Below, piece after piece: positions 1 to 35,543 of a DNA stretch of 35,543 bases. A program made the position numbers and the translations under genes. How positions within the stretch are numbered: the stretch's first letter is position 1; each line of letters opens with the position of its first letter. This DNA is from Bacteroidota bacterium (lineage in GTDB: Bacteria > Bacteroidota > Bacteroidia > Bacteroidales > CG2-30-32-10). The DNA lies in contig JAAXXA010000002.1 in assembly GCA_013334735.1 (NCBI GenBank), forward strand, positions 1-35,543. The letters run 5' to 3'. The notes beneath the pieces are model-generated. The model searched no databases. It had not been told where the DNA came from and saw only the letters and a list, made by a program, of their open reading frames with translations.

Positions 1-106
1 ACCACGACCACGACCCCGACCTCGACCACGACCTCGACCTCGACCACGACCACGACCCCGACCTCGACCCCGACCACGACCACGACCACGACCCCGACCT
101 CGACCC
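1..106. repeat. Tandem hexamer array (ACCNCG) x17, cut by the window edge
   Basis: There are 17 consecutive ACCNCG units from base 1, with N limited to A, C or T. A 24-nt higher-order unit accacgaccacgaccccgacctcg recurs at 1-24, 43-66 and 79-102. Confidence 0.95.
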
Positions 107-124
107 TATAAAAAACAATCCTAA
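2..124 (+). CDS. Possible 3' end of a plus-strand ORF ending in a (Pro-Arg)n tail (partial)
   Basis: The frame starting at base 2 reads CCN CGA repeatedly, with the variable base at the Pro wobble position. It then reads CCC TAT AAA AAA CAA TCC TAA, with the stop at 122-124. The Gly-Arg frame on the minus strand is immediately preceded by TAG (108..106) and so has no start. A non-coding repeat is an equally open reading. Confidence 0.3.
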   Translation, partial: PRPRPRPRPRPRPRPRPRPRPRPRPRPRPRPRPRPYKKQS

Positions 125-136
125 CATATAAAATCC

Positions 137-442
137 TTATTTCTGAGCATCAGGAAGTCTAGTTATAAACGTAAAATCTGCTATAGAATCAGTATTAATC
201 CAAACAGCATTAACAAAAGGTTCTACTTCGGAAAACTCTTCTTTTTTAAGAGCATCTGAAAATCTACCTGAATCTGCAATCCAAGCCGCTTTTTCAAGTT
301 TAACAAATTTACCTTTTATTTCAGTTACTTTTCCAGTAATGTGATAAGTGACTGTGCGAATAAATACATTGTCCCCAATTTCAAAAGGCAAATCATTTTT
401 AACACCAAGTAATTCTTTCAAATCTTTCAAACTAAATTCCAT
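137..442 (-). CDS. Hypothetical early protein (101 aa)
   Basis: Intact ORF with AAGGAGG 8 nt upstream of the ATG at 442. I recognise no motif. Confidence 0.8.
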   Translation of the reverse strand: MEFSLKDLKELLGVKNDLPFEIGDNVFIRTVTYHITGKVTEIKGKFVKLEKAAWIADSGRFSDALKKEEFSEVEPFVNAVWINTDSIADFTFITRLPDAQK

Positions 443-496
443 TTTATTTTCCTCCTTAATAATCTGCCGTGGAACGAATCGAACGTTCTTGATATT

Positions 497-532
497 TAAT
501 TATAAGTGAGTGAGCAGATCAACTTATAATTA
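497..532. repeat. Perfect 11-bp inverted repeat TAATTATAAGT / ACTTATAATTA with a 14-nt loop
   Basis: Read directly at 497-507 and 522-532, in the leader of the 137-442 gene. Confidence 0.8.
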
Positions 533-589
533 TATCACGCAATGTGCTGCTGGACTAGCGGCTGACCTTCAGCTAACACGGCAACCAAA

Positions 590-615
590 TAAAAACATTG
601 CTGGTTTTTCCCAGC
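590..615 (-). terminator. Second, weaker hairpin+U-tract element
   Basis: GCTGG-GAAAAA-CCAGC is followed by AATGTTTTTATTT on the minus strand. It shares the 10-mer AAAACATTGC (592-601) with 857-866. Confidence 0.3.
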
Positions 616-702
616 TGTCAGAGGGTTTCCAATTCACCGTCCCCACAACACGCATATTCTACCAGTAGCCGGATAGACGCAGAAATAAAATACAGGTCTT
701 TT

Positions 703-773
703 GCGATTATATCGGATTTGAACCTTAGACATCCCTTTCAGGTGCTCTACCAAACTGAGCTAACTATAATCGC
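703..773 (-). ncRNA. tRNA-like element lacking a recognisable anticodon arm (not a canonical tRNA)
   Basis: The minus strand reads GCGATTATAGTTAGCTCAGTTTGGTAGAGCACCTGAAAGGGATGTCTAAGGTTCAAATCCGATATAATCGC. It has an acceptor-like helix GCGATTATA/TATAATCGC, a D arm GCTC-AGTTTGGTA-GAGC and a T loop GG-TTCAAAT-CC. The anticodon position holds only CCT-GAA-AGG, and the T stem has only 2 Watson-Crick pairs. Confidence 0.5.
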
Positions 774-856
774 TACTGGTACGCCGAAATGAAGTCGTCG
801 CGCCTGATGCCCAGCTACGCTTTACCCTTCCGTCCAGACTTACTATGGAAACCATT

Positions 857-884
857 AAAACATTGCCGTGATATCGCTCACGGC
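857..884 (-). terminator. Hairpin terminator after the ERF-like gene
   Basis: GCCGTGA-GCGATA-TCACGGC (7 bp) is followed on the minus strand by AATGTTTTAAT. On the plus strand the same hairpin is followed by CGGCGTTTTT, so it may work in both directions. Confidence 0.5.
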
Positions 885-892
885 CGGCGTTT

Positions 893-1534
893 TTAAAGGA
901 GAACTTGTTCAGGTACTTTTAATGGTTTATCTACAAATCCAACTTGATTTTCTTCAATCTTTTTATTCATTGATTTCATTATCTCGTCTATCTGAGATAC
1001 ATCTAATCCATGTACAGTGTTCTTATTTGCGTCGCCAGTAACATTCTTCATTATTTCCTGCATTTGTGACAATTTAATTTTGCTTGTTCTGACGGCCTCT
1101 TTTATCTGTTCATTAGCCAATTTACGAATTTGCTCATTAGGGTCGTCTACAGACAGTGTTTTTGACTTTTTTTCCGGCTGTGTTTGAGCTTTATTTATCT
1201 CATCGGCAGAAGCTATAGAATCAATAATTCCCAAACCTAAAAAACCAAGACATCTACCAACAGCCGATGTCTCGCAATTCTCCATTGCGCTTGTTTTGTT
1301 GATATATCCATCACCCCAAGTAGCTTGGGAATAGCCTGTGAAAAAACGCTCCGGCTTGTTAATATCTGGAATAACAGTTGCTTTTATTACAACCATGTCA
1401 TCATCTGTTTTAGAAACTAATTCAGTCCTGATACAACCTTGTGGATATAGCTTGTTAAATTCAAGCACTCTGTCAGAAACTAGGATATATTTTTTACCTT
1501 TAATATCTATTGCTTTGTCTTTAAGATCACTCAT
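893..1534 (-). CDS. Putative ERF/Rad52-superfamily single-strand annealing protein (213 aa from the internal Met)
   Basis: The start at 1534 has AAAGGTGG upstream and an ATGAGTGA overlap with the preceding ORF. The pattern VVIKATVI...TGYSQA...NKTSAMENCETSAVGRCLGFLGLGIIDSIASADE resembles the P22 Erf core (YYVKATATI...TGATSSYARKYCLNGLFGIDD) as I recall it. Confidence 0.5.
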   Translation of the reverse strand: MSDLKDKAIDIKGKKYILVSDRVLEFNKLYPQGCIRTELVSKTDDDMVVIKATVIPDINKPERFFTGYSQATWGDGYINKTSAMENCETSAVGRCLGFLGLGIIDSIASADEINKAQTQPEKKSKTLSVDDPNEQIRKLANEQIKEAVRTSKIKLSQMQEIMKNVTGDANKNTVHGLDVSQIDEIMKSMNKKIEENQVGFVDKPLKVPEQVLL

Positions 1535-1811
1535 AAAAACCACCTTTTCCGTATTCTTCTTTAGGCTCTTCCGCAATCTTTTGTTTTTTCTCATAAGCAA
1601 TAACTTCAATAGCTACTTTTTGAGATAATAAAGCTATGCTTCCAATATCCTGTACACCAAAAAAGTCAGTCTGTTTCCAATTTCCTTCTTTGTCTTTGTA
1701 GCTTTTTTGAAACTTAAAAGATTTTCTGGCATAGTTTTTCCCTTCTACGGGCTGCTCAAATAGAGCGCATTCTACATCTCCAAACTTCCATACACGTGTT
1801 GGTTTAGCCAT
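1527..1811 (-). CDS. Hypothetical 94-aa protein, translationally coupled to the ERF-like gene
   Basis: GAAGGAG lies upstream of the ATG at 1811. The stop overlaps the next start. A role as a small nucleic-acid-binding partner is only a guess from position. Confidence 0.75.
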   Translation of the reverse strand: MAKPTRVWKFGDVECALFEQPVEGKNYARKSFKFQKSYKDKEGNWKQTDFFGVQDIGSIALLSQKVAIEVIAYEKKQKIAEEPKEEYGKGGFYE

Positions 1812-1812
1812 T

Positions 1813-1956
1813 TTATACTCCTTCTTCTCTAATTTCGTCTACTTTTCTGTCCCAGTATTCATCTTCCAAATCTGCTATATCTTCATCATCCGCGTATTGG
1901 TCCTCAGGACAGCCTGCTAAGTGATAACCACTGCATAAACATACTTCACAAAACAT
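1813..1956 (-). CDS. Small Cys-containing acidic protein (47 aa, below the ORF-track cutoff)
   Basis: Hand translation gives MFCEVCLCSGYHLAGCPEDQYADDEDIADLEDEYWDRKVDEIREEGV. It fills the gap between neighbouring ORFs exactly, and its stop sits in the RBS of the next gene. Confidence 0.5.
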   Translation of the reverse strand: MFCEVCLCSGYHLAGCPEDQYADDEDIADLEDEYWDRKVDEIREEGV

Positions 1957-1957
1957 T

Positions 1958-2125
1958 TCAAAACTCCAATTCGTTTTCTACAAACTCTTCAAAGTCTGAG
2001 CGATGATAAAAAGTGATTATAACTTCTTTCATTTTAGTAATATCTAAATAAGGATATTTAGTTATCAATTCTTTCAATTTTTCATCTGAAATAAATAACT
2101 GCAAACTCCAATTTTTCATTTTCAT
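1958..2125 (-). CDS. Hypothetical 55-aa protein (start moved to MKMKNW)
   Basis: GAGGAG lies upstream of the ATG at 2125. The longer ORF-track version would overlap the zinc-ribbon ORF. Confidence 0.6.
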   Translation of the reverse strand: MKMKNWSLQLFISDEKLKELITKYPYLDITKMKEVIITFYHRSDFEEFVENELEF

Positions 2126-2126
2126 A

Positions 2127-2273
2127 TTATTTCTCCTCTGGGATATTAAAAGATATGATATATCCGCAATTATCACATTTATAATTTTCAATATCTTCAG
2201 TTCTTTTTATAAATGTTGCCGTTGTTTCCAAGTCACAGAACGGGCACCAAAAAGGATCGATTTTATTATTCAT
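2127..2273 (-). CDS. Zinc-ribbon protein (48 aa)
   Basis: Hand translation gives MNNKIDPFWCPFCDLETTATFIKRTEDIENYKCDNCGYIISFNIPEEK, with CPFC...CDNC pairs. It has an ATGA start/stop overlap with the upstream gene. Confidence 0.6.
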   Translation of the reverse strand: MNNKIDPFWCPFCDLETTATFIKRTEDIENYKCDNCGYIISFNIPEEK

Positions 2274-2536
2274 TTTGCTTTCCTGTATTTTTTAATAATC
2301 TCGTTTTTTCTCCACTTGAATTGATATAATCTTGCTATCCAGAGAAAAAATGTTCCAACTAACCAAATTCCAACATACACTTGCCATAAAATGGTATAGA
2401 ATTTGAGCATATACCAGAAACTTTTTATTCCCCAGGAATAGGCTATCAAATACAAAACCAGACTTCCTCCCAATCCTACGATCAACATTGTAATTCCAAA
2501 AATTTTAATATCTCTTTTCATGATTTTCCAGATCAT
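2270..2536 (-). CDS. Small integral membrane protein (88 aa, about 3 hydrophobic helices)
   Basis: The start at MIWKIMK has GGAG upstream and an ATGA overlap with the preceding stop. The translation contains long hydrophobic stretches. Confidence 0.75.
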   Translation of the reverse strand: MIWKIMKRDIKIFGITMLIVGLGGSLVLYLIAYSWGIKSFWYMLKFYTILWQVYVGIWLVGTFFLWIARLYQFKWRKNEIIKKYRKAK

Positions 2537-2748
2537 TTTGATTCTCCGCAATACTTTTCAAAATTCTGTTCCCATTTCTTTTGAAAATCCGCGAATGATT
2601 GAACAGTAACATGATTGTAATTCTTGATAACATTTTCGATTGCTTTTTCGTAGAACCATTGAAGCCAAGTAATGATTTCTTCGCTGCTTTTGTTTTGTTT
2701 CTCCATAACGTCAAGGTTGAACTGAAGAGCTAACTCGTAACTACTCAT
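2533..2748 (-). CDS. Hypothetical 71-aa protein
   Basis: The start at MSSYEL follows GGAGG-TTTTT, immediately after the T8 tract of the leader terminator. Confidence 0.75.
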   Translation of the reverse strand: MSSYELALQFNLDVMEKQNKSSEEIITWLQWFYEKAIENVIKNYNHVTVQSFADFQKKWEQNFEKYCGESK

Positions 2749-2758
2749 AAAAACCTCC

Positions 2759-2821
2759 AAAAAAAATTAGCCACAACCCCGACCGATTTCTCGGCCCCCG
2801 CAAAGGAAGGGCTGTGGCTAA
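2759..2821 (-). terminator. Intrinsic terminator in the leader of the 2748 gene
   Basis: On the minus strand a 13-bp stem forms (TTAGCCACAGCCC/GGGTTGTGGCTAA, one G-U). Inside it is a 12-nt bulge and a GGCCGA-GAAA-TCGGTC hairpin. The structure is followed by T8 and then GGAGG. Confidence 0.6.
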
Positions 2822-2829
2822 TAAGCCGG

Positions 2830-2863
2830 CCTAATATTTGTTTTGCGGGTGCCAAATATTAGG
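2830..2863 (-). promoter_or_regulatory. Leader hairpin (11-bp perfect stem CCTAATATTTG/CAAATATTAGG)
   Basis: Read directly. Its loop CCCGCAAA (minus) is complementary to TTTGCGGG in the bulge of the downstream terminator. Confidence 0.6.
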
Positions 2864-2923
2864 TCAAAAACTTTTTACAGTTTTTAATTTATTTTTGGAA
2901 AATAATTGATTTATTATTTATTA

Positions 2924-2951
2924 ATTATAACTACATTTTTTAATTTGTCAA
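2924..2951 (-). promoter_or_regulatory. Sigma70-type promoter (TTGACA-16-TATAAT) pointing left
   Basis: The -35 is at 2951..2946 and the -10 at 2929..2924. It overlaps the last codons of the RHH gene. Confidence 0.6.
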
Positions 2952-2952
2952 G

Positions 2953-3108
2953 TCATTTTTTATTTTTTTCTAAAAATTCAATTAATATAGTTTTAACAAG
3001 GTTTGAAATTGGCCTATTTTGTCTTACAGCCTCATCGTTAAGACCCTTCAATAATTCTTCAGAAATGCGAAGATTAAACCTTTTGTTATTTATTTGTCCA
3101 ACATCCAT
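2953..3108 (-). CDS. Ribbon-helix-helix (CopG/Arc-like) DNA-binding protein, 51 aa
   Basis: Hand translation gives MDVGQINNKRFNLRISEELLKGLNDEAVRQNRPISNLVKTILIEFLEKNKK. This fits the classic RHH pattern (beta strand KRFNLRI, then two helices). AAGGACGG lies upstream. The ORF is below the ORF-track cutoff. Confidence 0.75.
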   Translation of the reverse strand: MDVGQINNKRFNLRISEELLKGLNDEAVRQNRPISNLVKTILIEFLEKNKK

Positions 3109-3150
3109 AATAACCGTCCTTTTATAAATTTTGCAGCCATTTTAGGAAAT

Positions 3151-3190
3151 TTGCACGACCCTTCCATAAATTTATGCTTTTTTGCACGAC
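3151..3190. promoter_or_regulatory. Direct repeat TTGCACGAC x2 (period 31 nt) upstream of the RHH gene; operator-like
   Basis: Copies lie at 3151-3159 and 3182-3190 (GTCGTGCAA on the minus strand). The spacing is about 3 helical turns. Confidence 0.4.
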
Positions 3191-3244
3191 TTCGGACGTG
3201 CTTTAAGTGGTTTAATGCGGCATTGCTGCCGCACCCGTCACCAT

Positions 3245-3340
3245 TTAATAATTTTGTATAATTAGTCTGTCAGTTCCTTCAATTTTTATGACTGTTGTAT
3301 GATTTTCTAAATCTTCCGTAAATCCTATAGTTACCTTCAT
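3245..3340 (-). CDS. Possible 31-aa ORF
   Basis: GGAAGGAG lies upstream of the ATG at 3340. The translation is MKVTIGFTEDLENHTTVIKIEGTDRLIIQNY. It is very short, so confidence is low. Confidence 0.35.
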   Translation of the reverse strand: MKVTIGFTEDLENHTTVIKIEGTDRLIIQNY

Positions 3341-3352
3341 AAAATCTCCTTC

Positions 3353-3517
3353 CTATTTACTTTTAGGTTTTTTCTCTTGCTGTTGGTTGTTATCATATGC
3401 GCTAGAAGCGATTGCAACGGCCTGCTCTTGAGATTTACCCTCATTGATAAGGATTGAGGCTATTCTTGCGATGTATTGATCTTTCGTTTCTCCTGTATTT
3501 GGATTCGGTATCGGCAT
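3353..3517 (-). CDS. Small protein (54 aa)
   Basis: The translation is MPIPNPNTGETKDQYIARIASILINEGKSQEQAVAIASSAYDNNQQQEKKPKSK. It is the first ORF downstream of the 3581 promoter. Confidence 0.55.
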   Translation of the reverse strand: MPIPNPNTGETKDQYIARIASILINEGKSQEQAVAIASSAYDNNQQQEKKPKSK

Positions 3518-3551
3518 AAAAATACCCCCAAGATGTTTTTATCTTAGTGGT

Positions 3552-3581
3552 ATTATAAAGCAGATAATTATCGGAATTCAA
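3552..3581 (-). promoter_or_regulatory. Sigma70-type promoter (TTGAAT-18-TATAAT) with the palindrome GATAATTATC in the spacer
   Basis: The -35 is at 3581..3576 and the -10 at 3557..3552. A perfect 10-bp palindrome sits between them. Confidence 0.55.
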
Positions 3582-3588
3582 TAGTTTT

Positions 3589-3948
3589 CTATTTTATTTT
3601 TGAATATTTTACCCTATTTATAGTACAACCTTTTACTGTTAATAAAACAATAAACACCGATATTTTTCCACATTTTGAACATTTTATTAATTGTTCATTC
3701 TTTGTTTCGTTTTTTACCCTATTCCCGTATGCCAACGAACAACATTCCGGGCAATAATAAGGGCGCACCAAGCTGAAAGTAGAATGAAGCTCTTTGTTTA
3801 TTTCTTCTATTGCTTCTATGGCATATAAAACCGTTGATTTTGGGTTGTTAACAATACAGGCCACAGGGCTTAAAAGACCGGAAACTCTATGGATTGTTTT
3901 CCCGTCGCATTTTGCTAAAACTTCGGACTTAAACTCTACGTATTTCAT
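3589..3948 (-). CDS. Hypothetical zinc-ribbon protein (119 aa)
   Basis: It has CPEC...CSKC pairs. GGAAGGGG lies upstream of the ATG at 3948. Confidence 0.8.
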   Translation of the reverse strand: MKYVEFKSEVLAKCDGKTIHRVSGLLSPVACIVNNPKSTVLYAIEAIEEINKELHSTFSLVRPYYCPECCSLAYGNRVKNETKNEQLIKCSKCGKISVFIVLLTVKGCTINRVKYSKIK

Positions 3949-3973
3949 AAAAATCCCCTTCCTACTTTAAGTA

Positions 3974-4008
3974 GGAGAAAACGGGCCGGGTAATTACTCC
4001 GACCCGGC
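3974..4008 (-). terminator. Hairpin GCCGGGT/ACCCGGC followed by CCGTTTTCTCC
   Basis: A 7-bp GC-rich stem at 4008..4002 / 3991..3985 is followed by a short T tract on the minus strand. It lies downstream of the acidic gene. Confidence 0.45.
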
Positions 4009-4096
4009 GGCTTACCACACCGCAAGGCGACATTAACCGGCTTCGGACGGTTCCTTTCGGAGCGTTTTAATTCCCCCTTTCTGGGGAACCCGTCAA

Positions 4097-4594
4097 CTAA
4101 TAATTATATCTATAACATACATATCTAGACCAATCACAACCGCCAAGATCATCGCTATGGTCTGCAACATCAAGCGGGTCAACTGCATACATAATACCAT
4201 AAGTTATGTCGTCTATATCAATTGTATCCTCAAAGTACTCAGCGTTGCTGTCGTCTCTCATCCCGTCTTGGTAAGGTTGTACATTTAATTTTAGCAATTC
4301 TTCAATAATTTCCGCATCTTTTGCGTTGTCCAACTCAACTGCGTCGTCTGGGACATAAGGATTAGGACTGCCATAGCTAAATTCCTCCGTGTCTACGATC
4401 TCATAAGTTGGTCTGTCCGCCTCTCCATGAGCAAGATAATAAGTCCCGTCCTCTAAGTTGTCAATTACTAATTGTGCCTCTGCCTCTGTCTCGTACTCAT
4501 CACAGTTACTATCAGGATTGCTATTATACCAGTGATCAATATGAGGTGGCAAACTGCCCCTGTAATAACAAGGCGTTACTTTAATCCTATACAT
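4097..4594 (-). CDS. Highly acidic early protein (165 aa), first gene of the leftward operon
   Basis: GGAAGGAG lies upstream. By my count there are about 39 Asp+Glu against 9 Arg+Lys. Confidence 0.85.
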   Translation of the reverse strand: MYRIKVTPCYYRGSLPPHIDHWYNSNPDSNCDEYETEAEAQLVIDNLEDGTYYLAHGEADRPTYEIVDTEEFSYGSPNPYVPDDAVELDNAKDAEIIEELLKLNVQPYQDGMRDDSNAEYFEDTIDIDDITYGIMYAVDPLDVADHSDDLGGCDWSRYVCYRYNY

Positions 4595-4713
4595 ATAATC
4601 TCCTTCCCTCTATTGAGGGAGTGTTACAACCGGAGTAATTAGTTCCGATTGACCCCCTTTTCTTAGGAGGATTTTGAGACCGCAAAACTTTGCGCTCTCT
4701 GTTGTACGCCCAC

Positions 4714-4759
4714 AGTATGACACAGATTTCTAAGTTTGTCAATCCCACTTTCAGTCGGA
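4714..4759 (-). promoter_or_regulatory. Leftward promoter P_A: TCCGACT element + TTGACA-17-TGtCATACT
   Basis: The -35 is at 4742..4737, the -10 at 4719..4714 with an extended TG, and the upstream element AGTCGGA (plus) at 4753-4759. The same architecture occurs at 28675-28719 and 31624-31669. Confidence 0.6.
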
Positions 4760-4928
4760 TTTTTACAAAAATGGGAGAAAATGCTTGTAGATCAAGGAAA
4801 AAAACTTTAAAAAATATTTTTTTTTGTTCAAAAACCCCGACCAAACGTCGGTATTTATGCCAATAATATATATTTAATTATATATAATATAAGTAATAAA
4901 AAAATAGTTGAAAAAAAACAAACTCGTA

Positions 4929-5018
4929 GAACTATTGATAACACTACATTCTTATTTTTTTTGGTATCGTAACTCTATATAAGACAATTAGTCACGAACT
5001 ATTTGACAACACTATATT
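4929..5018 (+). repeat. Two copies of a ~22-nt box GAACTATTGAYAACACTAYATT
   Basis: Copies lie at 4929-4950 and 4996-5018. The second contains the -35 of the rightward promoter. Confidence 0.7.
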
Positions 5019-5032
5019 TTTTATGTTATAAT
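5003..5032 (+). promoter_or_regulatory. Rightward sigma70-type promoter (TTGACA-18-TATAAT)
   Basis: The -35 is at 5003-5008 and the -10 at 5027-5032. It sits upstream of a ~440-nt leader preceding terS. Confidence 0.6.
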
Positions 5033-5252
5033 TCTTCTATAAGAGCTACAATTAGCGACCGAGCTATGCGAGGCAACCGTTTACCCATACGACCAACAAC
5101 TAACAAAATATATACCACAAATATATATTAGGTTTCACAATTATCACATCATCACCCACAAATCAACATCCCAAAAGTATCAAAATTTAGCTATCCACAA
5201 CAAACAAATTCCTATAACATGTATTATGTTAAGTACAACACAGTTTGTATTA

Positions 5253-5273
5253 ACATTGTAGGTACATTGTAGG
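5253..5273 (+). repeat. Tandem ACATTGTAGG x2 (period 11) with a third partial TACAT
   Basis: Read directly at 5253-5262 and 5264-5273. Confidence 0.85.
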
Positions 5274-5330
5274 GGGTACATCAAAAATTGGGGGAGTGTT
5301 TCTAGGTAGGGTTTGTTTAGAGATTACCTC

Positions 5331-5352
5331 TTAATGACATATTAATGACATA
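5331..5352 (+). repeat. Perfect tandem duplication TTAATGACATA x2
   Basis: Read directly at 5331-5341 and 5342-5352, about 130 nt upstream of terS. Confidence 0.9.
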
Positions 5353-5375
5353 TAGGAATTATTTTAGGGGTAAGC

Positions 5376-5501
5376 ATGACAAATTTAGATATGGCATTAC
5401 TGATAGACAGGTATAGAAGAGAGATATGTAGATTATGTAATGTATTGAAGTTAGAAATAATATTTGAGAATGATGGGGTAATATGGAGAATAAGATATTA
5501 A
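5376..5501 (+). CDS. Possible 41-aa ORF overlapping the terS start
   Basis: AGGGGT lies upstream of the ATG at 5376. The translation is MTNLDMALLIDRYRREICRLCNVLKLEIIFENDGVIWRIRY. Support is weak. Confidence 0.25.
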   Translation: MTNLDMALLIDRYRREICRLCNVLKLEIIFENDGVIWRIRY

Positions 5502-6106
5502 AGAAAAAGTATATAGTAGATAATTTGTATAAGTATTTAACAGTTAAGCAGCAGAGATTATTTGATTTATATTATTTGTTTAACAGGGATACATTAAAGG
5601 CTGCAAGGATGTATATAAAAGAGACGGGTGGGAAAGAAGGAAGGAACGGAGAGATAGCGATAAAGTCACATTACAGGAATTATCCAATATTAAGATTAGC
5701 GATAGAAGTTAATGATTGTAATATAAGTGATTTATCTGAGGAAGAGCCAATAGAAAGTCCAACTCTTGAGTGGACATTAGTGGAGACGATGAAACTGTAT
5801 AAGCATACTGAGAAAGAGTTTTTTAAATATGAAGAGAAAGTGAGTGAATGGAAAGAAGAGTATGGTACTATTGAACAATTAATAGAGATGAGGGATAAAT
5901 ATAAGAAGGAGATGAAAGAGTTGCTAAAGCAGATTACTGACTTTCAGAATAAGTTTGGTGAGATGCTTAATGATGATAGTTTAAAAATTGGTATGTTAAG
6001 TGACTCTGATTTAATGACAGAACTAAAAAAGTATACGAATGAGGCACAGGAATATTTAGCTAAAGAAAAGTGGTATAATAGGAATAAAATAAAAGAAGTG
6101 GCTTAG
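5483..6106 (+). CDS. terS: Putative terminase small subunit
   Basis: It lies immediately upstream of terL. The N-terminal LTVKQQRLFDLYYLF...KAARMY resembles the HTH start of small terminases (LTxKQxxF...). Confidence 0.55.
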   Translation: MENKILKKKYIVDNLYKYLTVKQQRLFDLYYLFNRDTLKAARMYIKETGGKEGRNGEIAIKSHYRNYPILRLAIEVNDCNISDLSEEEPIESPTLEWTLVETMKLYKHTEKEFFKYEEKVSEWKEEYGTIEQLIEMRDKYKKEMKELLKQITDFQNKFGEMLNDDSLKIGMLSDSDLMTELKKYTNEAQEYLAKEKWYNRNKIKEVA

Positions 6107-7723
6107 ATGGAAGTAAACAATGATTTAATTAACAAAAGTAATCAATATAAATTTGTTTATTTAAAGAGACTGATTATAGAACTAAGGGCAAGACAGAAAG
6201 AATTTTACTATAGTTATGAACCGCCTTCTGAGAAACATTATTTACTTCATTCGTGCGGCAAGAAGATATTGATACTCAAAGGGGCACCACGTACAGCAAA
6301 AACGACATCTGTGCTTATGGATGCCGCTATGATTATGAAAGATGAGCATCCATTTATTACTAAGTATAAGAACATACCGGACTTAAAAAAAAGGTGTTGG
6401 GTGATTGCTACTAACTTTAAGAAAGTGCAAGAAGTATTACTGCCAATGTTTCTGAATGTTATTCCTAAAGTGAATATTAAAAATGTATGGAATGATCCTA
6501 GAAATAATAAATATGTCATTGAGTTAAATACTGGGTGGCATATTTTATTTAAGTCTCAGGAAGAAAAGATCGGCACTATTACCTCAGCTGACGCTTCAAT
6601 AATCATTATGGATGAACGTGTTGATAGTGAAGACTGGAGAGAGCAAATACGAAGCCGTGTTATTTCTACGGATGGTATGCTTTACTTCACTATGGATAGT
6701 AACGAAGAAGATGAATGGGTACACGGGCTTAAGCAGTTGTCTTACTCTCAATTGTTTCACTTTGAGTTAAAAGATAATGCTAAGAATCTTCCTAAGGAAG
6801 AACTGGATAGGCTTGAAAATGAATTGGATGATATAGCTAAAGAAAAGTTGCTTTATGGTAACTACGCTAATAGAGATATCGTTTATATTTTTAAACCTGA
6901 TATCTGGAACGAATCAAACTATGTTGAGATTCAACCTAAAAGATTTAGCATAGCTTACGGAGAGTTAACGCCTGATGAAGAAGGCTATATCAGAATGTTT
7001 AAAGATGTTCAGTCAAATGTAAAGTATGTAGTGGGATTTGACCCTTGCGGTGGGGGTGGAAGAAATAGCCATGGGTTGCATGTGTTCGATGAGTTTGGAG
7101 AACAATGTCTCATGATGATCGATAGTAAAATATCTTATGTCAACGCTCCAGAATTATTTATTATGCCTATTTTGAACTATTACAATAAAGCTTTATTTGT
7201 TAGTGAAAACAGAGAGCATGGAAGATATGTGGTAAATAAAATGAATGATCTTGGATATTATAATTTATATTCGGATCAGATGTGGAAGCCAATGGAAAGC
7301 TCAAAGGGCGTACTAAAAACTCAGATTGAGTTTGGAATTATTACTACAGAAAAAAGTAAAAAGGATATGAAGAATAAGACACTGGATGATATTGTAAATG
7401 GGAAAATATTACTCCACGATAGACTGACTAAAATGCAGTTAGAACATTTTGTGGAAGATTATAAAGACAGGGATAGCCAGAAGCTTGAACCTAAAATGCA
7501 CGGTATTAAAATTATGGGAGAACCGGATTTAAAAAACAGTGATGATGATTTGGTTATGTCTTTATTTTTTACTGATAGGGCCTTAAATCATCTTGGTTAT
7601 TTAAACAATGTGATAAGACAAAACAGGTCTAAAAAACCAATGATGAAAACTATAGATGACTTATTGAACATAAAAGTAATACGTCAGGGTGGCGGTGGGT
7701 TTTATCAAAGTTTAGGATATTAG
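6107..7723 (+). CDS. terL: Terminase large subunit
   Basis: It has a Walker A-like LKGAPRTAKT, a Walker B IIIMDE, and a C-terminal nuclease-like region (VVGFDPCGGGG). Size and position are typical. Confidence 0.9.
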   Translation: MEVNNDLINKSNQYKFVYLKRLIIELRARQKEFYYSYEPPSEKHYLLHSCGKKILILKGAPRTAKTTSVLMDAAMIMKDEHPFITKYKNIPDLKKRCWVIATNFKKVQEVLLPMFLNVIPKVNIKNVWNDPRNNKYVIELNTGWHILFKSQEEKIGTITSADASIIIMDERVDSEDWREQIRSRVISTDGMLYFTMDSNEEDEWVHGLKQLSYSQLFHFELKDNAKNLPKEELDRLENELDDIAKEKLLYGNYANRDIVYIFKPDIWNESNYVEIQPKRFSIAYGELTPDEEGYIRMFKDVQSNVKYVVGFDPCGGGGRNSHGLHVFDEFGEQCLMMIDSKISYVNAPELFIMPILNYYNKALFVSENREHGRYVVNKMNDLGYYNLYSDQMWKPMESSKGVLKTQIEFGIITTEKSKKDMKNKTLDDIVNGKILLHDRLTKMQLEHFVEDYKDRDSQKLEPKMHGIKIMGEPDLKNSDDDLVMSLFFTDRALNHLGYLNNVIRQNRSKKPMMKTIDDLLNIKVIRQGGGGFYQSLGY

Positions 7724-7731
7724 GAGTTTTT

Positions 7732-7986
7732 ATGGGTGATAAAGAAATGCTTAAAGAAATTAAAGAAATTATTGATATGCCTGAATGGAAAGAACTAGCT
7801 TCCGAACCTAAAGCTAAAATTATAAAGAAAAAGTTAAACGATACATATACAGTAATGTGTAAAGAAGATGAAAAAAAAATGGATGAAGAGGATGAAGTTG
7901 AAGATTTATATGATAGTAAACCAAAGATGAAAGATAAAAATATGGCTGCTTATATTATAGCAAGACTTAAAACAAAGAAGGAATAA
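7732..7986 (+). CDS. Small charged hypothetical protein (84 aa)
   Basis: TAGGAG RBS. The protein is Lys/Glu/Asp-rich. Confidence 0.8.
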   Translation: MGDKEMLKEIKEIIDMPEWKELASEPKAKIIKKKLNDTYTVMCKEDEKKMDEEDEVEDLYDSKPKMKDKNMAAYIIARLKTKKE

Positions 7987-8044
7987 AGTTATTTATTAAA
8001 TACTGAGATCAAGGGTACGTCCTGAGATCAAGGAGTTTTATATA

Positions 8045-10048
8045 ATGGATTTATCCAAAGTAGTTATCACTAAACGTGATATTACTAATATCAAAAATCT
8101 TGAGTATATTGAAAATCTTAATTTTAAGACACTAGATCAATTTAGAGCTGAGGCTGAAAAACATTATACTGATATTTCTAAAGACTTTCAGTATATTAAA
8201 GAGTTTGTTATCGAAAATAAACAGTGGAATTTTTTCGATGATAAAGTTAAAACTAAAATGTATAACTACGCTGGGCAAGAACTCTATGATTTTTATAAGA
8301 CTTATAATAAAGAACAAGATTTAAAAAAGCCAAAACGTTCTATCAATATTACTAAGACATATCTTGAAACCCTTGTTGCTTCTTTTGCCGAAATAGACCC
8401 TCTGCCTATGGCAATAAGTAAATATGACTATAATATTAAAGATGAAACAAATGATAAGATCAATATATTACTAAATAGCATTTTTAATGAAGAAAATAAT
8501 TTTGATGAGCTTTATGAAGAAGCTTTGTTTAAATCATTTTGTTATCAATATTGTTTTATTCAGCCCGTTATTGATATTGACAAATCAGAAACACGCACTC
8601 CTATCAAACTAAGAATTATTGACCCTGAAGATGTGCGAATCGACCCAATGGCTAAAGATTTGAATGAATGCGACTATCTTTATCAGAAAGTAAAAATGAG
8701 ATATTGGCAAATTAAAGAATTGTGGAACTATGAAGAAGAAATAAAAAAAGATGATGAACCTAAAGATAACGAGATGTGTGATTTAATACACTGGTGGTTT
8801 AGAGGGAAAAACCCTGACGGTAAAACACAGTGGTATTTATTTACTGAGTATGATAAAAAATGGTTAAAGCCTATCGATAAAAAAGGAAAGTTTTATCCTG
8901 AAATGATTGTGTTTGATCATCTTCCTCTCGTTAAATTCTGTCCTGAAAAATATAAAGACGAAACGTCCAGCGATTCTCTGGCTCTTGAAATTATTCCTAT
9001 CAACATTCAGTATAACATTAATCTTAGTGAAGAAGACTATAACATGCTGAGATGGTATAACAGGCCGAAAAAAGTGATTGGTTCTATCCCAGTTGATATG
9101 GCTAATAATGCTAATATTCCTAATGGAGTTATGTCAATAGGGCCAGGTTCTGATGTTGTTCCCTATCAAGTCGATATTCTTCCAACCGCTGAACTTGAAC
9201 AAAGAAAACAATTCCTAAACCAAGAAGTAAAACAAGCTACCGGTATAGACTTTGAACTTCTGGCAGGAGGAAAACCTAAAGGTACGTATTCAAATAATCT
9301 ATTACAAACAATGCAGAGTAAAGCAGATAATAAAACTGATATGATGCAAAAGCATATTTTTTCCGCCATAGAAGAACTGGCATATAAAGCATTGTATCTA
9401 CAATATAGATACATGGATGGAAAAAGCATAGTTATTTTTGATGGCAAAATACAAGATAGCATTGTTATTCATCCGGATGATATTTTAAATATTAAATATA
9501 AAATTGAGATTGATACTAAAGATACCAATCTTATGACACGTGAAACTAAGTTTCAAACTCTCACTCAATTTATGCAGTACAGTCAGGGTAATCCTCTCAT
9601 ACTTTATCCAATGGCTCAAGTATTACAAAATGGCATGCCTCACTTTTTCCCTGATAAAGTGATGGACGCTTTTGGGATTATGTTTGGAAAAGCTATAGAT
9701 CAATTAAGTGCTACTCAACTTCCTCCTAATGGGATTGCATCTTCACAACCAGCTCCTTTTAACCAGACTTTGGCTGCTGGAATGTCTAACCAGCTTCCAG
9801 TAGCTGGAGCTGGTAGTGAAATGCCAGAAGAAGATAATACGGACGGAGTTTCAAATGAACAGCTTTTGAATGAATGGAAAAACGCTGAAGATCAATTGAA
9901 AGAAGCTGGATATAGCGAAGATCAGATAAATGAGTTTTATGACGCTCTTGTAGCGGAGAAAATAGCGGATGGTACTCCAAGAGGAGAAATTATTATGAAT
10001 TTAGAAGAAGCAGTAAATAAGTCTGTAAATAATATGAAGAAAAAATAA
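8045..10048 (+). CDS. Putative portal protein (667 aa)
   Basis: Size and position fit: after terL and before the scaffold and capsid genes. AAGGAG RBS. No motif-level confirmation is possible by eye. Confidence 0.65.
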   Translation: MDLSKVVITKRDITNIKNLEYIENLNFKTLDQFRAEAEKHYTDISKDFQYIKEFVIENKQWNFFDDKVKTKMYNYAGQELYDFYKTYNKEQDLKKPKRSINITKTYLETLVASFAEIDPLPMAISKYDYNIKDETNDKINILLNSIFNEENNFDELYEEALFKSFCYQYCFIQPVIDIDKSETRTPIKLRIIDPEDVRIDPMAKDLNECDYLYQKVKMRYWQIKELWNYEEEIKKDDEPKDNEMCDLIHWWFRGKNPDGKTQWYLFTEYDKKWLKPIDKKGKFYPEMIVFDHLPLVKFCPEKYKDETSSDSLALEIIPINIQYNINLSEEDYNMLRWYNRPKKVIGSIPVDMANNANIPNGVMSIGPGSDVVPYQVDILPTAELEQRKQFLNQEVKQATGIDFELLAGGKPKGTYSNNLLQTMQSKADNKTDMMQKHIFSAIEELAYKALYLQYRYMDGKSIVIFDGKIQDSIVIHPDDILNIKYKIEIDTKDTNLMTRETKFQTLTQFMQYSQGNPLILYPMAQVLQNGMPHFFPDKVMDAFGIMFGKAIDQLSATQLPPNGIASSQPAPFNQTLAAGMSNQLPVAGAGSEMPEEDNTDGVSNEQLLNEWKNAEDQLKEAGYSEDQINEFYDALVAEKIADGTPRGEIIMNLEEAVNKSVNNMKKK

Positions 10049-10060
10049 AAGGAGATAAAC

Positions 10061-10729
10061 ATGGATGAATTAAGGAATGACATTTTGGATTATGCTGGAA
10101 TAGATGATACTACAAGCGAAACGCTGGAGCAATCTCAGTACACTAAAGCGGATGAGAATAGAGAAAGAGAAAGGGCCGCTCAGGCTCTTATGCAGGAAAG
10201 ATATAAAGTTAGTTCTAATAATGATTCTATAACAAAAGAAATGCAGGATATGAAAAATCTTGTTATGAAAATAGCTAAAGAAAAAGAAGATTTAAAAAAT
10301 GAGATCAGTCAGTTGAAAGGACATGTTACTACTGTTAGTGAAGAAAATAATCAAAGAGCACTGAAAGAAATTATGGATATCATTGAGAAAGAAAAGAGCG
10401 GTATTAAAGCGGATGAGGTTTTATCTCAGTATTATAACGAACAAGATATAATTCAAAATTTACAAAAAAATTCAGCTATTGGAAAAGTGCTTACTCCTAA
10501 GGAGCAACTCGCTATTTTAAATTTTGAAAATGTTGCTAAGGAAAACGCAGAGCTAAAACAAAAGCTTGAAAACAGAGGCTTAATGTTACATAGGCCTATT
10601 GGTAAAATAAGTTCATCCAGCGTAATCCCTAATGATGACGATGTCGATGTACGCAGTCTTTCATATGAGGATTATAAGGCTTTACAGAAAAAGAGACAGA
10701 TGAAAGCAATGGAAAGCATGCTTGGATGA
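10061..10729 (+). CDS. Putative scaffolding protein
   Basis: It lies between the portal and capsid genes. The protein is charged with coiled-coil-like composition. Confidence 0.55.
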   Translation: MDELRNDILDYAGIDDTTSETLEQSQYTKADENRERERAAQALMQERYKVSSNNDSITKEMQDMKNLVMKIAKEKEDLKNEISQLKGHVTTVSEENNQRALKEIMDIIEKEKSGIKADEVLSQYYNEQDIIQNLQKNSAIGKVLTPKEQLAILNFENVAKENAELKQKLENRGLMLHRPIGKISSSSVIPNDDDVDVRSLSYEDYKALQKKRQMKAMESMLG

Positions 10730-10752
10730 CAATCTAAAATAAGGAGAAAAAT

Positions 10753-11967
10753 ATGGGACAAGATTATAGTACGTATAAATCCGTGTTTGATGTTCTGACG
10801 TCTCCCACGGTATACTCGATAGAGAAAGAACTAGCTAGGCATTCTCCAGTGTTATCAAGCCTTTATAAGTCTGTAGATTCATCGAAAGGAAAGCCTGTTA
10901 CTGGCCTTGAAACATTTACCGGAAGAGATATTAAAATTGCTATCAATTCTCTCTATCCTGTTTATTACTCCAATTTAGCTCAGTTTAATATTCAGCATGG
11001 AGATGTAAAAGTTCCCGCTAAAGGGAAAAATGTTCAGTATGCTACAATCAACGCAGTAGACAAAGGTTTTACTGTTGGTGCTTATACTAGTGATATTCAG
11101 TTGTTAAAGAGTCAGGGCGCAGATCAGAATAAAAATAAATATGTAAATTATATCAACGATCTGCTTGAAAATACTTTGAAAGGTTTTTCTATCTCTCTTT
11201 GTAACTCTATCTATAATGGGCTTGGAGATTCCGCTACTGACGACAAGGGAAATATTAAACCTGACTTTTATGGTCTGCTTGGTACTAACGGTATTATTGG
11301 TACTGGTACTTATGGCGGGAAATCTTCTGCTGATTTTAGCGAATGGAAAGCAAGAAACTGGGATTTAGCTGGAGCGACTTCCGCTTTAAGGCTTGGTTAT
11401 ACAGCAACAGATGTTGATACTATTGCCGAACTCGTGGCTGTTCCTTCTGGGAGAAAAACTTCCAGATTCTACGATATTATCAATAGGGCAAGATTGCAGT
11501 TAGAGGAAATATCTGGAGAAGAAGTTTTATGTATTATGCCTCCTTCTATTTATGACTTTATCTGGATTCCTTGTTTGGAAGCTAATACTATTTCAGCTCC
11601 TTCCAGATTTGCCAAGAGTTCTAGCGACGCCTTGGAAGTTGGCGATACTATTTCTATGATGGGGCCTAACTTCAAGATCGTAAGAGAAAATACGCGTGTG
11701 CCTTCCAGTGAAATCGGTGGTACTCCTCAGTATATTCTTGGCAGTGATACTATTCTGTTTATTAATTCTAAATATCTTCATCTTCAGGTTGAGTCTAACA
11801 ACAACTTTATTATGGGTGAATGGGATTATGTTCAGAGCCAGTATGGCACTTTACAGAAATCTATGGAAACTACTCTACTGTTTTTTGCTACCAAACGTTA
11901 TAACATGGGTACACTAAAAATGGCTTCCGCTGTCAAGACTGAACTTGACGCTATGTATATGTATTAA
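10753..11967 (+). CDS. Putative major capsid protein (404 aa)
   Basis: Position and size fit. It has a strong RBS and lies in the unit closed by the strong terminator at 13011-13040. Confidence 0.65.
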   Translation: MGQDYSTYKSVFDVLTSPTVYSIEKELARHSPVLSSLYKSVDSSKGKPVTGLETFTGRDIKIAINSLYPVYYSNLAQFNIQHGDVKVPAKGKNVQYATINAVDKGFTVGAYTSDIQLLKSQGADQNKNKYVNYINDLLENTLKGFSISLCNSIYNGLGDSATDDKGNIKPDFYGLLGTNGIIGTGTYGGKSSADFSEWKARNWDLAGATSALRLGYTATDVDTIAELVAVPSGRKTSRFYDIINRARLQLEEISGEEVLCIMPPSIYDFIWIPCLEANTISAPSRFAKSSSDALEVGDTISMMGPNFKIVRENTRVPSSEIGGTPQYILGSDTILFINSKYLHLQVESNNNFIMGEWDYVQSQYGTLQKSMETTLLFFATKRYNMGTLKMASAVKTELDAMYMY

Positions 11968-11985
11968 TAAGGGAGGTAAAAATTT

Positions 11986-13005
11986 ATGAGTCAAAGATTT
12001 GATATTCCTCAGTTGAGGAAAGTATACGCTAATATACCGGACTCCCAAAACCAGTCGTCTTGGCTTCAGGATGAATTTTCTATTGAAGGCAAAACTTATG
12101 TATTCTGTAAATTTGCCGCAGGCCAATATATTCGTCAGGGAGATTCTCTTTATGTCAATGCTAATGGTGAAGCTGTTATTGGTAAAAATGCGACGTTCAT
12201 TGGTAATGCTGTCGCTGAATGGGACATTGACGCTACATTAGCCGCTCAGTATAGCTTAGTTATTAGAGCTGGAAGTAGTGTTTATGTATCTGTTGCTCCT
12301 GATTCTGTTACCTGTGTTAGCGCAGCTTATGAAGGTGCTTTTGCCGTAAACTATATGAATGCTTCTGTGCGTGTCGCTAATGCTTCTTTTACTTTGCCAG
12401 TTACGTATGCTTCAACAAACACAGCTACATCTAACATTATTTTGACAAGAGCTACAGACGCAAATGCCTCTATATTGGTTAATGCTGGCGATGTTGTAAA
12501 CACAAACGTTGGCATTTTTGGAGTCATAGCACAAGTAATTAATAGTTCTTCTATTGCTTTAGGAACTGCCGCTCAGGGTACAGCAAACGGGGCTTCTGTT
12601 CTTTGTATTGTTACATCTCCTTTGTCTACTATCCAAAAAAGTGGTATGGTAGTAACTTGCGCTAACGCTATTTGGAGAATGACTGTTGGTGGTACTACTG
12701 GATATCCATACAATACTCCTGCTCCTGGTAATGTGAATTCTGCTCTTAGCTGGAACCAGGTTAACGTTTGTACTGCTGGAACTATAATGTTTGTTAACTC
12801 TTGTGTTGCTGGACAAATGGTTAGAACAGGCGATATTCTTACTCTTGCTGGTGATACTGGTTATTCTAGCAGATCAGTCGCAAGTATTCAGAATGCTTAC
12901 GCATTTACTGTTAACGCCGCAGCTACCGCAGAAACCAGTTATGCTCTTGGATATGGAGTAAATGTAAATTCCAAGTTTATTTTAGCTCAAATTAATCCTA
13001 TGTAA
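11986..13005 (+). CDS. Ala/Ser/Thr/Val/Asn/Gly-rich virion-associated protein (339 aa); decoration or fibre candidate
   Basis: GGGAGG RBS. Composition is strikingly unlike the Lys/Glu/Ile-rich neighbours, with almost no Lys or Glu after about residue 70. A strong terminator follows directly. Confidence 0.8.
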   Translation: MSQRFDIPQLRKVYANIPDSQNQSSWLQDEFSIEGKTYVFCKFAAGQYIRQGDSLYVNANGEAVIGKNATFIGNAVAEWDIDATLAAQYSLVIRAGSSVYVSVAPDSVTCVSAAYEGAFAVNYMNASVRVANASFTLPVTYASTNTATSNIILTRATDANASILVNAGDVVNTNVGIFGVIAQVINSSSIALGTAAQGTANGASVLCIVTSPLSTIQKSGMVVTCANAIWRMTVGGTTGYPYNTPAPGNVNSALSWNQVNVCTAGTIMFVNSCVAGQMVRTGDILTLAGDTGYSSRSVASIQNAYAFTVNAAATAETSYALGYGVNVNSKFILAQINPM

Positions 13006-13010
13006 GTATT

Positions 13011-13040
13011 GAGAGAGGGCACGCCCTCTCTCTTGTTTTT
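13011..13040 (+). terminator. Rho-independent terminator
   Basis: GAGAGAGGGC-ac-GCCCTCTCTC (10-bp stem) is followed by TTGTTTTT. Confidence 0.85.
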
Positions 13041-13063
13041 ATAATTTATAAAAGGAGCTGTAA

Positions 13064-13906
13064 ATGGAAAAAACAAATGTTAGTCCGGTAGTTAATATAG
13101 TACCGGAACAACCTAAAAAACTGATGATAGGTATGCCGTGTTATAACTGTAGTATGCATATTGACGCTACAAAAACATTGATTGAAACGATGGGAGCTGG
13201 TGTAAGTTATAACTGGGTTAGTATTGGCAATGAAAGCTTGATAAGCAGGGCGAGGAATAATATTTTATCGCTGTTTTATCATCAGAAAGATTTTACTCAT
13301 TTGTTGTTCTTAGACGCTGATATTTATATGAATGGACAAGATGTAAAAAAATTATTGGAATCCGGAAAAGATGTTATTGGTGCGGCTGTAAGACTGAAGG
13401 CAAAAAACACTATTTATAATTTTACTTTTGATCAGCCTATCCCAAACTGCGAACCGCCTAAAGAAGACGGAGAAAGATATTATAAAGTGACAAAGTTGGG
13501 AACTGCCGCTTTAATGCTAAGTAGAAAGGCAGTAGAAGCTGTTATTGATAACGCTAAGAAGAAACATGAAAATATTATTAAGCTTTGTTTAAAATTGAAA
13601 GATGTAATGGGAAAAGACTGGCCTAAAGAATATGAAGACATTTTAAATAAAAAAGATGTGCTTAGTCTTTTGAATATCATTGATGGCATTGGGTATATAT
13701 ACGGAAGATCAAGCATATTGATGGGAGGAGACCTAGCTGATAATATGCCTAAAGAATATTATGATATCTGCAAAGTTGGTGTTAAAAATGAGCTTTATTT
13801 AAGTGAGGACTATTACCTTTGCAGCGATCTGAAAGAACTTGGTTTTGATATTTATGTAGATAGAACTATTAGAACAAGACATAACGGTACGGTGGAATTT
13901 GAATAG
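13064..13906 (+). CDS. Putative GT-A fold glycosyltransferase
   Basis: The pattern IGMPCYN...SLISRARNNILSLF...THLLFLDADIYM matches the GT2-like layout with a DxD (DAD) motif. Confidence 0.55.
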   Translation: MEKTNVSPVVNIVPEQPKKLMIGMPCYNCSMHIDATKTLIETMGAGVSYNWVSIGNESLISRARNNILSLFYHQKDFTHLLFLDADIYMNGQDVKKLLESGKDVIGAAVRLKAKNTIYNFTFDQPIPNCEPPKEDGERYYKVTKLGTAALMLSRKAVEAVIDNAKKKHENIIKLCLKLKDVMGKDWPKEYEDILNKKDVLSLLNIIDGIGYIYGRSSILMGGDLADNMPKEYYDICKVGVKNELYLSEDYYLCSDLKELGFDIYVDRTIRTRHNGTVEFE

Positions 13907-14059
13907 ATGAAATACATAGATAAGATAATAGTAATAAAAAATAAAGTTGTTAATTTTATTACTAAGTATACTGAATTAAAAGAATTGCATTTAATAAGAA
14001 TTGATAGATATATTGAAGAAAACAAGATGATAGATAAATATATTTATAGAGAGGTATGA
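13907..14059 (+). CDS. Possible 50-aa ORF between the two glycosyltransferase genes
   Basis: The ATG comes directly after the upstream stop, and there is an ATGA overlap with the next start. No motif. Confidence 0.35.
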   Translation: MKYIDKIIVIKNKVVNFITKYTELKELHLIRIDRYIEENKMIDKYIYREV

Positions 14060-15009
14060 TTATAAAAGGAATTGCAATATTTAACTATTACAGCAATTTT
14101 AATGTTGGCGATAAAATTTTTAATCCTGATAGTTATTTAATAGGAGAAAATCTTGGCTATCCTATTATTTGTTTAAAAAATATATTGAATAAAAAAGGAA
14201 TTGAAATACATACTGCTGACTATTTTAACAGGTTTGAAGATATTGACGCAATGATTTATCTGGATCATTTAACTGGATTTGAAAATAGTTTAAAAAGCAT
14301 TAGAAAGGATTATCCTCACATAAAACACTATTTATTAATTATGGAAAATGAGATAATCAAACCAGATAATTATGACAAAAATAACCACAATTTGTATGAC
14401 AAATGTTTCACGTGGAACGATTATTTTGTTGACGGAGAAAGAATTATAAAGTATTGCATAGGTAATAAACTGCAAAATATTATGTTAAGTACGTTTGAAG
14501 AAAAAGAGAAACTCGCTTGTATGATTTGCGGTAATAAAATGGTGAATCATCCTAAAGAACTCTATAGCGAACGGCTTAAAGCTATAGAATTTTTTGAGAA
14601 TAATTATCCAGAAGATTTTGATTTATATGGGTTTGGATGGGATAAGGATAAACATAAATGCTATAAAGGAATGGTCAAGACTAAAACAGATATATACTCA
14701 AAATATAAGTTTGCTTTTTGTTATGAGAACGCTAAAGAAATAGAAGGATATGTTACTGAAAAAATATGGGATGTTCTTATGAGCGGAACTATACCTATTT
14801 ACTATAAAACAAAAGAACTACCAGATTCAATTTATGTTGATATCTGCAAGTTTGATAATTATCAAGAACTGTATAACTATATGAAAAATATGACCAAGAA
14901 TGATTATGAGTTATTCATTAACAATATAAAAGACTATTTAAACAGTGAGGAAGTAAAACGATATTCAGGGGAATATTTTGCCAAAACTATAATAGATAAT
15001 ATCATTTAA
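14056..15009 (+). CDS. GT10-family (alpha-1,3/4-fucosyltransferase-like) glycosyltransferase
   Basis: YKFAFCYENAKEIEGYVTEKIWDVLMSGTIPIYY matches the GT10 signature as I recall it from Helicobacter FucT (FNLCFENTQGYGYVTEKIIDAYFSHTIPIYWG). Confidence 0.75.
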   Translation: MIIKGIAIFNYYSNFNVGDKIFNPDSYLIGENLGYPIICLKNILNKKGIEIHTADYFNRFEDIDAMIYLDHLTGFENSLKSIRKDYPHIKHYLLIMENEIIKPDNYDKNNHNLYDKCFTWNDYFVDGERIIKYCIGNKLQNIMLSTFEEKEKLACMICGNKMVNHPKELYSERLKAIEFFENNYPEDFDLYGFGWDKDKHKCYKGMVKTKTDIYSKYKFAFCYENAKEIEGYVTEKIWDVLMSGTIPIYYKTKELPDSIYVDICKFDNYQELYNYMKNMTKNDYELFINNIKDYLNSEEVKRYSGEYFAKTIIDNII

Positions 15010-15021
15010 AAGAGGTGGACT

Positions 15022-16167
15022 ATGGGATATAATACATTAGCTACTTATATCAGAGATGTAAGATCTCGTATTGACGATGATCCCATAGGTGGTGTTCAGC
15101 CATATTTTTCTGACGCTCAATTGACAATATTTATAAATAACGCTCGGCGTAAAATATCGATAGACTTAAGGGCTTATCTTTCTCAGATGTATGTAATACC
15201 AACTGAAAATATAGACGAATACTCACTTCCAAAAGACTATTTACAATCAAGCATAATAGTGGATGTAAAGAACCAAAGGAACATACCGCCTATCAATCAG
15301 GCCAACGCTGAGACAACTAAAATGATGTATGATACAATGATTAGCTATGGTAACTTTGCTTTTATCAATAATACTCGGAAAAAACTTACTTTTAATATTC
15401 CTATCAATTCTAATTTTGTAGAACCTACTTATAACGTTCAAGCGTTTTCCAGAACTGCCAGCGCAGGAATTATAAATGTAAACGCTGTGTCTAGTGGAAC
15501 GTTTGCAAACATATCTCAATGGGATAAAGTAAAAGGATATTGTTTAGTAACTCAAGCATCCAGTGGGGAAACGGAATATATCAGATACTCAAGAATAATA
15601 CCGGATACTACCGCCAACACATATTCCATTTATGTAAGCGCATTTGATTTAACTAAGAAATATAAAGACAACATTGCGGTTTATGGTACTATTGCTATAT
15701 CCAGTACAAACACAACTATTTATGGTACTAACACTAAATTTACTACGGATTTGACTGCGGCTGATTTAGTTACCGTCGGGGCTGATGTAAGGCAAATTTC
15801 ATCGATTGCCTCAGACACTGTCGCTGTGGTCAACTCCGCTTTTACCTTAACTGTTACAGGGAACACTATGTATGTGGATAATAAAAATACTTACGCTGGA
15901 AATAATGATACTGTTCAGTTTGTTTCTTATGTGATGAACTACTATGGAATGGCTAAGGACCTCCAGTATTTTAGTGAGGAATGTGGATTTGATTATCAGA
16001 TACAACAGTTAGTGCCAACTCTTGCTTCGTCTGAGGCTTTCTTAAGACAATCAAGAAAACAAGAAGCAATGTCAGAATTGCAGGAGTATAACGCTGAGTC
16101 ACAGAAAATATTTACTAAGTTGAATCAGGCGATGGCAGACGCTCATAATAGGAGTCAGGTGTACTAG
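15022..16167 (+). CDS. Virion structural protein, possibly a head-tail adaptor with an inserted Ser/Thr-rich domain
   Basis: The N-terminus (YIRDVRSRIDDD...FSDAQLTIFINNARRKI) resembles gp6-like connector N-termini. The position is right, but the assignment is weak. Confidence 0.4.
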   Translation: MGYNTLATYIRDVRSRIDDDPIGGVQPYFSDAQLTIFINNARRKISIDLRAYLSQMYVIPTENIDEYSLPKDYLQSSIIVDVKNQRNIPPINQANAETTKMMYDTMISYGNFAFINNTRKKLTFNIPINSNFVEPTYNVQAFSRTASAGIINVNAVSSGTFANISQWDKVKGYCLVTQASSGETEYIRYSRIIPDTTANTYSIYVSAFDLTKKYKDNIAVYGTIAISSTNTTIYGTNTKFTTDLTAADLVTVGADVRQISSIASDTVAVVNSAFTLTVTGNTMYVDNKNTYAGNNDTVQFVSYVMNYYGMAKDLQYFSEECGFDYQIQQLVPTLASSEAFLRQSRKQEAMSELQEYNAESQKIFTKLNQAMADAHNRSQVY

Positions 16168-16168
16168 T

Positions 16169-19100
16169 ATGGAGAATAGAAAGCAAAATCTAACTGATAT
16201 CAATGGAATGGACCTCAGGGACTTTAATCTGGATCAGCAGCATGTTAAAGAGATAATCAATCTTGTCAAAGAAAAGAATGGCTGGAAAATGCGTGATCCA
16301 TCTAAAGAAGTGCTGGATAGTATACAATCATATAATAGTGTTAACGCTTTGATTTTACCTTCTAATGATAGATGTCTGCTTCATATGGATAATAATTTGC
16401 TTATGTATTCTATTACAGGCGATACGCTTGGTACATTAATGGAAAAGTGGAATTTTGATTATTCGTTTAAAATCTATAAGACAAACTATCCTCTAGTATA
16501 TTTTCAGATAGATACCACTAATCACAAAACTTATGTGCTTGAATTTACTGACCGTGTCATGACTGCTATTAATGATGTAGGTAACTTAGATGTTTCTACA
16601 GAGCTAATACTCAACGAGTTTGATGTGAATAGTGGAGACTACACCTGGGGTGGGATAGCACGTCATGACACGTATACTAGTAATAATTGTACTTATATAA
16701 ATGGAGTAGATACCTATACTATCAATTATGATACAGTTAATCAAGGGCAGGCTGGCGAATGGAATACAATGTCTTTGATTCTGCAAAAACATGAGCCAAC
16801 ACGGTCTCAAAGATATATTTTGATAACAGGATATGGAGCTGATACTTATGCCTATATTTTTGGATGGAATGAATATACTCCGCATAAATGGACAACAAAA
16901 GTAAAATCTTCTTCAAACAATGTGTTTAAAATAGATGGAACTGGAGCTTTTAATACTAAAGCAAGATTTATGGATGTGCTGGATAATACGGCTATATCAA
17001 GTCTTGTGACATGGACAAATAAATTAAGTGTTGAAATAAAAGCTAATTATATAGGTTATGTTTCTTCTCAAGGGTTAATTTATTATAGTCTTTATAATGG
17101 GGGTACTTCAAATTTATATTCTTATAATATTTTAACTAAAGATATAACGTTATTATACGATTCTGCCGCATTTGAAATATCATCTATAGTTTATGTAAGC
17201 GATACAGAAATTTGGATAGGATATTATAGAGGTGGTACAGGTACAGTAGGGGATCATTCTTTAGTTGGCGGAGGCGGGTCATCCTATGTTTTTGTTTTGG
17301 ATGTGATTGGTGACGATGTTTATTTTTGTGGTTCAAGTACGGTTGTAAAATATAATAAAATAACAAAAGCGTCAACTGATTTAGTTTTTCCTGGGGGCGG
17401 GATTGCCGCTTTAACAGATAGACCGGGGAGTCATTTCCATTATGTTGACTCTGCTCATATTTATGCCACAGGAACAACAAATGCGCTTTATATGTATAAT
17501 GGATTAACTTGGTCGGCCATAGGAACGCTTGCTTTTCATGCTAAAGATTTAGTTTATGTTAGCCCAAGTGAAATATATGTTTCGGCTAATAATCAAGTAT
17601 ATTTATGGAATGGCTCAACATGGGCGACTGTAGGAACATTAACTGTAACAAATCTTGTAAAAATAAAATATTTTGCTTCAAATAATATACAAGCAACTTC
17701 TGATAATGAAGGAATATATAGTTGGAATGGGACTTCATGGAATCTTATAGCCCCTTCAAAAGATGGAGCATTGTTTTATTATGATAGTAATTATGGAAAT
17801 AAATGGTATACAACTTTAAATGACAATGGAAGCGGGACAACAATTACAGGAACAAATATATTAGAATTAGATTTTAATATAAATTCCTCCGCAGTTAATT
17901 TTAATGTCTATATCCCTAACGATAATGATGTCGCCAAACTTACTTATAATGGTTCTACTCTGGCGTATACTCCAAATGTAATAGTCAATATAGGGACATC
18001 TTGCAATGCTATAAAGTCAATAGATGGCGTGATAGGATTGGATACTTATAAGTATTTAGTTACTTCTGTTGATACTAATGTCAAGGCATATCTTGTGTCT
18101 ACTACAAATGTCGCTAAAGAGACAGGAACCGCTTCTACATTTTTATTAGGCTCGGGTTCTCTTGCGGTTGATCCATTTACCTACACATTTTTAAACGGAA
18201 TGCATTTAATGCAGAATAGATATTACGAATTACAAAATAGTAATCAGGTTGGATATTCTCTTATTACCGCTTATACTGAAAGCAATCAAACTAAATTAGA
18301 TGTTGTGGATTTAGTTGTCGGAGGGTCAACAAACACACTTACAATGTTACGGCAATCTGTTGGCGGAACTATATCTAACACAAACCCTTATTATCTTGGG
18401 GCGTCTTATCAGTATAAACTTTTTGGCACTGGAATAGCATCTGTATTTAATGGCGGTGATAAGCACAACTTTTATCTTGCTTATGATCGCCGTATGTTTC
18501 AATATCCCATCACAGGGAATAAAATGACAGACAATGATGTAAATAGTATCAAAGCTTTTTATAACGCTGAAATATCAGGATATTGTGATACTGACGGAAT
18601 AATAATGGATGGGGTTGTCAGCTATCCAAAAGGTTATGTTACGACTGAAATTAATCTATCAAAGCCTCTTCCTTTACGCCCATTTTTTCTACCTGATTCA
18701 GGAGACAGTTTAACTAACGCAGCAGTAATAACTGTCTATGGAGACGCCGCTGGCACATTTTCAAATGTCAATTCTGTTGTGATTGATACTAGAACTGTAT
18801 CTCAATGTCAAGTATATATCAAAGGAGCTTCCACTTCTAATACGGATAACTGGAGATTGTACTGGAAAATTAACTCTGCCGGAACAAGTAGAAATGTTTA
18901 TTTTTATAATTCATCTGCCAAAACTGCGGCAACGCAAGTATTATCTTCTACATTTACTCTAGCAGCAAATGCAAGCGCAATGATAGTATTGACTAATAAC
19001 AATAACTCTGGATTTAATACTAGTGGTCAATTATGTTGCTGTAAAATATATATAAATTCGACTTATTCAGATGTTGTCAGCAATAATCAATATATTGTTG

Positions 19101-20794
19101 TTGGAAATGATACTTCTGAATTATTCAACATGTATGAAATGAACGACGGAAAGAATATATTTAGAACGCCTATATCTGTAGGAAATGGAACTACATTTAA
19201 AACTGATAGCGATGATAGGAGCAATACTTTTAAATACTGGATGTTTTATTTACTTGGTTCAGGACTTTATGATGATACACTTCCTTATATTAATATAGCT
19301 AAAGGAACCAAGGATTTAACAAATAATACTTATAATCTCGCTTTCTGGAAACAGGACTCAGATTTTAAAGCGGATGTTTGGAATAACTTAGTAGGAAGCG
19401 AACAGTTTCCAAATAGATTTTATAATCTTCAGGTAAATAATTATAAAGTTGGTACTCCTGCGGCAAATATTTATGTTACAAATGATAAAATATTTTATCG
19501 GTATGGATATAGTACAAGAGATAGATTTAACTCTACCGCTTTCTGGCAGCAGAATAAAAGCGTGTTATTTGAGGCCCAAGATATCAGTTTTGCTTCTTCT
19601 CAATTGCTCTTTATGCTGAACTATGACAAAAAGCTTGTAAACTGGGGCATTGGATATAAATACGCCAATTTGCTGAATGTGAGACAGTTGAATAGCAATC
19701 CTGTAGCAATCAGAGAATTGAATAAGAATATTGGCTTTATAGCGTGTGAAAACGATATCTATTGGATTAATGGAGTAGATGAAAATAATATTTCAATATC
19801 ATTAATTGCCAATAATGTCGGTTTAGAAAAAGATAATTTTAAAGCAATCGCAAGTAATGGCAATCAGGTTTTCTTTTATAACAGAAAAGGGGTGTGGGTG
19901 GCGGATAGTTCAAATCAATATAACGGCACATTAACTCCTACCAATGGAGTATTATCAAACGTATTTAATCTGACTGACCCGATAAAAGACTATATCTATA
20001 TGCGTGATTCCGGTAATGTGCTCATCTTTGATATGGTTAATGGATTTTTATACCTTCCTCTTGACCCTTCCAGAATACCTCCATTAAAATCGGTAATGCA
20101 ATTAAATGATTATGGAGTTAATTCTACATTTATAGTCAACAATGTTATCGCCGGTAGCTCTGACTCTGGAGTAAACTTTAGTAATTATTGGGCTGTATTG
20201 GATTATAAAAATCTTTCTTATCGAATGGACGCTTTCAGCGATGATCTGGATGGTACAGACTACAATAATTTTGCTGGATATTTCAAAGATCATCCAGTTA
20301 TCAGGAATGGTACTAAGCTTATCATACCGGAATATAATCAGGAAGTTGGAACTGAAAATCCACTTTGTAGAATCATATCAAAAAGAATATCGTTTGGTAG
20401 TTTACATTCTCAAAAGAAACTCAATTCTTTTATGTCAGCGTTTATTAACAATATCAATTTTGAACTTCAATATTTTGGTATAGATCATTATAAAGTCACT
20501 TTTGTTTTAGATAATAAATACACTCTTGAATATAAATATGGAGACTATAGAAATGCTTCTACTTCTTACTCTGATGTAAACTCAGCGTATTATAGCATAC
20601 CAACAAATACAGATGACGGATGGCATTTACAGTACATTCCTGCTGGAATAGATTTCAATGAAATGGTTGTTTATATAGAGTTTGCAAGGCTAAAAGATAT
20701 TAACGCTCCGACAACTGCGATAAGTCAGGTATCAATATCTGAGTTTGGTTTTAATGTGATAAACAAAGATGTAAAAAAGAAAGGAATACAATAG
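16169..20794 (+). CDS. Large tail protein (1541 aa) with beta-propeller-like repeats; nozzle or receptor-binding candidate
   Basis: Uninterrupted ORF with an AGGTG RBS. It carries repeats YMYNGLTWSAIGT / YLWNGSTWATVGT / YSWNGTSWNLIAP. Confidence 0.7.
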   Translation: MENRKQNLTDINGMDLRDFNLDQQHVKEIINLVKEKNGWKMRDPSKEVLDSIQSYNSVNALILPSNDRCLLHMDNNLLMYSITGDTLGTLMEKWNFDYSFKIYKTNYPLVYFQIDTTNHKTYVLEFTDRVMTAINDVGNLDVSTELILNEFDVNSGDYTWGGIARHDTYTSNNCTYINGVDTYTINYDTVNQGQAGEWNTMSLILQKHEPTRSQRYILITGYGADTYAYIFGWNEYTPHKWTTKVKSSSNNVFKIDGTGAFNTKARFMDVLDNTAISSLVTWTNKLSVEIKANYIGYVSSQGLIYYSLYNGGTSNLYSYNILTKDITLLYDSAAFEISSIVYVSDTEIWIGYYRGGTGTVGDHSLVGGGGSSYVFVLDVIGDDVYFCGSSTVVKYNKITKASTDLVFPGGGIAALTDRPGSHFHYVDSAHIYATGTTNALYMYNGLTWSAIGTLAFHAKDLVYVSPSEIYVSANNQVYLWNGSTWATVGTLTVTNLVKIKYFASNNIQATSDNEGIYSWNGTSWNLIAPSKDGALFYYDSNYGNKWYTTLNDNGSGTTITGTNILELDFNINSSAVNFNVYIPNDNDVAKLTYNGSTLAYTPNVIVNIGTSCNAIKSIDGVIGLDTYKYLVTSVDTNVKAYLVSTTNVAKETGTASTFLLGSGSLAVDPFTYTFLNGMHLMQNRYYELQNSNQVGYSLITAYTESNQTKLDVVDLVVGGSTNTLTMLRQSVGGTISNTNPYYLGASYQYKLFGTGIASVFNGGDKHNFYLAYDRRMFQYPITGNKMTDNDVNSIKAFYNAEISGYCDTDGIIMDGVVSYPKGYVTTEINLSKPLPLRPFFLPDSGDSLTNAAVITVYGDAAGTFSNVNSVVIDTRTVSQCQVYIKGASTSNTDNWRLYWKINSAGTSRNVYFYNSSAKTAATQVLSSTFTLAANASAMIVLTNNNNSGFNTSGQLCCCKIYINSTYSDVVSNNQYIVVGNDTSELFNMYEMNDGKNIFRTPISVGNGTTFKTDSDDRSNTFKYWMFYLLGSGLYDDTLPYINIAKGTKDLTNNTYNLAFWKQDSDFKADVWNNLVGSEQFPNRFYNLQVNNYKVGTPAANIYVTNDKIFYRYGYSTRDRFNSTAFWQQNKSVLFEAQDISFASSQLLFMLNYDKKLVNWGIGYKYANLLNVRQLNSNPVAIRELNKNIGFIACENDIYWINGVDENNISISLIANNVGLEKDNFKAIASNGNQVFFYNRKGVWVADSSNQYNGTLTPTNGVLSNVFNLTDPIKDYIYMRDSGNVLIFDMVNGFLYLPLDPSRIPPLKSVMQLNDYGVNSTFIVNNVIAGSSDSGVNFSNYWAVLDYKNLSYRMDAFSDDLDGTDYNNFAGYFKDHPVIRNGTKLIIPEYNQEVGTENPLCRIISKRISFGSLHSQKKLNSFMSAFINNINFELQYFGIDHYKVTFVLDNKYTLEYKYGDYRNASTSYSDVNSAYYSIPTNTDDGWHLQYIPAGIDFNEMVVYIEFARLKDINAPTTAISQVSISEFGFNVINKDVKKKGIQ

Positions 20795-20803
20795 GAGAAA
20801 TTT

Positions 20804-21409
20804 ATGGCTACAAATCCATATACTTTAACGCCAATATCTAATGTAAATCCATACGCTGAGATTACAACTTATGATCCTAATGCTATACAAAATATTGAGG
20901 CTGGATATGGAACTGTGCAGGGAAATATTAATGCTATAAATCAGTATAAAGCAAATCAATCTCAATTGTCTTCTGAAAAAATGGTTGCTGCTCAACGACA
21001 ATTATTTAGTTTAAACCAACAATTATCAAATATGATTGCTGCAAAAAAAGAAGCTGAAAAAAGAGCAGATGATTATTATTATAATGTTATTAAACCAAAA
21101 CAATGGATGATGAGTAAGGAATCTATTGATATTGAAATGGGATCTTATACTGGACCAATACAAATATATCAACAAAGCATTAATGATATAAATAATCAGA
21201 TAAGTAACTTAAAAAACGATATTAATGAAACAATTCCAAATTCAATAAATGTAATAAATTCATCTGTTGATACTGACTTATCTCAACAAAATGAAACTCA
21301 AAATATGATAAAAGTAAACAGAGAAAACTATATGCAAGCATTAAGAAACAGTTTAAAAAAACAATCAGTATATGGTCAAGCAAATCCATATTTGAAAGGA
21401 TTAAACTAA
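20804..21409 (+). CDS. Q/N-rich virion protein (201 aa), possible internal or ejection protein
   Basis: TAGGAG RBS, coiled-coil-like Q/N-rich sequence, and a position like T7 gp13/14. Confidence 0.5.
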   Translation: MATNPYTLTPISNVNPYAEITTYDPNAIQNIEAGYGTVQGNINAINQYKANQSQLSSEKMVAAQRQLFSLNQQLSNMIAAKKEAEKRADDYYYNVIKPKQWMMSKESIDIEMGSYTGPIQIYQQSINDINNQISNLKNDINETIPNSINVINSSVDTDLSQQNETQNMIKVNRENYMQALRNSLKKQSVYGQANPYLKGLN

Positions 21410-21419
21410 GGAGAATTTT

Positions 21420-22103
21420 ATGGCAGATTTAGGAACAGTTTTATTCGGGGATCAAGGTAAAAAAGATAAACTGCAAAATCAGATAAATGCTTTGCAGACT
21501 CAAATAAATAATACTATTGATAGTACGTTGCGTCAAAACTTGCTTGGTCAATTAGCTGCATTGAAAGGCCAGCTAGCTACTTATATGAATCAACAGGGAG
21601 CGACAGACGCAAGTGGTAGATTATATCGGCCTAATGAAGTACAAAATGATTATCTCAATAAAGACTATCTTGCTATGAGAACCCAACAAGCTGGTGACAC
21701 CGCTCAGCTAGGATTGGCTCAGGCAATCAAGCAAGGTAAGCAAATGCAGTTACAGGGAATGAGCAATTATAACCCTGCCGCTGTAGCAAGTCAGATAGAA
21801 AATACCGCAAGGACAAATCAGAACTCACTAGCTAATGATGTCTACAATGAACAAAATATGGCGTATGGTAAAGCTAATGAGGATTTATCCAGAAGAACTG
21901 CTTATGCTCAAACACTTAGTCAGAATGACAGACAGAATATATTAGATCAATTTAATTCTCAGATAGCAATGCTTGGTATCAGTTCTCAGCAACAAGCTAA
22001 TTTGCAGAATCAATTGAACAGTATGCCGGATGGGTTACTGGTTGACTTAGCTAAAGTTGGTGTAAAAGCAGGTGTAGATTGGCTACTTGGAAAAATAAAA
22101 TAG
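21420..22103 (+). CDS. Q/N-rich virion protein (227 aa), possible internal or ejection protein
   Basis: AAGGAG RBS, with the same composition and context. Confidence 0.5.
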   Translation: MADLGTVLFGDQGKKDKLQNQINALQTQINNTIDSTLRQNLLGQLAALKGQLATYMNQQGATDASGRLYRPNEVQNDYLNKDYLAMRTQQAGDTAQLGLAQAIKQGKQMQLQGMSNYNPAAVASQIENTARTNQNSLANDVYNEQNMAYGKANEDLSRRTAYAQTLSQNDRQNILDQFNSQIAMLGISSQQQANLQNQLNSMPDGLLVDLAKVGVKAGVDWLLGKIK

Positions 22104-22112
22104 GAGAGTTAT

Positions 22113-23516
22113 ATGGCTGATGTAAATGCGTTAAAACCAAAAATAAAAAATATATTATCTTCATATCCAGAAGTTAAGCAATTAAGTAAAACTGAAATTG
22201 ACGGTCTTGTAACAAAAGTTACAAGAGACATAAGTGATAACGTATCAAGAAAAGATTATGATATAACTGATCTTGACGGAAATGTTAGAAGTTCTTATAT
22301 AAATGGGTATAGGCAATTATATTTTGCTAAAGCAAATAAAGGAGCTGAAATTATTCCAGTTTTAGCACAATCAGATTTACAAAATGAAATACAAAATAAA
22401 ATATCAGGAATCAATATTGATAGAAATAAATATGATTATGTATTAGTAAATTCTAAAGATTCAGATAAATTGCCTCCTAACGCTTTTCCAATTATAAAAG
22501 ATGTTTATAATATTAATAATGGAACATTAAGAACAGCTTTAAGCCCTTTTATAAAAGACGCAAATAAAACCGCAGATTATTATGCTATTCCTAAAACCGA
22601 TCAATCTGGATCAAAACCTACAATTGGAACTGGAGAAGATAAAATAAAAACTTCTCCAGAAACACTTACATTTGGTCAAACATACGCATTGCCACCGGAG
22701 TATGTCAATCTCTATGCTCAGATGGCTAAAGGGCAGAAAGGGAATAATCAGTTTAAAAGACAAGTTATAGCAGGAACTTCTACTGGGAAACCAAGTGATT
22801 CTGAAAGTGCTGGCAATAGCGCAGGGAATTTTCTTGGAGCTATAGCGCAGGGAGCCAGTGAAAGCTTAGCAGATAACTTACAGAAATGGTCATCCAGTGA
22901 AACGGGTAAAGCTGATTTCTGGAATAGAATAGTACCTGCTTTAGAAGCAGCTTCTGGTAGAAAAATAACAGCCTACTCTCCTGAACAGCAAGCGCAGATG
23001 CAGCAAAAATACGCAAAATTGCAGGCACAGAAAGAAAAACTGGGCGAATCAATGGATGATTCGGATTTACAAAATATAGTTAGTTCTACTCAAAACTTAG
23101 GCAGCGCACAAGAAGGGAGTGCCATGCAGGATATAGCTAAAAAAAGATTAGAACAACAAAATTTGCAGCAACAAAATTACGCTAATATTCAAAAGCAAAT
23201 ACAGCAATTGCAGGATCAGGCTCAATATAATAATATTGACAATAGAGGTATAGAAGTTGGAAATCCAAATGTATTTCAAGCACAATCAAATATAGATAGT
23301 AGGCAAGCGTTTCTTGATAAACTGGCAAATGATTTAGAATCAAAAATGTATTTAGCTCAATTCAATGAAGGATTAAAAGAAAAGCTTTTAAATTTGCAAA
23401 ACAGATTAATAATGGAAAGACAGAATGGCGGCAATGGAATTGGTATAGCTCAAGAATTTTACAATACATTTGGCGATCAAACTAAGCCTGTACAACCACA
23501 ACCCGTAACAAAATAA
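22113..23516 (+). CDS. Q-rich virion protein (467 aa), possible internal or ejection protein
   Basis: TAGGAG RBS. The C-terminal half is dominated by Q-rich heptad-like repeats. Confidence 0.5.
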   Translation: MADVNALKPKIKNILSSYPEVKQLSKTEIDGLVTKVTRDISDNVSRKDYDITDLDGNVRSSYINGYRQLYFAKANKGAEIIPVLAQSDLQNEIQNKISGINIDRNKYDYVLVNSKDSDKLPPNAFPIIKDVYNINNGTLRTALSPFIKDANKTADYYAIPKTDQSGSKPTIGTGEDKIKTSPETLTFGQTYALPPEYVNLYAQMAKGQKGNNQFKRQVIAGTSTGKPSDSESAGNSAGNFLGAIAQGASESLADNLQKWSSSETGKADFWNRIVPALEAASGRKITAYSPEQQAQMQQKYAKLQAQKEKLGESMDDSDLQNIVSSTQNLGSAQEGSAMQDIAKKRLEQQNLQQQNYANIQKQIQQLQDQAQYNNIDNRGIEVGNPNVFQAQSNIDSRQAFLDKLANDLESKMYLAQFNEGLKEKLLNLQNRLIMERQNGGNGIGIAQEFYNTFGDQTKPVQPQPVTK

Positions 23517-23528
23517 GAGGGATTATAA

Positions 23529-26500
23529 ATGGCAACTAACACCGCTCCTATACAAACTTTTGATGTAACTAAGATAAAGGAAAATCCTAAGTATCAAGCT
23601 TTTAAGGAAGCGATAAAGAATAATCCAGAACAGTATAAACAATGGCTGGTTTATTCTGAAACTCAGAATCCTCTCACTATTGCTAATGGCGGTAAAGAAG
23701 TAGTGGATGATATATTGTCGTCATTTACTTTAACGCCAGATCAGCTTAATCAAATGTTTGATCCAAATACTCTTCCAGATCAAATAAAAACAAAGATAGA
23801 TCAAAACCCAGAAGAAGCGTTTAAGACAACGTATAATCAGTATACTTATGGAAAAGGAGATTATAATTCTAAACTTAAAATACGAGCGTTAAATAGTTAC
23901 GCTAAAAGCAAGCTTATAGAACAAGGTAAAAGTCCAGACGAAGTATTGAATAAAAATCCTTTTGTTTCCGGCCTTAACTTTATAGCGAATTTAGTCGCTG
24001 TACCTGTAAATTATTTTGCTAAAGCTTATGCTGGTTTGTATGGAGAGTCAGATAAAGTTAAGATATGGGGCGGTGCAGGCTGGGAGGATACTCTTAAGGC
24101 AGTAGATAGTGACCCATACATAAAAGAGCTAATCAGTAAAACATCTAAAGGAATACCGTTAACACCTGATGAAAAAGCTAAGATAAAAGAGTTTGATAAT
24201 AATGTAGCTCCTGTAGGGTTATTACTTAATATTGTCGCTGACCCTACAATAATAGCTGGAGCTATCAGTAAAGGTATTGGAGCTGCCGCTAAAGGCTCTG
24301 CTGAAATGTTTAAAATATCAAAAGCTTTTCAGGCATTTTCAGAGCCATTCAAAATGATAAAAGATGTGTCACATTTAAAAAGATTGAAAGCAACCGGAGA
24401 GATAGATAATACTATTAAAACAAGTTTATCCACAGCCAAAGAGTTAGTTGGCAATATTCTTAATCCAACTCGATTAAATCAGATAGATGGCTTCTTAAAA
24501 CAAACAAGAATAGCTGATGTAGATATTCCTAACGCCGTTAAATTGCTGGACGATGTGTCAAATGTAGCAAAGTCTTTTGGCAAAATACAGGAGTCAGCTC
24601 AAATAGGAAAAGCAAATGAGTTATTGAAAGACACTTTATTTAAAATAAAGACTGTACAAGAAAGCAAGATATTATCCGGTATGGCTAAAAAGTATGACTC
24701 ATTCAAAAACATTATTAAAAACTCCAGTGAAAAAATGGGATTGAGAAAAGTGTTTTTATCTGAAGTGCCATTAGAAGCTAAGCCAGTAATAGACAAAACA
24801 AGAAGATTGCACGCTGGGATTGAAACGTCTTACGCTAAACTAAACAAAACATTGGTAAATCATAAGAACTCTTTAAAAACAGAGCTTATGAAAAACCCAA
24901 AGATAAAACAGTTAATTGTTAAGAATGAAAATGGCATAAAGTCTGTGGATGATTTGATTGGAGAAATGATAGAAAAGCCAAAATTTGCTAAAAACTTAAC
25001 TGATAAATATGGAATTGGAACCAAAGCTATATCGGATATAAATAAAGCTTTCGACGATCATCTTATTGAAGAAGCTAAATTTGTAGGAAAGAAAGCTTCT
25101 CCTATGTTATCCAGCAAAGCAAGCAGAAAAGAATATGGTAAGCTCGCCGATCAATTTATGAATTTAAACAAAGAGAATAAATTTCATCCAGATATACCAT
25201 CGATAGAAAACAATATGAGAAAACTTCTCGCTGAAAAGACAAATATCAATAATTTGTCTGGTGATACGGTAGATATGCTGACAGAAAATGTTAATTATCT
25301 TACTCACGTTATGACTCCTGAAGCAAAGAAGATATATTTAGAATTAGACGCTAAAAGTCGTGGTAAAACAGGAGAGTATTTTAGATCATATATTTCCAAC
25401 CCTTCTTATAGACAAAGAGGCTTGCAGGGTTCTAGAGCTGAGATTGATAAATATATAATAGGCAAAAAAGGGGATAAGCTCACGCCATTTGCACAGGATG
25501 TAATGAAAGATGCTGAAGAATTAAAAGCAAGCGGTGATTTAGTTGGATATAAAGATAAAGTTGATTTTGCTAATAAAATAAATGAATTAGGGTCAAGATT
25601 AAGACAATCAGGTGGTAGATTTTTTGATAGTGATGTAGATAAGCTTTTAGCTGTAAGAGCTGCCAGATCAGCTAGAACTATTCAGCAAGCAGTATTTTAT
25701 GATGAAATAAAACAGTTTGGTTTTGATACTGGGTTTAGAGATGGTATTAAACTAGAAAAGCCTAGAGTTAATATAGCTGGGCTTTCTGATAAATATTTTC
25801 ATCCAGATATAGCAAGAGCTATAGAACGTTTTTATGACTTTACTGGGGATGATAGAGGCGTTAAAAAGATATTTAATTTAATGCGGCAATTTCAGACATT
25901 CTGGAAAAGCACTACTCTTGCGTTTCCGGCTACTGTTTTAAGAAATATTCTTGGTAATATTATGAACAGCTTTCTTGTAGTAGATAATCCAGCAAAGTTC
26001 ATAGACTCGTTTAAGGACGCTGTATTGGCTACTAAAGGAAAGTCGTATAATATTATTACTAAGTCAGGTAAAAACGTAGGGATACAAACAGTATTAAAAG
26101 AAGCAGAACAACATGGTATAATGGGAACAACTCTCGTTACAACGGATGTAATGAGAGAGATAGAAAAGACTCAGAATACTAAAGGAGTAATAGAACAAGG
26201 GCTAAGAACAGCGGCTAAAACTATTAATCAGGCCATTCCATTTTCTAAGATGAATGAGGCGGCTGAATCATATTCTAAACTTGCTTTATTTATTGACCGT
26301 GTTAAATCTGGCAAGTCTTATGATGAAGCGGCGGATGAAGTTTATAAAGTACTTTTTGATTATGGAGATTTAACTAGCACAGATCAAGCTATAAAAAGTG
26401 TAGCTCCTTTCTGGACGTGGACACGTAAAAACTTACCTTTGCAGATATCTAATTTACTATCTGTTCCATCCAGAACTATTATAAAAATGGAAAATAGTTT

Positions 26501-27281
26501 TAATCAAAACAAACCTTCGGATGAACATCTTGATAAACGCTATATGAGCGATTTGCTGGCTACCGCTCCTAATATAAAAGTTGGAAAAGACAAAACTGGT
26601 AAGCCAACATTTATGTTGCTGGAAGGTTTAGTTCCTTTCTTTGATATATCAAGACTAATAAGAGTTGGAAGCGGTGTTGCAGAAAGTGGAATGGCTGGCG
26701 GAGTGAGCGCATTTATAGATGATACTGTCCGTGATATGTCGCCTCTTATTAAAACACCTCTTGAGATTGTGACAAACAGAGATTTTCAAACACATAGAGA
26801 TTTAGAAAAATCTAAGTATGCTACTACTGAGTTTTTAGGTTTTGAAGTATCGCCTAAACTAAAAGCTATACTCAATGACTGGCGGTATCTCAATACTTTA
26901 AATAAAGGAATCAATGTCAATAAACTTATCAATAATAATACTGGCGTGAGTTCTACTCCTGATAAAGATATGGCAAGAATGCTGTTTAGTTGGGCGTTAG
27001 GCTCTACAATACCATACGATGTTAACTATTCTAAGATAGTAGCGTCAAGAGATTTTAAAAGTCAGGTAGAATCTGAAATAAATGATTTTACTGGATATAT
27101 CAAAAAGATAAATAACGGAATAATGCAGGGGCAAAAGTTAAATAAAGGCAACGCTGAATATATCAGAGGAAGGCTTAAAAATATATTTCTAATGATAAAT
27201 GATGGGTTTTCACAGGCTAAGATTGAGAAACAGGATAGAGGTAAATATGCAATGAAAGTATATAAGGCACTAAGAGGTTAG
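23529..27281 (+). CDS. Large virion protein (1250 aa), T7 gp16-position internal core candidate
   Basis: Assigned by size and position only. I could not see a catalytic motif. Confidence 0.45.
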   Translation: MATNTAPIQTFDVTKIKENPKYQAFKEAIKNNPEQYKQWLVYSETQNPLTIANGGKEVVDDILSSFTLTPDQLNQMFDPNTLPDQIKTKIDQNPEEAFKTTYNQYTYGKGDYNSKLKIRALNSYAKSKLIEQGKSPDEVLNKNPFVSGLNFIANLVAVPVNYFAKAYAGLYGESDKVKIWGGAGWEDTLKAVDSDPYIKELISKTSKGIPLTPDEKAKIKEFDNNVAPVGLLLNIVADPTIIAGAISKGIGAAAKGSAEMFKISKAFQAFSEPFKMIKDVSHLKRLKATGEIDNTIKTSLSTAKELVGNILNPTRLNQIDGFLKQTRIADVDIPNAVKLLDDVSNVAKSFGKIQESAQIGKANELLKDTLFKIKTVQESKILSGMAKKYDSFKNIIKNSSEKMGLRKVFLSEVPLEAKPVIDKTRRLHAGIETSYAKLNKTLVNHKNSLKTELMKNPKIKQLIVKNENGIKSVDDLIGEMIEKPKFAKNLTDKYGIGTKAISDINKAFDDHLIEEAKFVGKKASPMLSSKASRKEYGKLADQFMNLNKENKFHPDIPSIENNMRKLLAEKTNINNLSGDTVDMLTENVNYLTHVMTPEAKKIYLELDAKSRGKTGEYFRSYISNPSYRQRGLQGSRAEIDKYIIGKKGDKLTPFAQDVMKDAEELKASGDLVGYKDKVDFANKINELGSRLRQSGGRFFDSDVDKLLAVRAARSARTIQQAVFYDEIKQFGFDTGFRDGIKLEKPRVNIAGLSDKYFHPDIARAIERFYDFTGDDRGVKKIFNLMRQFQTFWKSTTLAFPATVLRNILGNIMNSFLVVDNPAKFIDSFKDAVLATKGKSYNIITKSGKNVGIQTVLKEAEQHGIMGTTLVTTDVMREIEKTQNTKGVIEQGLRTAAKTINQAIPFSKMNEAAESYSKLALFIDRVKSGKSYDEAADEVYKVLFDYGDLTSTDQAIKSVAPFWTWTRKNLPLQISNLLSVPSRTIIKMENSFNQNKPSDEHLDKRYMSDLLATAPNIKVGKDKTGKPTFMLLEGLVPFFDISRLIRVGSGVAESGMAGGVSAFIDDTVRDMSPLIKTPLEIVTNRDFQTHRDLEKSKYATTEFLGFEVSPKLKAILNDWRYLNTLNKGINVNKLINNNTGVSSTPDKDMARMLFSWALGSTIPYDVNYSKIVASRDFKSQVESEINDFTGYIKKINNGIMQGQKLNKGNAEYIRGRLKNIFLMINDGFSQAKIEKQDRGKYAMKVYKALRG

Positions 27282-27282
27282 T

Positions 27283-27954
27283 ATGAATTTACCAAAGTTT
27301 AGTTTAGAAGGTATAGAGGGAAATACAAAAATAGCTTTGAATGGGGTATTAAAATATTTACAAGATAAAGATGATTTTATTAATAAGTTATATGGTAAAA
27401 CAAAAGATATAAATTTTACTACTGATGGTACGTTAGCAAATAATTCTGATAATAATTTTCCTTCAGAGAAAGCTATTGTTACTTATACTACAAGACAAAT
27501 ATTTATAGTAAGCGAGCAACAACCAGCCAATACATCAGGAGGCACTTTTACATCGGGAGCTGACAGACAAAGGGTTTTAAACACTATCGTGCTAAACACT
27601 ATTTCAGGTGCGTCGCTTGGCTCTAATAATATTACTCTCCCAATAGGGTTATACAAAATAATGGCAAGCTGTCCGGCAAATGCTTGCGATACAAATATAG
27701 CTTGGTTGTATAATTTGGGATTAACAACAAAAGTGGTGTTAGGGACATCACAACATAGTGCACAAACAAACAACGTAGAGGAGAGAAGCATAATTAATGG
27801 GTATTTTACTGTTACAGATACATCGGCAAACAAAAATGTGTTTCAAATTTTGCATAGATGCACAACAACAAAATCCACAGATGGGTTTGGTCTCGCTGCT
27901 AATTTAGGCACAAACGAAACATATACAATATGCGAAATAGAAAAAATAGGATAA
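27283..27954 (+). CDS. Putative tail fibre or receptor-binding protein (223 aa)
   Basis: It lies at the end of the structural block. The N-terminal FPSEKAIVTY resembles the conserved fibre N-terminal motif (PSEKAV..Y). Confidence 0.45.
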   Translation: MNLPKFSLEGIEGNTKIALNGVLKYLQDKDDFINKLYGKTKDINFTTDGTLANNSDNNFPSEKAIVTYTTRQIFIVSEQQPANTSGGTFTSGADRQRVLNTIVLNTISGASLGSNNITLPIGLYKIMASCPANACDTNIAWLYNLGLTTKVVLGTSQHSAQTNNVEERSIINGYFTVTDTSANKNVFQILHRCTTTKSTDGFGLAANLGTNETYTICEIEKIG

Positions 27955-27972
27955 ACAATTGAGGTAAAAAAA

Positions 27973-28350
27973 ATGAGCGAGGACAAAATGCCAAGACTTG
28001 ATATGAGCTACGAAATTATTAAAGAGCAGTGGGAAGATTTTAAGACAAATATTTTATCTCAGATTAATGAAATAAAAGAAAACATTCGGCGATTATCAGA
28101 TGAACAAAGAGTTTTTCTTAAACTGCAAAACGACATCGAGTTGAAAAGAGAAAAACAGATCGCCGAAATCAATCTTGAAATTATGTCTCAGAAAAAAGAT
28201 TGTGATAAATGCAGGAGTGGATTTCAAAACAGAATAGAAACTCTGGAAAAAGCTCCCGAGCGTACAAAATCAAATTGGCAATTTTTGACAGCCATTCTAT
28301 TTGGATTGTTAGGTGTTATTATATCCGCTATAGCGTTATTCAGGAGGTAA
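27973..28350 (+). CDS. Coiled-coil protein with a C-terminal membrane anchor (125 aa), lysis-region
   Basis: The C-terminus WQFLTAILFGLLGVIISAIALFRR is hydrophobic. It is adjacent to the holin-like ORF. Confidence 0.6.
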   Translation: MSEDKMPRLDMSYEIIKEQWEDFKTNILSQINEIKENIRRLSDEQRVFLKLQNDIELKREKQIAEINLEIMSQKKDCDKCRSGFQNRIETLEKAPERTKSNWQFLTAILFGLLGVIISAIALFRR

Positions 28351-28352
28351 AT

Positions 28353-28556
28353 GTGTTTGATTTTTTAAAAGAAATGATTAGTGGCCCAAAAGGGGAAATT
28401 TCTTCCAAAAGAGTTTTAGGAACAATATGTGTTATTGCTGGGATAGTATTTGCTTTTATATCTGTTTTGGGAGGAAAACCGGATGCAGCGACATGCGGAA
28501 TAATTTTTGGGACAGGCGCAACATTTCTAACTGCGGCCGCAATATCGCACACTTGA
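28353..28556 (+). CDS. Holin-like two-TM protein (67 aa, GTG start)
   Basis: AGGAGG lies 5 nt upstream of the GTG at 28353. There are two hydrophobic helices (LGTICVIAGIVFAFISVLG; CGIIFGTGATFLTAAAI). The longer ORF-track version (28209) overlaps the previous gene in another frame. Confidence 0.55.
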   Translation: MFDFLKEMISGPKGEISSKRVLGTICVIAGIVFAFISVLGGKPDAATCGIIFGTGATFLTAAAISHT

Positions 28557-28583
28557 TCAATTAATAAGTTGGTTTGCAAGGTG

Positions 28584-28668
28584 AAAAAAGAAACCTAAAA
28601 AGAAAGCATAGAGGCTATCTATTTGGGACGGATGTTGTCGCCTCCCTACCGGCGATCAAGACAAATAG
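28584..28668 (-). ncRNA. Candidate small RNA downstream of promoter P_B
   Basis: A nested hairpin (CTATTTG 28619-28625 / CAAATAG 28662-28668, with inner TCGCC/GGCGA) starts a few nt after the predicted TSS. T-rich runs follow on the minus strand. Confidence 0.3.
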
Positions 28669-28674
28669 GAATAT

Positions 28675-28719
28675 ATTCTAACACAAAAATAATTTTTGTC
28701 AATCACCCTAAAAGTCGGA
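28675..28719 (-). promoter_or_regulatory. Leftward promoter P_B: TCCGACT element + TTGACA-16-TGtTAGAAT
   Basis: The -35 is at 28702..28697, the -10 at 28680..28675, and the element at 28713-28719. It points antisense toward the end of the late operon. Confidence 0.5.
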
Positions 28720-28735
28720 TTTTTTATTTATATAC

Positions 28736-28777
28736 TCCGACCAAAAGTCGGAATGCACTCCGACTAAAAGTCGGAAT
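28736..28777. promoter_or_regulatory. Two tandem palindromic sites ACTCCGACYAAAAGTCGGAAT (TCCGAC-N5-GTCGGA), operator-like
   Basis: Copies lie at 28736-28754 and 28759-28777 (period 23 nt), between P_B and the 28803 gene. Confidence 0.6.
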
Positions 28778-28802
28778 AAAAATAACATAAGGAGGAACAA
28801 AA

Positions 28803-29069
28803 ATGAAATGGCCTAGAATGCACCATACTAGTTTATTTATAGCTAGCTTTTTAGCTATATTGGGATTAACACTATGGATTGTTGGGTATATACAGGGATG
28901 GAGAGATGTAGCAAACTCAAAAGACTATATAGCTGATCTAGGAATGCTTATCCCAATAATCATTATATTTTTAGGGTTTTCGATTATTGCTTATTTTATT
29001 ACCAGGGCTTTTGATTGCAAAGATATGAATCTAAAAATGATTGAGAAAAAAGAAAATAAGGAGGAATAG
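28803..29069 (+). CDS. Two-TM membrane protein (88 aa), holin-like
   Basis: AAGGAGG RBS and two long hydrophobic helices. Confidence 0.65.
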   Translation: MKWPRMHHTSLFIASFLAILGLTLWIVGYIQGWRDVANSKDYIADLGMLIPIIIIFLGFSIIAYFITRAFDCKDMNLKMIEKKENKEE

Positions 29070-29071
29070 TA

Positions 29072-29521
29072 ATGTGGAAAAAATTATTATTGATCTGCTT
29101 GCGAAATATAAAACTGTTGTCATTGCTTTTATCATTGGTACTACTATCGGAAGCTCAGGGTTTTGGCTCAACAAACGAGACGCTGATAATTACAAGAGGA
29201 CAGCTAAACAGCTTAGTGACAATCTCGTCGAATCTCAAAAGCGAATTGGTGAAATCTCAAACCAGTTGCGCATTGCTACTCTCAGAGCTGGCGAACTCGA
29301 AGCGTCTATTAACATCAATATCTCAGGAGCTAACCAACTCGCAGCAAACATCGGAAACGCTATCTCAGACATTAACGACATCGGAAGAATCTTGGAAGAC
29401 ATACAAAAAGGAAACTGATGCTAGGATACAAGAGCTTCAAGGACAGCAGGTTTTATGGATTGCGGGCGGTATCGGGATAGGTGTTACCGGTATAGTGATA
29501 GGAATCTTATTGCATAAGTGA
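29072..29521 (+). CDS. Alternative overlapping ORF (frame A, 149 aa) with a C-terminal TM segment
   Basis: The ATG lies 7 nt after AAGGAGG, and the frame is open across all of frame B. Only its last ~34 codons (29419-29521, VLWIAGGIGIGVTGIVIGILLHK) look like genuine coding sequence. Confidence 0.35.
   Translation: MWKKLLLICLRNIKLLSLLLSLVLLSEAQGFGSTNETLIITRGQLNSLVTISSNLKSELVKSQTSCALLLSELANSKRLLTSISQELTNSQQTSETLSQTLTTSEESWKTYKKETDARIQELQGQQVLWIAGGIGIGVTGIVIGILLHK
29074..29418 (+). CDS. N-terminally anchored coiled-coil protein, i-spanin-like (GTG start, frame B)
   Basis: It has purine-first codon periodicity and a plausible sequence (VIAFIIGTTIGSSGFW TM, then a coiled coil). It shares the AAGGAGG RBS with the ATG of frame A. 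Confidence 0.55.
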   Translation: MEKIIIDLLAKYKTVVIAFIIGTTIGSSGFWLNKRDADNYKRTAKQLSDNLVESQKRIGEISNQLRIATLRAGELEASININISGANQLAANIGNAISDINDIGRILEDIQKGN

Positions 29522-29529
29522 GGTGAAAT

Positions 29530-29628
29530 ATGCGGTGGTATTGGATAGTAATTATGATTTTGTCTCTAATAATACTCTATTTATTTTTCAAGTGTGGCTA
29601 TATTAATGTCAATAATTTCCCATGGTAG
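29530..29628 (+). CDS. Possible 32-aa hydrophobic peptide
   Basis: AGGTGA RBS. The translation is MRWYWIVIMILSLIILYLFFKCGYINVNNFPW. Confidence 0.35.
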   Translation: MRWYWIVIMILSLIILYLFFKCGYINVNNFPW

Positions 29629-29633
29629 GTGCT

Positions 29634-29801
29634 TATGCAATGCTTATTTGTCGAAGAAAAATACTGCAAACTGCATGAAATAATGTGTACTGGGAAATGT
29701 AAGGATTATGAGGATGATCTGAGCGATACTGAATTATCGAATGAGAAAATTGCGCCAACAAAGAAGGAGAAAATCTATGAAAATATTAGAGGTCAAGAGG
29801 G
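29634..29801 (+). CDS. Possible 55-aa Cys-rich ORF
   Basis: The translation is MQCLFVEEKYCKLHEIMCTGKCKDYEDD.... It overlaps the next start by 25 nt. Support is weak. Confidence 0.3.
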
Positions 29802-30319
29802 GCGGTAGCTCGATTAATTTCCGGTGTACTAACGGAGATCGTTATGATAGCTCTGCTGTATTGCTGGATGATAGAGGGTTTGAGATATTTTCCTCTCAAT
29901 ATGTCAATACCGATTCCACAAACAGCTACAAGGGTGGTCGCCTTTCCTGCGGGTGTTACTATGGGATAGTTGGATATAGGACCTCCGGTCAAAGAGTGAT
30001 AAAACTATTTTCTAGCAAAGCAGATATTACTAAGATCAAAACAGATAGAGACATTCCAGATTCAATGTTTGCTCTTTCATCAGATATACCTAATTCTAAC
30101 CATGACAATGCATATTATATTGAGTATGTTCAAATTCATTCAGGGGGCACAAGCTGGGATTATAGTCATGGATGTGTTTCTGTTTTAAACTATGGATTAA
30201 ATCCTAACGGAAAAAAATATGAAGAATTTGATAGATTGATGTCTTTTCTAAAAGACAATGAAATCATAATCATCAAACTTTCTCTCGACGAAGGAGTCAA
30301 AACTTTTACGCAGCAATAA
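29777..30319 (+). CDS. Candidate endolysin with an SHGC (YkuD/L,D-transpeptidase-like) motif (180 aa from MKILEV)
   Basis: AAGGAG RBS at the internal Met. IHSGGTSWDYSHGCVSV resembles the His...SHGC catalytic signature, though the His-to-Cys spacing is shorter than in the canonical motif. It is the last gene of the lysis region. Confidence 0.4.
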   Translation: MKILEVKRGGSSINFRCTNGDRYDSSAVLLDDRGFEIFSSQYVNTDSTNSYKGGRLSCGCYYGIVGYRTSGQRVIKLFSSKADITKIKTDRDIPDSMFALSSDIPNSNHDNAYYIEYVQIHSGGTSWDYSHGCVSVLNYGLNPNGKKYEEFDRLMSFLKDNEIIIIKLSLDEGVKTFTQQ

Positions 30320-30935
30320 GTTTGCTAATATATTCTACTCCCTTTGCATTTACTAAAGTCTGTGGTTTGTTAAATACATTTCCAGACATCTCTATAGGTT
30401 TTTCAATTACCTTAAAATATCCTTTATCCATTTCTTTCTGATAAGGTGTATTATTTCCCATCAATATATTTTTATTTCTCAATTTAGAAAATAAAGTATT
30501 TCTACCAATTCCTAAAATGTGTGCTACTTCGTTCATTGATTGCCAACTTTCAGAAGATAAAAACTTGTCGTAAGTCAATACTTTTGGTTTCATTGTTTCG
30601 ATTTGTTCTGCTTGATCGGCAGCAAGTCTAAGAGCTTCTGCGAATGTTTGCGGTAATGTAGGTTTATTTTTGTTTTCAAGTTCAATCCAACGGTCAATAA
30701 TTTTTGTTCTCAATTCTACAGAATAACCAGATATTAAAATCATTATTTCACGATGGGGCAATCTATAACATTTTCTTTCTTCTCTATTAGCTCCCATGTA
30801 AACCGCCTCAAATTTGAGGTGGTCATCTAATTGTGTTTCAATATCACGAATTACATTGTCGTGTCTTTTATTTGTTAGTTCGGCAATCTCTCTGCTATCC
30901 ATCCATAATTCCTGCTTGATAATCAAATCATTCAT
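30306..30935 (-). CDS. Rha-family regulatory protein with a KilAC/antirepressor C-terminal domain
   Basis: The N-terminus SREIAELTNKRHDNVIRDIE is typical of Phage_pRha. The C-terminus (WQSMNEVAHILGIGRNTLFSKLR) is typical of KilAC/Ant domains. Confidence 0.8.
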   Translation of the reverse strand: MNDLIIKQELWMDSREIAELTNKRHDNVIRDIETQLDDHLKFEAVYMGANREERKCYRLPHREIMILISGYSVELRTKIIDRWIELENKNKPTLPQTFAEALRLAADQAEQIETMKPKVLTYDKFLSSESWQSMNEVAHILGIGRNTLFSKLRNKNILMGNNTPYQKEMDKGYFKVIEKPIEMSGNVFNKPQTLVNAKGVEYISKLIAA

Positions 30936-30948
30936 ATTTACACCTCAT

Positions 30949-30991
30949 AAAAAAAGTCCCTGGAATCCAATTGCAGATGGAAACCAGAGAC
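30949..30991 (-). terminator. Intrinsic terminator in the leader of the Rha gene
   Basis: On the minus strand GTCTCTGGTTTCC / GGATTCCAGGGAC (10 of 13 pairs) is followed by T7. The RBS (GAGGTG) comes immediately after. Confidence 0.55.
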
Positions 30992-31057
30992 TTAAAACAC
31001 CGATTAACCGGAAAATAAATAATCTGCAATACTTATTTAAGTTCCTCTATTCTCATT

Positions 31058-31086
31058 ATTATACACCAATTTTTATCGTTTGTCAA
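31058..31086 (-). promoter_or_regulatory. Consensus sigma70 promoter (TTGACA-17-TATAAT) pointing left
   Basis: The -35 is at 31086..31081 (overlapping the stop of the upstream gene) and the -10 at 31063..31058. Confidence 0.6.
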
Positions 31087-31598
31087 GGTAAAGGTATTTC
31101 TTGAGTTATCAATATTCTTGCTTTTCTTTCACATTCCTGTGCATTCTCTTCTTCTAAATCATGCTCTTCATCATGAGTTAAATGATAGCATTCATGCATA
31201 ATTGTAACAGCTATATTATCATAACTTACATCTTCTATATAGTTTTTCATAAAGTAACTATCATCCATATTAAATACAAAATAAATAGTATTTTTTCTAG
31301 AATCATCAATATGAGAATCATTAACATAAGCTATAGCTCTCTTGCATATTCCAACTGGATAATAATCAATCTCTATTCTATTTACTTTTGCTAGTCTCAA
31401 TATTTTAATCATGTTTAAATAATTCAGTTTTTCTAACGCAATATAAATCTTAGTAGCAAACTTCTTGGGCGCAGTTACTTTCACACCATAAATCTTAAAC
31501 GTCACTTCTGTATATGGCGCAACCTGATCGTAAGCAGCCGAATGAACAAAAGAAAAAATAAAGAAGATCAATAAAACAACTAAAATAAATCGTTTCAT
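31083..31598 (-). CDS. Secreted HExxH protein (putative zinc metalloprotease), 171 aa
   Basis: It has an N-terminal signal-like MKRFILVVLLIFFIFSFVHSAAY, the HExxH motif in IMHECYHLTHDEEHD, and an AGGAGG RBS. Confidence 0.6.
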   Translation of the reverse strand: MKRFILVVLLIFFIFSFVHSAAYDQVAPYTEVTFKIYGVKVTAPKKFATKIYIALEKLNYLNMIKILRLAKVNRIEIDYYPVGICKRAIAYVNDSHIDDSRKNTIYFVFNMDDSYFMKNYIEDVSYDNIAVTIMHECYHLTHDEEHDLEEENAQECERKARILITQEIPLP

Positions 31599-31623
31599 AA
31601 ATTTCCTCCTCTTAAATATACTG

Positions 31624-31692
31624 ATTATATATTATTCATTATTGATTTGTCAATCTGCTAACAGTCGGAATTTTATCCTACTTATAGTCGGA
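31624..31692 (-). promoter_or_regulatory. Leftward promoter P_C: two TCCGACT elements + TTGACA-18-TATAAT
   Basis: The -35 is at 31653..31648 and the -10 at 31629..31624. The elements lie at 31663-31669 and 31686-31692. Confidence 0.6.
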
Positions 31693-31890
31693 TTATATTT
31701 TTGTTTGCCTGATTGTTATTTCTATTTTTGTATTGTTTAATACGCAGTGTAACTCACTATAAGAAAAATTTTTCGCAATTATTTCTTTATCTATTTCAGA
31801 TACAAACAATGTTCCGTCTTCTTCTATTTTATCAATATTAAATAATTCGCTAAATGTGGCAAGCCATGTTTTTCCGCTAACAAATTCCAT
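31693..31890 (-). CDS. Hypothetical 65-aa protein
   Basis: GGAGG RBS. It overlaps the end of the SDR gene. Confidence 0.6.
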   Translation of the reverse strand: MEFVSGKTWLATFSELFNIDKIEEDGTLFVSEIDKEIIAKNFSYSELHCVLNNTKIEITIRQTKI

Positions 31891-32656
31891 TTAGTTTCCT
31901 CCATTCTTTGTATTCATAAATTATATTTCGCATTTCATACGCATTATCTACATTATCGTCCTTAAATTTGTTTATAATACCAAAATAATCTAATAAATGA
32001 TGTAACTTTATTGGCCCAACGTTATTTTTTAAATCAAAATAAGTATTTAATTGTGTTTCTAATATTTCATAACTTATTAAAAAATGTCTTATTATATCAT
32101 ATAGTATACGTGGAGTAATGTAATATAACTTTTTATTCTCTCTAGTCGTGATATTAAACTCATCCCCATCTTTAATATGTTTCAATATATTGCTCATTAA
32201 GAATCCACTATCTAAATTTATCCATCTGCTAAAATAGGCTGGTATTCTGAGATCAATAATATTTAATTCCGGCAATAATCTGTGTTTCATTTCTAAGTAT
32301 TGTTTATTAATTTTATAATGATGCTGCCTATCTCCATATCGTATGTCTTTAGTTACAATCCAGCTACTCATATTGATATAAATAGGTTTTGTTTTATGTT
32401 TTAAATAATCAATAATTATATTGTCAATATAATTATAATCCCATAAATCCTGATAATCGATCGTTGATATTTTAGAAGCGGTTCCTTTCCCGACGCAATT
32501 GATTATTATATTAGGGTTTATTTTGTATAAATAATATTGCCATTCACTATCTCTGCATGATAAAGTGCTTAATTGAATATCTTTATCCTGTTCAAAATAG
32601 TATATCAAACCTTTAGCAATATGGCTAGTGCTACCTAATATCAATACTTTTTTCAT
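31877..32656 (-). CDS. SDR-like NAD(P)-dependent sugar reductase or epimerase (259 aa)
   Basis: It has a Rossmann-like N-terminus KKVLILGSTSHIAKG and a YxxxK (YKINK). The sugar-operon context supports the call. Confidence 0.5.
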   Translation of the reverse strand: MKKVLILGSTSHIAKGLIYYFEQDKDIQLSTLSCRDSEWQYYLYKINPNIIINCVGKGTASKISTIDYQDLWDYNYIDNIIIDYLKHKTKPIYINMSSWIVTKDIRYGDRQHHYKINKQYLEMKHRLLPELNIIDLRIPAYFSRWINLDSGFLMSNILKHIKDGDEFNITTRENKKLYYITPRILYDIIRHFLISYEILETQLNTYFDLKNNVGPIKLHHLLDYFGIINKFKDDNVDNAYEMRNIIYEYKEWRKLNGIC

Positions 32657-32657
32657 G

Positions 32658-32981
32658 TTAATCTTTGCTTGTTTCTATAACTTTGTTAATACCATATTCT
32701 ATTATATTATATCCGGTGCGATATATTTTTCCGTGTTCACTATTTTTATAAAATTTTTCATCTGGTAATTTATCTATAGTTGCCTTTTTCCATTTTTCAT
32801 ATTCTTCCCAATCACAAGATAAATAAGTTGTTCCATCAGATCGGGTTAGTATTCTATTTCCACTAGAAATAGCTTTTTTTTTCAAATAATTAACAATTGC
32901 TTTTAAAGCGTTTTCTTTTGTGTCAGACATAACATGATAAGATAATCCATAATCATTGTATTCAAAAGAATATAATTTCAT
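32658..32981 (-). CDS. Hypothetical 107-aa protein in the sugar operon
   Basis: ATGA overlap with the rfbH-like stop. No motif. Confidence 0.7.
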   Translation of the reverse strand: MKLYSFEYNDYGLSYHVMSDTKENALKAIVNYLKKKAISSGNRILTRSDGTTYLSCDWEEYEKWKKATIDKLPDEKFYKNSEHGKIYRTGYNIIEYGINKVIETSKD

Positions 32982-34174
32982 ACAAAATACTCCTCAATAG
33001 TTTTTACAATATAGTCTATTTCCTTCTTTCCAATGCCTGGATGGCAGCCTATCCACAATGTATTTTCAGATACATAATCAGCTATTGGATAATCCTGTTT
33101 ATCGCTATAAGAAAGATAGGCTGGATGCTTAGTAAAGTTACCAGCAAATAGAGGGCGTGTAGCTATTCCTTTTGATTCTAAATAATCAACAAATTGTTTT
33201 CTTCTGTTTTTATTAGAGAGTGTCATGGGGAATCCAAACCATGAAGGAATAGAATCTTTTTCAAATCCATGGAGTTTTAAATCTTTTATGTGTTTTAATT
33301 TCCCAAACAATGTAGAGTTATTCAATACTCTTTTTACTACAAACTTATCTAATCTTTTAAATTGAGCCACACCAATAGAAGCGCATAATTCAGGCATTTT
33401 TAGATTGTATCCAATATGTTCTACCACTGACTTGTGATCATAGCCAAAAGGAAGCTTTCCATATTTCTGAGAGAATCTTTTTCCGCAAAGATTATCTTTA
33501 TTTGGAGGACAAACACAAGCCCTTCCCCAGTTACAATAAGACTGGATAATATTATATAACTCAGTATCATTAGTACAGACCGCCCCTCCCTCGCCTGTAG
33601 TAATGTGATGAGCTGGATAAAAACTTAGTGTTGATATGTGTCCGAATGAACCTGTCTTTTTTTCTTTATACACACTTCCTAAAGCGTCGCAGTTGTCTTC
33701 AATCAACCATAGCTTATGCTTCTTGCAGATAGCCATAATCTTTGTCATGTTGCACGGATTCCCAAGTGTATGCACTATGAATATTGCCTTAGTCTTTTTA
33801 GTTATTTTAGATTCTATTTGATTCTCGTCAATATTAAGTGTATCCAATTTGATATCTACAAACACAGGCACTAGGTTGTTTTGTAATATTGGGTTTAAAG
33901 TAGTAGGAAATCCGCATATAGAAGTAATAACTTCATCTCCAGCTTTAATATGGTTCTTGAGATTTGGAGAAGTTAATGCTGTCATTGCTAACAAGTTAGC
34001 TGAAGACCCTGAATTACAAAGAGCAGTATGTTTTACTCCAAGATATTCTGATAATAGTTTAGGAAGTATTCTTGTGTTTTTCCCTGCCGCATAATCGCCT
34101 TTAAATACTGCTTTAATAAGCGTCCATATTTCTGGAAGTCCTGTGATAGCTTTTCCTGTTGTAATTCGTTTCAT
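32978..34174 (-). CDS. rfbH: RfbH/DdhC (E1)-type PMP-dependent CDP-4-keto-6-deoxyglucose 3-dehydratase
   Basis: Several blocks match Salmonella RfbH as I recall it: SGSSANLLAMTALTSP, GDEVITSICGFPTTLNP, SFYPAHHITTGEGGAV (His in place of the PLP Lys), NWGRACVCPPNKDNLCGKRF (Fe-S Cys cluster), GYDHK, PSWFGFPMTL. Confidence 0.9.
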   Translation of the reverse strand: MKRITTGKAITGLPEIWTLIKAVFKGDYAAGKNTRILPKLLSEYLGVKHTALCNSGSSANLLAMTALTSPNLKNHIKAGDEVITSICGFPTTLNPILQNNLVPVFVDIKLDTLNIDENQIESKITKKTKAIFIVHTLGNPCNMTKIMAICKKHKLWLIEDNCDALGSVYKEKKTGSFGHISTLSFYPAHHITTGEGGAVCTNDTELYNIIQSYCNWGRACVCPPNKDNLCGKRFSQKYGKLPFGYDHKSVVEHIGYNLKMPELCASIGVAQFKRLDKFVVKRVLNNSTLFGKLKHIKDLKLHGFEKDSIPSWFGFPMTLSNKNRRKQFVDYLESKGIATRPLFAGNFTKHPAYLSYSDKQDYPIADYVSENTLWIGCHPGIGKKEIDYIVKTIEEYFV

Positions 34175-34177
34175 TAG

Positions 34178-34891
34178 TTACTCCTTATAATTATCAATAT
34201 AACTTTTTAGTTTTGACACTTCTAAATCTCTCAGTCCTTGTGTGCCTTGATAAACAGCTTGATCGTAAGCGAACCAATTATTCATCTCATCTATAATCAA
34301 TTGATCAGGTTCTACTTTCATAAGCACAGGGCTGGAATGTTCAACCTCTATTTCTTTCAAGTATTCAGTTTTTCCAAGCTTTGAAAATACATAGTATATC
34401 CAGTTGTCAGAGAAGTAATGCTTTAACATATGACACGAATAATTTCTTGTTACCTGCAAGTAATTTTTATGAACTATATAATGACGAGGCAATGTTTCAC
34501 TTCCGGCTCCATCATTAATCCACCTACAAAATATTTTATCTTTTGTGTCTGACTTGAATTTATCTATAATAATCTTATCCCAATCTTTTGTTTTAAATTC
34601 AAGATCATTTGACACAGCAAATAACAATTCATTGTTTGCCATCTGCCCTAAGTAATTAAACTTATCATTGAGATGGTACGGACGTTTAAATTGGTGTAAT
34701 TGATAATCCAATTCTAAATCATTGACGTCTAACTTTTGAAAGAATTCATACAACTGGTCTTCTTCATCTACGTCATAGCCAAACACTATTTCAATATTTT
34801 CTGGATCGTTAACAGTATCAATAATAGATTGCAAACACTTTTTTAGTTTCTCAAGTCGTCCTCTTGTAGCTAGCAATAATGATATCTTCAT
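34178..34891 (-). CDS. Putative GT-A/GT2-like glycosyltransferase (start moved to MKISLLL)
   Basis: AAGGAGG lies upstream of the ATG at 34891. The N-terminus MKISLLLATRGRLEKLKKCLQSIIDT...IEIVFGYDVDEED fits the GT2-like layout. Confidence 0.45.
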   Translation of the reverse strand: MKISLLLATRGRLEKLKKCLQSIIDTVNDPENIEIVFGYDVDEEDQLYEFFQKLDVNDLELDYQLHQFKRPYHLNDKFNYLGQMANNELLFAVSNDLEFKTKDWDKIIIDKFKSDTKDKIFCRWINDGAGSETLPRHYIVHKNYLQVTRNYSCHMLKHYFSDNWIYYVFSKLGKTEYLKEIEVEHSSPVLMKVEPDQLIIDEMNNWFAYDQAVYQGTQGLRDLEVSKLKSYIDNYKE

Positions 34892-34901
34892 GTTTCCTCC
34901 T

Positions 34902-35486
34902 TTATAAACTTGGCAATAATACTTGGTTAGGATCACACATTACTTCGCATATACATGGATTTTTACTATTAATTATTTCATCCAAGCGTTTATCAATTAA
35001 TCCTATATCATCAATTAAATCCCATCGAATGTCATAAGCTTCTGAAAGTGATAATAAATAAGGAAATTTAAAATCAGTTCCATTCCTTGCGCCATTAAAA
35101 AACTTATTGCTTGTGTTTTTTATAGTGAGATACCCGCCATTATTAATCACAAATAGTTTAACATTGAGATTATAATTTCTTATAGTAATCAATTCCTGTA
35201 TGTTAAATTGAAAACTTCCATCACCTGTTAATCCTATCACTGGCCTGTTATCAGCAACAGCCGCTCCCACACAAGCAGGCAATGTAAATCCCATCTCTGC
35301 CTGACTGCTTGTGATATATCTCATTCCTTCTTTAAGCTTTAATGCTTGAGGACAAGCAAAAAATACTGAGCCAGCGTCTGCTATAACTACTGCGTTATCT
35401 GGAAGATGGTCTGATAGCTTTTCTAAAAAATAATAAAGATTAATATTATTATCTGAATTAATTAAATGAGATTGAATTTCCATCAT
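34902..35486 (-). CDS. Thiamine-diphosphate-binding (PP) domain protein, acetolactate-synthase/YerE-like C-terminal module only
   Basis: GLTGDGSFQFNIQELITIRNYNLNVKLFVINNGGY is the ThDP-binding GDG...NN motif. At 194 aa it is only the C-terminal third of a full-length enzyme. Confidence 0.85.
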   Translation of the reverse strand: MMEIQSHLINSDNNINLYYFLEKLSDHLPDNAVVIADAGSVFFACPQALKLKEGMRYITSSQAEMGFTLPACVGAAVADNRPVIGLTGDGSFQFNIQELITIRNYNLNVKLFVINNGGYLTIKNTSNKFFNGARNGTDFKFPYLLSLSEAYDIRWDLIDDIGLIDKRLDEIINSKNPCICEVMCDPNQVLLPSL

Positions 35487-35543
35487 TTTATATTCCGCCC
35501 TATAAACTTTACATTTTTTAATCCATTAATTCTTCAAATGAAT

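What the first reader, a model, noticed from the sequence alone, without database searches (positions are those of the whole stretch)
443..892. Anticodon-less tRNA mimic inside a terminator-bounded non-coding unit of the early operon
About 450 nt between the stop of the ERF-like gene (893) and the next start (442) have no credible ORF and visibly higher G+C than the flanks. On the minus strand, 773->703 has an acceptor-like helix (GCGATTATA/TATAATCGC), a textbook D arm (GCTC-AGTTTGGTA-GAGC) and a T loop (GG-TTCAAAT-CC). Together these form the tRNA elbow. The anticodon arm, however, is reduced to CCT-GAA-AGG, and the T stem has only 2 Watson-Crick pairs. A perfect 9-bp helix (accagtagc 661-669 / gctactggt 772-780) clamps the module. 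Two look-alike hairpin+AAUGUUUU elements (857-884, 590-615) share the 10-mer AAAACATTGC and delimit a ~265-nt unit. A long closing stem plus a tRNA elbow without an anticodon is the layout described for bacterial and phage YrlA-type Y RNAs. Large phage-borne RNAs (ROOL, GOLLD) are also tRNA-associated. No Ro60/Rsr gene is in the window, so any partner is unknown.
Basis: partly seen in the sequence, partly recalled or inferred. Interest (0 to 1): 0.8.

Follow-up and report, generated by a model that had tools for sequence, protein, structure and literature searches.

The report
Phage tRNA look-alike without anticodon arm
A phage early operon carries an inserted, GC-rich 265-bp cassette with a tRNA-derived gene that keeps the tRNA elbow but has only a 3-bp stub for an anticodon arm, so it cannot decode; it is not a Y RNA, and it belongs to a scattered, apparently undescribed set of phage tRNA look-alikes whose function is untested.

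Summary
On the minus strand, 773->703 has a perfect 9-bp acceptor helix, a consensus D arm, a consensus T loop, a CCU-GAA-AGG stub for the anticodon arm, and a T stem of 2 Watson-Crick pairs. ARAGORN calls no tRNA. Rfam tRNA gives 16.7 bits (cut-off 29). The "clamp" is 10 bp and beyond chance. Both hairpins are followed by an imperfect ~33-nt direct repeat, so the unit looks like an inserted 265-bp cassette (44.7% GC against 33.6%).

The YrlA reading fails. Rfam YrlA matches only the D arm (15 of 69 bits). In YrlA the long stem replaces the anticodon arm and the acceptor is capped; here it is the reverse. No Ro60 gene is present.

The element is tRNA-derived, probably from tRNA-Phe. Only two other sequences share the stub: L085 and L088, both beside tRNA genes and both with intact stems. 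A wider set of phage tRNA-likes with short or absent anticodon arms exists, and one orthologous pair shows compensatory acceptor changes.

Relatives of both flanking genes lack the insert. The flanks have no homologues and fold no better than shuffles.

Best reading: a non-decoding tRNA-shaped RNA acting as an RNase P substrate or decoy. An inert relic is the main rival. Function is inferred, not shown.

The parts
865..884 (-). Hairpin T1 (GCCGUGAGCGAUAUCACGGC) just after the recombinase stop codon. It is terminator-like on both strands. On the minus strand the U run starts 4 nt after the stem.
   Evidence: A 12-bp outer helix (917-928 with 849-860) can pair the U-rich tail with upstream sequence (I2).
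835..866 (-). Direct repeat copy R1 (GCAATGTTTTAATGGTTTCCATAGTAAGTCTG), the left border of the cassette.
   Evidence: D2; 0/1000 shuffles reach the alignment score.
782..834 (-). GC-rich 5' leader with no homologue found.
   Evidence: no match anywhere; composition.
772..781 (-). 5' arm of the 10-bp leader/trailer helix (UACCAGUAGC). It shares G773 and C772 with the acceptor helix.
   Evidence: I4; 0/200 shuffles.
703..773 (-). tRNA-like module. Acceptor 773-765 / 711-703; U8 A9 plus D arm 762-744; A743; stub CCU-GAA-AGG 742-734; variable region GAUGUC 733-728; T arm 727-714 with only G724 G723 / C715 C714 paired; discriminator-like A702.
   Evidence: sequence; no tRNA called; RF00005 16.7 bits; chance expectation 0.00; class model 46.9 bits; this fold -16.1 against MFE -17.2 kcal/mol.
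670..702 (-). AU-rich 3' trailer between the acceptor and the 3' clamp arm. It holds a weak hairpin, AGAC(C)...G(C)GUCU.
   Evidence: hand pairing; not conserved anywhere.
660..669 (-). 3' arm of the 10-bp leader/trailer helix (GCUACUGGUA).
590..615 (-). Hairpin T2 (GCUGGGAAAAACCAGC) followed by AAUGUUUUUA; terminator-like end of the unit.
568..601 (-). Direct repeat copy R2 (GCAATGTTTTTATTTGGTTGCCGTGTTAGCTG), the right border of the cassette.
494..537 (-). Probable promoter of the next gene: extended -10 TGATATAAT (537-529), overlapped by a 14-nt-arm palindrome (522-535 with 494-507), operator-like.
   Evidence: hand reading; I1. The simple promoter scan did not flag it because the -35 is weak.
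443..457 (-). Shine-Dalgarno AAGGAGG (457-451) and spacer before ATG 442 of the 101-aa gene.

Best explanation
The gap holds a tRNA-derived, non-decoding tRNA look-alike. It is most likely a tRNA-Phe paralogue whose anticodon arm was reduced to CCU-GAA-AGG.

It arrived on a roughly 265-bp GC-rich cassette inserted between the recombinase gene and the promoter of the next gene. The cassette is bordered by imperfect ~33-nt direct repeats, each preceded by a hairpin.

Proposed mechanism, all steps inferred:
1. It is transcribed by read-through of the leaky first hairpin from the early promoter.
2. The RNA folds into the acceptor/T stack plus the D/T elbow. All tertiary-contact positions are kept: U8, A14, G15-C48, G18 G19 with U55 C56, and U54-A58.
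3. It is therefore recognised as a tRNA by RNase P, the 3'-end trimming enzymes, the CCA-adding enzyme and the modification enzymes.
4. The product is a stable RNA of about 70 nt that cannot reach a codon.
5. It acts by shape. It either occupies or diverts a tRNA-binding factor (for example a tRNA-cleaving defence nuclease), or it serves as an RNase P cut site separating the upstream mRNA from what follows.
6. The 10-bp leader/trailer helix competes with the first two acceptor pairs and could gate this processing.

This copy departs from its two sister elements: its T stem has only 2 pairs and its acceptor has 9.
For: Identity as tRNA-derived (shown):
- The D arm and T loop match the consensus exactly and are flanked by a 9/9 helix. 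The combined pattern is expected 0.00 times by chance.
- A model built from 16 other short-armed tRNA-likes, with the window excluded, scores it at 46.9 bits. The next hit in 35.5 kb scores 13.4 bits.

No decoding (shown or inferred):
- ARAGORN finds no tRNA or tmRNA.
- The anticodon position is a 3-bp stem with a 3-nt loop.

Same family elsewhere:
- L085 has CCUGAAUAGG and L088 has CCUGAAGAGG, in the same place.
- L085 has 7/7 acceptor and 5/5 T-stem pairs; L088 has 6/7 (C1-A72 mismatch) and 5/5, one a G-U. They score 49.6 and 41.7 bits on RF00005.
- Both lie next to canonical tRNA genes that include tRNA-Phe(GAA).
- The three share the stub, but their acceptor and T stems have diverged while staying paired in L085 and L088.

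Wider set:
- Of 43 unique IMG/VR and metagenome elements with 9-19 nt where a tRNA has 22 or more, 16 have 7/7 acceptor pairs. Partner shuffles give a mean of 0.55 and a maximum of 4.
- The orthologous pair L046/L058 shows three compensatory acceptor pair changes.

Insertion:
- Direct repeats border the unit and its GC is an outlier.
- Relatives have only a 6-nt gap after the recombinase gene and 30-50 nt before the 101-aa gene.

Fold plausibility and context:
- The cloverleaf-like fold lies within 1.1 kcal/mol of the MFE.
- The clamp is beyond chance.
- The same early region has two twister ribozymes in intergenic spacers, so RNA cleavage elements between early genes are a theme in this phage.
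- tRNA-Phe-like traits are read by hand from the sequence and compared with my own knowledge of E. coli tRNA-Phe identity: U20, A26, variable AUGUC, A73 and a GAA triplet.
Against: - No expression data exist.
- No promoter-like site lies inside the unit, and a terminator-like hairpin sits upstream.
- The T stem has only 2 Watson-Crick pairs and RF00005 gives 16.7 bits, well below the sister elements. This copy may already be decaying.
- In the 122-nt clamp context an alternative fold is 9 kcal/mol better than clamp plus cloverleaf.
- The whole unit folds no better than shuffles.
- The stub family has only 3 members, too few for statistics.
- Paired stems in many wider-set members could simply be inherited from recent parental tRNAs.
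- The class model's score is inflated, because the set was collected with a pattern taken from this element.
- No partner protein is known. No neighbouring protein recurs across the set, apart from Tad2-like genes in 3 loci.
Confidence: 0.5

Rival explanations
1. Inert relic. A truncated tRNA paralogue was picked up on a small cassette from a tRNA-carrying phage. In this genome it is untranscribed or functionless and is on its way to being lost.
For: - It is unique to this phage. Relatives of both flanking genes lack any such gap.
- No homologue of the leader or trailer was found anywhere.
- The T stem is broken and the tRNA score is sub-threshold, unlike the sister copies.
- There is no internal promoter, and a terminator-like hairpin lies upstream.
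- The unit has no excess folding stability.
Against: - 19 perfect helix pairs (9 acceptor plus 10 clamp) and every tertiary-contact nucleotide are intact. The only damage is one 3-nt gap.
- The clamp, absent from other members of the set, is beyond chance.
- Phage genomes seldom keep 265 bp of junk.
- The stub is conserved across three otherwise diverged elements.
Confidence: 0.36
2. YrlA-type Y RNA. A long stem would bind a Ro60/Rsr protein and the tRNA-like module would recruit an exonuclease.
For: The D arm is identical to the YrlA consensus over 19 nt. A long helix closes the module. Phage-encoded YrlA RNAs are known (PMC4201824).
Against: - Rfam YrlA gives 15 bits against a cut-off of 69, and only the D arm aligns.
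- The topology is opposite: YrlA runs T arm, capped acceptor, D arm, with the Ro-binding stem at the anticodon position.
- No GNCGAAN0-1G motif is evident in the module, read by hand.
- No TROVE protein is found in any scanned ORF.
- No YrlA match in 30 related or set loci.
Confidence: 0.03
3. DNA-level element. The 10-bp inverted repeats (781-772 / 669-660) would be the termini of a miniature mobile element. Alternatively the tRNA-like sequence would be a remnant of an integration site (attP) in a tRNA gene.
For: Perfect 10-bp inverted repeats flank a 122-bp segment. Direct repeats flank the 265-bp unit. tRNA genes are common integration targets (general knowledge).
Against: - No second copy lies in the window, and no exact match to the three unit segments tested occurs in IMG/VR.
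- No target-site duplication adjoins the inverted repeats.
- No integrase or transposase was found in the window ORFs scanned.
- An attP normally carries only the 3' part of a tRNA, not both halves with the middle removed.
Confidence: 0.05
4. Cis-acting RNA switch. The tRNA-like fold and the alternative clamp fold would be two states that control termination at T2, or the stability of the upstream mRNA.
For: Two competing folds exist. The unit ends in a terminator-like hairpin. This phage uses structured leaders elsewhere: 2745-2925 has z = -5.7.
Against: The next gene appears to have its own promoter downstream of T2 (hand reading), so T2 read-through is not needed. No ligand-binding or T-box features were found and there is no Rfam match. 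There is no conservation.
Confidence: 0.06

Closest known systems
YrlA / bacterial Y RNAs (Rfam RF02553; Chen et al. 2014, PMC4201824)
   Same: A non-coding RNA with a tRNA-like domain that keeps the D- and T-arm consensus and the elbow, cannot decode, and is known from phages. M. smegmatis YrlA is cut by RNase P and receives CCA.
   Different: YrlA is permuted. The Ro-binding stem takes the anticodon-arm position and the acceptor is a capped stem-loop with a GNCGAAN0-1G motif. Here the order is that of a native tRNA, with an open acceptor and a closed stub at the anticodon position. The model score is 15 of 69 bits and there is no Ro60 gene.
mascRNA / MALAT1 tRNA-like (Rfam RF01684) and plant mitochondrial t-elements
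   Same: tRNA-shaped modules embedded in longer transcripts, lacking a working anticodon arm, and acting as RNase P/RNase Z cut sites that define RNA ends (my own knowledge). The sister element L085 gives a weak RF01684 match of 20.7 bits.
   Different: Those are eukaryotic or organellar, with no sequence relationship. Processing of the phage element is untested.
Canonical phage tRNA genes and tRNA pseudogenes in phage tRNA arrays
   Same: Same D arm, T loop, variable region and discriminator. The two sister elements sit inside or beside tRNA arrays.
   Different: The anticodon arm is 9 nt instead of 17. No anticodon loop can form. ARAGORN rejects it. This copy stands alone in a genome with no tRNA genes.
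allo-tRNAs with 8/4 or 9/3 acceptor/T-stem layout (Mukai et al. 2017, PMC5389517)
   Same: A longer acceptor stem combined with a shorter T stem can still give a roughly 12-bp acceptor branch that E. coli enzymes process. Here the count is 9 + 2 Watson-Crick pairs, plus a possible U-G and G-A.
   Different: allo-tRNAs have long variable arms, long anticodon stems and real anticodons, and they decode. This element has none of these.
tmRNA tRNA-like domain
   Same: A tRNA-like acceptor/T domain without an anticodon.
   Different: tmRNA lacks a D stem and carries an mRNA-like reading frame and pseudoknots. ARAGORN and Rfam find no tmRNA here.

Membership tests
YrlA (RF02553) | Reaches the Rfam gathering score over the whole model | tested here: not met
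   15.0 bits against 69; only model positions 63-81 (the D arm) align.
YrlA (RF02553) | Permuted tRNA-like domain: T arm, then capped acceptor stem-loop, then D arm, with the stem formed by the RNA ends at the anticodon-arm position | tested here: not met
   The order here is acceptor 5' strand, D arm, stub, T arm, acceptor 3' strand. The long helix extends the acceptor. The YrlA layout is taken from PMC4201824.
YrlA (RF02553) | Encoded next to a Ro60/Rsr (TROVE) gene | tested here: not met
   No TROVE match in 32 window ORFs scanned against Pfam or PHROGs. Caveat: the contig ends 440 nt downstream of the unit, inside a repeat, so part of the early region is missing.
YrlA (RF02553) | Binding to Ro60 through a conserved bulged helix | not testable with these tools
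   Needs co-immunoprecipitation or a binding assay.
Canonical tRNA (RF00005 / ARAGORN) | Called by a tRNA finder, or reaches the Rfam gathering score | tested here: not met
   ARAGORN finds 0 genes in the window. RF00005 gives 16.7 bits against 29.
Canonical tRNA (RF00005 / ARAGORN) | 5-bp anticodon stem with a 7-nt loop presenting an anticodon | tested here: not met
   Only CCU-GAA-AGG (9 nt) lies between A26 and the variable region.
Canonical tRNA (RF00005 / ARAGORN) | D-arm and T-loop consensus with the tertiary-contact nucleotides | tested here: met
   UAGCUCAGUUUGGUAGAGCA and GGUUCAAAUCC are exact, and C48 is present.
Phage tRNA-likes with short or absent anticodon arm (ad hoc set defined here, model R1) | Significant match to a model built from 16 other members | tested here: met
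   46.9 bits, E about 4e-14. Caveat: the members were collected with a pattern taken from this element.
Phage tRNA-likes with short or absent anticodon arm (ad hoc set defined here, model R1) | Intact 7-bp acceptor and 5-bp T stem in the canonical register | tested here: not met
   5/7 and 2/5 in the canonical register (row L025, which is identical to the window). The element instead forms a 9-bp acceptor in a shifted register.
CCUGAA(N)AGG stub family (window, L085, L088) | Same 3-bp stub sequence directly after the D stem, a 6-nt variable region ending in C48, and discriminator A | tested here: met
   Alignment A2; 90% identity to L085 over 50 nt.
ROOL / GOLLD large phage RNAs | Match to RF03087 or the GOLLD model | tested here: not met
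   No match at the gathering score or at E up to 10. As a positive control, ROOL was detected at 244 bits in L087.
tmRNA | tRNA-like domain plus a tag reading frame, detected by ARAGORN or Rfam | tested here: not met

The most novel reading that the evidence does not exclude
Phages encode a distinct, so far undescribed class of non-decoding tRNA mimics: a full acceptor/T/D elbow with the anticodon arm shortened or deleted. These would be kept by selection and would act as decoys, inhibitors or processing handles for tRNA-recognising machinery. One attractive target is the anticodon-arm-cutting defence nucleases of the PrrC, PARIS and OLD type, since the mimics resemble substrates that cannot be cut. 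On this reading the window's copy, with its 9-bp acceptor and 10-bp clamp, is a working stand-alone variant installed as a cassette in an early operon.
Probability: 0.2. Interest if true: 0.75.

Novelty: new variant of a known kind. Interest (0 to 1): 0.42.

Why it matters
If it is only a decaying tRNA paralogue, it is a minor curiosity.

If the short-armed tRNA look-alikes are functional, they would add an RNA-based, non-decoding use of the tRNA shape to phage biology. Phage tRNAs are now seen mainly as replacements for tRNAs destroyed by host defence nucleases (for example PMC12445682). A tRNA body with no arm to cut could be a different counter-measure.

These elements are missed by ARAGORN. 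Where they score on Rfam they register only as plain tRNA matches. They are therefore invisible or mislabelled in current phage annotation.

This element is a compact test case: one copy, no other tRNAs in the genome, and clear cassette borders.

Tried and rejected
**Searches for homologues of the whole gap or its parts (all negative)**
- blastn of 400-950 and megablast of 1-12000 against INPHARED phages: no match.
- blastn of the unit against PLSDB plasmids: no match.
- blastn and nhmmer against 24 loci encoding relatives of the flanking proteins: nothing.
- Exact-word scans of IMG/VR for the core, the leader and the trailer: 0 hits each.

**Synteny**
- The contig holding the identical 101-aa protein (L025) is 100% identical to the window, so it adds nothing.
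- Homologues of the 101-aa protein and of the recombinase were searched in the large protein collection. The closest are 70% and 75% identical. Their contigs have no comparable gap and no Rfam RNA.

**Stub-family scans**
- GTDB genomes gave 5 hits, all chance matches inside unrelated sequence with no D arm or T loop.
- A looser IMG/VR scan gave 13 chance hits plus L088 again.

**Readings rejected on evidence**
- YrlA, ROOL, GOLLD, tmRNA, group I intron and other Rfam families: rejected on model scores.
- Coding potential of the gap: four small ORFs, no Pfam match.
- The clamp as a feature of the wider set: rejected, since only the window has one.
- A conserved protein neighbour across the wider set: all-against-all BLASTP of 436 neighbouring ORFs found none, apart from Tad2-like proteins in 3 loci.

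**Literature**
- Five full-text searches found no description of phage tRNA-likes lacking the anticodon arm. This is absence in the searchable library only.
Full report
**1. What is in the sequence**

I read 1-1500 on the minus strand. The gap between the stop of the upstream gene (893) and ATG 442 holds, in 5'->3' order:

- Hairpin T1 at 884-865, followed by AAUGUUUUAAU.
- A GC-rich leader.
- The tRNA-like module:
  - Acceptor helix: GCGAUUAUA (773-765) pairs with UAUAAUCGC (711-703).
  - D arm: UA-GCUC-AGUUUGGUA-GAGC-A (762-743).
  - Anticodon stub: CCU-GAA-AGG (742-734).
  - Variable region: GAUGUC (733-728).
  - T arm: UAAGG-UUCAAAU-CC (727-714).
- An AU-rich trailer.
- The sequence GCUACUGGUA (669-660).
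- Hairpin T2 at 615-600, followed by AAUGUUUUUAUUU.
- A stretch with an extended -10 (TGATATAAT, 537-529) overlapped by a 14-nt-arm palindrome.
- AAGGAGG and the ATG of the 101-aa gene.

The repeat finder confirms three features:
- the 9-bp acceptor helix (I6);
- a 10-bp, not 9-bp, leader/trailer helix, 781-772 with 669-660 (I4);
- a 13-nt direct repeat with 265-nt spacing (D2).

The terminator scan flags both hairpins on the minus strand. T1 is also flagged on the plus strand.

**2. Is it more than chance?**

- The combined pattern (D-arm halves, a 12-22-nt spacer, T loop) is expected 0.00 times in dinucleotide shuffles of the window.
- The 10-bp clamp directly abutting the acceptor is reached by 0 of 200 shuffled leaders.
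- The similarity after the two hairpins extends to about 33 nt (866-835 against 601-568). It is reached by 0 of 1000 shuffles.
- GC of 590-864 is 44.7% against a window mean of 33.6%, the 98.7th percentile of 275-nt windows.

The unit as a whole is not unusually stable:
- z = -1.73 for 443-900;
- z = +0.31 for 590-864;
- z = -0.52 for 655-790.

For comparison, the early leader at 2745-2925 in the same operon has z = -5.7.

The cloverleaf-like fold of 773-702 costs only 1.1 kcal/mol over the MFE (-16.1 against -17.2). In the 122-nt clamp context, however, another fold is better by about 9 kcal/mol.

**3. Detectors**

- ARAGORN finds no tRNA or tmRNA anywhere in the window.
- At gathering thresholds Rfam finds only a Twister-P5 ribozyme at 3185-3242.
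- With permissive thresholds on 400-950:
  - The tRNA model gives 16.7 bits (cut-off 29). It aligns a 6-nt remnant where the model has a 13-nt anticodon stretch, and a 3-nt gap in the 3' strand of the T stem.
  - YrlA matches only the 19-nt D arm, at 15 bits (cut-off 69).
  - No ROOL, GOLLD, tmRNA or intron match appears.

**4. Why it is not a YrlA-type Y RNA**

According to Chen et al. 2014 (PMC4201824), the YrlA tRNA-like domain is permuted:
- the stem formed by the 5' and 3' ends, which binds Ro60, occupies the anticodon-arm position;
- the variable loop and T arm come first;
- the acceptor is a closed stem-loop with a GNCGAAN0-1G motif;
- the D arm comes last.

The window's module is the reverse. 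It has the native tRNA order, an open acceptor extended by the clamp, and a closed stub at the anticodon position.

No TROVE/Ro60, RtcB, reverse transcriptase or integrase domain was found in 32 window ORFs scanned against Pfam or PHROGs.

One caveat applies. The window is the whole contig. It ends 440 nt downstream of the unit, inside a hexamer repeat, so downstream early genes are missing.

**5. Context**

The phage has no relative in INPHARED.

Genes on the minus strand run from perfect sigma-70-type promoters through small ORFs to a gene matching PF27148 (Slr1353_N) at 1534-893. Pfam ERF does not match it. The non-coding gap follows, then a 101-aa gene, then the repeat.

The plus strand encodes terminase, portal and tail proteins.

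The early region holds two Twister-P5 ribozymes in intergenic spacers:
- 3242-3185, 50.3 bits;
- 4097-4036, 38.3 bits against a cut-off of 37.6.

**6. Is the unit conserved?**

No.

- Relatives of the recombinase in IMG/VR (L001-L020) and of the 101-aa protein (L021-L024) have no similar DNA. Only one of these loci has any tRNA gene.
- In the large protein collection the nearest recombinase is 75% identical and the nearest 101-aa homologue is 70% identical.
- On their contigs the recombinase gene is followed after 6 nt by the next gene (L107-L109).
- The 101-aa homologues are preceded by gaps of only 30-50 nt (L079-L084).
- None of these loci has an Rfam RNA.

Taken with the flanking direct repeats and the GC contrast, the unit looks like a cassette inserted in this lineage.

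**7. Relatives of the tRNA-like module itself**

*The wider pattern.* A pattern requiring the D arm, a short spacer and the T loop found 53 IMG/VR contigs.

*The stricter pattern.* A stricter version found 3 metagenome contigs. Among these, L085 is 90% identical to the window over 50 nt. It has the same stub (CCUGAAUAGG), with a perfect 7-bp acceptor (including G3-U70) and a 5-bp T stem. It lies 130 nt upstream of a tRNA-Phe(GAA).

*The stub-specific pattern.*
- It found L088 in IMG/VR (CCUGAAGAGG), inside a 14-tRNA array.
- In 185,579 species genomes it found nothing but chance hits.
- A looser scan added no further members.

The stub family is therefore the window, L085 and L088. The stretch from the D arm through the stub is nearly invariant. 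The acceptor and T stems differ completely, yet stay paired in L085 and L088. Those two score 49.6 and 41.7 bits on RF00005.

All three have U20, A26 or G26, a variable region ending in C48, discriminator A and a GAA triplet. This is consistent with descent from tRNA-Phe. That is inference, based on a hand comparison with my own knowledge of tRNA-Phe identity elements.

**8. The wider set**

I collected 43 unique elements that ARAGORN does not call as tRNAs.

- Sixteen have 7/7 acceptor pairs, with 15 distinct acceptor sequences. When 3' strands are shuffled among elements, the mean is 0.55 and the maximum is 4.
- Thirty-five have a full T stem.
- Three (L040, L060, L068) have no anticodon arm at all. 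They are 60 nt long and score 45-50 bits on RF00005. L040 ends in ACCA.

Paired stems alone could be inherited from recent parental tRNAs. But the orthologous pair L046/L058, whose flanks are about 80% identical, shows three compensatory pair changes in the acceptor while keeping the same truncated middle. That indicates selection after truncation.

A covariance model built from 16 such elements, with the window excluded, scores the window's module at 46.9 bits. The next hit in the window scores 13.4 bits. This score is inflated, because the set was collected with a pattern derived from the window.

In the canonical register the window's copy has only 5/7 acceptor and 2/5 T-stem pairs. It compensates with a 9-bp acceptor in a shifted register. 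That layout recalls the 9/3 configuration tolerated in allo-tRNAs (PMC5389517).

The clamp is unique to the window.

No neighbouring protein recurs across the set, apart from Tad2-like (Thoeris anti-defence) genes next to 3 members. One member, L087, lies about 70 nt upstream of a ROOL RNA.

**9. Interpretation**

Shown:
- It is a tRNA-derived module that cannot present an anticodon.
- It belongs to a small stub family, and to a wider set of short-armed phage tRNA-likes.
- It sits on a lineage-specific cassette.
- It is not YrlA, ROOL, GOLLD, tmRNA or a canonical tRNA.

Inferred:
- It is transcribed by read-through. No internal promoter was found, and both hairpins have a 4-nt gap before the U run, which should weaken termination.
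- It folds into the elbow.
- It is handled by RNase P and the other tRNA enzymes.
- It acts by shape, as a decoy or a processing handle.

Work on tRNA-cutting defence nucleases makes a decoy or uncuttable-mimic role attractive. It has been shown that phage tRNAs escape P2-OLD partly through a shorter anticodon stem (PMC12445682). The decoy role is untested here.

The main rival is that this copy is an inert, recently acquired relic. Its broken T stem, its lack of a promoter and its absence from relatives all fit that reading.

I put the functional-mimic reading at about 0.5, the relic reading at about 0.36, and YrlA at about 0.03.

**10. Verdict**

This is a new variant of a known kind, the tRNA-like RNAs. 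Interest is moderate. It lies mainly in the wider set of phage tRNA look-alikes without an anticodon arm, which current tRNA finders miss.

Noticed in passing
window 3185-3242 (-) and 4036-4097 (-): Two Twister-P5 self-cleaving ribozymes sit in intergenic spacers of the same early region. They score 50.3 bits and 38.3 bits (cut-off 37.6). The second appears only in the permissive search. It is followed by GC-rich hairpins (4035-3949) before ATG 3948.
   Followed up: partly
window 2745-2925 (-): The leader between a perfect TTGACA-16-TATAAT promoter (2951-2924) and ATG 2747 is strongly structured (MFE -60.6 kcal/mol, z = -5.7). It ends in a long stem (UUAGCCACA...UGUGGCUAA) followed by U8, just before the ribosome-binding site. 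This looks like an attenuator or riboswitch-type leader. It has no Rfam match.
   Followed up: partly
window 1-105 (and L021 3850-3920): There are 17.5 copies of a hexamer (GGTCGN on the minus strand). They continue an ORF that starts at ATG 126 (MLGLFFIG...) and encode Ser-Arg/Gly/Trp dipeptide repeats; the contig ends inside the array. The same repeat lies directly upstream of the 101-aa homologue in the unrelated 74-kb viral contig L021, so it is a real, syntenic feature rather than an assembly artefact.
   Followed up: partly
L026-L078, L085-L088 (for example L040 3315-3374, L060 4349-4408, L068 825-884): Dozens of viral contigs carry tRNA-like genes with perfect 7-bp acceptor and 5-bp T stems but only 9-19 nt where the anticodon arm and variable loop should be. 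Three have no arm at all (60 nt; L040 ends in ACCA). ARAGORN misses them; Rfam scores them as tRNA at 30-53 bits. Some occur as tandem runs in high-GC contigs (L030, L031, L035, L038, L049). I found no description in the searchable literature.
   Followed up: partly
L087 530-1130 (-) and 1202-1266 (-): A ROOL RNA (244 bits) lies about 70 nt downstream of a short-armed tRNA-like (stub CUUCAUGGAAG). It is followed by several tRNA genes, including Met and Phe.
   Followed up: no
L040 2769-3224, L043 315-602, L067 9173-9508: Tad2-like (Thoeris anti-defence 2, PF11195) genes lie within about 0.1-0.8 kb of three short-armed tRNA-likes. This was the only protein family recurring among 436 neighbouring ORFs.
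   Followed up: partly
window 30306-35486 (-) and 14056-15009 (+): Sugar and metabolic genes are unusual for a 35-kb phage contig: the C-terminal domain of a TPP-dependent enzyme, a family 2 glycosyltransferase, a DegT/DnrJ-type aminotransferase, and a family 10 (fucosyltransferase-like) glycosyltransferase inside the structural module. An Ant-like anti-repressor is at 30306-30935.
   Followed up: no
window 494-537 (-): An extended -10 (TGATATAAT) is overlapped by a palindrome with 14-nt arms and a 14-nt spacer (ATTTAATTATAAGT / ACTTATAATTATAT). This looks like a repressor-controlled promoter for the 101-aa gene.
   Followed up: no
window 849-860 and 917-928: A perfect 12-bp inverted repeat (AAACCATTAAAA / TTTTAATGGTTT) encloses the recombinase stop codon and hairpin T1. 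It pairs the U-rich tail of T1 with coding sequence and could modulate termination.
   Followed up: no
L034 3367-3449: An RT-17 RNA (RF03020, 43.4 bits) lies 1.7 kb from a short-armed tRNA-like in a viral contig.
   Followed up: no
window 9038-9101 (+): A weak second hit of the class model R1 (13.4 bits, rough E 0.02) falls inside the portal gene. It is probably chance.
   Followed up: no

Follow-up and report, generated by a model that had tools for sequence, protein, structure and literature searches.

A phage promoter–hairpin–terminator module with complementary loops that looks like an RNA control element of early genes

Introduction

A gene that lies directly behind an intrinsic terminator, with a perfect promoter on the far side of it, raises the question of how polymerase reaches that gene and what decides how often it does so. 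Such an arrangement heads a leftward operon in a phage window of 35,543 nt (the window being the whole stretch of DNA that was analysed). An earlier note, made from the letters alone, had described here a near-consensus promoter, a leader hairpin and a bulged terminator abutting the ribosome binding site (RBS) of the first gene, had pointed to an exact 8-nt complementarity between the hairpin loop and the terminator bulge, and had concluded that read-through is conditional, by attenuation, a riboswitch-like mechanism or protein-mediated antitermination. To our knowledge, leader RNAs that control termination have been described in a few classical systems (P4, P1/P7, N15, IsrK and plasmid copy-number control).

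Results

Layout of Module A

The elements of module A, given in the direction of transcription, are:

2953..3108, minus strand: gene for a 51-aa ribbon-helix-helix (RHH, Arc/CopG-like) protein (Pfam RHH_5/CopG/RHH_1, all at sub-gathering score)
2951..2924, minus strand: promoter TTGACA-16-TATAAT (-35 at 2951..2946, -10 at 2929..2924; 12/12 consensus)
2923..2864, minus strand: AU-rich 5' leader, free of AUG and SD (from the sequence and the MFE fold)
2863..2830, minus strand: leader hairpin H1 with 11 Watson-Crick pairs, CCUAAUAUUUG (2863..2853) with CAAAUAUUAGG (2840..2830)
2852..2841, minus strand: H1 loop of 12 nt, GCACCCGCAAAA
2849..2842, minus strand: kissing strand 1, CCCGCAAA, in the H1 loop
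2829..2822, minus strand: 8-nt linker between H1 and the terminator, CCGGCUUA
2821..2767, minus strand: intrinsic terminator hairpin (from the pair list), with outer stem, 5' bulge, inner stem and GAAA loop
2807..2797, minus strand: 5' bulge of the terminator, UCCUUUGCGGG
2804..2797, minus strand: kissing strand 2, UUUGCGGG, in the terminator bulge
2796..2791 with 2786..2781, minus strand: inner stem of 6 pairs including G2795-U2782
2790..2787, minus strand: GAAA loop
2766..2759, minus strand: U8 tract of the terminator
2758..2533, minus strand: GGAGG (2758..2754), ATG (2748..2746) and 71-aa orphan ORF, the first operon gene behind the terminator

The promoter, called near-consensus before, in fact matches the consensus at all 12 positions around a 16-nt spacer, and four such perfect promoters were found in the window where, by our own estimate, composition alone would give approximately 0.1. 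It begins 2 nt past the stop codon of the RHH gene, which terminates beside the -35 element and whose product is a candidate repressor of this promoter. A promoter scan found no antisense promoter at module A.

The leader contains a weak hairpin, AAAAACUGUAAAAAGUUUUU, at 2887..2864 (minus strand, MFE fold), and its CCAAAAA is able to pair with the U-tract and the GG of the SD in the read-through RNA. Neither an AUG nor an SD was found between the predicted transcript start at approximately 2917 and the terminator. The leader has no leader peptide, so classical ribosome-mediated attenuation is excluded; module A does not show the combination of a short ORF with an RBS in the leader and overlapping alternative hairpins by which a leader-peptide attenuator is recognized.

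Both hairpins could be read in the sequence where the earlier note had placed them. The perfect hairpin at 2830-2863 comprises 11 Watson-Crick pairs, and the GAAA-capped terminator at 2767-2821 has both its 13-bp and its 6-bp stem, the outer one joining 2821..2809 to 2779..2767 through 13 pairs including G2812-U2776 and being extendable to 15 bp via U2808-G2780 and A2822-U2766. The bulge is likewise present, with a size of 11 or 12 nt rather than a fixed 12 nt, according to whether U2808-G2780 forms. The T8 followed by GGAGG and ATG also holds, with the U8 tract (2766..2759) abutting GGAGG directly. Module A thus has the G+C-rich hairpin and the U-tract (7–9 nt, here U8) that define an intrinsic terminator; the terminator hairpin by itself has an energy of −32.9 kcal/mol, and a simple terminator scanner overlooked it only because of the bulge. 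The fold proposed as a check, run on 2925..2745 (minus strand), gave −60.6 kcal/mol with z = −5.7 relative to 200 shuffles. The three G-U pairs of the structure would turn into C-A mismatches if the plus strand were transcribed. The fold thus belongs to the minus-strand RNA alone, which bears out the reading of it as an RNA feature of the sense transcript.

The loop-to-bulge match is exact over 8 nt: CCCGCAAA is the reverse complement of UUUGCGGG, each 8-mer occurs only once in the window, and the duplex between them has an energy of −14.3 kcal/mol. A 12-nt loop and an 11-nt bulge would share an uninterrupted complementary stretch of 8 bases by chance with a probability of 2e-4 to 4e-3, depending on the null model.

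Genes Behind Module A

The 71-aa protein has no homologues among 5.8 billion proteins. Past its ORF, the operon continues with small ORFs and then with a PF27148 (Slr1353_N) protein of unknown function at 893..1534, and those of its proteins that matched PHROG families matched families of unknown function. Rfam places two Twister-P5 ribozymes in the operon, 230 and 1170 nt upstream of module A. Further terminator-like hairpins lie in the leftward operon at 4851..4837, 884..865 and 615..600.

A Second Module Before an Antirepressor Gene

A similar arrangement (module B) stands near the other end of the window:

31086..31058, minus strand: promoter TTGACA-17-TATAAT (12/12 match)
31038..31013, minus strand: leader hairpin with a 9-bp A/U stem (MFE fold) and the 8-nt loop UUGCAGAU (31029..31022)
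30993..30949, minus strand: terminator with 10-bp basal stem, 2x2 internal loop, 4-bp stem and 8-nt loop
30948..30306, minus strand: RBS GAGGUG, ATG at 30935 and Ant/Rha antirepressor gene (phrog_63, PF03374, PF09669)

The -35 element of its promoter overlaps the stop codon of the ORF at 31083..31598, and the sole AUG near the leader lies upstream of the predicted transcript start. The terminator, which has the loop UCUGCAAU (30977..30970) and ends in U7 (30955..30949), abuts the RBS of the Ant/Rha gene, whose assignment follows from matches to phrog_63 (E = 1e-55), PF03374 (ANT) and PF09669 (Phage_pRha). The AUCUGCAAU of the terminator and the AUUGCAGAU of the leader hairpin are reverse complements of each other, giving a loop-loop complementarity of 7–9 nt (UUGCAGA/UCUGCAA) with a chance probability of 2e-4 to 8e-4. 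The linker is 20 nt long here, and the loop contact and a closed terminator are both sterically allowed at once.

Modules A and B are therefore alike in that each has a 12/12 promoter, an abutted RBS and a leader hairpin whose loop is complementary to unpaired nucleotides in the apex or bulge of its terminator, while the pairing sequences themselves (CCCGCAAA/UUUGCGGG and UUGCAGA/UCUGCAA) are unrelated. In a scan for T runs (T ≥ 6, hairpin ΔG ≤ −9 kcal/mol), only their two terminators were compact, G+C-rich, intergenic and followed by a T run of at least 7. Multiplying the per-module p-values gives a joint chance of approximately 1e-7 to 3e-6, and the background, measured among 621 terminator-like hairpins in 142 loci, amounts to approximately 0.8% of even dubious matches outside related contigs. 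As far as the sequence can tell, the phage places another such module, with a pairing sequence orthogonal to that of the first, before an antirepressor gene.

An Analogous Family With Compensated Loops

AT-rich phage contigs from the ruminant gut (L099 and L139-L148), which are unrelated to the window phage, carry two promoter-hairpin-terminator modules per genome (C and D) in the same layout with 7-nt loops. The first of these contigs, L099, surfaced by luck among the matches of an IMG/VR pattern search. When five C/D sequences are aligned, every cell (100%) of the 7-bp loop-loop helix is paired, and pairs changed on both sides account for 3 of 7 in this helix vs. 0 of 21 in the terminator stem. 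The alignment and gut metagenome contigs together yield at least 11 distinct kissing pairs, all of them 7/7 Watson-Crick. Module D contributes CTCAACC/GGTTGAG, CGCAACC/GGTTGCG, CTCGACC/GGTCGAG, AGCGACC/GGTCGCT, CACGACC/GGTCGTG, CACAACC/GGTTGTG and CGCGACC/GGTCGCG, and module C contributes CTCTACC/GGTAGAG, CCGTACC/GGTACGG, CCACACC/GGTGTGG and CCCTACC/GGTAGGG. The metagenome variants also differ at many module positions outside the loops, and one sequencing run (X28) may hold a U-G intermediate or an unpaired variant of the loop pair. The variability of the loops could reflect drift with compensation instead of selection for specificity in trans.

By our own estimate of sizes, H1 in this family has 13–14 bp, the terminator approximately 22 bp and the linker 7–9 nt, which means that the apical loops are unable to meet while the basal stem is closed; this geometry favours a contact that competes with completion of the terminator. 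A closing helix of AUAAUGAUU with AAUCAUUAU is possible only in the read-through RNA. Neither C4, isrK nor ColE1 RNA I was matched by Rfam in contig L146. With regard to the host, the genome contigs collection gave no match and a metagenome scan yielded just two more contigs, while the ERF gene, approximately 69% identical to ERF genes of C. difficile phages, gives a weak clue.

A promoter, a leader hairpin, a terminator, an RBS and a loop complementary over at least 7 nt are found in each of modules A, B, C and D. Covariation that preserves the pairing comes from C/D, where all 11 variants are paired, while A and B rest on the differing sequences of two paralogous modules; since module A is without a homologue in our searches, the covariation covers an analogous and not a homologous family. 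With the design repeated before the antirepressor gene and an equivalent pairing co-varying in C/D, the significance given in the earlier note to the 8-nt complementarity has been strengthened.

Searches for Relatives, Known RNA Families and Transcripts

Rfam at gathering score gave no match on module A in the whole window (the two Twister-P5 being nearby), and with E ≤ 10 on 2600..3300 and 1..5500 there was again nothing on module A, the former stretch giving only twister and noise. The Rfam models for C4, isrK and ColE1 RNA I have no match in the window. A riboswitch would be recognized by a curated aptamer match or by conserved pocket nucleotides; module A has neither, and A, B and C/D are without a shared unpaired consensus. 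The pairing sequences are wholly different between modules, which argues against a common ligand pocket. Other candidates were rejected on inspection: a hammerhead (the kissing joins the wrong stems and there is no core), a three-way junction like that of purine riboswitches (the junction is not conserved), and a CRISPR-repeat mimic and a replication-primer or origin element (no supporting features for either).

The pattern CCCGCAAA-N15-45-TTTGCGGGG has at least 118 matches in IMG/VR, and those listed were all ordinary hairpins or unrelated sequence. No GenBank phage matched the window phage by DNA; no relatives of the terminase, the 71-aa protein or Ant were found in IMG/VR, nor any relatives of Ant in the genome contigs collection, and the sole other copy of the window phage found is an identical Logan contig of 4.9 kb. 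PF27148 homologues are many, and the five phage contexts fetched show no comparable module and no Rfam RNA. Five other viral Twister-P5 copies all lie just upstream of an RBS, with no similar element downstream. Ant/Rha genes in GenBank phages (1175 records) reach at most 41% identity, and two Vibrio phage contexts have an RHH-Rha arrangement or a plain terminator and no kissing module. Two DNA runs and zero RNA runs contain the window phage, and one rumen metatranscriptome matches only the conserved flanking boxes of the related elements.

Discussion

A Proposed Attenuator

A strong terminator separates the consensus promoter from the first RBS, and no further promoter could fit between U8 and the RBS, so that downstream expression requires read-through. 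That part of the earlier proposal stands; of the mechanisms considered for passing the terminator, leader-peptide attenuation is excluded for want of a leader peptide, and a riboswitch is not supported by any family match. In our reading, module A is probably a promoter-proximal attenuator of transcription and at the same time the source of a short leader RNA, with the loop-bulge contact as its regulatory or specificity element (probability approximately 0.6). The recurrence of the design in A and B together with the co-varying loops looks like an undescribed RNA control element of phage early genes.

In this attenuator, the sigma-70-type promoter would fire into a leader of approximately 155 nt without coding potential, and the nascent RNA would fold H1 and then the long terminator ending in U8 before the first RBS, such that only read-through polymerases would express the early operon. 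The H1 loop and the terminator bulge would pair over 8 bp as a kissing or H-type pseudoknot contact, which may couple the leader hairpin to the terminator and set the termination efficiency. Presumably the contact is already in place when, 17–38 nt later, the 3' strand of the basal stem emerges; it would then lock the 5' strand of that stem in a closed loop, delay closure of the terminator and favour read-through. The target in module A is a bulge and not an apical loop, however, and a pistol-like fold that accommodates both the contact and the finished terminator seems sterically possible. In such a fold the contact could stabilise the terminator of module A instead of opposing it.

The terminated short leader RNA may in addition build up and present the same loops in trans, where it would occupy the H1 loop of new nascent transcripts and restore termination, and the outcome would be a self-limiting, sequence-addressed control like that of the P4 CI, P1/P7 c4 and Gifsy-1 IsrK leader RNAs. 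We put forward only tentatively, and consider somewhat doubtful, the wider proposal of a class of self-addressed attenuators in which a diffusible short leader RNA with a code of 7–8 nt sets immunity or timing, amounting to RNA-only heteroimmunity in phages of AT-rich (probably Firmicute) hosts.

Alternative Explanations

It is rather unlikely that a protein gives the conditional read-through, i.e., a phage or host factor (Q-, N-, LoaP-like or Rop-like) that reads the kissing complex, with the pairing only shaping the RNA for that factor or for RNA polymerase as in the put RNA of HK022. Lambda PR'-tR'/Q control is typified by a terminator that follows a strong promoter, the further terminator-like hairpins of the leftward operon (4851..4837, 884..865 and 615..600) would be in keeping with processive antitermination, nearby genes encode zinc-ribbon proteins and several small proteins of unknown function, and the inner stem is capped by a GNRA loop that is loosely boxB-like. 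On the other hand, Pfam and PHROG searches of the neighbouring ORFs turned up no domain of the Q, N, NusG/LoaP or Rop-like kind, although a very divergent factor might escape them, no boxA-like sequence is seen by eye in the leader, and A, B and C/D share no sequence that a protein could read, the pairing alone being conserved.

An unregulated leaky terminator or a stable sRNA gene, producing an RNA of approximately 155 nt with trans targets of its own or none and a fixed fraction of read-through, is no more probable than a protein factor; the loop-bulge contact would then merely compact the RNA and protect it from nucleases. Bacterial sRNA genes do typically consist of a promoter, a structured RNA and a long U-tail. 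The H1 loop CCGCAAAA also has an exact complement in UUUUGCGG (4687..4680), within the leader hairpin behind the main leftward promoter, a possible trans target, and the closing helix restricted to C/D read-through RNA could simply protect the mRNA 5' end. A constitutive strong terminator (−33 kcal/mol, U8) ahead of an early operon would be costly, however, and the design is placed specifically at operon heads and before the antirepressor gene. The 11 compensated loop pairs show selection on the contact, which is also compatible with a purely structural role.

The 8-mers might also be inverted half-sites of a DNA-binding protein such as the adjacent RHH repressor, with RNA pairing incidental, which we consider improbable to a high degree. 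A close palindrome (CGCAAA/TTTGCG, 4700..4676) just downstream of the main leftward promoter is operator-like, the RHH gene abuts the module A promoter, and a shift in repressor specificity would mimic covariation by changing both half-sites. Against this, the sites are 37–45 bp apart and coincide exactly, in each of four independent module types, with the unpaired loop or bulge of two RNA hairpins, the two modules per genome with their different sequences would need two proteins, and the G-U pairs in the surrounding stems make the fold strand-specific.

There is similarly little probability that the module is a ligand-sensing riboswitch or a self-cleaving ribozyme. Its topology fits pistol (a pseudoknot from the P1 loop to the internal loop, with an 8-nt linker), and new ribozyme classes have been found beside twisters, of which two (Twister-P5) lie 230 and 1170 nt upstream; but no pistol, riboswitch or ribozyme model matched the 701-nt stretch even at E ≤ 10, the 3' side, which in pistol bears the G-U cleavage site, has zero unpaired nucleotides, and no conserved junction nucleotides are common to A, B and C/D. 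Least probable, and very unlikely, is a chance coincidence in module A: by our own estimate 8-mer inverted repeats at 30–60 nt spacing are expected approximately 17 times per 35-kb genome, and the earlier reading had scanned the whole window, but the position-specific p-value (2e-4 to 4e-3), the same property in module B (2e-4 to 8e-4), the background rate (approximately 0.8%) and the covariation in the analogous C/D family all stand against it.

Implications

The design is compact and easily recognised, it occurs in uncultivated phages across no fewer than three unrelated sequence families, and its covariation in C/D is as clean as that of any accepted RNA motif. If the contact does tune termination, competition between a tertiary or kissing interaction and closure of a basal stem would be a simple physical principle of control. 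It would come with a natural set of orthogonal 7-nt “addresses,” would make early-gene and antirepressor control, and perhaps immunity groups, predictable from phage sequence, and would offer a programmable part for synthetic transcription control. The self-addressed reading, if true, would explain the many matched codes in related phages and the two orthogonal modules per genome, and would be heteroimmunity of the P4 or P1 c4 type with the apex of an intrinsic terminator as its direct target.

Comparison With Known Systems

The likeness of module A to the pistol ribozyme is one of fold only, in that a 5' hairpin loop forms a pseudoknot with the 5' strand of an internal loop across an 8-nt linker. 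Pistol is recognized by its Rfam model, its conserved nucleotides and an unpaired G-U cleavage site on the 3' side; in module A the conserved nucleotides and the cleavage junction are absent, and an outer helix of 13–15 bp is followed by U8. At lambda PR'-6S RNA-tR', a strong promoter is followed within approximately 150–200 nt by an efficient terminator, and a short RNA is made unless polymerase is modified. The modules share the strong promoter and the near intrinsic terminator with this Q-controlled system, but no Q-like gene or binding element was found, the genes downstream are early-region and antirepressor genes and not late ones, and lambda is without the pairing between loop and terminator that the modules have.

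In ColE1 RNA I/RNA II, pT181 and pIP501, complementary loops of approximately 7 nt kiss, and these loops diversify with compensation and set specificity; in pT181 and pIP501 the kissing leads to formation of a leader terminator in a short kinetic window. The plasmid loops belong to different RNAs from opposite strands, whereas both loops of the modules are on the same sense transcript. The zipper-type attenuator of the pLS20 family, at the head of a long conjugation operon on a mobile element of Firmicutes, has, within a long leader, a weak upstream stem-loop complementary to a downstream intrinsic terminator, and the pairing is its antiterminator state (PMC13401043). Its complementarity extends a central long stem and consumes the terminator stem, whereas the modules lack a central stem and pair only through loops or a bulge, so that neither hairpin has to unfold.

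By analogy, the closest systems in logic, although not in sequence, would be P4 CI, P1/P7 c4 and Gifsy-1 IsrK. The c4 RNA of P1/P7 lies upstream of icd-ant, and pairing of its loop decides whether the antirepressor operon is expressed. In the P4 CI RNA (seqA/seqB/seqC), a hairpin loop of the leader RNA is complementary to the later transcript and sets premature termination (PMC4825925). With P4 and P1/P7 the modules share a constitutive promoter, an untranslated leader, a hairpin loop complementary to sequence further along the same transcript, and complementary sequences that vary between heteroimmune relatives. They differ in aiming at the unpaired apex or bulge of an intrinsic terminator and not at an RBS or a Rho-dependent site and in having no evident adjacent processing signal of the RNase P type, and with neither sequence nor Rfam C4 similarity the likeness is one of logic only. 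IsrK and c4 both precede antirepressor genes (PMC4825925), as does module B. In Gifsy-1 IsrK, a promoter drives a small RNA with a Rho-independent terminator and partial read-through into the antirepressor operon, and the terminated, shorter isoform works in trans on the one that reads through (PMC4825925). The modules resemble it in the promoter, the predicted short RNA with its terminator and, in module B, the antirepressor gene behind; IsrK acts through long helices on orf45-anrP translation, whereas what we propose for the modules is an action on termination through a loop contact of 7–8 bp.

Architecture of the module A leader

The leader at 2951..2759 on the minus strand (module A) contains every element that the earlier note had named, as confirmed by reading the minus strand and listing its base pairs. 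The elements and the gene that precedes them are as follows:

2953..3108, minus strand, gene for a 51-aa ribbon-helix-helix (RHH) protein, its stop codon 2 bases before the module A promoter
2951..2924, minus strand, promoter TTGACA-16-TATAAT (12/12 consensus match)
2863..2830, minus strand, leader hairpin H1, 11 bp with a 12-nt loop, GCACCCGCAAAA
2821..2767, minus strand, terminator hairpin with a 13-15-bp outer stem, an 11-nt 5' bulge, UCCUUUGCGGG, and a 6-bp inner stem capped by GAAA
2766..2759, minus strand, U8, directly 3' of the terminator
2758..2754, minus strand, GGAGG after U8, with ATG at 2748

The 5' leader is approximately 55 nt long, AU-rich and free of AUG, and 8 nt link H1 to the terminator; the leader holds no ORF, and there is no promoter-sized space after the terminator. 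The complementarity claimed between the H1 loop and the bulge holds exactly, with CCCGCAAA (2849..2842) pairing to UUUGCGGG (2804..2797) in a duplex of −14.3 kcal/mol. The structure had also been described as a feature of the sense RNA only, which is borne out since three G-U pairs restrict the fold to minus-strand RNA. The predicted fold of the leader has −60.6 kcal/mol (z = −5.7 relative to shuffled sequence).

The window is a phage contig of 35.5 kb that comes from a biofilm metagenome and is AT-rich (33.6% G+C). A perfect promoter at 5003 heads the structural genes, which point rightward; the early genes run leftward from approximately 4740, continuing round the contig end. The phage has no close relative among GenBank phages, IMG/VR or a collection of 5.8 billion proteins, so that no homologues of module A itself were found in the collections searched.

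A second module in the same phage

Scanning the window for consensus promoters and for strong hairpins with T runs revealed a second such leader (module B):

31086..31058, minus strand, promoter TTGACA-17-TATAAT, its -35 overlapping the stop codon of the upstream gene
31038..31013, minus strand, leader hairpin with a weak A/U stem and loop UUGCAGAU
30993..30954, minus strand, terminator with apical loop UCUGCAAU, then U7

A gene for a 209-aa Ant/Rha antirepressor starts directly after this terminator, its ATG preceded by GAGGUG. The terminator apex presents AUCUGCAAU, to which AUUGCAGAU of the leader hairpin is an exact reverse complement; seven of the pairs lie inside the two 8-nt loops (chance p = 2e-4 to 8e-4). 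In the scan for T runs, the terminators of modules A and B are the only compact, G+C-rich, intergenic hairpins with a T run of at least 7 in the window, and each has a perfect promoter upstream, an adjoining RBS and a leader loop complementary to an unpaired apex; their pairing sequences are unrelated.

In Vibrio phage 2.095.A (MG592664.1; locus L137, 1322..2154), a CopG-like RHH gene lies directly upstream of a Rha/Ant homologue, an order resembling the arc-ant arrangement of P22. This supports the view that the RHH and ant genes of the window, though apart there, are parts of an immI-like control system. An HExxH motif and an N-terminus resembling a signal peptide characterise the ORF at 31083..31598.

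Covariation in an analogous family of gut-phage leaders

As a control, all loci fetched for other purposes were scanned for terminator-like hairpins whose unpaired apex is complementary, over at least 7 nt, to the loop of an upstream hairpin. Among 621 terminator-like hairpins, approximately 0.8% gave dubious hits and one gave a clean hit, in an AT-rich viral contig of 6.6 kb (L099). Relatives of this contig were retrieved with a neighbouring protein and with DNA patterns of the conserved stems. All of them have a pair of modules (C and D), approximately 1.1 kb apart, that opens an early operon containing an ERF recombinase gene. The positions of the pair in one such contig are:

1491..1633, module C in L146 (also in L099, L139-L145 and L148)
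2577..2717, module D in L146 (also in the same contigs)

Each consists of a promoter TTGACA-17-TGnTAtnAT, a 13-14-bp hairpin with a 7-nt loop, a 7-9-nt linker, and a terminator of approximately 22 bp with a 7-nt loop followed by U5-6. When five distinct C modules are aligned, the loop-loop helix is paired in 5/5, and both sides have changed in 3/7 loop-loop pairs vs. 0/21 terminator-stem pairs. Further variants came from bovine, goat and sheep gut metagenome contigs mapped to the locus, each variant being linked on one contig.

Kissing codes (leader loop/terminator loop) of the gut-phage modules
Module D (n = 7): CTCAACC/GGTTGAG, CGCAACC/GGTTGCG, CTCGACC/GGTCGAG, AGCGACC/GGTCGCT, CACGACC/GGTCGTG, CACAACC/GGTTGTG, CGCGACC/GGTCGCG
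Module C (n = 4): CTCTACC/GGTAGAG, CCGTACC/GGTACGG, CCACACC/GGTGTGG, CCCTACC/GGTAGGG

All codes are Watson-Crick paired at 7/7 positions, with one possible U-G or unpaired intermediate in a single metagenome run (X28). Since the codes are all compensated, selection maintains the contact between leader loop and terminator apex in at least one phage lineage. The family has no match in Rfam, and modules A and B are analogous to it in layout, not homologous in sequence.

The flanks of modules C and D are also conserved. The 5' flank AUAAUGAUU lies close to the predicted start of the transcript and is complementary to AAUCAUUAU, which lies a few bases past the U-tract, so a closing helix is possible only in read-through RNA; in the MFE fold (−54 kcal/mol) this helix makes a three-way junction. 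Ahead of the RBS lies a conserved box, AAAAGCAGAUUGAAAAUU. In module A, CCAAAAA can pair with UUUUUGG overlapping the SD, a weaker counterpart of this helix.

Proposed mechanism and alternatives

We infer that the module A promoter gives rise to a leader RNA of approximately 155 nt ending mostly at U8, that expression of the operon behind it requires read-through, and that the loop-terminator contact determines the read-through fraction. In the model that we favour, the contact would form co-transcriptionally and hinder closure of the basal stem. In module A, synthesis of the bulge strand precedes the start of the 3' basal-stem strand by 17 nt and the end of the U-tract by 38 nt. By our own estimate of the geometry of modules C and D (13-14-bp hairpin, 22-bp terminator, 7-9-nt joiner), the apical loops would meet only with the 11-bp basal stem open, which supports a contact that hinders its closure. 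For modules A and B either direction of effect is allowed because their linkers permit both states, and module A could adopt a pistol-like compact fold coexisting with the terminator.

The diversity of the codes, and the presence in each genome of two modules orthogonal to one another, suggest that the terminated short RNA may also act in trans on nascent leaders. It would take the H1 loop before the nascent terminator apex emerges, and the outcome would be self-limiting or immunity-like control. Both the sign of the contact's effect and its cis or trans nature we infer from sequence.

Protein-mediated antitermination is a possible source of the read-through, as the leftward operon contains further terminator-like hairpins and many small ORFs of unknown function; however, no Q-, N- or Rop-like domain was found in the neighbouring ORFs with Pfam and PHROGs, and it is the pairing alone, not any sequence, that the modules have in common. 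The contact may instead serve structure alone, within a stable small RNA. Consistent with such an RNA, CCGCAAAA in the H1 loop is exactly complementary to UUUUGCGG (4687..4680) in the hairpin that follows the probable main leftward promoter, a match that may represent a trans target, an operator-like palindrome or a coincidence. It is unlikely that the two 8-mers of module A, each found once in the window, are DNA half-sites, that the module is a riboswitch or a ribozyme (no Rfam family matches it at any threshold), or that its complementarity is pure chance (probability 2e-4 to 4e-3 that a loop and a bulge of such lengths share 8 complementary nt).

Other features of the phage genome

Several further elements were noted along the contig:

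4742..4714, minus strand, probable main leftward promoter, TTGACA-17-TGtCATACT
4676..4700, minus strand, hairpin GAGAGCGCAAAGUUUUGCGGUCUC in the leader of that promoter, its stem sequence CGCAAA/UUUGCG the same as the module A kissing helix
4036..4097 and 3185..3242, minus strand, two Twister-P5 ribozymes (Rfam RF02684; 38.3 and 50.3 bits, respectively; gathering score 37.6)
443..892, minus strand, 450-nt G+C-rich gap without ORF within the early operon
34902..35486, minus strand, TPP-binding enzyme C-terminal domain
34178..34936, minus strand, family-2 glycosyltransferase
32978..34174, minus strand, DegT/DnrJ/EryC1 aminotransferase

Both Twister-P5 copies lie in G+C-rich islands in the leftward operon of module A, just upstream of the gene starts at 3948 and 3108, respectively, and the copy at 4036..4097 is followed by another structured G+C-rich stretch (4035..3968); copies lie directly upstream of an RBS in 5/5 other IMG/VR loci fetched (L129-L133). 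The 443..892 gap contains a degenerate tRNA-like element (769..706; 16.7 bits with the tRNA model, not called by ARAGORN): the acceptor stem, D-arm and T-loop are intact, the anticodon arm is truncated and the T stem is broken. It is enclosed by the nested long-range complements GGUUUCCA/UGGAAACC and UACCAGUAGC/GCUACUGGUA, with hairpins on either side (884..865 and 615..600), each followed by AAUGUUUU. The MFE is no better than that of shuffles; possible readings of the element are an RNase P processing signal and a new structured RNA.

The three enzymes belong to a sugar or base-modification gene set on the early strand (31877..35486), whose genes are candidates for DNA hypermodification or host-surface modification. 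In 5033..5480 (plus strand), after the perfect rightward promoter (5003..5032), a leader of approximately 340 nt precedes the first structural-module gene and is C-rich and nearly G-free, a composition typical of a Rho-utilisation site. The region 28560..28702 (minus strand), within the rightward late genes, has a leftward 11/12 promoter with extended -10 (TTGACA-16-TGtTAGAAT). Behind it come a G+C-rich stretch and two T runs, antisense to the end of ORF 28209..28556; the product may be an antisense RNA, and the fold is no better than shuffles (z = −0.15). At the contig end (1..117) lies an imperfect hexamer repeat, ACC-N-CG, of approximately 19 units (ACCACG/ACCCCG/ACCTCG), which may be the reason that the assembly stops there; on the minus strand it reads as G-rich (GGUCGN)n, and translation would give Arg-Gly repeats.

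Comparison with known systems

Beyond what the earlier note described, module A is one of two modules in its phage and resembles a co-varying gut-phage family. It belongs to a known kind, the leader attenuator or leader-derived regulatory RNA; its specific design, a hairpin loop that kisses the intrinsic terminator of the same operon at the apex or a bulge, is absent from Rfam and was not found in full-text literature searches. The P1/P7 c4 and P4 CI leader RNAs share a self-limiting or immunity-like logic, which is that of the proposed trans model, but are not known to have the loop-to-terminator-apex contact. The P4 CI RNA is summarised in PMC4825925, as is IsrK of Gifsy-1, in which the short isoform produced by termination acts on the read-through isoform of the same RNA, ahead of an antirepressor, again by the same logic but without the contact seen in modules A-D. 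A recent case of an upstream stem-loop pairing with a leader terminator is the zipper attenuator of pLS20 (PMC13401043), which, though it too lacks that contact, follows the same logic.

What the first reader, a model, noticed from the sequence alone, without database searches (positions are those of the whole stretch)
4714..4759. Three leftward promoters share a conserved upstream TCCGACT element at fixed distance: a phage regulon
On the minus strand, three sites read AAWTCCGACT-N9/10-(GA)TTGACAAA-N16-18-(TGn)-10. P_A is at 4759..4714 and drives the early operon starting with the acidic gene. P_B is at 28719..28675. P_C is at 31669..31624 and drives the secreted HExxH protein. The plus-strand alignment is TTTGTCAATC-N7/8-AGTCGGAWTTTT in all three. 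Extra copies of the element lie further upstream at P_B (two TCCGAC-N5-GTCGGA palindromes) and at P_C (31686-31692). A variant CCGACCAAACGTCGG lies at 4838-4852. The fixed position just upstream of the -35 is typical of an activator or UP-like site. The palindromic versions are typical of a dimeric regulator.
Basis: seen in the sequence. Interest (0 to 1): 0.7.

Follow-up and report, generated by a model that had tools for sequence, protein, structure and literature searches.

The report
Shared operator beside three phage promoters
Three strong leftward promoters of an uncultured phage each carry the same 17-bp two-fold-symmetric protein-binding site pressed against the upstream edge of the -35 box; this is a statistically solid but conceptually ordinary phage operator set, and its regulator and sign of action are still untested.

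Summary
TCCGACT occurs 7 times against 1.4 expected, and all copies lie in three intergenic clusters. TCCGACT-N9/10-TTGACA occurs 3 times against 0.00 expected.

The heptad is one arm of a 17-bp dyad, TCCGACT-N3-AGTCGGA. I count eight sites:
- three at P_B
- two at P_C
- two at P_A
- one new variant at 3960-3976.

At each promoter the proximal site spans about -52 to -36 (centre -43/-44). Its perfect arm is distal, and its degenerate arm abuts the -35.

Three other equally strong promoters (5003+, 2951-, 31086-) lack the site, so it marks a subset of promoters.

Best reading: these are operators for a phage-encoded dimer or dimer-of-dimers. The most likely regulator is the 51-aa Arc-like ribbon-helix-helix protein made from the P_A operon, acting mainly as a feedback repressor. 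The reasons are that the promoters are near-consensus and that this protein family consists mostly of repressors. Activation is not excluded, because phage Mu Mor binds at -43.5.

No relative carries the motif. The nearest phages share only structural genes, and the early proteins, including the RHH, have no close relatives. Conservation therefore could not be tested fairly.

Verdict: a new member of a known kind, of modest interest. Seen in passing: two twister-P5 ribozymes inside the P_A operon.

The parts
4743..4759 (-). PA_O1: promoter-proximal 17-bp operator, TCCGACTGAAAGTGGGA (13/14 to the dyad consensus). It directly abuts the -35 of P_A and spans about -52..-36.
4714..4742 (-). P_A core promoter: TTGACA, 17-nt spacer, TGTGT-CATACT. 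Predicted TSS about 4707. Drives a 113-nt structured leader, then the acidic 165-aa gene.
4836..4852 (-). PA_O2: distal variant dyad, ACCGACGTTTGGTCGGG (CCGAC-N5-GTCGG). Centre about -137, 93 bp from PA_O1. Lies between the divergent promoters P_A and the 5003(+) promoter.
   Evidence: (D12)
28703..28719 (-). PB_O1: proximal operator, TCCGACTTTTAGGGTGA (11/14). Abuts the -35 of P_B.
28675..28702 (-). P_B core promoter: TTGACA, 16-nt spacer, TGTGT-TAGAAT. Predicted TSS about 28668. No ORF or stable RNA structure downstream. Antisense to the plus-strand late or lysis-like genes.
28736..28752 (-). PB_O2: TCCGACTTTTGGTCGGA (13/14). Centre about -76, 33 bp from O1.
28759..28775 (-). PB_O3: TCCGACTTTTAGTCGGA, a perfect 14/14 dyad. 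Centre about -99, 23 bp from O2 (6-bp spacer).
31653..31669 (-). PC_O1: proximal operator, TCCGACTGTTAGCAGAT (10/14). Overlaps the -35 of P_C by 1 bp.
31624..31653 (-). P_C core promoter: TTGACA, 18-nt spacer, TATAAT (12/12). Predicted TSS about 31617. Drives the 171-aa signal-peptide/HExxH gene at 31083-31598.
31676..31692 (-). PC_O2: TCCGACTATAAGTAGGA (13/14). Centre about -67, 23 bp from PC_O1 (6-bp spacer). Begins one base after the upstream 65-aa ORF (31693-31890).
   Evidence: (D14)
3960..3976 (-). Possible eighth site: the perfect variant palindrome TCCTACTTAAAGTAGGA (12/14). It lies inside the P_A transcription unit, 12 nt upstream of the ATG of the 119-aa gene. Not at a promoter; role uncertain.
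2953..3108 (-). Candidate regulator: a 51-aa basic (pI 9.7) Arc/CopG-like ribbon-helix-helix protein. It is the last gene before the operator-less promoter at 2951.
   Evidence: no homologues
4097..4594 (-). First gene of the P_A unit: 165 aa, pI 4.05. No family match.
31083..31598 (-). Gene driven by P_C: 171 aa, with a signal-peptide-like N-terminus and an HECYH motif. A 38%-identical orthologue exists in relative L086, without the promoter/operator.

Best explanation
The TCCGACT elements are arms of a 17-bp dyad operator, TCCGACT-N3-AGTCGGA. A phage-encoded sequence-specific DNA-binding protein binds it as a dimer or dimer-of-dimers.

Seven or eight copies sit in three clusters. At each of the three sigma-A-type promoters P_A, P_B and P_C, one copy occupies about -52 to -36. 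Its consensus arm is distal and its weak arm touches the -35 box. Stronger, fully symmetric copies lie 23-93 bp further upstream.

The most likely binder is the 51-aa Arc-like ribbon-helix-helix protein encoded at the end of the P_A-specific part of the early operon. In the most likely mode, the three near-consensus promoters fire at once on infection. The regulator then accumulates and fills the strong distal dyads. By cooperativity it also fills the weak proximal sites. It then shuts the three promoters down by hindering sigma region 4 or alpha-CTD contacts, or open-complex formation. This would be a negative feedback loop like Arc at P22 Pant, CopG at Pcr or omega2 at its three promoters. 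Three operator-less promoters (2951-, 31086-, 5003+) would keep running.

Shown: the sites, their symmetry, their positions and their statistics.
Inferred: that a protein binds them, which protein it is, and the sign of regulation.

Rough sub-probabilities:
- protein operator set: 0.85
- phage-encoded regulator: 0.75
- the regulator is the RHH: 0.4
- net repression: 0.55

The overall confidence given (0.45) is for the core claim, a phage-encoded operator set acting mainly by repression. It is not for every detail jointly.
For: Enrichment and fixed geometry:
- 7 against 1.4 heptads.
- 3 against 0.00 for the heptad-to-(-35) composite.
- Dyad matches of at least 12/14: 5 observed against 0.01 expected per shuffle.
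- GTCGGA is the only 6-bp dyad arm that recurs in the window.

Alignment of the three promoter regions shows identity confined to AAAAWTCCGACT, AG and GATTGACAAA, with unrelated spacers. That indicates constraint on function, not recent duplication.

The asymmetry of the proximal sites (perfect arm distal, A-tract 5' of it) follows the orientation of the minus-strand promoter even at P_B, where the surrounding genes are on the plus strand. This argues for a DNA-level, promoter-linked role.

Proximal sites are centred at -43/-44, and the heptad-to-(-10) distance is 39-40 nt in all three.

Tandem 17-bp sites are separated by 6-bp spacers at both P_B and P_C.

Only 3 of 6 strong TTGACAA promoters carry the site.

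For repression: -35 boxes are 6/6, and -10 regions are 4-6/6 with TGTG extensions.

The RHH is supported by PHROG Arc-like repressor families (E 1.5e-5 and 1.9e-5), sub-threshold Pfam RHH_5/CopG_antitoxin hits, and weak PDB hits to CdbA, YiiF and a CopG-family regulator. No other classical DNA-binding domain was found except Rha/ANT.

Precedents:
- omega2 (RHH) reads 7-bp heptads in direct or inverted orientation in the upstream regions of three promoters, and represses at full occupancy (PMC4627068).
- CopG nucleates on a symmetric element at the -35 and spreads cooperatively over about 50 bp (PMC2724298).
Against: - No experimental data exist: no TSS mapping and no binding assay.
- No evolutionary support is available. 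The motif is absent from all fetched relatives and from pattern scans of IMG/VR, JGI metagenomes and GTDB genomes, which gave only chance-level, mostly high-GC hits.
- The RHH assignment is below Pfam's curated thresholds. The protein has no detectable homologues, so no protein-operator co-variation can be shown.
- The contig is incomplete: genes run off both ends. The true regulator may lie outside the window.
- The site does not overlap the core promoter. A fixed position centred near -43.5 is exactly where the Mu activator Mor binds (PMC4390567).
- omega2 itself activates at low occupancy (PMC4627068), so the sign of regulation is open.
- Site 3960-3976 is not at a promoter.
Confidence: 0.45

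Rival explanations
1. Same operator set, but the bound protein is a transcription activator. It would act like a class II or Mor/C-type factor that touches sigma region 4 or alpha-CTD from a site centred near -43.5, or like omega2 at low occupancy. It would boost P_A, P_B and P_C as a positive or timed switch.
For: - The position is strictly fixed relative to the promoter: centre -43/-44, and heptad-to-(-10) distance 39-40 nt.
- The site never overlaps the -35/-10 core.
- A Mor dimer binds a 16-bp dyad centred at -43.5 (PMC4390567).
- P_A has a weaker -10, CATACT, 4/6.
Against: - All three promoters have a perfect TTGACA and good spacing. P_C is 12/12 and P_B 11/12 plus TG.
- Mor/C-dependent promoters lack a typical -35 (PMC2582627).
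- No Mor/C-like or other activator family was detected among the window's proteins.
- The one candidate binder belongs to a family of mostly repressors.
Confidence: 0.25
2. The sites are read by a host transcription factor, so that the phage ties three promoters to host physiology. The model is the Spo0A 0A boxes at phi29 early promoters (recalled from my own knowledge), or some unknown palindrome-binding regulator of a Firmicute host.
For: - AGTCGGA resembles the 0A box TGTCGAA at 5 of 7 positions (by eye).
- The TRTG -16 motifs and strong Shine-Dalgarno sites suggest a Gram-positive-type host.
- Absence of the motif from relatives could reflect different hosts.
Against: - Every half-site has GG where the 0A box requires GA. 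The true 0A box occurs once, inside a gene, below chance.
- The sites are inverted repeats of 17 bp, whereas Spo0A uses tandem boxes (my knowledge).
- The scan of 185,579 species genomes for the tandem-operator pattern gave 3 hits, all in high-GC Actinomycetota or Acidobacteriota. This is chance level, with no low-GC regulon signal.
Confidence: 0.07
3. The palindromes act as RNA hairpins, not as DNA sites. At P_B they would form a two-hairpin leader of the plus-strand 88-aa membrane-protein gene, like the freshwater-2 candidate RNA. At 3960-3976 they would form a hairpin next to a ribosome-binding site.
For: - Sub-threshold Rfam match to freshwater-2 (RF02980) at 28736-28805(+), covering two hairpins plus SD plus AUG (28.4 bits, E 0.0085 on the 201-bp stretch).
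- The variant TCCTACT...AGTAGGA keeps pairing by a change in both arms.
Against: - The score is far below the gathering score of 49.9.
- The three promoter-proximal copies cannot form hairpins because their right arms are degenerate.
- PC_O2 and PA_O1 would each carry a mismatch at the fourth stem pair (G-A and G-G).
- The conserved geometry is to the -35/-10 of minus-strand promoters, and orientation follows the promoter rather than the local transcript.
- The proximal sites lie upstream of their own TSS.
Confidence: 0.05
4. There is no regulator. The similarity is left over from duplication of one promoter cassette, or the P_B cluster (three sites plus an AT-rich spacer plus a non-coding transcript) is a replication origin or iteron region whose initiator also marks P_A and P_C.
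For: - A 35-nt stretch is 80% identical between 4820-4854 and 28720-28754, and a 36-nt stretch is 75% identical between 28743-28778 and 31660-31695 (D12 and D14).
- P_B has no product that I can find.
- No replication genes or origin were identified in the window.
Against: - Identity is restricted to the dyad arms and -35, with unrelated spacers. A duplication remnant would not decay in that pattern.
- The dyad itself recurs 7-8 times with symmetric arms.
- Iterons are normally direct repeats.
- No initiator-like protein was detected.
Confidence: 0.05

Closest known systems
omega2 repressor of plasmid pSM19035 (ribbon-helix-helix) and its operators at PcopS, Pdelta and Pomega (PMC4627068)
   Same: - A small RHH regulator in a sigma-A (Firmicute) setting.
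- 7-bp half-sites, each read by one dimer and usable in inverted orientation.
- Sites lie in the upstream regions of three separate promoters, which form one regulon that includes the regulator's own operon.
- Occupancy-dependent repression.
   Different: - omega heptads are contiguous arrays of 6-10 units that reach over the -35 (protection -72 to -21). Here there are pairs of heptads separated by 3 bp, 1-3 dyads per promoter, stopping at the edge of the -35.
- The sequences are unrelated.
- Binding here is untested.
P22 immI: Arc and Mnt RHH repressors at Pant/Pmnt (own knowledge; Arc/CopG comparison in PMC2724298)
   Same: - A protein of about 51-53 aa with PHROG 'Arc-like repressor' matches.
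- A dyad operator of 17-21 bp bound (in P22) by a dimer of dimers.
- The regulator is encoded downstream of a promoter it would repress.
- An antirepressor-type gene (Rha/ANT, 30306-30935) lies in the P_C transcription unit.
- The phage has a P22-type portal.
   Different: - Arc and Mnt operators lie within or over the core promoter. Here they lie upstream of the -35.
- There are three dispersed promoters rather than one divergent pair.
- No significant pairwise similarity to Arc.
- No evidence that this phage is temperate.
Phage Mu Mor/C activators (PMC4390567, PMC2582627)
   Same: A dimer-sized dyad of 16-17 bp centred at about -43.5, at several promoters of one phage.
   Different: - Mor/C promoters lack a -35 hexamer and depend fully on the activator. 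Here the -35 is consensus.
- No Mor/C-family protein was found in the window.
Lambda-type tandem 17-bp operators (own knowledge)
   Same: 17-bp dyads with AT-rich centres, in tandem with 6-bp spacers (23 bp centre to centre) at P_B and P_C. Affinities are graded by departures from symmetry.
   Different: - Lambda operators overlap the -35/-10 of PR and PRM and control a divergent switch.
- No CI/Cro-like HTH protein was detected here.

Membership tests
sigma-70/sigma-A-type promoter | -35 TTGACA and -10 TATAAT-like hexamers 16-18 bp apart | tested here: met
   P_A 10/12 plus TG, P_B 11/12 plus TG, P_C 12/12.
sigma-70/sigma-A-type promoter | A transcript 5' end about 7 nt downstream of the -10 | not testable with these tools
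   No transcript data. Predicted TSS about 4707, 28668 and 31617.
Dyad operator of a dimeric/tetrameric regulator | Two-fold symmetric site recurring beyond chance at regulated promoters | tested here: met
   5 sites of at least 12/14 against 0.01 expected. Composite with the -35: 3 against 0.00.
Dyad operator of a dimeric/tetrameric regulator | Conservation or co-variation with the regulator in related genomes | tested here: inconclusive
   The motif is absent in L072-L075 and L086-L089. Those relatives share only structural genes and lack the RHH and the promoters. Collection scans gave chance hits only.
Dyad operator of a dimeric/tetrameric regulator | Specific binding by a cognate protein | not testable with these tools
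   Needs EMSA or footprinting.
Arc/Mnt/CopG/omega RHH repressor-operator systems | An RHH-fold protein encoded in the element | tested here: inconclusive
   PHROG Arc-like E 1.5e-5. Pfam RHH_5 at 19.7 bits is below the cut-off of 26. PDB hits E 0.13-0.6. The single-sequence AF2 monomer model was all-helical and uninformative.
Arc/Mnt/CopG/omega RHH repressor-operator systems | Operator overlaps the core promoter (-35/-10) | tested here: not met
   Proximal sites end at -36/-35. They abut the -35, or overlap it by 1 bp only.
Arc/Mnt/CopG/omega RHH repressor-operator systems | The regulator gene lies in a transcription unit it controls (autoregulation) | tested here: met
   The RHH gene (2953-3108) lies downstream of P_A, with no operator-less consensus (12/12) promoter in between. 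Two unassessed promoter-like matches lie inside the 165-aa ORF (4552..4523, 11/12; 4464..4436, 11/12). This rests on position only.
Class II / Mor-C type activator site | Dyad centred at about -41.5 to -43.5 | tested here: met
   Centres at -43/-44, assuming a TSS 7 nt after the -10.
Class II / Mor-C type activator site | The target promoter is defective (poor or absent -35) without the activator | tested here: not met
   The -35 is TTGACA, 6/6, in all three. Compare PMC2582627.
Spo0A 0A box | TGTCGAA core, usually in tandem | tested here: not met
   The exact-consensus arms read GTCGGA; variant arms read GTAGGA or GTGGGA, and none reads GTCGAA. The sites are inverted repeats. TGTCGAA occurs once, in coding sequence.
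freshwater-2 RNA (RF02980) | Score at or above Rfam's gathering score | tested here: not met
   28.4 bits against 49.9.
UP element | A/T-rich sequence from -40 to -60 contacted by alpha-CTD | tested here: not met
   The conserved core is the G+C-rich TCCGAC. Only the A4-5 tract 5' of it (about -53 to -58) is UP-like.

The most novel reading that the evidence does not exclude
A single tiny orphan RHH protein runs a three-promoter early shut-off circuit. Its operators work from just outside the -35 of consensus promoters. One of the three promoters (P_B) makes no protein. Instead it fires head-on into the late or lysis-like cluster, so that regulator accumulation would time lysis-gene expression through transcriptional interference or antisense RNA. 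All of this sits in a previously undescribed phage lineage whose early operon is also cut by twister ribozymes.
Probability: 0.12. Interest if true: 0.55.

Novelty: new member of a known kind. Interest (0 to 1): 0.3.

Why it matters
If confirmed, this gives a compact, fully specified regulatory part list for a phage lineage with no cultured relatives: a 17-bp operator, three target promoters, three non-target control promoters and a 51-aa candidate regulator.

It would also be a clean case for studying how a protein bound just outside the -35 of an already optimal promoter controls it. The question there is repression without core overlap versus activation.

It does not open a long-standing question. 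Operators shared by several phage promoters are textbook biology.

Tried and rejected
1. Phylogenetic footprinting.
- Megablast and tblastn against 50,697 GenBank phages found nothing for the genome or the portal.
- A terminase scan of IMG/VR found no relative.
- Homologues of the terminase and the 1250-aa tail protein led to eight contigs (L072-L075, L086-L089).
- None of these has TCCGAC dyads or the composite promoter. They share only structural genes plus a few right-arm genes.
- The orthologue of the P_C-driven gene in L086 has a different upstream region.

2. DNA-pattern hunts.
- I searched for the composite (heptad + -35) in IMG/VR, and for the tandem-operator pattern in IMG/VR, JGI metagenomes and GTDB genomes.
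- Hit numbers were at chance level, none had several copies, and most were high-GC.

3. Regulator by co-occurrence.
- The RHH has no homologue.
- The seven early, lysis-region and right-arm proteins found in the collection are all singletons at 90% identity. Three further queries were not in the collection.

4. RHH structure. The single-sequence AF2 monomer came out all-helical, so I did not run a fold search. The shared FNLR strand motif is an observation by eye only.

5. Hidden weak sites. One-mismatch heptads are at chance level.

6. Product of P_B. There is no ORF with a ribosome-binding site. The 130-nt transcript folds no better than shuffles (z -0.31). Only chance-level Rfam hits lie on the minus strand there.

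7. Analogous operator in relatives. L072 has divergent consensus promoters without a shared dyad. L086 has its own dyad, GTCACAAACTGTGAC, twice, with one copy 21 bp upstream of a promoter. That copy also looks like a terminator, so it is not counted as support.

8. Spo0A box and UP element. Both rejected on sequence.
Full report
**1. What is in the sequence**

The window is a whole but incomplete contig of 35,543 bp at about 33% G+C. It has the layout of a tailed phage:
- a leftward early arm (4844 to 1)
- a rightward structural, tail and lysis-like arm (5483 to 30319), with terminase and a P22-type portal
- a second leftward arm (35486 to 30306), with sugar-modification genes, a secreted HExxH protein and a Rha/ANT antirepressor-type protein.

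Genes run off both ends.

- P_A: aaaaaTCCGACTgaaagtgggaTTGACAAA-(17)-TGTGTCATACT
- P_B: aaaaaaTCCGACTtttagggtgaTTGACAAA-(16)-TGTGTTAGAAT
- P_C: aaaatTCCGACTgttagcagaTTGACAAA-(18)-TATAAT

The (17/16/18) figure is the -35-to-(-10) hexamer spacer. The spacers are counted from TTGACA.

**2. Is it more than chance?**

Yes.
- TCCGACT occurs 7 times against 1.40 +/- 1.13 expected, and no shuffle of 100 reaches 7. All seven lie in three intergenic clusters.
- TCCGACT-N{9,10}-TTGACA occurs 3 times against 0.00 expected.
- One-mismatch heptads are at background (58 against 45). The signal is therefore a small, sharp set and not a compositional bias.

**3. What the element really is**

Reading 17 bp from each TCCGACT shows a dyad, TCCGACT-N3-AGTCGGA.

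| Site | Coordinates | Sequence | Match |
|---|---|---|---|
| PB_O3 | 28775..28759 | TCCGACTTTTAGTCGGA | 14/14 |
| PB_O2 | 28752..28736 | TCCGACTTTTGGTCGGA | 13/14 |
| PC_O2 | 31692..31676 | TCCGACTATAAGTAGGA | 13/14 |
| PA_O1 | 4759..4743 | TCCGACTGAAAGTGGGA | 13/14 |
| PB_O1 | 28719..28703 | TCCGACTTTTAGGGTGA | 11/14 |
| PC_O1 | 31669..31653 | TCCGACTGTTAGCAGAT | 10/14 |
| PA_O2 | 4852..4836 | ACCGACGTTTGGTCGGG | 10/14 |
| new site | 3976..3960 | TCCTACTTAAAGTAGGA | 12/14 |

- Matches of at least 12/14 are expected 0.01 times per shuffled genome, and five are seen.
- GTCGGA is the only 6-bp dyad arm that recurs in the window.
- The fourth position of the arm (G, or T in the variants) is the most tolerant.

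Geometry, assuming a TSS 7 nt after the -10:
- The promoter-proximal site spans about -52 to -36, centre -43/-44.
- Its perfect arm is always distal. Its degenerate arm always touches the -35. An A4-5 tract always lies just 5' of it.
- The heptad-to-(-10) distance is 39-40 nt in all three promoters.
- Distal sites are centred at about -67 (P_C), -76 and -99 (P_B), and -137 (P_A).
- Where sites are tandem they are 23 bp centre to centre, with 6-bp spacers, at both P_B and P_C.

**4. Context**

The phage has six outstanding sigma-70/sigma-A-type promoters, all with TTGACAA. Three have operators: P_A, P_B and P_C. Three are 12/12 consensus promoters without one: 5003(+) before the structural genes, 2951(-) right after the RHH gene, and 31086(-) before the Rha/ANT gene. 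The element therefore marks a subset, which is what a regulon predicts. It also means that 'GATTGACAAA' is only partly specific to the three.

The TGTG motif before the -10 of P_A and P_B, together with strong Shine-Dalgarno sites, points to a Gram-positive-type host (sequence, plus own knowledge of the -16 TRTG motif).

What each promoter drives:
- P_A drives a 113-nt leader that folds far better than shuffles (z -5.6), then the acidic 165-aa gene (pI 4.05). Further down are a 119-aa zinc-ribbon protein, a 54-aa protein and the 51-aa RHH. Two twister-P5 ribozymes lie in between.
- P_C drives the 171-aa signal-peptide/HExxH gene.
- P_B drives nothing that I can identify. There is no ORF with a ribosome-binding site and no stable fold. 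It points head-on into plus-strand genes for small two-TM proteins.

**5. DNA site or RNA hairpin?**

Rfam gives a sub-threshold match of the two P_B palindromes plus the ribosome-binding site of the plus-strand 88-aa gene to the freshwater-2 candidate RNA (28.4 bits against a gathering score of 49.9).

I rank this low, for three reasons:
- The three proximal copies cannot form hairpins.
- Two of the good dyads would each carry a mismatched stem pair.
- The conserved geometry and the asymmetry follow the minus-strand promoters, even where the local genes are on the plus strand.

**6. Who binds, and with what effect?**

Family searches of the early and right-arm proteins (Pfam and PHROGs) find only two DNA-binding candidates.
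- The 51-aa basic protein at 2953-3108. It matches PHROG 'Arc-like repressor' (E 1.5e-5 and 1.9e-5), Pfam RHH_5/CopG_antitoxin below threshold, and weakly the PDB entries CdbA, YiiF and a CopG-family regulator.
- The Rha/ANT protein.

A pair of 7-bp arms about 10 bp apart centre to centre suits either an HTH dimer or two RHH dimers in adjacent major grooves.

RHH precedents fit well:
- omega2 reads 7-bp heptads in direct or inverted orientation in the upstream regions of three promoters. It activates weakly at low occupancy and represses at full occupancy (PMC4627068).
- CopG nucleates on a symmetric element at the -35 and spreads cooperatively over about 50 bp (PMC2724298).

The RHH gene is the last gene before the operator-less promoter at 2951. 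A loop in which P_A makes the RHH, and the RHH then represses P_A, P_B and P_C, is therefore positionally coherent.

I favour repression because the promoters are already near-consensus. However, the position matches that of Mu Mor (a 16-bp dyad centred at -43.5; PMC4390567), even though Mor/C promoters lack a -35 (PMC2582627). Activation therefore keeps about a quarter of the probability.

**7. Comparative test**

This is the weak point.
- Nothing in GenBank phages resembles the genome or the portal.
- The terminase has nine relatives among 5.8 billion proteins, the best at 66% identity.
- The tail protein has relatives at 77% and 56%.
- The eight contigs fetched share structural genes and a few right-arm genes only.
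- None has a TCCGAC dyad or the composite.
- The L086 orthologue (38% identity) of the P_C-driven gene has an unrelated upstream region.
- Pattern scans of IMG/VR, JGI metagenomes and 185,579 species genomes returned chance-level hits only.
- The RHH has no homologue, and the seven early, lysis-region and right-arm proteins found in the collection are singletons at 90% identity.

It is uninformative, because no relative retains the promoters or the candidate regulator.

**8. Comparison with known systems, and verdict**

Functionally this is a phage operator set of the Arc/Mnt/CopG/omega or lambda kind. It differs in three ways:
- Every promoter-proximal site stops at the edge of the -35 rather than overlapping the core.
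- The strongest sites are distal.
- One target promoter is a non-coding antisense promoter inside the late or lysis-like cluster.

It fails the defining tests for a Mor/C-type activator target, a 0A box, an UP element and freshwater-2 RNA.

Novelty: a new member of a known kind. Interest is modest (0.3). The observation is clean and experimentally tractable, but the concept is ordinary, and the mechanism (binder and sign) remains inferred.

Noticed in passing
window 3185-3242 (-) and 4036-4097 (-); L072 2063-2118 (-): Two type-P5 twister ribozymes lie inside the P_A early operon (50.3 and 38.3 bits; gathering score 37.6). One follows the acidic gene and one precedes the RHH gene. The 66%-terminase relative L072 also has one in its leftward early operon (45.7 bits). 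Self-cleaving ribozymes between early genes look like a lineage trait.
   Followed up: partly
window 4595-4707 (-): The 113-nt leader between P_A and the acidic gene folds into four consecutive hairpins: -41.1 kcal/mol, z -5.6, and 0 of 200 shuffles fold as well. No Rfam match.
   Followed up: partly
window 2761-2952 (-) and 443-892: These are G+C-rich, hairpin-rich non-coding stretches in the early arm. One lies upstream of the 75-aa gene. The other is a 450-bp ORF-free gap with terminator-like hairpins at 600-615 and 865-884. They may be further structured RNAs.
   Followed up: no
window 1-117: The contig starts in a tandem hexamer repeat, (ACC-NCG)n with about 19 units. Read on the minus strand it follows an ATG at 126 and runs off the end. 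This probably explains why the assembly broke here. The repeat unit NCGACC contains the CGAC core of the operator, which is probably coincidence.
   Followed up: no
window 5003-5032 (+), 2924-2951 (-), 31058-31086 (-): Three perfect 12/12 TTGACA/TATAAT promoters have no TCCGAC operator. The region around 5003 also has an upstream near-duplicate of its -35 segment: GAACTATTGATAACACTACATT (4929-4950) against GAACTATTTGACAACACTATATT (4997-5019).
   Followed up: partly
window 31877-35486 (-), 14056-15009 (+): There is a phage-borne sugar or cofactor-type gene set: TPP_enzyme_C (194 aa), a GT2-like protein (252 aa), a DegT/EryC1 aminotransferase (398 aa, E 2e-90) and a Rossmann-like 259-aa protein. 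A Glyco_transf_10 (fucosyltransferase-family) gene sits inside the structural module. Relatives carry Transket_pyr, Transketolase_N and epimerase genes in the same arm.
   Followed up: no
window 31692-31719 (-): A weaker promoter-like site, ATAACA-16-TATAAT (10/12), ends exactly at the first base of PC_O2. That dyad would therefore cover its start site, which is a classical repressor position if the promoter is real.
   Followed up: no
L074 1-5500: The 44%-terminase relative has a long leftward array of small genes separated by about 140-bp spacers. The spacers share repeated elements (for example CGCACAACATGCGCTATAC, six copies). There is also a 33-bp tandem repeat in 10 copies at 4985-5437, and a tRNA-like hit at 4659-4780.
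   Followed up: no
L086 14917-14931 and 15582-15608: The 77%-tail-protein relative has its own recurring dyad, GTCACAAACTGTGAC. The second copy sits within a 12-bp-arm palindrome 21 bp upstream of a TTGACT-17-TATACT promoter. It could be a lineage-specific operator or simply a terminator.
   Followed up: partly
L076 2156-2185 (Streptomyces sp. AV19): Tandem dyads TCCGACTAAATGTCGGA-N6-TCCGACTCCTTGTCGGC lie in an intergenic-looking stretch of a 65% G+C genome. The operator-like architecture is the same. I treat this as coincidence or an unrelated regulator.
   Followed up: no

Follow-up and report, generated by a model that had tools for sequence, protein, structure and literature searches.

The window (the whole stretch of DNA that was analyzed, 35,543 nucleotides) carries two glycosyltransferase genes inside the head module of a phage, between a putative major capsid gene and the gene for a head-to-tail adaptor, and a sugar operon in its right arm (Table 1). 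The capsid gene lies directly 3' of the genes for a portal protein (P22/SU10 portal in Pfam) and a 222-aa coiled-coil, scaffold-like protein, and its identity among near relatives, 85-88%, is the highest of any structural gene. Because the capsid protein has no Pfam, PHROG or PDB sequence match and no detectable homologue, it is assigned by position only. The reading frames originally predicted for 11986-13005, 13064-13906, 14056-15009 and 15022-16167 are all exact, and the strong terminator proposed after the p339 gene is indeed there, with a 9-bp stem containing six GC pairs and a T-run. Tail genes had been thought to resume after the GT10 gene; the next gene instead encodes a head-to-tail adaptor (SU10_adaptor), not a tail protein proper. 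The adaptor homologues of three related genomes (L015, L016 and L017) match PF24175 SU10_adaptor at 1.1e-5, 4e-4 and 0.04, just under the gathering score. The spacer ORF begins where the GT-A stop codon ends, and its own end overlaps the GT10 start. Small ORFs at this site in L001 and L005 have no sequence similarity to it and it is missing from the same site in L002, L007 and L019; the 50-aa ORF is probably without function.

Table 1. Features of the head module and of the right-arm sugar operon, with positions counted along the window
Feature	Position	Strand	Basis
Putative major capsid protein, 404 aa	10753..11967	+	position
p339, 339 aa, A/S/T/V/N/G-rich, all-beta, uncharged	11986..13005	+	composition, predicted structure
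Intrinsic terminator/attenuator closing the capsid and p339 unit	13011..13040	+	stem and T-run
GT-A-type DxD glycosyltransferase, 280 aa, A197/Anp1-like family, phrog_1574	13064..13906	+	
Spacer ORF between GT-A and GT10, 50 aa	13907..14059	+	
GT10-family glycosyltransferase, alpha1,3/4-fucosyltransferase type, 317 aa	14056..15009	+	PF00852
Head-to-tail adaptor, 381 aa, SU10-like N-terminal domain, A/S/T/V-rich middle region	15022..16167	+	
Rossmann-type sugar reductase/epimerase candidate, 259 aa	31877..32656	-	N-terminal motif by eye
RfbH-type PLP enzyme (CDP-6-deoxy-D-xylo-4-hexulose 3-dehydrase; 3,6-dideoxyhexose pathway)	32978..34174	-	NCBIfam NF011936, PF01041
GT2-like third glycosyltransferase	34178..34936	-	weak PF00535 match; homology
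Stand-alone TPP-binding C-terminal domain, acetolactate-synthase-like	34902..35486	-	PF02775 at 1.7e-26

The composition of p339 is as unusual as originally described: Ala, Ser, Thr, Val, Asn and Gly make up 59.3% of its residues, as against 18-49% in the 28 other ORFs, and Lys and Glu 3.5%, as against 7-38%. Its description as Ser/Thr-rich does not hold up, since Ser plus Thr come to 18.3%, not above other structural proteins. These residues are spread through the predicted beta-strands of an AF2 model that is all-beta (pLDDT 68), and the wider p339 family has not one Ser or Thr position in common. That family is an orphan one: a set of 5.8 billion proteins yielded 7 matches and another of 1.84 billion yielded 17 representatives. 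Among near and mid-range relatives p339 diverges faster than the capsid protein. Foldseek found no PDB match at E <= 0.001 for the model, and among its weak matches (E 0.01-0.13, probability 0.6-0.95, TM 0.4-0.5 by target length only) are head decoration, cement and fibre-base proteins, namely those of HFTV1 (8qsy), phi29 gp8.5 (6qyy), TW1 (5wk1_K), P21 SHP (1td3) and Sf11 (9ocb). Like the known decoration and cement proteins (lambda gpD and P21 SHP, TW1 gp56, the phi29 gp8.5 base and HFTV1, with beta-tulip or beta-barrel folds), p339 is encoded beside the capsid gene and is an all-beta protein whose strands carry a repeated 'G-D-x-[IV]' motif, and it is this class that supplies its best-probability, if sub-threshold, PDB matches; unlike them, it is two to three times longer and belongs to no sequence family. 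We regard p339 as a candidate decoration-like head-surface protein and a candidate glycan acceptor, as the position of its gene, the terminator and the sub-threshold fold matches together suggest a place on the virion surface.

Part of the original case for p339 as an acceptor was drawn from N-x-S/T sequons, and this part falls away. There are six rather than five, 5.2 are expected from composition (p=0.43), and they are not conserved; the D-A-N-A-S site, taken for an extended bacterial sequon, is kept in only two of seven close homologues. Sequons of the PglB type (D/E-x-N-x-S/T) are used in glycosylation in the periplasm. No oligosaccharyltransferase was found and p339 has no signal peptide; with cytoplasmic enzymes, an acceptor lacking a signal peptide and a sequon count at chance, the PglB-type argument is weak.

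The two glycosyltransferases fit the types first proposed for them. On its own the GT-A protein matches nothing in Pfam, NCBIfam or PDB, although it matches phrog_1574 at 1.9e-17; its assignment comes from the profile of its family (1615 matches) and from the invariant DxD, D84 and D86 in 'LLFLDAD' being the same in all 26 family members aligned, along with E248, D249 and H273. Set against Pfam, these 26 members match Anp1 (11), GT21 (10) and GT8 (6), mostly under the gathering score, and also GT2. The best solved structure for the profile is STIV A197 (E 0.0044), over about 80 residues around the DxD. The GT10 protein scores 47.1 bits for PF00852 (E 2.8e-12), where the cutoff is 23.9, and each of its 156 homologues also carries PF00852. 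It matches the H. pylori alpha1,3-fucosyltransferase (PDB 2nzw) at 9e-9 across the YKFxxCxEN...YVTEK motif. The donor-binding motif (FxL/VxFEN...YxTEK) is present, residues 215-237 ('SKYKFAFCYENAKEIEGYVTEKI') aligning with residues 222-304 of 2nzw. The window enzyme and the H. pylori protein have in common the GDP-fucose-binding motif YxFxxCxEN...YVTEK, but the former has neither the heptad repeats at the C-terminus nor the membrane anchor of the latter. The N-terminal acceptor domain of the window enzyme is not recognisably similar to that of the H. pylori enzyme or of the human protein O-fucosyltransferases FUT10 and FUT11, GT10 members that fucosylate protein directly, folded domains included (PMC11949838). 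Neither the three glycosyltransferases nor the sugar enzymes have a signal peptide or a transmembrane segment (maximum KD19 0.42-0.99 and at most 1.38, respectively), and the GT-A, GT10 and GT2-like enzymes are accordingly predicted to be soluble and cytoplasmic.

To see how far this arrangement extends, we considered 11 recovered related genomes, the most distant with a capsid protein only 26% identical. All 11 keep the capsid, p339, hairpin and GT-A in this order, out to 26-33% capsid identity. A GC hairpin stands at the same site, with unrelated stem sequences, in L001, L002, L003, L005, L006, L007, L015, L016 and L017. The first gene past p339 encodes GT-A in every genome and the GT10 gene is next in eight, so that GT-A is the invariant and sole constant partner of p339 in the lineage. 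At deep divergence the glycosyltransferases keep 34-44% (GT-A) and 35-44% (GT10) identity, as against 26-35% for the capsid, portal and adaptor proteins. In a neighbor-joining tree the lineage GT-A genes form one clade, except for a fusion in L017, which indicates vertical inheritance of GT-A with the head module. The rest of the cassette varies: L007 has a third glycosyltransferase, L016 an FkbM methyltransferase and a GT2-GT10 fusion, and L017 a methyltransferase-GT-A fusion, as expected for glycan diversification.

The cassette is tied closely to the genes that follow. The adaptor start codon is 12 nt past the GT10 stop with no terminator in the gap, and in L002 and L019 the GT-A stop codon overlaps the GT10 start, the two being 3 nt apart in L007. 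A moron has its own downstream terminator and a sporadic distribution; here the terminator lies upstream and the cassette is found in 11 of 11 relatives. From the close or overlapping codons, and with neither terminator nor spacing between GT10 and adaptor, the cassette is best seen as part of the late operon rather than as an autonomous moron.

The sugar operon (31693-35543) runs on past the end of the window. Its RfbH-type enzyme scores 510 bits against a cutoff of 423 for NF011936 and 2e-90 for PF01041. NCBIfam acetolactate-synthase models match the product of 34902..35486 by their C-terminal third only. The 259-aa product has no family match in Pfam or NCBIfam, and its N-terminal 'KVLILGSTSHIAKG', a nucleotide-binding-like motif spotted by eye, makes a Rossmann-type sugar reductase/epimerase possible. 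The GT2-like gene is homologous to the third glycosyltransferase of the head cassette in L007 and L008 (E 1e-32), which neighbors GT10 in L007, and to the N-terminal half of the L016 GT2-GT10 fusion (E 8e-32), which indicates that operon and cassette form one system. The operon had been said to supply the GT10 enzyme, and of this claim the link between the two loci stands on that fusion and adjacency, while donor supply does not: the operon encodes a CDP-3,6-dideoxyhexose-type step, not a GDP-fucose pathway, and no GDP-fucose synthesis genes are found in the window.

What might these enzymes modify? In our judgement the best explanation is virion glycosylation with p339 as prime acceptor, a reading to which we give about even chances. 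We place equal trust in the broader statement that the region holds a glycosylation cassette which an undescribed, uncultured tailed-phage lineage conserves within its late head-to-adaptor operon. The original proposal, that the head-module glycosyltransferases glycosylate the virion, draws support from the p339, terminator and GT-A order in 11 of 11 genomes and from a largely monophyletic GT-A, while its arguments from sequons, from donor supply and from the position of mycobacteriophage genes (discussed below) prove weak or mistaken. In the mechanism we envisage, the capsid and p339 genes would be transcribed at a high level up to the conserved terminator, and read-through would yield less of the soluble, cytoplasmic DxD GT-A and GT10 enzymes, to which the right-arm operon would add, in the window phage, the GT2-like and nucleotide-sugar-modifying enzymes. 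GT-A would then start the glycan by adding a sugar to a virion protein at some exposed residue, with p339 the likeliest target, and the glycan would be lengthened or varied by GT10 (presumably with host GDP-fucose as donor), by the GT2-like enzyme and, in relatives, by methyltransferases, so that the capsid would bear a glycan coat. We infer that the acceptor is a virion protein, and likewise what the donor sugars are and in which order the enzymes act. More tentatively, p339 may be a dedicated glycan carrier that has been inherited together with its cognate initiating GT-A since the origin of the lineage, with swappable GT10, GT2-like and methyltransferase extenders and a phage 3,6-dideoxy/branched-sugar pathway giving a heteroglycan capsid coat that varies across the lineage.

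The mycobacteriophages offer a close precedent. Their glycosyltransferases modify capsid and tail tube (PMC12363180), and for Che8, Corndog and Myrna glycans have been shown on the C-termini of capsid and tail-tube proteins (Freeman et al. 2023, as reported in PMC12363180, PMC11600133 and PMC11256854). As far as these accounts describe them, those systems share with the present one phage-encoded soluble glycosyltransferases (here GT-A, GT10 and GT2-like genes on a phage contig) and multi-enzyme cassettes of variable content, sometimes with a methyltransferase, there an O-methyltransferase. The original prediction placed the mycobacteriophage genes beside capsid genes; in the same accounts (PMC12363180, PMC11600133, PMC11256854) they lie near the genome 3' end in cluster F1 and downstream of an O-methyltransferase gene in cluster O, thus outside the head module, whereas in the present phage they are inside it. 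The mycobacteriophage glycans described there were shown by experiment, while those of the present phage are predicted from its genes. Unlike the mycobacteriophage systems, this one has A197/Anp1-like GT-A and GT10 enzymes, its host is low-GC and not an actinobacterium, and its candidate acceptor is a separate decoration-like protein with no S/T-rich tail. Mycobacteriophage-type C-terminal acceptor sites are absent from both the capsid protein and p339, and neither of these ('...TELDAMYMY' and '...FILAQINPM') ends in a low-complexity S/T-rich tail. A further precedent is STIV, which has an essential GT-A enzyme, A197, and a glycosylated major capsid protein, B345 (PMC10551542). A197 (PDB 2c0n; PMC10551542) is, like the window enzyme, a minimal viral GT-A/DxD protein suspected of capsid glycosylation; unlike it, A197 comes from an archaeal PRD1-type virus. 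The sequence similarity is marginal, and for A197 too the acceptor is only suspected.

Among the alternatives, modification of the host surface survives best, although we consider it unlikely. The glycosyltransferases and the sugar operon would act on host undecaprenyl-linked O-antigen, capsule or teichoic-acid precursors and so change receptor or serotype, and, with similarly low probability, the purpose would be superinfection exclusion, less loss of progeny on debris, or lysogenic conversion. Characterized bacterial GT10 enzymes use glycan acceptors such as LPS, on which they make Lewis-type epitopes (the 2nzw match), RfbH-type 3,6-dideoxyhexoses are classic O-antigen sugars, a bacterial GT-A homologue (L011) sits in a multi-glycosyltransferase polysaccharide cluster that includes GT10, and a Rha/KilAC antirepressor gene is compatible with a temperate phage. 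However, the cassette forms part of the late structural operon, preceded but not followed by a terminator and tightly coupled to the adaptor gene, so expression would be late and lytic, ill suited to surface remodelling, and its site has been kept in 11 of 11 genomes over deep divergence, unlike that of sporadic conversion morons. The gtrABC seroconversion modules, which are expressed in lysogens, have a membrane GtrA flippase, GtrB and a serotype-specific integral-membrane glycosyltransferase, and lie next to an integrase and att site. Phage-borne glycosyltransferases and sugar genes are common to both, but the present enzymes are all soluble and their genes are in a late head operon, and the window has no Wzx, Wzy, ligase, membrane glycosyltransferase, flippase, polymerase or Gtr-type protein and no integrase. 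Nor were prophage relatives found in 185,579 species-representative genomes.

It is also conceivable, if rather improbable, that the virion is glycosylated on another phage protein, such as the adaptor, the 1541-aa fibre-like protein or another tail component, and that p339 is a mere neighbor. The adaptor gene is equally adjacent to the cassette in most genomes, the adaptor middle region and the 1541-aa protein are likewise S/T/N-rich, and the mycobacteriophage tail tube is modified besides the capsid (PMC12363180). In addition, the C-terminus of p339 and the insert of the adaptor resemble each other weakly in motif (hhalign E 0.0047, probability 7%). In L015, L016 and L017, however, other genes stand between the glycosyltransferases and the adaptor, and GT-A is still first after p339. 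Very improbable, finally, is DNA hypermodification, in which the enzymes would glycosylate modified bases (e.g. hydroxymethylated pyrimidines) in evasion of restriction. Phage glycosyltransferases that put diverse glycans on DNA are well known (Pyle et al. 2024, cited in PMC12619734). Distant GT-A homologues of phages Cr30 and ctz7E20 are located in replication/recombination modules, and in L009 a thymidylate-synthase-family gene is followed after about 3 kb by a GT-A-family gene and, about 6.6 kb beyond that, by a dNMP kinase. Against this, the lineage genes are in the head module and not the replication module, their invariant pairing is with a protein-coding gene in the head unit, that of p339, the 35.5-kb window and the sequenced L019 and L021 flanks contain neither a hydroxymethylase nor a thymidylate-synthase homologue nor a dNMP kinase, and we know of no DNA-modification role for GT10 or RfbH-type sugars.

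To our knowledge, mycobacteriophages are the only phages in which virion glycosylation by phage-encoded enzymes has been demonstrated, and there it blunts antibody recognition. If p339 does prove to be a glycan carrier of the kind outlined above, this would be the first capsid glycosylation system outside the actinobacteriophages and the first in which a GT10 works, within a bacterial cytoplasm, on a glycan linked to a viral protein. With a second, unrelated system, glycan coats on phage particles would become a recurrent strategy and not an actinophage oddity, and this one would stand out by its different enzymes, its separate carrier protein, the fixed place of its genes in the head operon and the diversification seen between relatives. 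GT-A and p339 would then be a compact enzyme-acceptor pair for engineering glycosylated capsids, and the question would arise of what selects for head glycan diversity, whether mucus or particle adhesion, a shield against proteases or grazers, or escape from capture by the host. Whatever the function of the cassette, these genomes define a new uncultured tailed-phage lineage, with genomes of about 45 kb and an SU10-like portal and adaptor; none of 50,697 GenBank phage records is a relative, and in IMG/VR only three contigs were found, by way of the terminase.

The late region of the window, which comes from a phage contig of about 33% GC, is laid out in the table with the other features discussed here, and every coordinate in the original prediction proved to be correct. 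The hairpin terminator behind the gene for p339, the 339-aa protein proposed as a glycan acceptor, has a 9-bp stem with six GC pairs, followed by a T-run. The identity of the 404-aa putative major capsid protein stays positional, with zero sequence matches anywhere, including a search of IMG/VR. The 381-aa protein encoded after the two glycosyltransferases is predicted to be the head-to-tail adaptor; its homologues match SU10_adaptor (PF24175) at 1.1e-5, just under the gathering score. A small ORF between the GT-A and GT10 genes is unconserved across relatives and probably spurious.

Features of the window and of related contigs (window unless a contig is named)
Feature	Position	Strand	Match or basis
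CGACCN hexamer array	1-110		
Possible small terminase	5483-6106	+	
Large terminase	6107-7723	+	phrog_2
Portal	8045-10048	+	P22/SU10 portal
Scaffold-like coiled-coil protein	10061-10729	+	
Putative major capsid protein, 404 aa	10753-11967	+	position alone
p339	11986-13005	+	
Hairpin terminator	13011-13040		
GT-A, 280 aa	13064-13906	+	
GT10, 317 aa	14056-15009	+	
Head-to-tail adaptor (predicted), 381 aa	15022-16167	+	
Very large structural proteins and lysis genes	3' of adaptor	+	
Antirepressor	30306-30935	-	Rha/KilAC
171-aa protein	31083-31598	-	HECYH motif
Right-arm sugar operon	31877-35543	-	
GT2-like gene	34178-34936	-	
L001 methyltransferase gene	1131-1823		FkbM-type, PF05050
L016 methyltransferase and GT2-GT10 fusion	13136-15391		
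L017 methyltransferase-GT-A fusion	8998-10350		Methyltransf_24
L019 ankyrin-repeat protein, 261 aa	173-958	-	Ank_2, 5e-76
L021 replication genes	80-3414		

Contigs of relatives were retrieved via homologues of p339, GT-A, the capsid protein and the terminase, giving 11 distinct lineage genomes (the window, L001, L002, L003/L004, L005, L006, L007/L008, L015 = L020, L016, L017/L018 and L019) whose capsid identity to the window runs from 87% down to 26%. All 11 keep one order, with a GC-rich hairpin behind the p339 homologue and the GT-A gene immediately after the hairpin; the stem sequences are unrelated between genomes. A GT10 gene lies 3' of GT-A in 8 of the 11; two contigs stop too early to tell, and L017 has a fused methyltransferase and GT-A in its place. 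At deep divergence the two transferases are at least as conserved as the capsid, portal and adaptor proteins, with identities of 34-44% for GT-A and 35-44% for GT10 against 26-35% for the three structural proteins. The lineage GT-A genes formed one clade, separate from bacterial and other phage members, in a neighbor-joining tree built without bootstrap, and only the L017 fusion fell outside it. We found no lineage relatives among GenBank phages by megablast or tblastn, and the homologues of GT10 are spread over unrelated bacterial and archaeal phyla, giving no pointer to the host.

The 317-aa protein is a GT10 enzyme, as had been predicted, scoring 47.1 bits against PF00852 (cutoff 23.9) and matching, over the donor-binding motif, an alpha1,3-fucosyltransferase of H. 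pylori (2nzw, 9e-9). The 280-aa protein has no direct Pfam match and belongs to phrog_1574 (1.9e-17). Its family (1615 matches, mostly of about 217 residues) keeps D84 and D86 invariant in the motif FLDAD, the family profile matches A197, the GT-A glycosyltransferase of the archaeal virus STIV, at E = 0.0044, and single members match Anp1, GT21, GT8 and GT2, so the label of GT-A/DxD type appears fair. In the window and its closest relatives L001, L002 and L005, an insertion of about 60 residues, helical-looking (KKHENIIKLCLKLKDVMGKDWPKEYEDILNKKDVLSLLNIIDG), occupies GT-A residues ~165-215; it is missing from the core family of about 217 aa and could be an acceptor-recognition element.

The unusual composition of p339 stood up to comparison with the 28 other ORFs of the window: Ala, Ser, Thr, Val, Asn and Gly make up 59.3% of its residues, against 18-49% in the others, and Lys plus Glu only 3.5%, against 7-38%. 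The argument from glycosylation sequons did not. The N-x-S/T sites number six rather than five, where composition would give 5.2 (shuffle test, p = 0.43), only two of seven close homologues keep a sequon at D-A-N-A-S, and an alignment of the wider family retains not one sequon; with no signal in either the shuffle test or conservation, we dropped the sequon hypothesis. Neither p339 nor any enzyme of the cassette or the sugar operon has a signal peptide or a membrane segment, and since PglB-type sequons belong to periplasmic glycosylation, the PglB-type argument fails as well.

By sequence p339 is an orphan (seven proteins among 5.8 billion, 17 representatives among 1.84 billion), with nothing significant in Pfam, PHROGs, PDB by phmmer, or PDB profile searches from 7- and 20-sequence alignments. 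An AlphaFold model from the 7-sequence alignment reached a pLDDT of 38.6, while the 20-sequence alignment gave a modest but usable all-beta model (pLDDT 68, pTM 0.64). This model had no match at E <= 0.001 in a PDB structure search, and its high-probability matches, at E 0.013-0.13, are recurrently phage head decoration, cement or fibre-base proteins (HFTV1 8qsy, the phi29 gp8.5 base 6qyy, TW1 gp56 5wk1_K, P21 SHP 1td3 and Sf11 9ocb). In BFVD, Foldseek matched only phage structural or fibre proteins that are uncharacterised, and with low TM. The p339 gene lies directly 3' of the putative capsid gene, and the conserved terminator after it implies high expression alongside the capsid protein. 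Compared with the capsid protein, p339 has changed more quickly among the near and mid-range relatives (identities of 78 against 87%, 67 against 85%, 65 against 79%, 40 against 58% and 32 against 57%). From the weak fold matches, gene position, terminator and quick divergence, we infer that p339 is most likely an abundant head-surface protein.

Two further possible features of p339, a domain in common with the insert of the adaptor and an internal repeat in three copies, gave weak hhalign scores (E 0.004-0.03, probability <10%) and are not claimed. The slight likeness is between adaptor residues ~215-285, its A/S/T/V-rich middle, and p339 257-320 (E 0.0047, probability 7%, not significant); in the p339 C-terminus the segment reads x-G-D-x-[IV]...S-I-x-N..AFT.NAA, with three weak internal copies, also not significant. 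Residues ~234-256 of p339 (window 12685-12750) form a Gly/Thr/Pro/Asn-rich loop, GGTTGYPYNTPAPGNVNSALS, found only in the closer homologues and the least confident part of the model (pLDDT 41-49); as a speculation, it is a candidate O-glycosylation loop.

The cassette varies in content across the lineage. L007/L008 has a third glycosyltransferase 3' of GT10, and the distant relative L016 has an FkbM-type methyltransferase and a 537-aa GT2-GT10 fusion protein in the head cassette. The closest relative, L001 (p339 identity 78%), carries a methyltransferase gene just 5' of the large terminase that is absent from the window, another sign of glycan-tailoring genes moving about in the lineage. The GT2-like gene of the window's right-arm operon has homologues in the third transferase of L007 (E 1e-32) and, at E 8e-32, in the N-terminal half of the fusion protein of L016, and the fusion links right-arm operon and head cassette as one pathway. 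The operon, which continues past the window end, encodes an RfbH-type CDP-6-deoxy-4-hexulose 3-dehydrase (510 bits, cutoff 423), a stand-alone, acetolactate-synthase-like TPP-binding domain and possibly a Rossmann reductase; a further ORF terminates immediately upstream of this domain, at the edge of the window. It had been proposed as the supplier of the GT10 donor, but it contains no GDP-fucose synthesis genes and may instead make a dideoxy or branched sugar that a different transferase uses. An RfbH enzyme with a TPP enzyme follows the logic of branched 3,6-dideoxyhexose synthesis (yersiniose-type, YerE), which would be unusual in a phage.

The observation behind the original prediction is thus much strengthened by comparison, its sequon and donor-supply details fall away, and its central suggestion, that the cassette serves virion glycosylation, remains plausible, with about an even chance of being right. 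It is favored by the position of the cassette inside the late operon, where no terminator follows it, the adaptor start codon 12 nt past GT10, the stop and start codons of GT-A and GT10 that overlap or almost abut in relatives, the solubility of the enzymes and lineage-wide conservation. GT-A would start the glycan on p339 or another virion protein, and GT10, the GT2-like enzyme and the methyltransferases would extend it. Mycobacteriophages modify their capsid and tail-tube subunits with glycosyltransferases of their own (PMC12363180), although the precedent of transferases beside capsid genes does not carry over: in these phages the genes lie at the genome 3' end (cluster F1) or after an O-methyltransferase (cluster O), and the glycan sites are described as C-terminal, whereas no such tail is present on the capsid protein or p339. 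In STIV, the capsid protein is glycosylated and the A197 enzyme is essential (PMC10551542), and two GT10 members, FUT10 and FUT11, add fucose directly to folded domains of proteins (PMC11949838).

It may be, instead, that the transferases modify host surface glycans, on which bacterial GT10 enzymes usually act. In L011, which is bacterial and outside the lineage, a gene of the GT-A family shares a polysaccharide cluster with a GT10 gene, RfbH sugars are classic O-antigen components, and the window's Rha/KilAC antirepressor is a hint that the phage is temperate or interferes with resident prophages; neither an integrase nor a repressor was recognised in the window. However, the cassette sits in the late operon, there are no membrane or Gtr-type components, and no prophage relatives were found in 185,579 GTDB species genomes, so we consider a host-surface role unlikely. 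That virion glycosylation is directed at the adaptor or a fibre-like protein rather than p339 seems to us improbable. Glycosylation of DNA is very doubtful indeed: the replication modules of Cr30 and ctz7E20 contain distant homologues of GT-A, and in L009, outside the lineage, genes for a thymidylate-synthase-like protein and a dNMP kinase lie within a few kilobases of a homologue, but neither kind of gene is visible in this lineage.

Several other features were noted. The contig starts with about 18 tandem copies of the hexamer CGACCN (accacgaccacgaccccgacctcgacc...), which in minus-strand frames reads as (Gly-Arg)n, Ser-x repeats or Val-rich repeats. This array may be an assembly artefact, a terminal repeat or the low-complexity tail of a coding sequence that runs off the contig. 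L021, from an L017-type genome, encodes a DnaB helicase, an SSB and a PAPS-reductase-domain protein 5' of the terminase, indicating that the lineage has its own replication genes, absent from the 35.5-kb window. The L017-type genome, of about 45.3 kb (45,341 bp for the contig behind L017/L018), has the same length in several samples with differing start points and is thus probably circular and complete. The IMG/VR contigs to which L019, L020 and L021 belong measure 44-49 kb. L019, a lineage member from IMG/VR, encodes an ankyrin-repeat protein, a type unusual for phages. Between the antirepressor and the sugar operon, the 171-aa protein contains an HExxH-type motif as well as a clear hydrophobic, signal-like stretch at its N-terminus, and may be a secreted metalloprotease-like moron.

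Follow-up and report, generated by a model that had tools for sequence, protein, structure and literature searches.

Two overlapping genes with neighboring starts behind one ribosome-binding site, and a putative spanin role for their products, in a phage lysis cassette

Overlapping spanin genes, with Rz/Rz1 as the model, are the textbook nested genes of dsDNA phages, and four spanin layouts are recognized, i.e. embedded, overlapped, separated and unimolecular. Closely spaced starts are also familiar from phage lysis, since in the lambda S105/S107 system a single ribosome-binding site serves two starts separated by a few nucleotides, which sets a fixed ratio of the two lysis proteins. For the unimolecular spanins (u-spanins), a beta-rich periplasmic domain without cysteines is predicted, and a speculated route to them is that an o-spanin encoded in the +1 frame acquired a C-terminal transmembrane domain (TMD) (PMC6139136). 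Long same-strand overlaps in which one product is a lysis protein are represented by the D/E and A/B gene pairs of phiX174 (PMC8227390).

The stretch of DNA analyzed here, referred to as the window (35,543 nucleotides), contains two long open reading frames, A and B, that follow a single Shine-Dalgarno sequence and open at an out-of-frame double start (Table 1). The coordinates given in the first-pass annotation, the AAGGAGG sequence, the ATGTG double start and the run of five adenines (A5) all matched when the sequence was re-read. The overlap comprises all 114 codons of B, about 345 bases, with the two starts 2 bases apart and frame A being the +1 frame of B, and the third frame of the overlap contains many stops. 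A is singly coded only at 29419-29449 and in its C-terminal TMD, and its tail reads ...VLWIAGGIGIGVTGIVIGILLHK. The AAGGAGG sequence sits inside the final codons of the preceding 88-aa gene, and no terminator or promoter signal separating A/B from the neighboring genes was seen. The best explanation of this locus, and one that we regard as probable, is that A and B are a dual-coding pair that provides the spanin-type last component of a lysis cassette; dual coding is well supported, and the spanin function is suggested by analogy with described systems. No published paper or curated family with this layout was found and, judged from the sequences compared here, the A/B layout is a real and hitherto undescribed gene arrangement.

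Table 1. Features of the A/B locus and of its neighbors in the window
Feature	Position	Strand	Remarks
125-aa coiled-coil protein with C-terminal TMD, XhlA/holin-like	27973..28350	+	First cassette gene; weak matches
Small holin-like protein, 64 aa, 2 TMDs	28362..28556	+	Putative; internal ATG of ORF 28209-28556
88-aa membrane protein, 2 TMDs, charged C-terminus	28803..29069	+	Holin-like by topology; directly precedes A/B
Shine-Dalgarno sequence AAGGAGG, common to both starts	29058..29064	+	7 nt to ATG, 9 nt to GTG
Out-of-frame double start ATGTG	29072..29076	+	ATG opens A, GTG opens B
Gene A, 149 aa	29072..29521	+	Stop 29519-29521; family of 16 called proteins, P0007-P0022
Gene B, 114 aa	29074..29418	+	Stop 29416-29418; nested wholly in A, -1 frame relative to A
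Hydrophobic stretch in both frames	29113..29163	+	B TMD TVVIAFIIGTTIGSSGF; A signal core LLSLLLSLVLLS
Most conserved part of the overlap	29399..29415	+	Includes A5 (29405-29409); A, ..W-K-T-Y-K-K-E (relatives [YF]-[KE]-K-E); B, D-I-Q-K-G-N (relatives [IV]-[QR]-K-(R)-G)
A C-terminal TMD, aa 127-149	29450..29518	+	Singly coded
180-aa candidate endolysin	29777..30319	+	Conserved N-x-N-H ... I-H-x-G ... S-x-G-C

Both frames are open over 105-133 codons, next to a stop-rich third frame, in 13 further distinct loci (L001/L005, L002/L003/L007, L004, L006/L008/L019, L009/L010, L011/L012, L013/L020, L014, L015, L016, L017, L018 and L021), and the relatives with dual open frames reach down to about 25% identity. 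With the window included, there are 14 distinct loci and both frames are open in each of them, which supports dual coding, i.e. the embedded or overlapped spanin pair that the first-pass annotation had listed among its options. It had also envisaged relatives with stops in frame A and a separate start for the TM segment, and the opposite was found: no relative has a frame-A stop, and B ends just before the C-terminal membrane helix of A in the relatives as well. The paired starts of all loci lie within about 30 nt of each other, for the most part at a distance of 2-5 nt, and purine-rich GGAGG- or GGGGA-type sites precede them in most relatives. ATGTG recurs in L002 and L013, GTGTG is found in L001, ATGaaATG in L004, and ATGnATG, with B first, in L014, L017 and L018; L009 and L016 present ATTtATG, where the conserved position offers B only ATT and no canonical start.

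Protein A consists of an N-terminal hydrophobic signal/anchor (aa 5-29), a short loop and a helix (aa 42-148) that runs into the C-terminal TMD, and it ends in the tail HK, cytoplasmic in the predicted topology. Its AlphaFold model is all-alpha, with one long helix (pLDDT 85), and mature A would be a helix of about 115 aa including the TMD, about 90 residues of which are continuous alpha-helix. Every A-type protein has the N-terminal hydrophobic segment, and the C-terminal one is visible in every A, three of them falling just below the crude threshold used. The TM helix first read as an orphan extension is actually the normal C-terminus of A, and all relatives have an equivalent TMD in their A protein; the initial picture of a real B accompanied by an orphan A is retained for B but not for A, which is full-length and conserved and has its own start and N-terminal signal. 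The classification of A is less straightforward. No lipobox was found in window A, whose C9 and C66 do not fit such a motif, nor in the A proteins of L001, L002 and L004 or in P0007, P0008, P0016-18, P0019 and P0020. About half of the lineages, i.e. L006, L009, L011, L013, L017, L018, L021 and several called proteins, carry a lipobox-like signal (VTAC, LRAC, SASC, SVSC, WPGC, VTLC or PATC). Window A thus has neither the lipobox nor the short proline-rich mature part of an Rz1-like o-spanin. It shares the C-terminal TMD with u-spanins, as does its whole family, but not their N-terminal outer-membrane lipoprotein signal or their beta-rich, cysteine-free periplasmic domain, A being all-alpha and containing C66, which is periplasmic in the predicted topology and conserved in the clade of the window.

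Protein B contains an N-terminal TMD (about aa 14-30) and then a helical domain ending in ..GRILEDIQKGN. Its family includes 19 called proteins recovered by profile search (P0001 and P0023-P0040), plus P0002-P0004, which were added by exhaustive search, and every B has a single N-terminal TMD and an ..I(R/Q)xRGK end. B-type proteins are 108-127 aa long and end at a common position, with P0029 alone reading through to 145 aa. As expected of an i-spanin, the window protein and all its relatives show a hydropathy segment within aa 4-30 preceded by Lys, which predicts an N-in/C-out TMD, and the AlphaFold model of B, of low confidence (pLDDT 62), is a helix spanning residues 34-113. No Pfam family was found for B, and the Pfam and PDB profile searches with the A and B families retrieved generic coiled coils only. 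In PHROG, B-type proteins hit just one kind of family with an assigned function, 'Rz-like spanin', and did so weakly (E 4e-4 to 0.02): window B matched phrog_214 with E = 0.017, and each of seven Rz-like families was hit by one member of the B family (E 4e-4 to 9e-3). This similarity is marginal and may reflect coiled-coil composition. A cognate outer-membrane lipoprotein, the usual partner of an i-spanin, was not found in the window, whereas the A proteins of about half of the related lineages have a lipobox-like Cys at the end of the signal.

The genes around A/B resemble a lysis cassette. The 125-aa gene matched phrog_2990 (5.8e-5), phrog_937 'hemolysin' (0.0067) and the holin family phrog_689 (0.01), and it has equivalents in L001, L004 and L021, where a gene of 62-77 aa similar to the small holin-like gene occupies the same position. 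Because no Pfam, PHROG or PDB match was found for the 180-aa protein, its enzymatic role is proposed from its His/Cys pattern, which looks YkuD-like; a search of IMG/VR with this protein also gave no match. In the window and in L001, A/B lie between the holin-like genes and this candidate enzyme, and A/B and the 180-aa gene are all that the window has in common with the spirochaete prophage L001/L005. In L006, L009, L013-L018 and L021, A/B come directly after a holin and an endolysin of the Amidase_2, Amidase_3 or glucosaminidase type. The cassette endolysins are small (143-193 aa) and single-domain, without a wall-binding domain, as is typical of phages infecting double-membraned hosts. The sole relative with a known host is L001/L005, located in a 602-kb contig of a metagenome-assembled genome from Spirochaetota, a diderm phylum. 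For the window phage, no tRNAs that might assign a host were found, and the DNA of the region, window A or three related proteins gave no match against 50,697 GenBank phage records. The terminase had only remote matches (24-27%), to jumbo Klebsiella and Salmonella phages, and there is therefore no cultured relative for comparison. The profile scan of IMG/VR was made with the subclade alignment.

In the mechanism that we propose, one stretch of mRNA would be read in two frames from starts 2 nt apart, behind a single Shine-Dalgarno sequence, to yield two membrane proteins, and initiation from a common ribosome-binding site would couple their production and set a fixed ratio of A to B. A, with a Sec-type signal/anchor, a helix and a C-terminal anchor, would adopt an N-out/C-in topology, and B, with an N-terminal anchor and an extracytoplasmic helical domain, the N-in/C-out one. 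After cleavage of the wall by the endolysin, A and B, as envelope-spanning coiled coils that presumably interact, would disrupt the layers of the envelope or fuse them, with B in the role of an i-spanin (Rz) and A with the topology of a unimolecular spanin. The arrangement appears to be ancient, with selection probably maintaining A/B across uncultivated phages and prophages.

Nevertheless, both proteins might be made without being spanins, acting instead as a holin regulator/antiholin pair, as a lysis-timing or membrane accessory, or as a cargo (moron) module. We consider this possible, if doubtful. One argument against a spanin function is that window A and its whole subclade lack the lipobox Cys, a defining feature of o- and u-spanins. 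Moreover, the XhlA-like and Holin_4_1 neighbors recall Firmicutes cassettes, and together with Amidase_3 and a serine recombinase they make some contigs compatible with Firmicutes phages; two A members match the XhlA-type phrog_937; A/B often lie between the endolysin and an integrase or recombinase, where cargo genes sit; and L011/L012 carry A/B without obvious phage neighbors. In contrast, the place right after the endolysin is constant across four unrelated endolysin types, a type II coiled-coil protein together with a signal/lipobox protein makes a spanin-like topology pair, and the endolysins are of the diderm type, with one host being a spirochaete.

The spanin-type proposal builds on dual coding, for which the window already provides indications. 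When the B protein was kept and its codons were redrawn from the usage of the structural genes of the phage, frame A acquired 12.9 stops on average, and not one of 100,000 redraws left it free of stops (P<1e-5); in 15 structural genes the longest off-frame open run was 102 codons, within a gene of 1541 codons. The open frame A over B, which had been singled out as striking, is accordingly beyond chance. The excess of C-ending codons noticed in the same annotation is equally real, with ATC accounting for 9 of 19 codons in the overlap versus 13% genome-wide, CTC for 5 of 10 versus 5%, AAC for 8 of 11 versus 26%, and GAC for 5 of 7 versus 23%, and with TTA used in 0 of 10 cases and ATA in 1 of 19. 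This bias is explained by the fact that the third position of B is the second position of A, a protein rich in Ser and Thr. Codon-usage log-odds over the overlap were +31 bits for B and -12 bits for A, and in the extension of A they were +10 bits for A, which agrees with the original impression that B is coding-like in the overlap and A in its extension.

To the relatives we applied null models that keep one protein and vary the codons of the other. Shuffling synonymous codons within the gene while A was kept introduced 1.4-6.3 stops into frame B (P(0) from 0.16 to <1e-4 per locus), and the same procedure with B kept introduced 1.1-3.4 stops into frame A (P(0) from 0.16 to 5e-4 per locus). When synonymous sites were redrawn with one protein kept, the alignment score of the other frame fell 4-10 sd under the observed one, in both directions and for nearly all pairs, the exception being the pair window-L014, where B gave z = 1.0. 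The synonymous sites of neighboring genes show only chance-level similarity, so that this null model is a fair one. On these alignments, each protein is conserved beyond what the other frame alone explains in nearly all pairs tested. Classical synonymous-rate suppression was unusable here, because distant pairs are close to saturation in position-wise divergence and raised codon identity at conserved residues was not clear in the overlap; the comparison of both frames suggested at the outset was thus uninformative in that form and informative as maintenance of the ORFs and as the resampling null. The A frame was selected by gene callers in 16 clusters and the B frame in 19, an indication that both have coding character, and since the callers report just one of the two genes per contig, A in some and B in others, the two families are split and under-annotated in public databases.

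A reading in which A is the only gene, and the B frame is untranslated and open for some other reason, appears unlikely. A is certainly the more conserved product, with 45-50% identity to its closest relatives (37-40% for B), and it has the confident structure model. It also shows the normal codon-position pattern, its second position (the third of B) being the most conserved one across the family, and in close pairs A-synonymous changes are more enriched than B-synonymous ones, a signal that is clear for A and weak for B. The lack of a canonical B start in L009 and L016 points in the same direction. However, B remains open in every locus in spite of the stops expected from the A-preserving shuffles, its similarity exceeds the A-only null by 4-10 sd in all pairs but one, its TMD, C-terminal motif and stop position are all conserved, and B is the frame with the better codon usage in the window and was picked by the callers in 19 clusters. 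We know of no mechanism by which stops would be selected against in an off-frame that is not translated.

Another way to account for the two frames is a programmed +1 frameshift at CAA-AAA-GGA, with tRNA-Lys re-pairing from AAA to AAG, that would fuse the body of B to the TMD of A, giving a product with an anchor at either end, and leave the upstream part of A untranslated. This slip is chemically possible, CAAAAAGG occurs in L001 and L002 as well as in the window, and codon usage changes from B to A at the junction. Nevertheless, we judge the frameshift, which had been put forward in the first-pass annotation, to be very improbable, because the motif is confined to those three loci, ten others differing (e.g. 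CGAGAAGG in L004, CAAAATAGAGG in L009, CGAGAAAGAAG in L015 and CGCAATCGCGG in L017), and A is open from its own start beside the ribosome-binding site in all 14 loci. In addition, the conserved N-terminal signal of A would be needless in a fusion product, A-type proteins are called at full length and have an ordinary composition, GGA is the commonest Gly codon and the junction thus offers no hungry codon, and no stimulatory element was seen. The hypothetical B-A fusion used as a query retrieved the window itself only, and a minor fusion product may exist alongside A and B. Finally, a sequencing or assembly indel in A5, also raised at the outset because homopolymers are error-prone and one A fewer would join B to the TM tail, has a negligible probability, since the same arrangement of two frames is seen in 13 independent loci, obtained from different samples and with different assemblers, the B proteins of relatives (P0029 excepted) end at the same place, and an independent assembly of the source run (a biofilm metagenome, depth about 9.7, and the one DNA run in which the window sequence is present) gave an identical contig sequence with no indel.

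If the function is confirmed, A/B would offer a testable model relating unimolecular to two-component spanins, and would bear on the completion of lysis in spirochaete-type envelopes, for which we know of no described spanins. Whatever the function, the locus is a natural example of two predicted helical proteins kept for a long time over more than 110 common codons, and should be useful for overprinting studies and for the design of overlapping genes.

Among the described systems, lambda Rz/Rz1 is similar in that a pair of lysis proteins shares one DNA stretch in overlapping frames, within the cassette and beside the endolysin, with a signal-peptide partner in the +1 frame of an N-anchored coiled-coil partner (PMC6139136). 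No significant sequence similarity links Rz/Rz1 to A/B, and the nesting is inverted: in lambda a 60-codon lipoprotein gene lies inside the long i-spanin gene, whereas here the i-spanin-like B lies inside the longer A and shares its ribosome-binding site. Unlike Rz1, A is not a short proline-rich lipoprotein but a helical protein of about 150 aa with a C-terminal TMD and, in the window, without a lipobox. The u-spanin T1 gp11 resembles A in combining an export signal (lipobox-like in some A lineages) with a C-terminal TMD (PMC6139136), in its similar size (A, about 130-155 aa) and in that A frequently closes the cassette. In contrast, u-spanins stand alone, and A is predicted to be one long alpha-helix, with C66 in the clade of the window and with a second gene inside. 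In P2 LysB/LysC the partner gene also extends beyond the end of the i-spanin gene, but that overlap is partial and starts within lysB, whereas in A/B the overlap takes in 100% of B, with both starts at almost the same point. The starts of lambda S105/S107 are in the same frame and yield near-identical proteins, whereas those of A/B are out of frame and yield unrelated sequences. The phiX174 overlaps belong to small ssDNA genomes under size pressure, one partner being short or disordered, in contrast to the full overlap kept in a 35-kb dsDNA phage, where the two products are helical membrane proteins of comparable length. The total overlap, the inverted nesting, the out-of-frame starts on one ribosome-binding site and the two similar-sized, predicted helical products set A/B apart from the four recognized layouts. 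We tentatively suggest that A/B might be a fifth spanin architecture, in which an i-spanin-type gene is nested in, and co-initiated with, a gene of u-spanin topology, the layout being conserved in a family of phages of spirochaetes and perhaps of other, uncultivated diderms. If so, the pair would connect two-component with unimolecular spanins as a living link, and it would rank among the longest stretches known to be dual-coded in full in a dsDNA phage. Both of its products are predicted to be long helices, and the lipobox-less A, with its hydrophobic N-terminus, long helix and TMD, would then act like a miniature class-I-type fusogen.

Inspection of the sequence confirmed the coordinates of the two overlapping frames, the A5 run and the C-terminal hydrophobic tail reported in the first-pass annotation, gene A lying in the +1 frame of gene B and the third frame of the window being closed by stops many times. 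No DNA or protein match to the region was found among 50,697 GenBank phage records, and an exhaustive HMMER search with B returned three homologues of 117-124 aa. Their contigs (related loci L001, L002/L003 and L004, slashed handles denoting one distinct locus) each also contain a full-length frame-A ORF that begins 2 nt (GTGTG, ATGTG) or 5 nt (ATGaaATG) ahead of the B start and finishes in the same kind of transmembrane (TM) tail. The frame-A translation profile matched 16 database proteins (107-155 aa), predicted by gene callers as ordinary genes, and the frame-B profile matched 19 (108-145 aa); thus, both proteins are present in public annotation, called in different contigs. In 14 of the 14 distinct loci compiled, including the window (L001/5, L002/3/7, L004, L006/8/19, L009/10, L011/12, L013/20, L014-L018 and L021), both frames are open over the entire overlap (105-133 codons) and the third is full of stops, the A proteins of the most distant of them being about 20-30% identical to that of the window. 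Frame A is therefore not the orphan TM extension initially suspected, because it is open at full length in every locus and has its own start and signal sequence.

Positions of the features discussed in the window and in related loci
Feature	Position	Strand	Remark
Large terminase	6107-7723	+	matches of only 24-27%, to jumbo enterobacterial phages
Portal	8045-10048	+	P22/SU10-like, E = 2e-9
Twister ribozyme match	3185-3242	-	full-length type P5, Rfam RF02684
Tail fibre	27283-27954	+	first in the gene order
Promoter-like site	28702-28675	-	strong, 11/12 matches
AAAAGTCGGA repeats	28710-28775	+	three exact copies
Tandem hairpins	28736-28752, 28759-28775	+	TCCGAC-N5-GTCGGA, 6 bp
Shine-Dalgarno	29058-29064	+	AAGGAGG, then ATGTG
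Stop of upstream 88-aa gene	29067-29069	+	TAG
Gene A	ATG 29072, stop 29519-29521	+	149 aa
Gene B	GTG 29074, stop 29416-29418	+	114 aa
A5 run	29405-29409	+
Hydrophobic 32-aa ORF	29530-29628	+	MRWYWIVIMILSLIILYLFFKC...; follows gene A directly, with its own GAGGTG site
180-aa protein	29777-30319	+	invariant N-x-N-H ... I-H-x-G ... S-x-G-C
180-aa protein, L001	5494-6036
Sugar aminotransferase	32978-34174	-	DegT/DnrJ/EryC1-type, E = 2e-90
Glycosyltransferase-like	34178-34936	-	family 2, 20.1 bits, under Pfam's 23.3-bit cut-off
ATT at B start, L009 and L016	2997-2999
A/B pair, L011/L012	3001-3438

The open frames were evaluated by synonymous shuffling within each gene, a conservative procedure since it keeps the gene's own adapted codon usage. 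Shuffling that preserved A predicted 1.4-6.3 stops in frame B (probability of none per locus, 0.16 to <1e-4), and shuffling that preserved B predicted 1.1-3.4 stops in frame A (0.16 to 5e-4), so that open frames over about nine deeply diverged lineages cannot be a coincidence in either direction. In a second analysis, one protein of two relatives was kept, its synonymous codons were redrawn and the pairwise alignment score of the other frame was compared. The observed scores exceeded the null for A given B (z = 4.2-10.7) and for B given A (z = 4.0-10.0), except in the window-L014 pair (z = 1.0). This null presumes saturated synonymous sites, an assumption that holds because codon identity at conserved residues of neighbouring single-coded genes is at chance level (about 0.33-0.56). 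The closest pairs have diverged evenly over codon positions (0.10/0.13/0.14 for L009-L011), with no third-position concentration, and sorting the substitutions of close pairs into four classes revealed that changes silent in both frames are enriched and those altering both are depleted. A-silent changes are enriched more than B-silent ones, which indicates clear selection on A and weak selection on the residues of B, the latter being the main caveat for B. These data support the dual coding that had been listed as one option, and A and B are very probably a real, conserved and fully overlapping pair of lysis-cassette genes.

The window taken alone resembles a frame switch, since the codon-usage log-odds are +31 bits for B against -12 bits for A within the overlap and turn in favour of A (+10 bits) over the 34 codons of the extension. 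The relatives decide against this appearance. When the B protein was kept and its codons were redrawn 100,000 times with the codon frequencies of the 15 structural genes of the phage, frame A acquired a mean of 12.9 stops and no draw (0/100,000) was stop-free; the overlap is not due to chance. B is almost entirely free of TTA (0/10) and ATA (1/19), the Leu and Ile codons that the phage prefers and that create +1-frame stops, and has ATC, CTC, AAC and GAC in their place; this accounts for the excess of C-ending codons noticed earlier, which is real, and for the local G+C of 0.39 (vs about 0.33).

The first-pass annotation had also considered a +1 frameshift at the A5 run. The junction sequence CAAAAAGG is common to the window, L001 and L002 only; L004 has CGAGAAGG, and the remaining loci differ again. 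The A-rich stretch encodes conserved motifs in both proteins ([YF]-[KE]-K-E in A and [IV]-[QR]-K-(R)-G in B). A minor fusion product may exist besides A and B. For a fusion product to be made, though, frame A would need neither an open stretch reaching as far upstream as its start codon nor a signal of its own, and a programmed shift was therefore rejected as the explanation. An assembly indel is ruled out, because nearly all relatives share the stop position of B-type proteins, with A running on for another 18-33 codons, and because the source run, assembled independently, gives an identical sequence at the locus. One called B-type protein, P0029, reads through (145 aa).

Returning to the overlapping gene pair, the A and B starts are always near each other. 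The Shine-Dalgarno sequence of the window lies 7 nt from the start of A and 9 nt from that of B, both workable distances. ATGTG with A first occurs in the window, L002 and L013, GTGTG in L001, ATGaaATG in L004, and ATGnATG with B first in L017 and L018, as well as in L014 if A there uses an internal ATG; the spacing is wider (11-31 nt) in L006, L011, L015 and L021. L009 and L016 have ATTtATG, in which ATT stands where other lineages have the ATG of B, 4 nt before the A start, and an in-frame ATG further upstream in L009 is cut off by a TGA. The B start of these two loci thus appears weak or non-canonical, and may involve AUU initiation or only weak expression. We infer that a single initiation region feeds both frames, which would couple the synthesis of A and B and leave their ratio to the start codons.

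Protein A has a hydrophobic N terminus (aa 5-29), a loop and a single unbroken helix (aa 42-148) that ends as a C-terminal TM domain (AlphaFold mean pLDDT 85.5, and 95-97 across residues 50-120), with the family motif ..ES[FW]xQYKKE..RI..L..Q(R)N directly before the TM domain. About half of the A lineages have a Cys exactly at the signal end (VTAC, LRAC, SASC, SVSC, WPGC, VTLC, PATC), which looks like a lipoprotein box; the subclade of the window and some others have instead signal-peptidase-I-like ends (..SEAQG/FGS, ..ASAWA/EE). Protein B, whose model is weak (pLDDT 62), has an N-terminal TM domain with lysines ahead of it and a helix up to the C terminus, and in several lineages bears a Cys within a conserved ..E-C-Q-S-I.. 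motif near the end. Both families matched only generic coiled coils in Pfam and PDB. The PHROG matches of B-type proteins with a function label are Rz-like spanin families only, with marginal E-values. A-type proteins matched coiled-coil families, the XhlA-type "hemolysin" family and one Rz-like family (1.9e-5, 2 members).

In the window, the tail fibre is followed by an XhlA-like 125-aa protein, two small holin-like membrane proteins, A/B, the 32-aa ORF (absent from this position in L001 and L004), the 180-aa protein and a convergent antirepressor gene. The 180-aa protein had no match in Pfam, PHROG or PDB, and its invariant residues resemble the His/Cys catalytic pattern of YkuD-type L,D-transpeptidase folds, making it a candidate for a new endolysin type. 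In relatives, the pair comes after holin_4_1 and Amidase_3 or Amidase_2, or a glucosaminidase; their endolysins are all of 143-193 aa and have no wall-binding module, as is typical of phages of double-membraned hosts. A/B is often the last late gene ahead of an integrase or recombinase, and spanins are found at this position of lysis cassettes (PMC6139136). The L001/L005 pair belongs to a prophage within a Spirochaetota MAG, on a contig of 602 kb; the window, derived from a biofilm metagenome, has only A/B and the 180-aa gene in common with this prophage. Some neighbours (the XhlA-like gene, holin_4_1, a large serine recombinase and BclA_C) would also fit Firmicutes. In L011/L012, an intact pair has ordinary chromosomal genes on both sides, a GntR regulator and UxuA upstream of it and MatE downstream. 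Neither an endolysin nor a holin is close by, and the pair is either a prophage remnant or used outside lysis.

The 245-nt gap between the holin-like genes contains AAAAGTCGGA three times without mismatch, where chance would give 0.05 copies. The first copy is followed by T6 and two are preceded by TCCGAC, which creates the tandem hairpins; a promoter-like site adjoins the array, and within the cassette the array might act as a regulatory or attenuator-like element. Elsewhere, the minus-strand early region harbors the twister ribozyme match (50.3 bits vs a gathering score of 37.6, E = 1e-7), and the aminotransferase and glycosyltransferase-like genes may form a surface-polysaccharide or DNA/sugar modification (conversion) module. 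No family matches were obtained for the proteins of 1541 and 1250 aa, and the phage is without cultured relative.

The locus thus comprises two conserved overlapping ORFs with paired starts and conserved membrane-anchor signals in a lysis-cassette position, for which a spanin-type function is tentatively proposed. After translation from one initiation region, B would insert in the cytoplasmic membrane N-in/C-out, and A would be exported via its signal and held by its C-terminal TM domain; where a lipobox is present, the lipidated N terminus would tether A to the outer membrane. Once the endolysin removes the wall, the two helical ectodomains would jointly disrupt or fuse the membranes across the periplasm, a mode of action already suggested for Rz-Rz1 and gp11. 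Where the lipobox is missing, as it is in the window, the N-terminal hydrophobic segment itself might engage the outer layer, or the mechanism might differ; this is the weakest link.

Unlike o-spanins and u-spanins, A of the window has no lipobox, it is not beta-rich as u-spanins are, and the similarity of B to Rz families is not significant; hence, neither protein is filed in those families, and what is proposed is that they work like spanins. The recognized layouts are embedded, overlapped, separated and unimolecular (PMC6139136; also used in PMC12596118), and the A/B layout falls in none of these four classes; literature searches on spanins in spirochaetes/Treponema and on spanin genes that overlap or are dual-coding turned up no account of it. 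As in lambda, the signal-bearing partner sits in the +1 frame of the TM-first partner, but here the i-spanin-like B lies wholly inside a longer gene with a signal and a C-terminal TM domain, and the two would be co-initiated. The locus goes beyond an orphan TM extension and represents overlapping spanin-like genes in a new arrangement.

Follow-up and report, generated by a model that had tools for sequence, protein, structure and literature searches.

The Rha/KilAC gene of the window (the whole 35,543-nt stretch of DNA that was analyzed) is preceded on the minus strand by a promoter–leader–terminator unit, which we regard, with a probability of about 0.6, as a self-contained leader-RNA/attenuator from a family of phage leaders that recurs, has not yet been named, and carries a loop–loop specificity code. 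This reading draws on the anatomy of the unit, its recurrence at other loci, the co-variation of a pair of complementary sites, the accessibility of these sites, and the lack of other pairing partners. The initial annotation had described a unit of this type guarding the Rha/KilAC gene, and this description was borne out.

Transcription of the leader is predicted to start from a sigma-70 promoter, TTGACA-17-TATAAT, at 31086–31058 (minus strand; −35 hexamer at 31086–31081, −10 hexamer at 31063–31058, transcription start site at ~31051), which agrees with the consensus in 12 of 12 positions. Perfect 12/12 promoters were found four times in the window, compared to 0.16 expected from shuffled sequences, which makes the leader promoter credible. 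As initially noted, it overlaps the end of the upstream gene, its −35 hexamer containing the TGA stop codon of an ORF of 171 aa with a HECYH (HExxH) motif (31083–31598, minus strand). This ORF matched neither Pfam nor PHROG entries; it has a perfect promoter of its own (31653–31624), and its transcripts also enter the leader and the terminator. The leader RNA has a predicted length of ~103–105 nt with its 3' end in a U7 tract. Its 5' hairpin HP1 (GGAACUUAAAUAA / UUAUUUAUUUUCC; 31045–31010, minus strand) is AU-rich and weak (−4.1 kcal/mol), and the 10-nt loop of this hairpin carries the first of the two complementary sites, a1 (AUUGCAGAU in the RNA; 31022–31030, minus strand, ~+22 to +30). A leader peptide was considered and dropped: only one ORF lies in the leader (33 aa, TTG start at 31029), and it has no Shine–Dalgarno (SD) sequence.

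The 3' part of the leader is formed by the terminator hairpin GTCTCTGG-TT-TCCA[TCTGCAAT]TGGA-TT-CCAGGGAC (30991–30956, minus strand; loop in square brackets), which comprises an outer stem of 8 bp, a UU/UU internal loop, an inner stem of 4 bp, and a loop of 8 nt, and folds at −21.8 kcal/mol (with tail). It is followed by the U7 tract (30955–30949, minus strand), in which the leader is predicted to end. The SD sequence GAGGTG (30946–30941, minus strand) begins 3 nt past the U tract and is separated by a 5-nt spacer from the ATG of Rha (30935–30933, minus strand), so that the hairpin and T7 terminator (30949–30991) indeed stand directly before the ribosome binding site (RBS), as had been claimed. 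The unit thus has an attenuator-type feature, i.e., an intrinsic terminator (GC-containing stem and U-tract) in a 5' leader adjoining the RBS. As no separate promoter fits into the 3 nt between the U tract and the SD sequence, Rha would be made only from transcripts passing the terminator. The gene itself (30306–30935, minus strand; 209 aa) encodes Phage_pRha and ANT/KilAC domains (Pfam, 1.5e-15 and 2e-23), its product matches the PHROG anti-repressor Ant (phrog_63, 1.2e-55), and the choice of the ATG agrees with homologues starting with MND or MNE. The term "antirepressor" is used here as a family name, and denotes a putative function assigned by family.

The second site, a' (AUCUGCAAU in the RNA; 30970–30978, minus strand), consists of the 8-nt terminator loop and the last base of the inner 5' stem, which confirms that this segment forms the loop, with one stem base added. 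On the plus strand, 30970–30978 (ATTGCAGAT) and 31022–31030 (ATCTGCAAT) form the perfect inverted repeat reported in the initial annotation; a1 and a' are complementary in 9 of 9 positions. In shuffled sequences, complements of 9 nt or more between the terminator interior and the 85–90 nt upstream are rare (p 0.0013–0.01), so that chance does not explain the pair; the a1:a' duplex has an energy of −11.2 kcal/mol. In the RNA of the 31086 promoter, predicted unpaired probabilities are 0.85 for a1 and 0.89 for a', compared to 0.34 for the remainder. As predicted by folding, a1:a' is a loop–loop contact (kissing or H-type pseudoknot) and not a stem-competing antiterminator. The initial annotation had implied that the 9-mer conditionally undoes the terminator, which was not supported: the complement targets the loop/interior of the terminator and not its stem, and an enforced nested 9-bp helix reaches −18.2 kcal/mol vs. 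−31.0 kcal/mol for the minimum free energy (MFE) fold, i.e., it is 12.8 kcal/mol worse. No stem-competing antiterminator was detected in the Rha unit (best duplex of upstream sequence with the 5' strand −5.4 kcal/mol, p 0.36), and the longest complementarity of its terminator interior to the downstream RBS and coding sequence is 6 nt (p 0.30). Furthermore, a' emerges only ~14–21 nt ahead of the termination point, which, for units with a short terminator, renders an effect on termination of the same transcript kinetically doubtful, and an 8-nt terminator loop would be sterically strained if fully paired. A third copy of ATTGCAGAT at 280–272 was rejected as a target in trans, as ~0.3 copies per 71 kb are expected by chance (estimate) and as it folds into a stem. 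Apart from the 9-nt pair, the 5' half of the terminator is complementary to rha codons 9–16 (22 nt, 77%, p ~0.007), and this pairing changes the MFE fold of the long isoform; as a general mechanism it was dismissed, because it is seen in the Rha unit alone and not in other units.

A sister unit, referred to as unit B, lies at 2745–2951 on the minus strand and gates an entire operon of 2.6 kb. It comprises the promoter TTGACA-16-TATAAT, an HP1 of the form CCUAAUAUUUG[gcaCCCGCAAAa]CAAAUAUUAGG with a1 at 2849–2842, a terminator stem of 13/14 bp (2821–2767) that encloses a' (UUUGCGGG; 2804–2797) and a GAAA hairpin, a T8 tract (2766–2759), GGAGG, and the ATG at 2748. The complement between a1 and a' spans 8 nt (p ~0.005). 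Screening of the 35.5 kb for the succession of hairpin, T-run, SD sequence, and ATG revealed only the Rha unit and the unit at 2759–2951, both of which have a complement, and their pairs are mutually orthogonal. The assertion that the two units follow the same logic was upheld, and their pairs are different.

The architecture is not restricted to this genome. It was found in 7/7 of the leader-bearing loci nearest by Rha homology, comprising the loci of both 63%-identical Rha homologues (L001 and L003) and L244, L245, L247, L248, and L249; L245 and L246 are identical. These units have their own strong promoter and RNAs of ~96–137 nt, with a1 at +6 to +25, a' at +54 to +82, a T-run, and an SD sequence. 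Among more distant loci, L005, L007, L048, L197, and L063 have the architecture, and in total it is present in ~10% of Rha-homologue loci (13/142). Thus the comparison with related genomes that had been suggested initially shows loci keeping the terminator together with a complementary pair, in entirely different sequences. The pair has 6–11 nt and is different in each locus; as the nearest Rha is 63% identical, this co-variation is one between highly diverged units and not a base-by-base phylogenetic test. Close relatives were found neither by blastn against INPHARED nor in IMG/VR by protein, exact pattern, or stem-only pattern with free loops. An alignment of nine leaders with MAFFT revealed conserved sequence only in the −35 and −10 hexamers, the T-tract, and the SD/ATG region, so that a covariance model would be nearly information-free.

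Complementarity is specific to each unit. The longest complement between upstream and interior sequence has a mean of 7.7 nt within the own unit vs. 5.1 nt across units, and complements of at least 7 nt occur in 87% of own pairings vs. 8% of cross pairings. For the own-unit complement, the combined p-value (Fisher) is 1.7e-11 in a set of 15 units that was partly drawn from a survey scoring complementarity; for eight units picked by protein similarity alone, it is ~2e-6 (calculated by hand from per-unit p-values). In a survey of 941 kb, 22% of the RBS-adjacent terminators reached p ≤ 0.02, compared to 4% of 867 other terminator-like hairpins (Fisher p 1.5e-4). Over 14 units, the mean predicted unpaired probability is ~0.86 for a1 and ~0.79 for a', and ~0.3 elsewhere in the RNAs; a1 sits in the apical loop of HP1 in 12/14 units. 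Regarding alternative partners, no a2-like third site was detected at the RBS or in the coding sequence (combined p 0.99, 14 units). A stem-directed antiterminator is absent in 12/14 units; it is clear in L245 only, where the terminator 3' strand has a second copy on the 5' side, giving a helix of −12.1 kcal/mol (p < 0.003), and possible in unit B.

For the Rha unit, we propose the following course of events, in which termination and read-through at the leader as well as action in trans are inferred from sequence. The consensus promoter would give rise to a structured RNA of ~105 nt, composed of HP1, a linker, and the intrinsic terminator abutting the SD sequence of Rha/KilAC. Most transcripts would stop at the terminator and yield a small RNA, and Rha would be translated only from read-through transcripts. 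The a1–a' contact would join the HP1 loop to the terminator loop, as a counterpart of the a1–a' pairing in c4-type immunity RNAs. As each related phage has a pair of its own and the two units of this window also differ in theirs, the pair may serve as a specificity code for RNA–RNA recognition. The terminated leader RNA, carrying both partner loops, would then pair with nascent or read-through transcripts of the same promoter, whether these come from its own genome or from a sibling one, and this pairing would set the amount of Rha made. Probably, this hypervariable loop–loop code is what lets the terminated leader RNA act on transcripts of the same promoter. The logic would be shared with P1/P7 c4, P4 CI, and Gifsy-1 IsrK, but without an RBS target and with the terminator placed directly on the RBS.

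Several other explanations have to be weighed against the leader-RNA reading. The unit could be devoid of a switch, with the hairpin terminating the HExxH unit and a small stable RNA, Rha being left at a fixed low leak; pairing would then compact the RNA (for example, into a nuclease-resistant or tRNA-like fold), or the small RNA would hit host targets. This view is consistent with the usual build of sRNA genes, which have a strong promoter, a strong terminator, and a U-tail; neither an alternative structure nor a ligand-type aptamer was detected, and, like stable structural RNAs, relatives have GNRA/UNCG tetraloops on their inner hairpins. However, purely structural tertiary contacts are usually conserved in sequence, whereas the pair of every unit differs and two orthogonal pairs occur in one genome, which is typical of specificity determinants like those of P1 versus P7 c4. 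The tight and conserved juxtaposition of U-tract and SD sequence in front of a regulator gene further points to read-through as the step under control, and we consider a leader without a switch unlikely. Only a small chance is likewise given to an attenuator acting in cis, the idea of the initial annotation, in which the 9-mer would pair with the nascent terminator loop during transcription and prevent or weaken the terminator, so that a signal freeing or masking the 9-mer would switch Rha. Because HP1 is weak, the 9-bp helix is the MFE structure (−14.3 kcal/mol) of a nascent RNA that reaches just to the loop's end; the 9-mer also extends by one base into the inner stem, and full pairing would be incompatible with a closed 8-nt loop, so that the upper 4-bp stem would open. 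The true antiterminator of L245 also fits such a mechanism. In the Rha unit, however, the complement stops short of the terminator stem, the forced nested helix is inferior to the terminator fold by the margin given above, and the outer 8-bp stem could still form as a pseudoknot. Moreover, nearly all units lack a stem-directed antiterminator, HP1 is a long stable stem in many relatives, where a1 can only kiss and not form a linear helix, and a' of "complex" units lies in an internal loop compatible with the closing stem.

Control by a protein appears improbable. Here, the leader would be the site for a Q-, N-, or put-like factor, the kissing fold a recognition or polymerase-modifying structure, and read-through a late event. 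In lambda, the constitutive strong promoter PR' is followed by a short terminated RNA (6S RNA, ending at tR') and then by genes, and the layout of the unit is alike; unit B, in front of a whole operon, and the many small early ORFs without assigned function could be reconciled with such a factor as well. Yet no Q/N-like protein was recognized, no nucleotides are conserved beyond promoter, T-tract, and SD sequence, although an RNA that binds a protein or polymerase should keep some, and nut, qut, and put sites have no hypervariable complementary loops. Still less credible is an origin at the DNA level or by chance, with the 9-mers as operator half-sites (e.g., of an Arc-like repressor) or as a coincidental inverted repeat. 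Perfect repeats lying in transcribed DNA behind a strong promoter, the Arc-like RHH gene in the genome, and the third copy at 280–272 could be cited for it, but that copy is explained by chance and folds into a stem. In every unit, 34–55 bp would separate the half-sites, a1 is enclosed by a covarying hairpin stem of its own (12/14 units) and a' by the terminator, and no complement to the equally close downstream DNA was found; the operator reading was dropped because of this distance and because hairpins frame the two sites. Coincidence is excluded by the recurrence statistics.

To our knowledge, control of antirepressor genes by RNA is described for few model phages only (P1/P7 c4, P4 CI, P22 sar, N15 CA, and Gifsy-1 IsrK). 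Our data point to a further leader-RNA family, which is defined by structure, lacks conserved sequence, is undetected by any Rfam model, and recurs at one and the same place in several lineages of uncultivated phages. For its annotation, a simple descriptor can combine a strong promoter and a 5' hairpin with an SD-fused terminator and complementary loops, and with ~105 nt and one 9-bp contact, the unit offers a compact and easily testable system for loop–loop effects on gene output. If it acts in trans, the pair would be a new determinant of phage–phage specificity or immunity. A control point of lysis/lysogeny, as had been proposed, was not supported, since neither an integrase nor a CI-type repressor was present among the scanned ORFs, where only an Arc-like RHH gene was seen. 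More tentatively, and with clearly less confidence than we place in the leader-RNA family, the units might represent a widespread unrecognized phage "RNA immunity code", in which the abundant terminated leader RNA would recognize, by its hypervariable kissing pair, transcripts of the own promoter type only and would control an antirepressor or early operon depending on dose, time, or superinfection. If true, such a code would work without an RBS target and without an antiterminator helix, and would thus be distinct from c4, CI, and IsrK.

Searches with Rfam at gathering scores over the whole window left the leaders unmatched and identified a twister-P5 ribozyme elsewhere only. At E ≤ 10, no leader was matched around both units and ten related loci, the only c4-2 hit being that in L033, a distant Rha locus that served as a positive control (52 bits). 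The C4, c4-2, and IsrK models gave no match at E ≤ 10 in 30600–31800 or in unit B, and no Rfam family of ligand-, tRNA-, or protein-binding aptamers was matched at gathering score or at E ≤ 10. L015, another distant Rha locus, has a 16-nt triple resembling seqA/B/C at the leader position; hence c4-2 or c4-like RNAs stand at the position of the leader unit in more distant Rha loci.

It is known that riboswitch, T-box, and attenuator leaders have an intrinsic terminator whose U-tract directly precedes the RBS, and that loop–loop kissing is the first contact in the antisense attenuation of pT181 and pIP501. Riboswitches/T-boxes and pT181/pIP501 use an antiterminator or pre-emptor helix with nucleotides of the terminator stem, however, and such a helix was searched for and is absent in the Rha unit. 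The immunity RNAs of P4 (CI) and N15 (CA) are encoded in the leaders of their own target operons and are processed from longer RNAs; an internal sequence (seqB) complements a site upstream in the transcript (seqA), and the outcome is premature termination linked to translation and Rho (see PMC4825925). The upstream/internal pair of the leader unit resembles P4 seqA/seqB and the CA RNA of N15, but both of these need a downstream seqC, which is absent in the leader units. Similarities to c4 (RF01695, c4-a1b1 motif) and c4-2 (RF02944) are more extensive. Like the leader unit, these RNAs are encoded in the leader of an antirepressor operon and co-transcribed with it; short loop sequences of 7–8 nt (a' and b') lie in a structured RNA closed by a long P1 stem, the complementary a1 lies in a hairpin within the first ~25–50 nt of the same transcript (in P1, ~25 nt after the P1c4 −10 hexamer according to the P1 annotation), the inner hairpins have GNRA/UNCG tetraloops, and the recognition sequences differ among related phages. 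Moreover, the c4-2 RNA at L033 terminates in a U-tract and precedes a Rha homologue that is only distantly related. In the c4 scheme, a' and b' pair with a1b1 and a2b2, and GNRA/UNCG tetraloops are remarked on for P2 of c4 (PMC2864571). In contrast, the units have one recognition pair (9/9 nt in the Rha unit) and not two, and no a2/b2 target over the downstream RBS, so that the translational block of c4 and CI, with subsequent Rho termination, cannot apply; c4 is cut out by RNase P, whereas the leader unit ends at a predicted intrinsic terminator fused to the SD sequence. For IsrK of Gifsy-1 (IsrK-orf45-anrP), a promoter yields an sRNA with a Rho-independent terminator, and partial read-through yields an antirepressor-like mRNA; in trans, the short isoform targets the long one, opening a structure that conceals the RBS of a small upstream ORF with translational coupling to anrP (PMC4825925). 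The Rha unit is alike in its own promoter, the ~100-nt RNA, the terminator, the antirepressor gene downstream, and a presumed read-through. It differs in that it has no upstream ORF, its terminator lies 13 nt from rha and touches the rha SD sequence, and the conserved pairing is that of two loops within the leader. By these comparisons, the leader unit looks like an undescribed structural cousin of the c4, CI, and IsrK leader RNAs.

Unit A, the promoter-leader-terminator unit before the Rha/KilAC gene (30949-31086, minus strand), opens with a sigma-70 promoter that scored 12/12 in a sequence scan (TTGACA at 31086-31081, 17 nt, TATAAT at 31063-31058). As described in the initial annotation, this promoter overlaps the end of the preceding HExxH gene: the TGA stop of the 171-aa HECYH-motif ORF (31083-31598, minus strand), for which no Pfam or PHROG family was found, lies inside the −35 hexamer. 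With the leader start set ~7 nt after the −10 hexamer (about 31051), the RNA reads AAUAGAG-GGAACUUAAAUAA[GUAUUGCAGA]UUAUUUAUUUUCC-GGUUAAUCGGUGUUUUAA-GUCUCUGG-UU-UCCA[UCUGCAAU]UGGA-UU-CCAGGGAC-UUUUUUU-AU-GAGGUG-UAAAU-AUG. It comprises a weak, AU-rich 5' hairpin (HP1, −4.1 kcal/mol), whose apical loop holds the site a1 (RNA +22 to +30), and a terminator hairpin (30991-30956, predicted fold −21.8 kcal/mol) followed by a U7 tract (30955-30949). In the predicted fold, the complementary site a' comprises the 8-nt terminator loop and one stem base. The 9-mers a1 and a' form a perfect inverted repeat, and their complementarity stops short of both stems. The SD sequence starts 3 nt past the U tract and is followed by the ATG (30935) of the 209-aa Rha gene product, which carries Phage_pRha and ANT/KilAC domains (phrog_63 'anti-repressor Ant', 1.2e-55). 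The claims of a hairpin with T7 just before the Rha RBS and of an exact 9-mer pair were thereby borne out, with the upstream copy refined to the HP1 loop. A further 22-nt, 77%-complementary inverted repeat joins the terminator 5' half and loop (30969-30990) to rha codons 9-16 (30889-30910); in the long (read-through) isoform this pairing becomes the MFE structure (duplex −20.9 kcal/mol, p about 0.007), but it is absent from every other unit examined. A third exact copy of ATTGCAGAT on the leader's own strand (272-280, minus), inside ORF 137-442, was judged coincidental, as it is predicted in a stem and ~0.3 copies are expected by chance (our estimate).

A mechanical scan of the 35.5 kb for a stem, T-run, SD and start returned only two units, unit A and its sister at 2759-2951 (unit B, minus strand; whole unit 2745-2951). 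Unit B has a TTGACA-16-TATAAT promoter (2951-2924), an 11-bp 5' hairpin (HP1, CCUAAUAUUUG[GCACCCGCAAAA]CAAAUAUUAGG) with a1 (CCCGCAAA, 2849-2842) in its loop, and a 13/14-bp terminator stem around a' (UUUGCGGG, 2804-2797) and the GAAA-capped hairpin next to it; U8 (T8), GGAGG and an ATG at 2748 come after the terminator stem. The proposed sameness of logic with unrelated sequence holds, the 8-nt complement having a p of about 0.005, and the recognition pairs of the two units are mutually orthogonal. Unit B gates a ~2.6-kb operon of small ORFs. Perfect TTGACA/TATAAT promoters number four in the window versus 0.16 expected from shuffles, which marks them as genuine phage signals. All stand at transcription-unit heads: two before units A and B (31086-31058 and 2951-2924, minus), one before the HExxH gene (31653-31624, minus), and one before the rightward structural operon (5003-5032, plus). 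The last is followed by a leader of ~480 nt up to the first rightward gene (5483); the surrounding ~880 bp (4600-5480), which separate the early module from the divergently oriented structural one, lack a convincing ORF. An 11/12 promoter at 28702 (minus) faces the plus-strand region near 28.6 kb in antisense orientation.

No close relative of the phage was found in INPHARED or IMG/VR, and identity to the closest Rha proteins is 63%. The comparison covered DNA loci fetched around the closest homologues and about 240 more distant ones (metagenomes, genomes, IMG/VR). The unit is present in seven of the nine nearest readable loci and absent from L251 and L252. Each of the seven has its own strong promoter (9-12 of 12 matches) and then an RNA of ~96-137 nt with a1 at +6 to +25, a' at +54 to +82 (gap 34-55 nt) and a T-run followed at once by the SD. 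The complementary pair is unlike in each: GACUAC (L001), CUGAUAAC (L003), UCUAAC (L244), CAAAAACCAC (L245), GCUCAAC (L247), UCGAUCC (L248), and CAUAGCC (L249). In a MAFFT alignment of nine leaders, conservation was limited to the −35, the −10, the T-tract and the SD/ATG. The homologue comparison, set beforehand as the refuting test, thus found that relatives keep both the terminator and the complementary segment, with co-varied sequences. More examples precede distant Rha/KilAC genes in L005 (GUGGUAGUC), L007, L048, L197 (11 nt), and L063. L245 (2880-3000; L246 alike) has a 10-nt loop-loop pair, CAAAAACCAC/GUGGUUUUUG, and also UCGAGGG, a 5' copy of the terminator 3' strand; this true antiterminator option is the only clear case among 14 units.

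When the 85-90 nt upstream of the unit A terminator were shuffled, complementarity of 9 nt or more to the terminator interior arose with p = 0.0013-0.01. Across 15 units, the longest run of upstream/interior complementarity averaged 7.7 nt within units versus 5.1 nt between units, and reached at least 7 nt in 87% of own versus 8% of cross pairings (combined shuffle p = 1.7e-11). The eight units picked by protein similarity alone gave a Fisher combination of about 2e-6 (our arithmetic from per-unit p). An unbiased 941-kb survey revealed p ≤ 0.02 in 22% of terminator-like hairpins directly before an SD and start, compared with 4% of 867 other terminator-like hairpins (Fisher p 1.5e-4). As negative controls, the terminator interior showed no complementarity to the RBS/CDS that follows it (combined p 0.99), and the upstream region no recurrent complementarity to the terminator 5' strand (14 units); a classical antiterminator is seen in L245 only, perhaps also in unit B. 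In the ensembles of 14 units, the unpaired fraction averaged ~0.86 for a1 and ~0.79 for a' versus about 0.3 for the remaining RNA (our averages of per-unit values). In 12 of these 14 units, a1 sits in the apical loop of HP1. The a' site takes one of two placements: it is the apical terminator loop, or it comes right after the 5' strand of a long stem that closes the structure, where it precedes an inner GNRA/UNCG-capped hairpin.

The a1-a' contact (unit A duplex, −11.2 kcal/mol) is a loop-loop (kissing) or H-type pseudoknot interaction, not a stem-competing helix. The initial annotation had read the 9-mer pair as a conditional terminator, and cis attenuation, with the 9-mer undoing the terminator, gains some support from nascent RNA folded up to the loop, in which the weakness of HP1 makes the 9-bp helix the preferred structure (−14.3 kcal/mol). 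However, this helix forced as a nested alternative yields −18.2 versus −31.0 kcal/mol for the terminator fold, a' leaves the polymerase just ~14-21 nt ahead of the termination point, the outer 8-bp stem remains free to form around it, and relatives with long stable HP1 stems are predicted to be capable of kissing only. A terminator-undoing switch is therefore unlikely, and the earlier interpretation is upheld in part, for the unit itself. A DNA operator or a chance repeat is very improbable, and antitermination dependent on a protein is quite improbable. That the leader is a constitutive structural or sRNA element is rather unlikely: a pair that differs in every phage and in each unit of this genome would be typical of specificity determinants, not of fixed tertiary contacts.

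We consider instead that the pair probably serves RNA-RNA recognition, with free leader RNA on one side and nascent or read-through transcripts on the other. There is no room for a promoter between the U-tract and the SD, and thus, as we firmly infer from the sequence, Rha should be obtainable only from read-through transcripts. Most transcripts would stop at the U-tract, yielding a small RNA of ~105 nt, and Rha would be made from the read-through fraction alone. The free leader RNA, carrying both loops, would recognise nascent or read-through transcripts of its own promoter, and this recognition would tune Rha output, upward or downward, whether through termination, through translation beside the pseudoknot or through stability.

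The suggested lysis/lysogeny control point found no support in the context: no integrase or CI-type repressor was found among the scanned ORFs, only an Arc-like RHH gene (2953-3108) adjoining unit B. Both that framing and the term 'antirepressor' derive from family names. Between this RHH gene and a ~31-codon ORF (3340-3245), inside the leftward early operon, lies a type-P5 twister self-cleaving ribozyme (3185-3242, minus; Rfam RF02684, 50.3 bits vs gathering 37.6, E 9.6e-8), whose cleavage would sever the polycistronic early RNA shortly before the RHH gene and unit B. A 6-nt tandem repeat (ACCACG plus, GGTCGN minus) fills positions 1-105 with 17.5 copies; read on the minus strand, it comes after an ATG near 125 and would specify a repeat rich in Gly/Arg/Ser. 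As the contig ends inside it, the contig is probably truncated there. The HExxH gene is preceded by a group of genes of sugar or cofactor type (31877-35486, minus), which could serve to modify DNA or surface glycans. They include a DegT/DnrJ aminotransferase (32978-34174, 2.1e-90), a family-2 glycosyltransferase (34178-34936), and an ORF (34902-35486) in which the C-terminal TPP-binding domain stands alone.

Neither unit matched Rfam, even at E ≤ 10. The nearest known kind are the c4, CI and IsrK leader RNAs, which govern antirepressor operons. In P1, c4 has two loops of 7-8 nt, a' and b', whose pairing targets are a1/b1, ~25-45 nt past the promoter, and a2/b2, which cover the icd RBS. RNAs of the c4 type are built with a long P1 stem and a tetraloop-capped P2, and some are fused to a terminator. 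In Gifsy-1, the sRNA IsrK ends at a terminator that lets part of the transcription continue into orf45-anrP (antirepressor), and the short RNA acts on the longer one in trans (PMC4825925). Among our fetched loci, c4-type RNAs occupy the units' very position, directly upstream of distant Rha homologues, in two Bacteroidota-style phage loci: L033 (2403-2478; Rfam c4-2, 52 bits), where the loop matches an upstream site and the start-codon region, and L015 (about 150-295), where a 16-nt seqA/seqB/seqC-like triple, not detected by Rfam, has copies upstream and over the start codon with the complement between. The present units share with the known kind the position, the a1-a' logic, the hypervariable recognition sequence and the promoter/small-RNA/terminator anatomy, but a second pair, an RBS target, a uORF and a model match are all missing from them, and their terminator is fused to the SD. 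We therefore file them outside the c4 and IsrK families: unit A belongs to a leader-RNA family that is undescribed, is defined by structure and shares its logic with c4 and IsrK.
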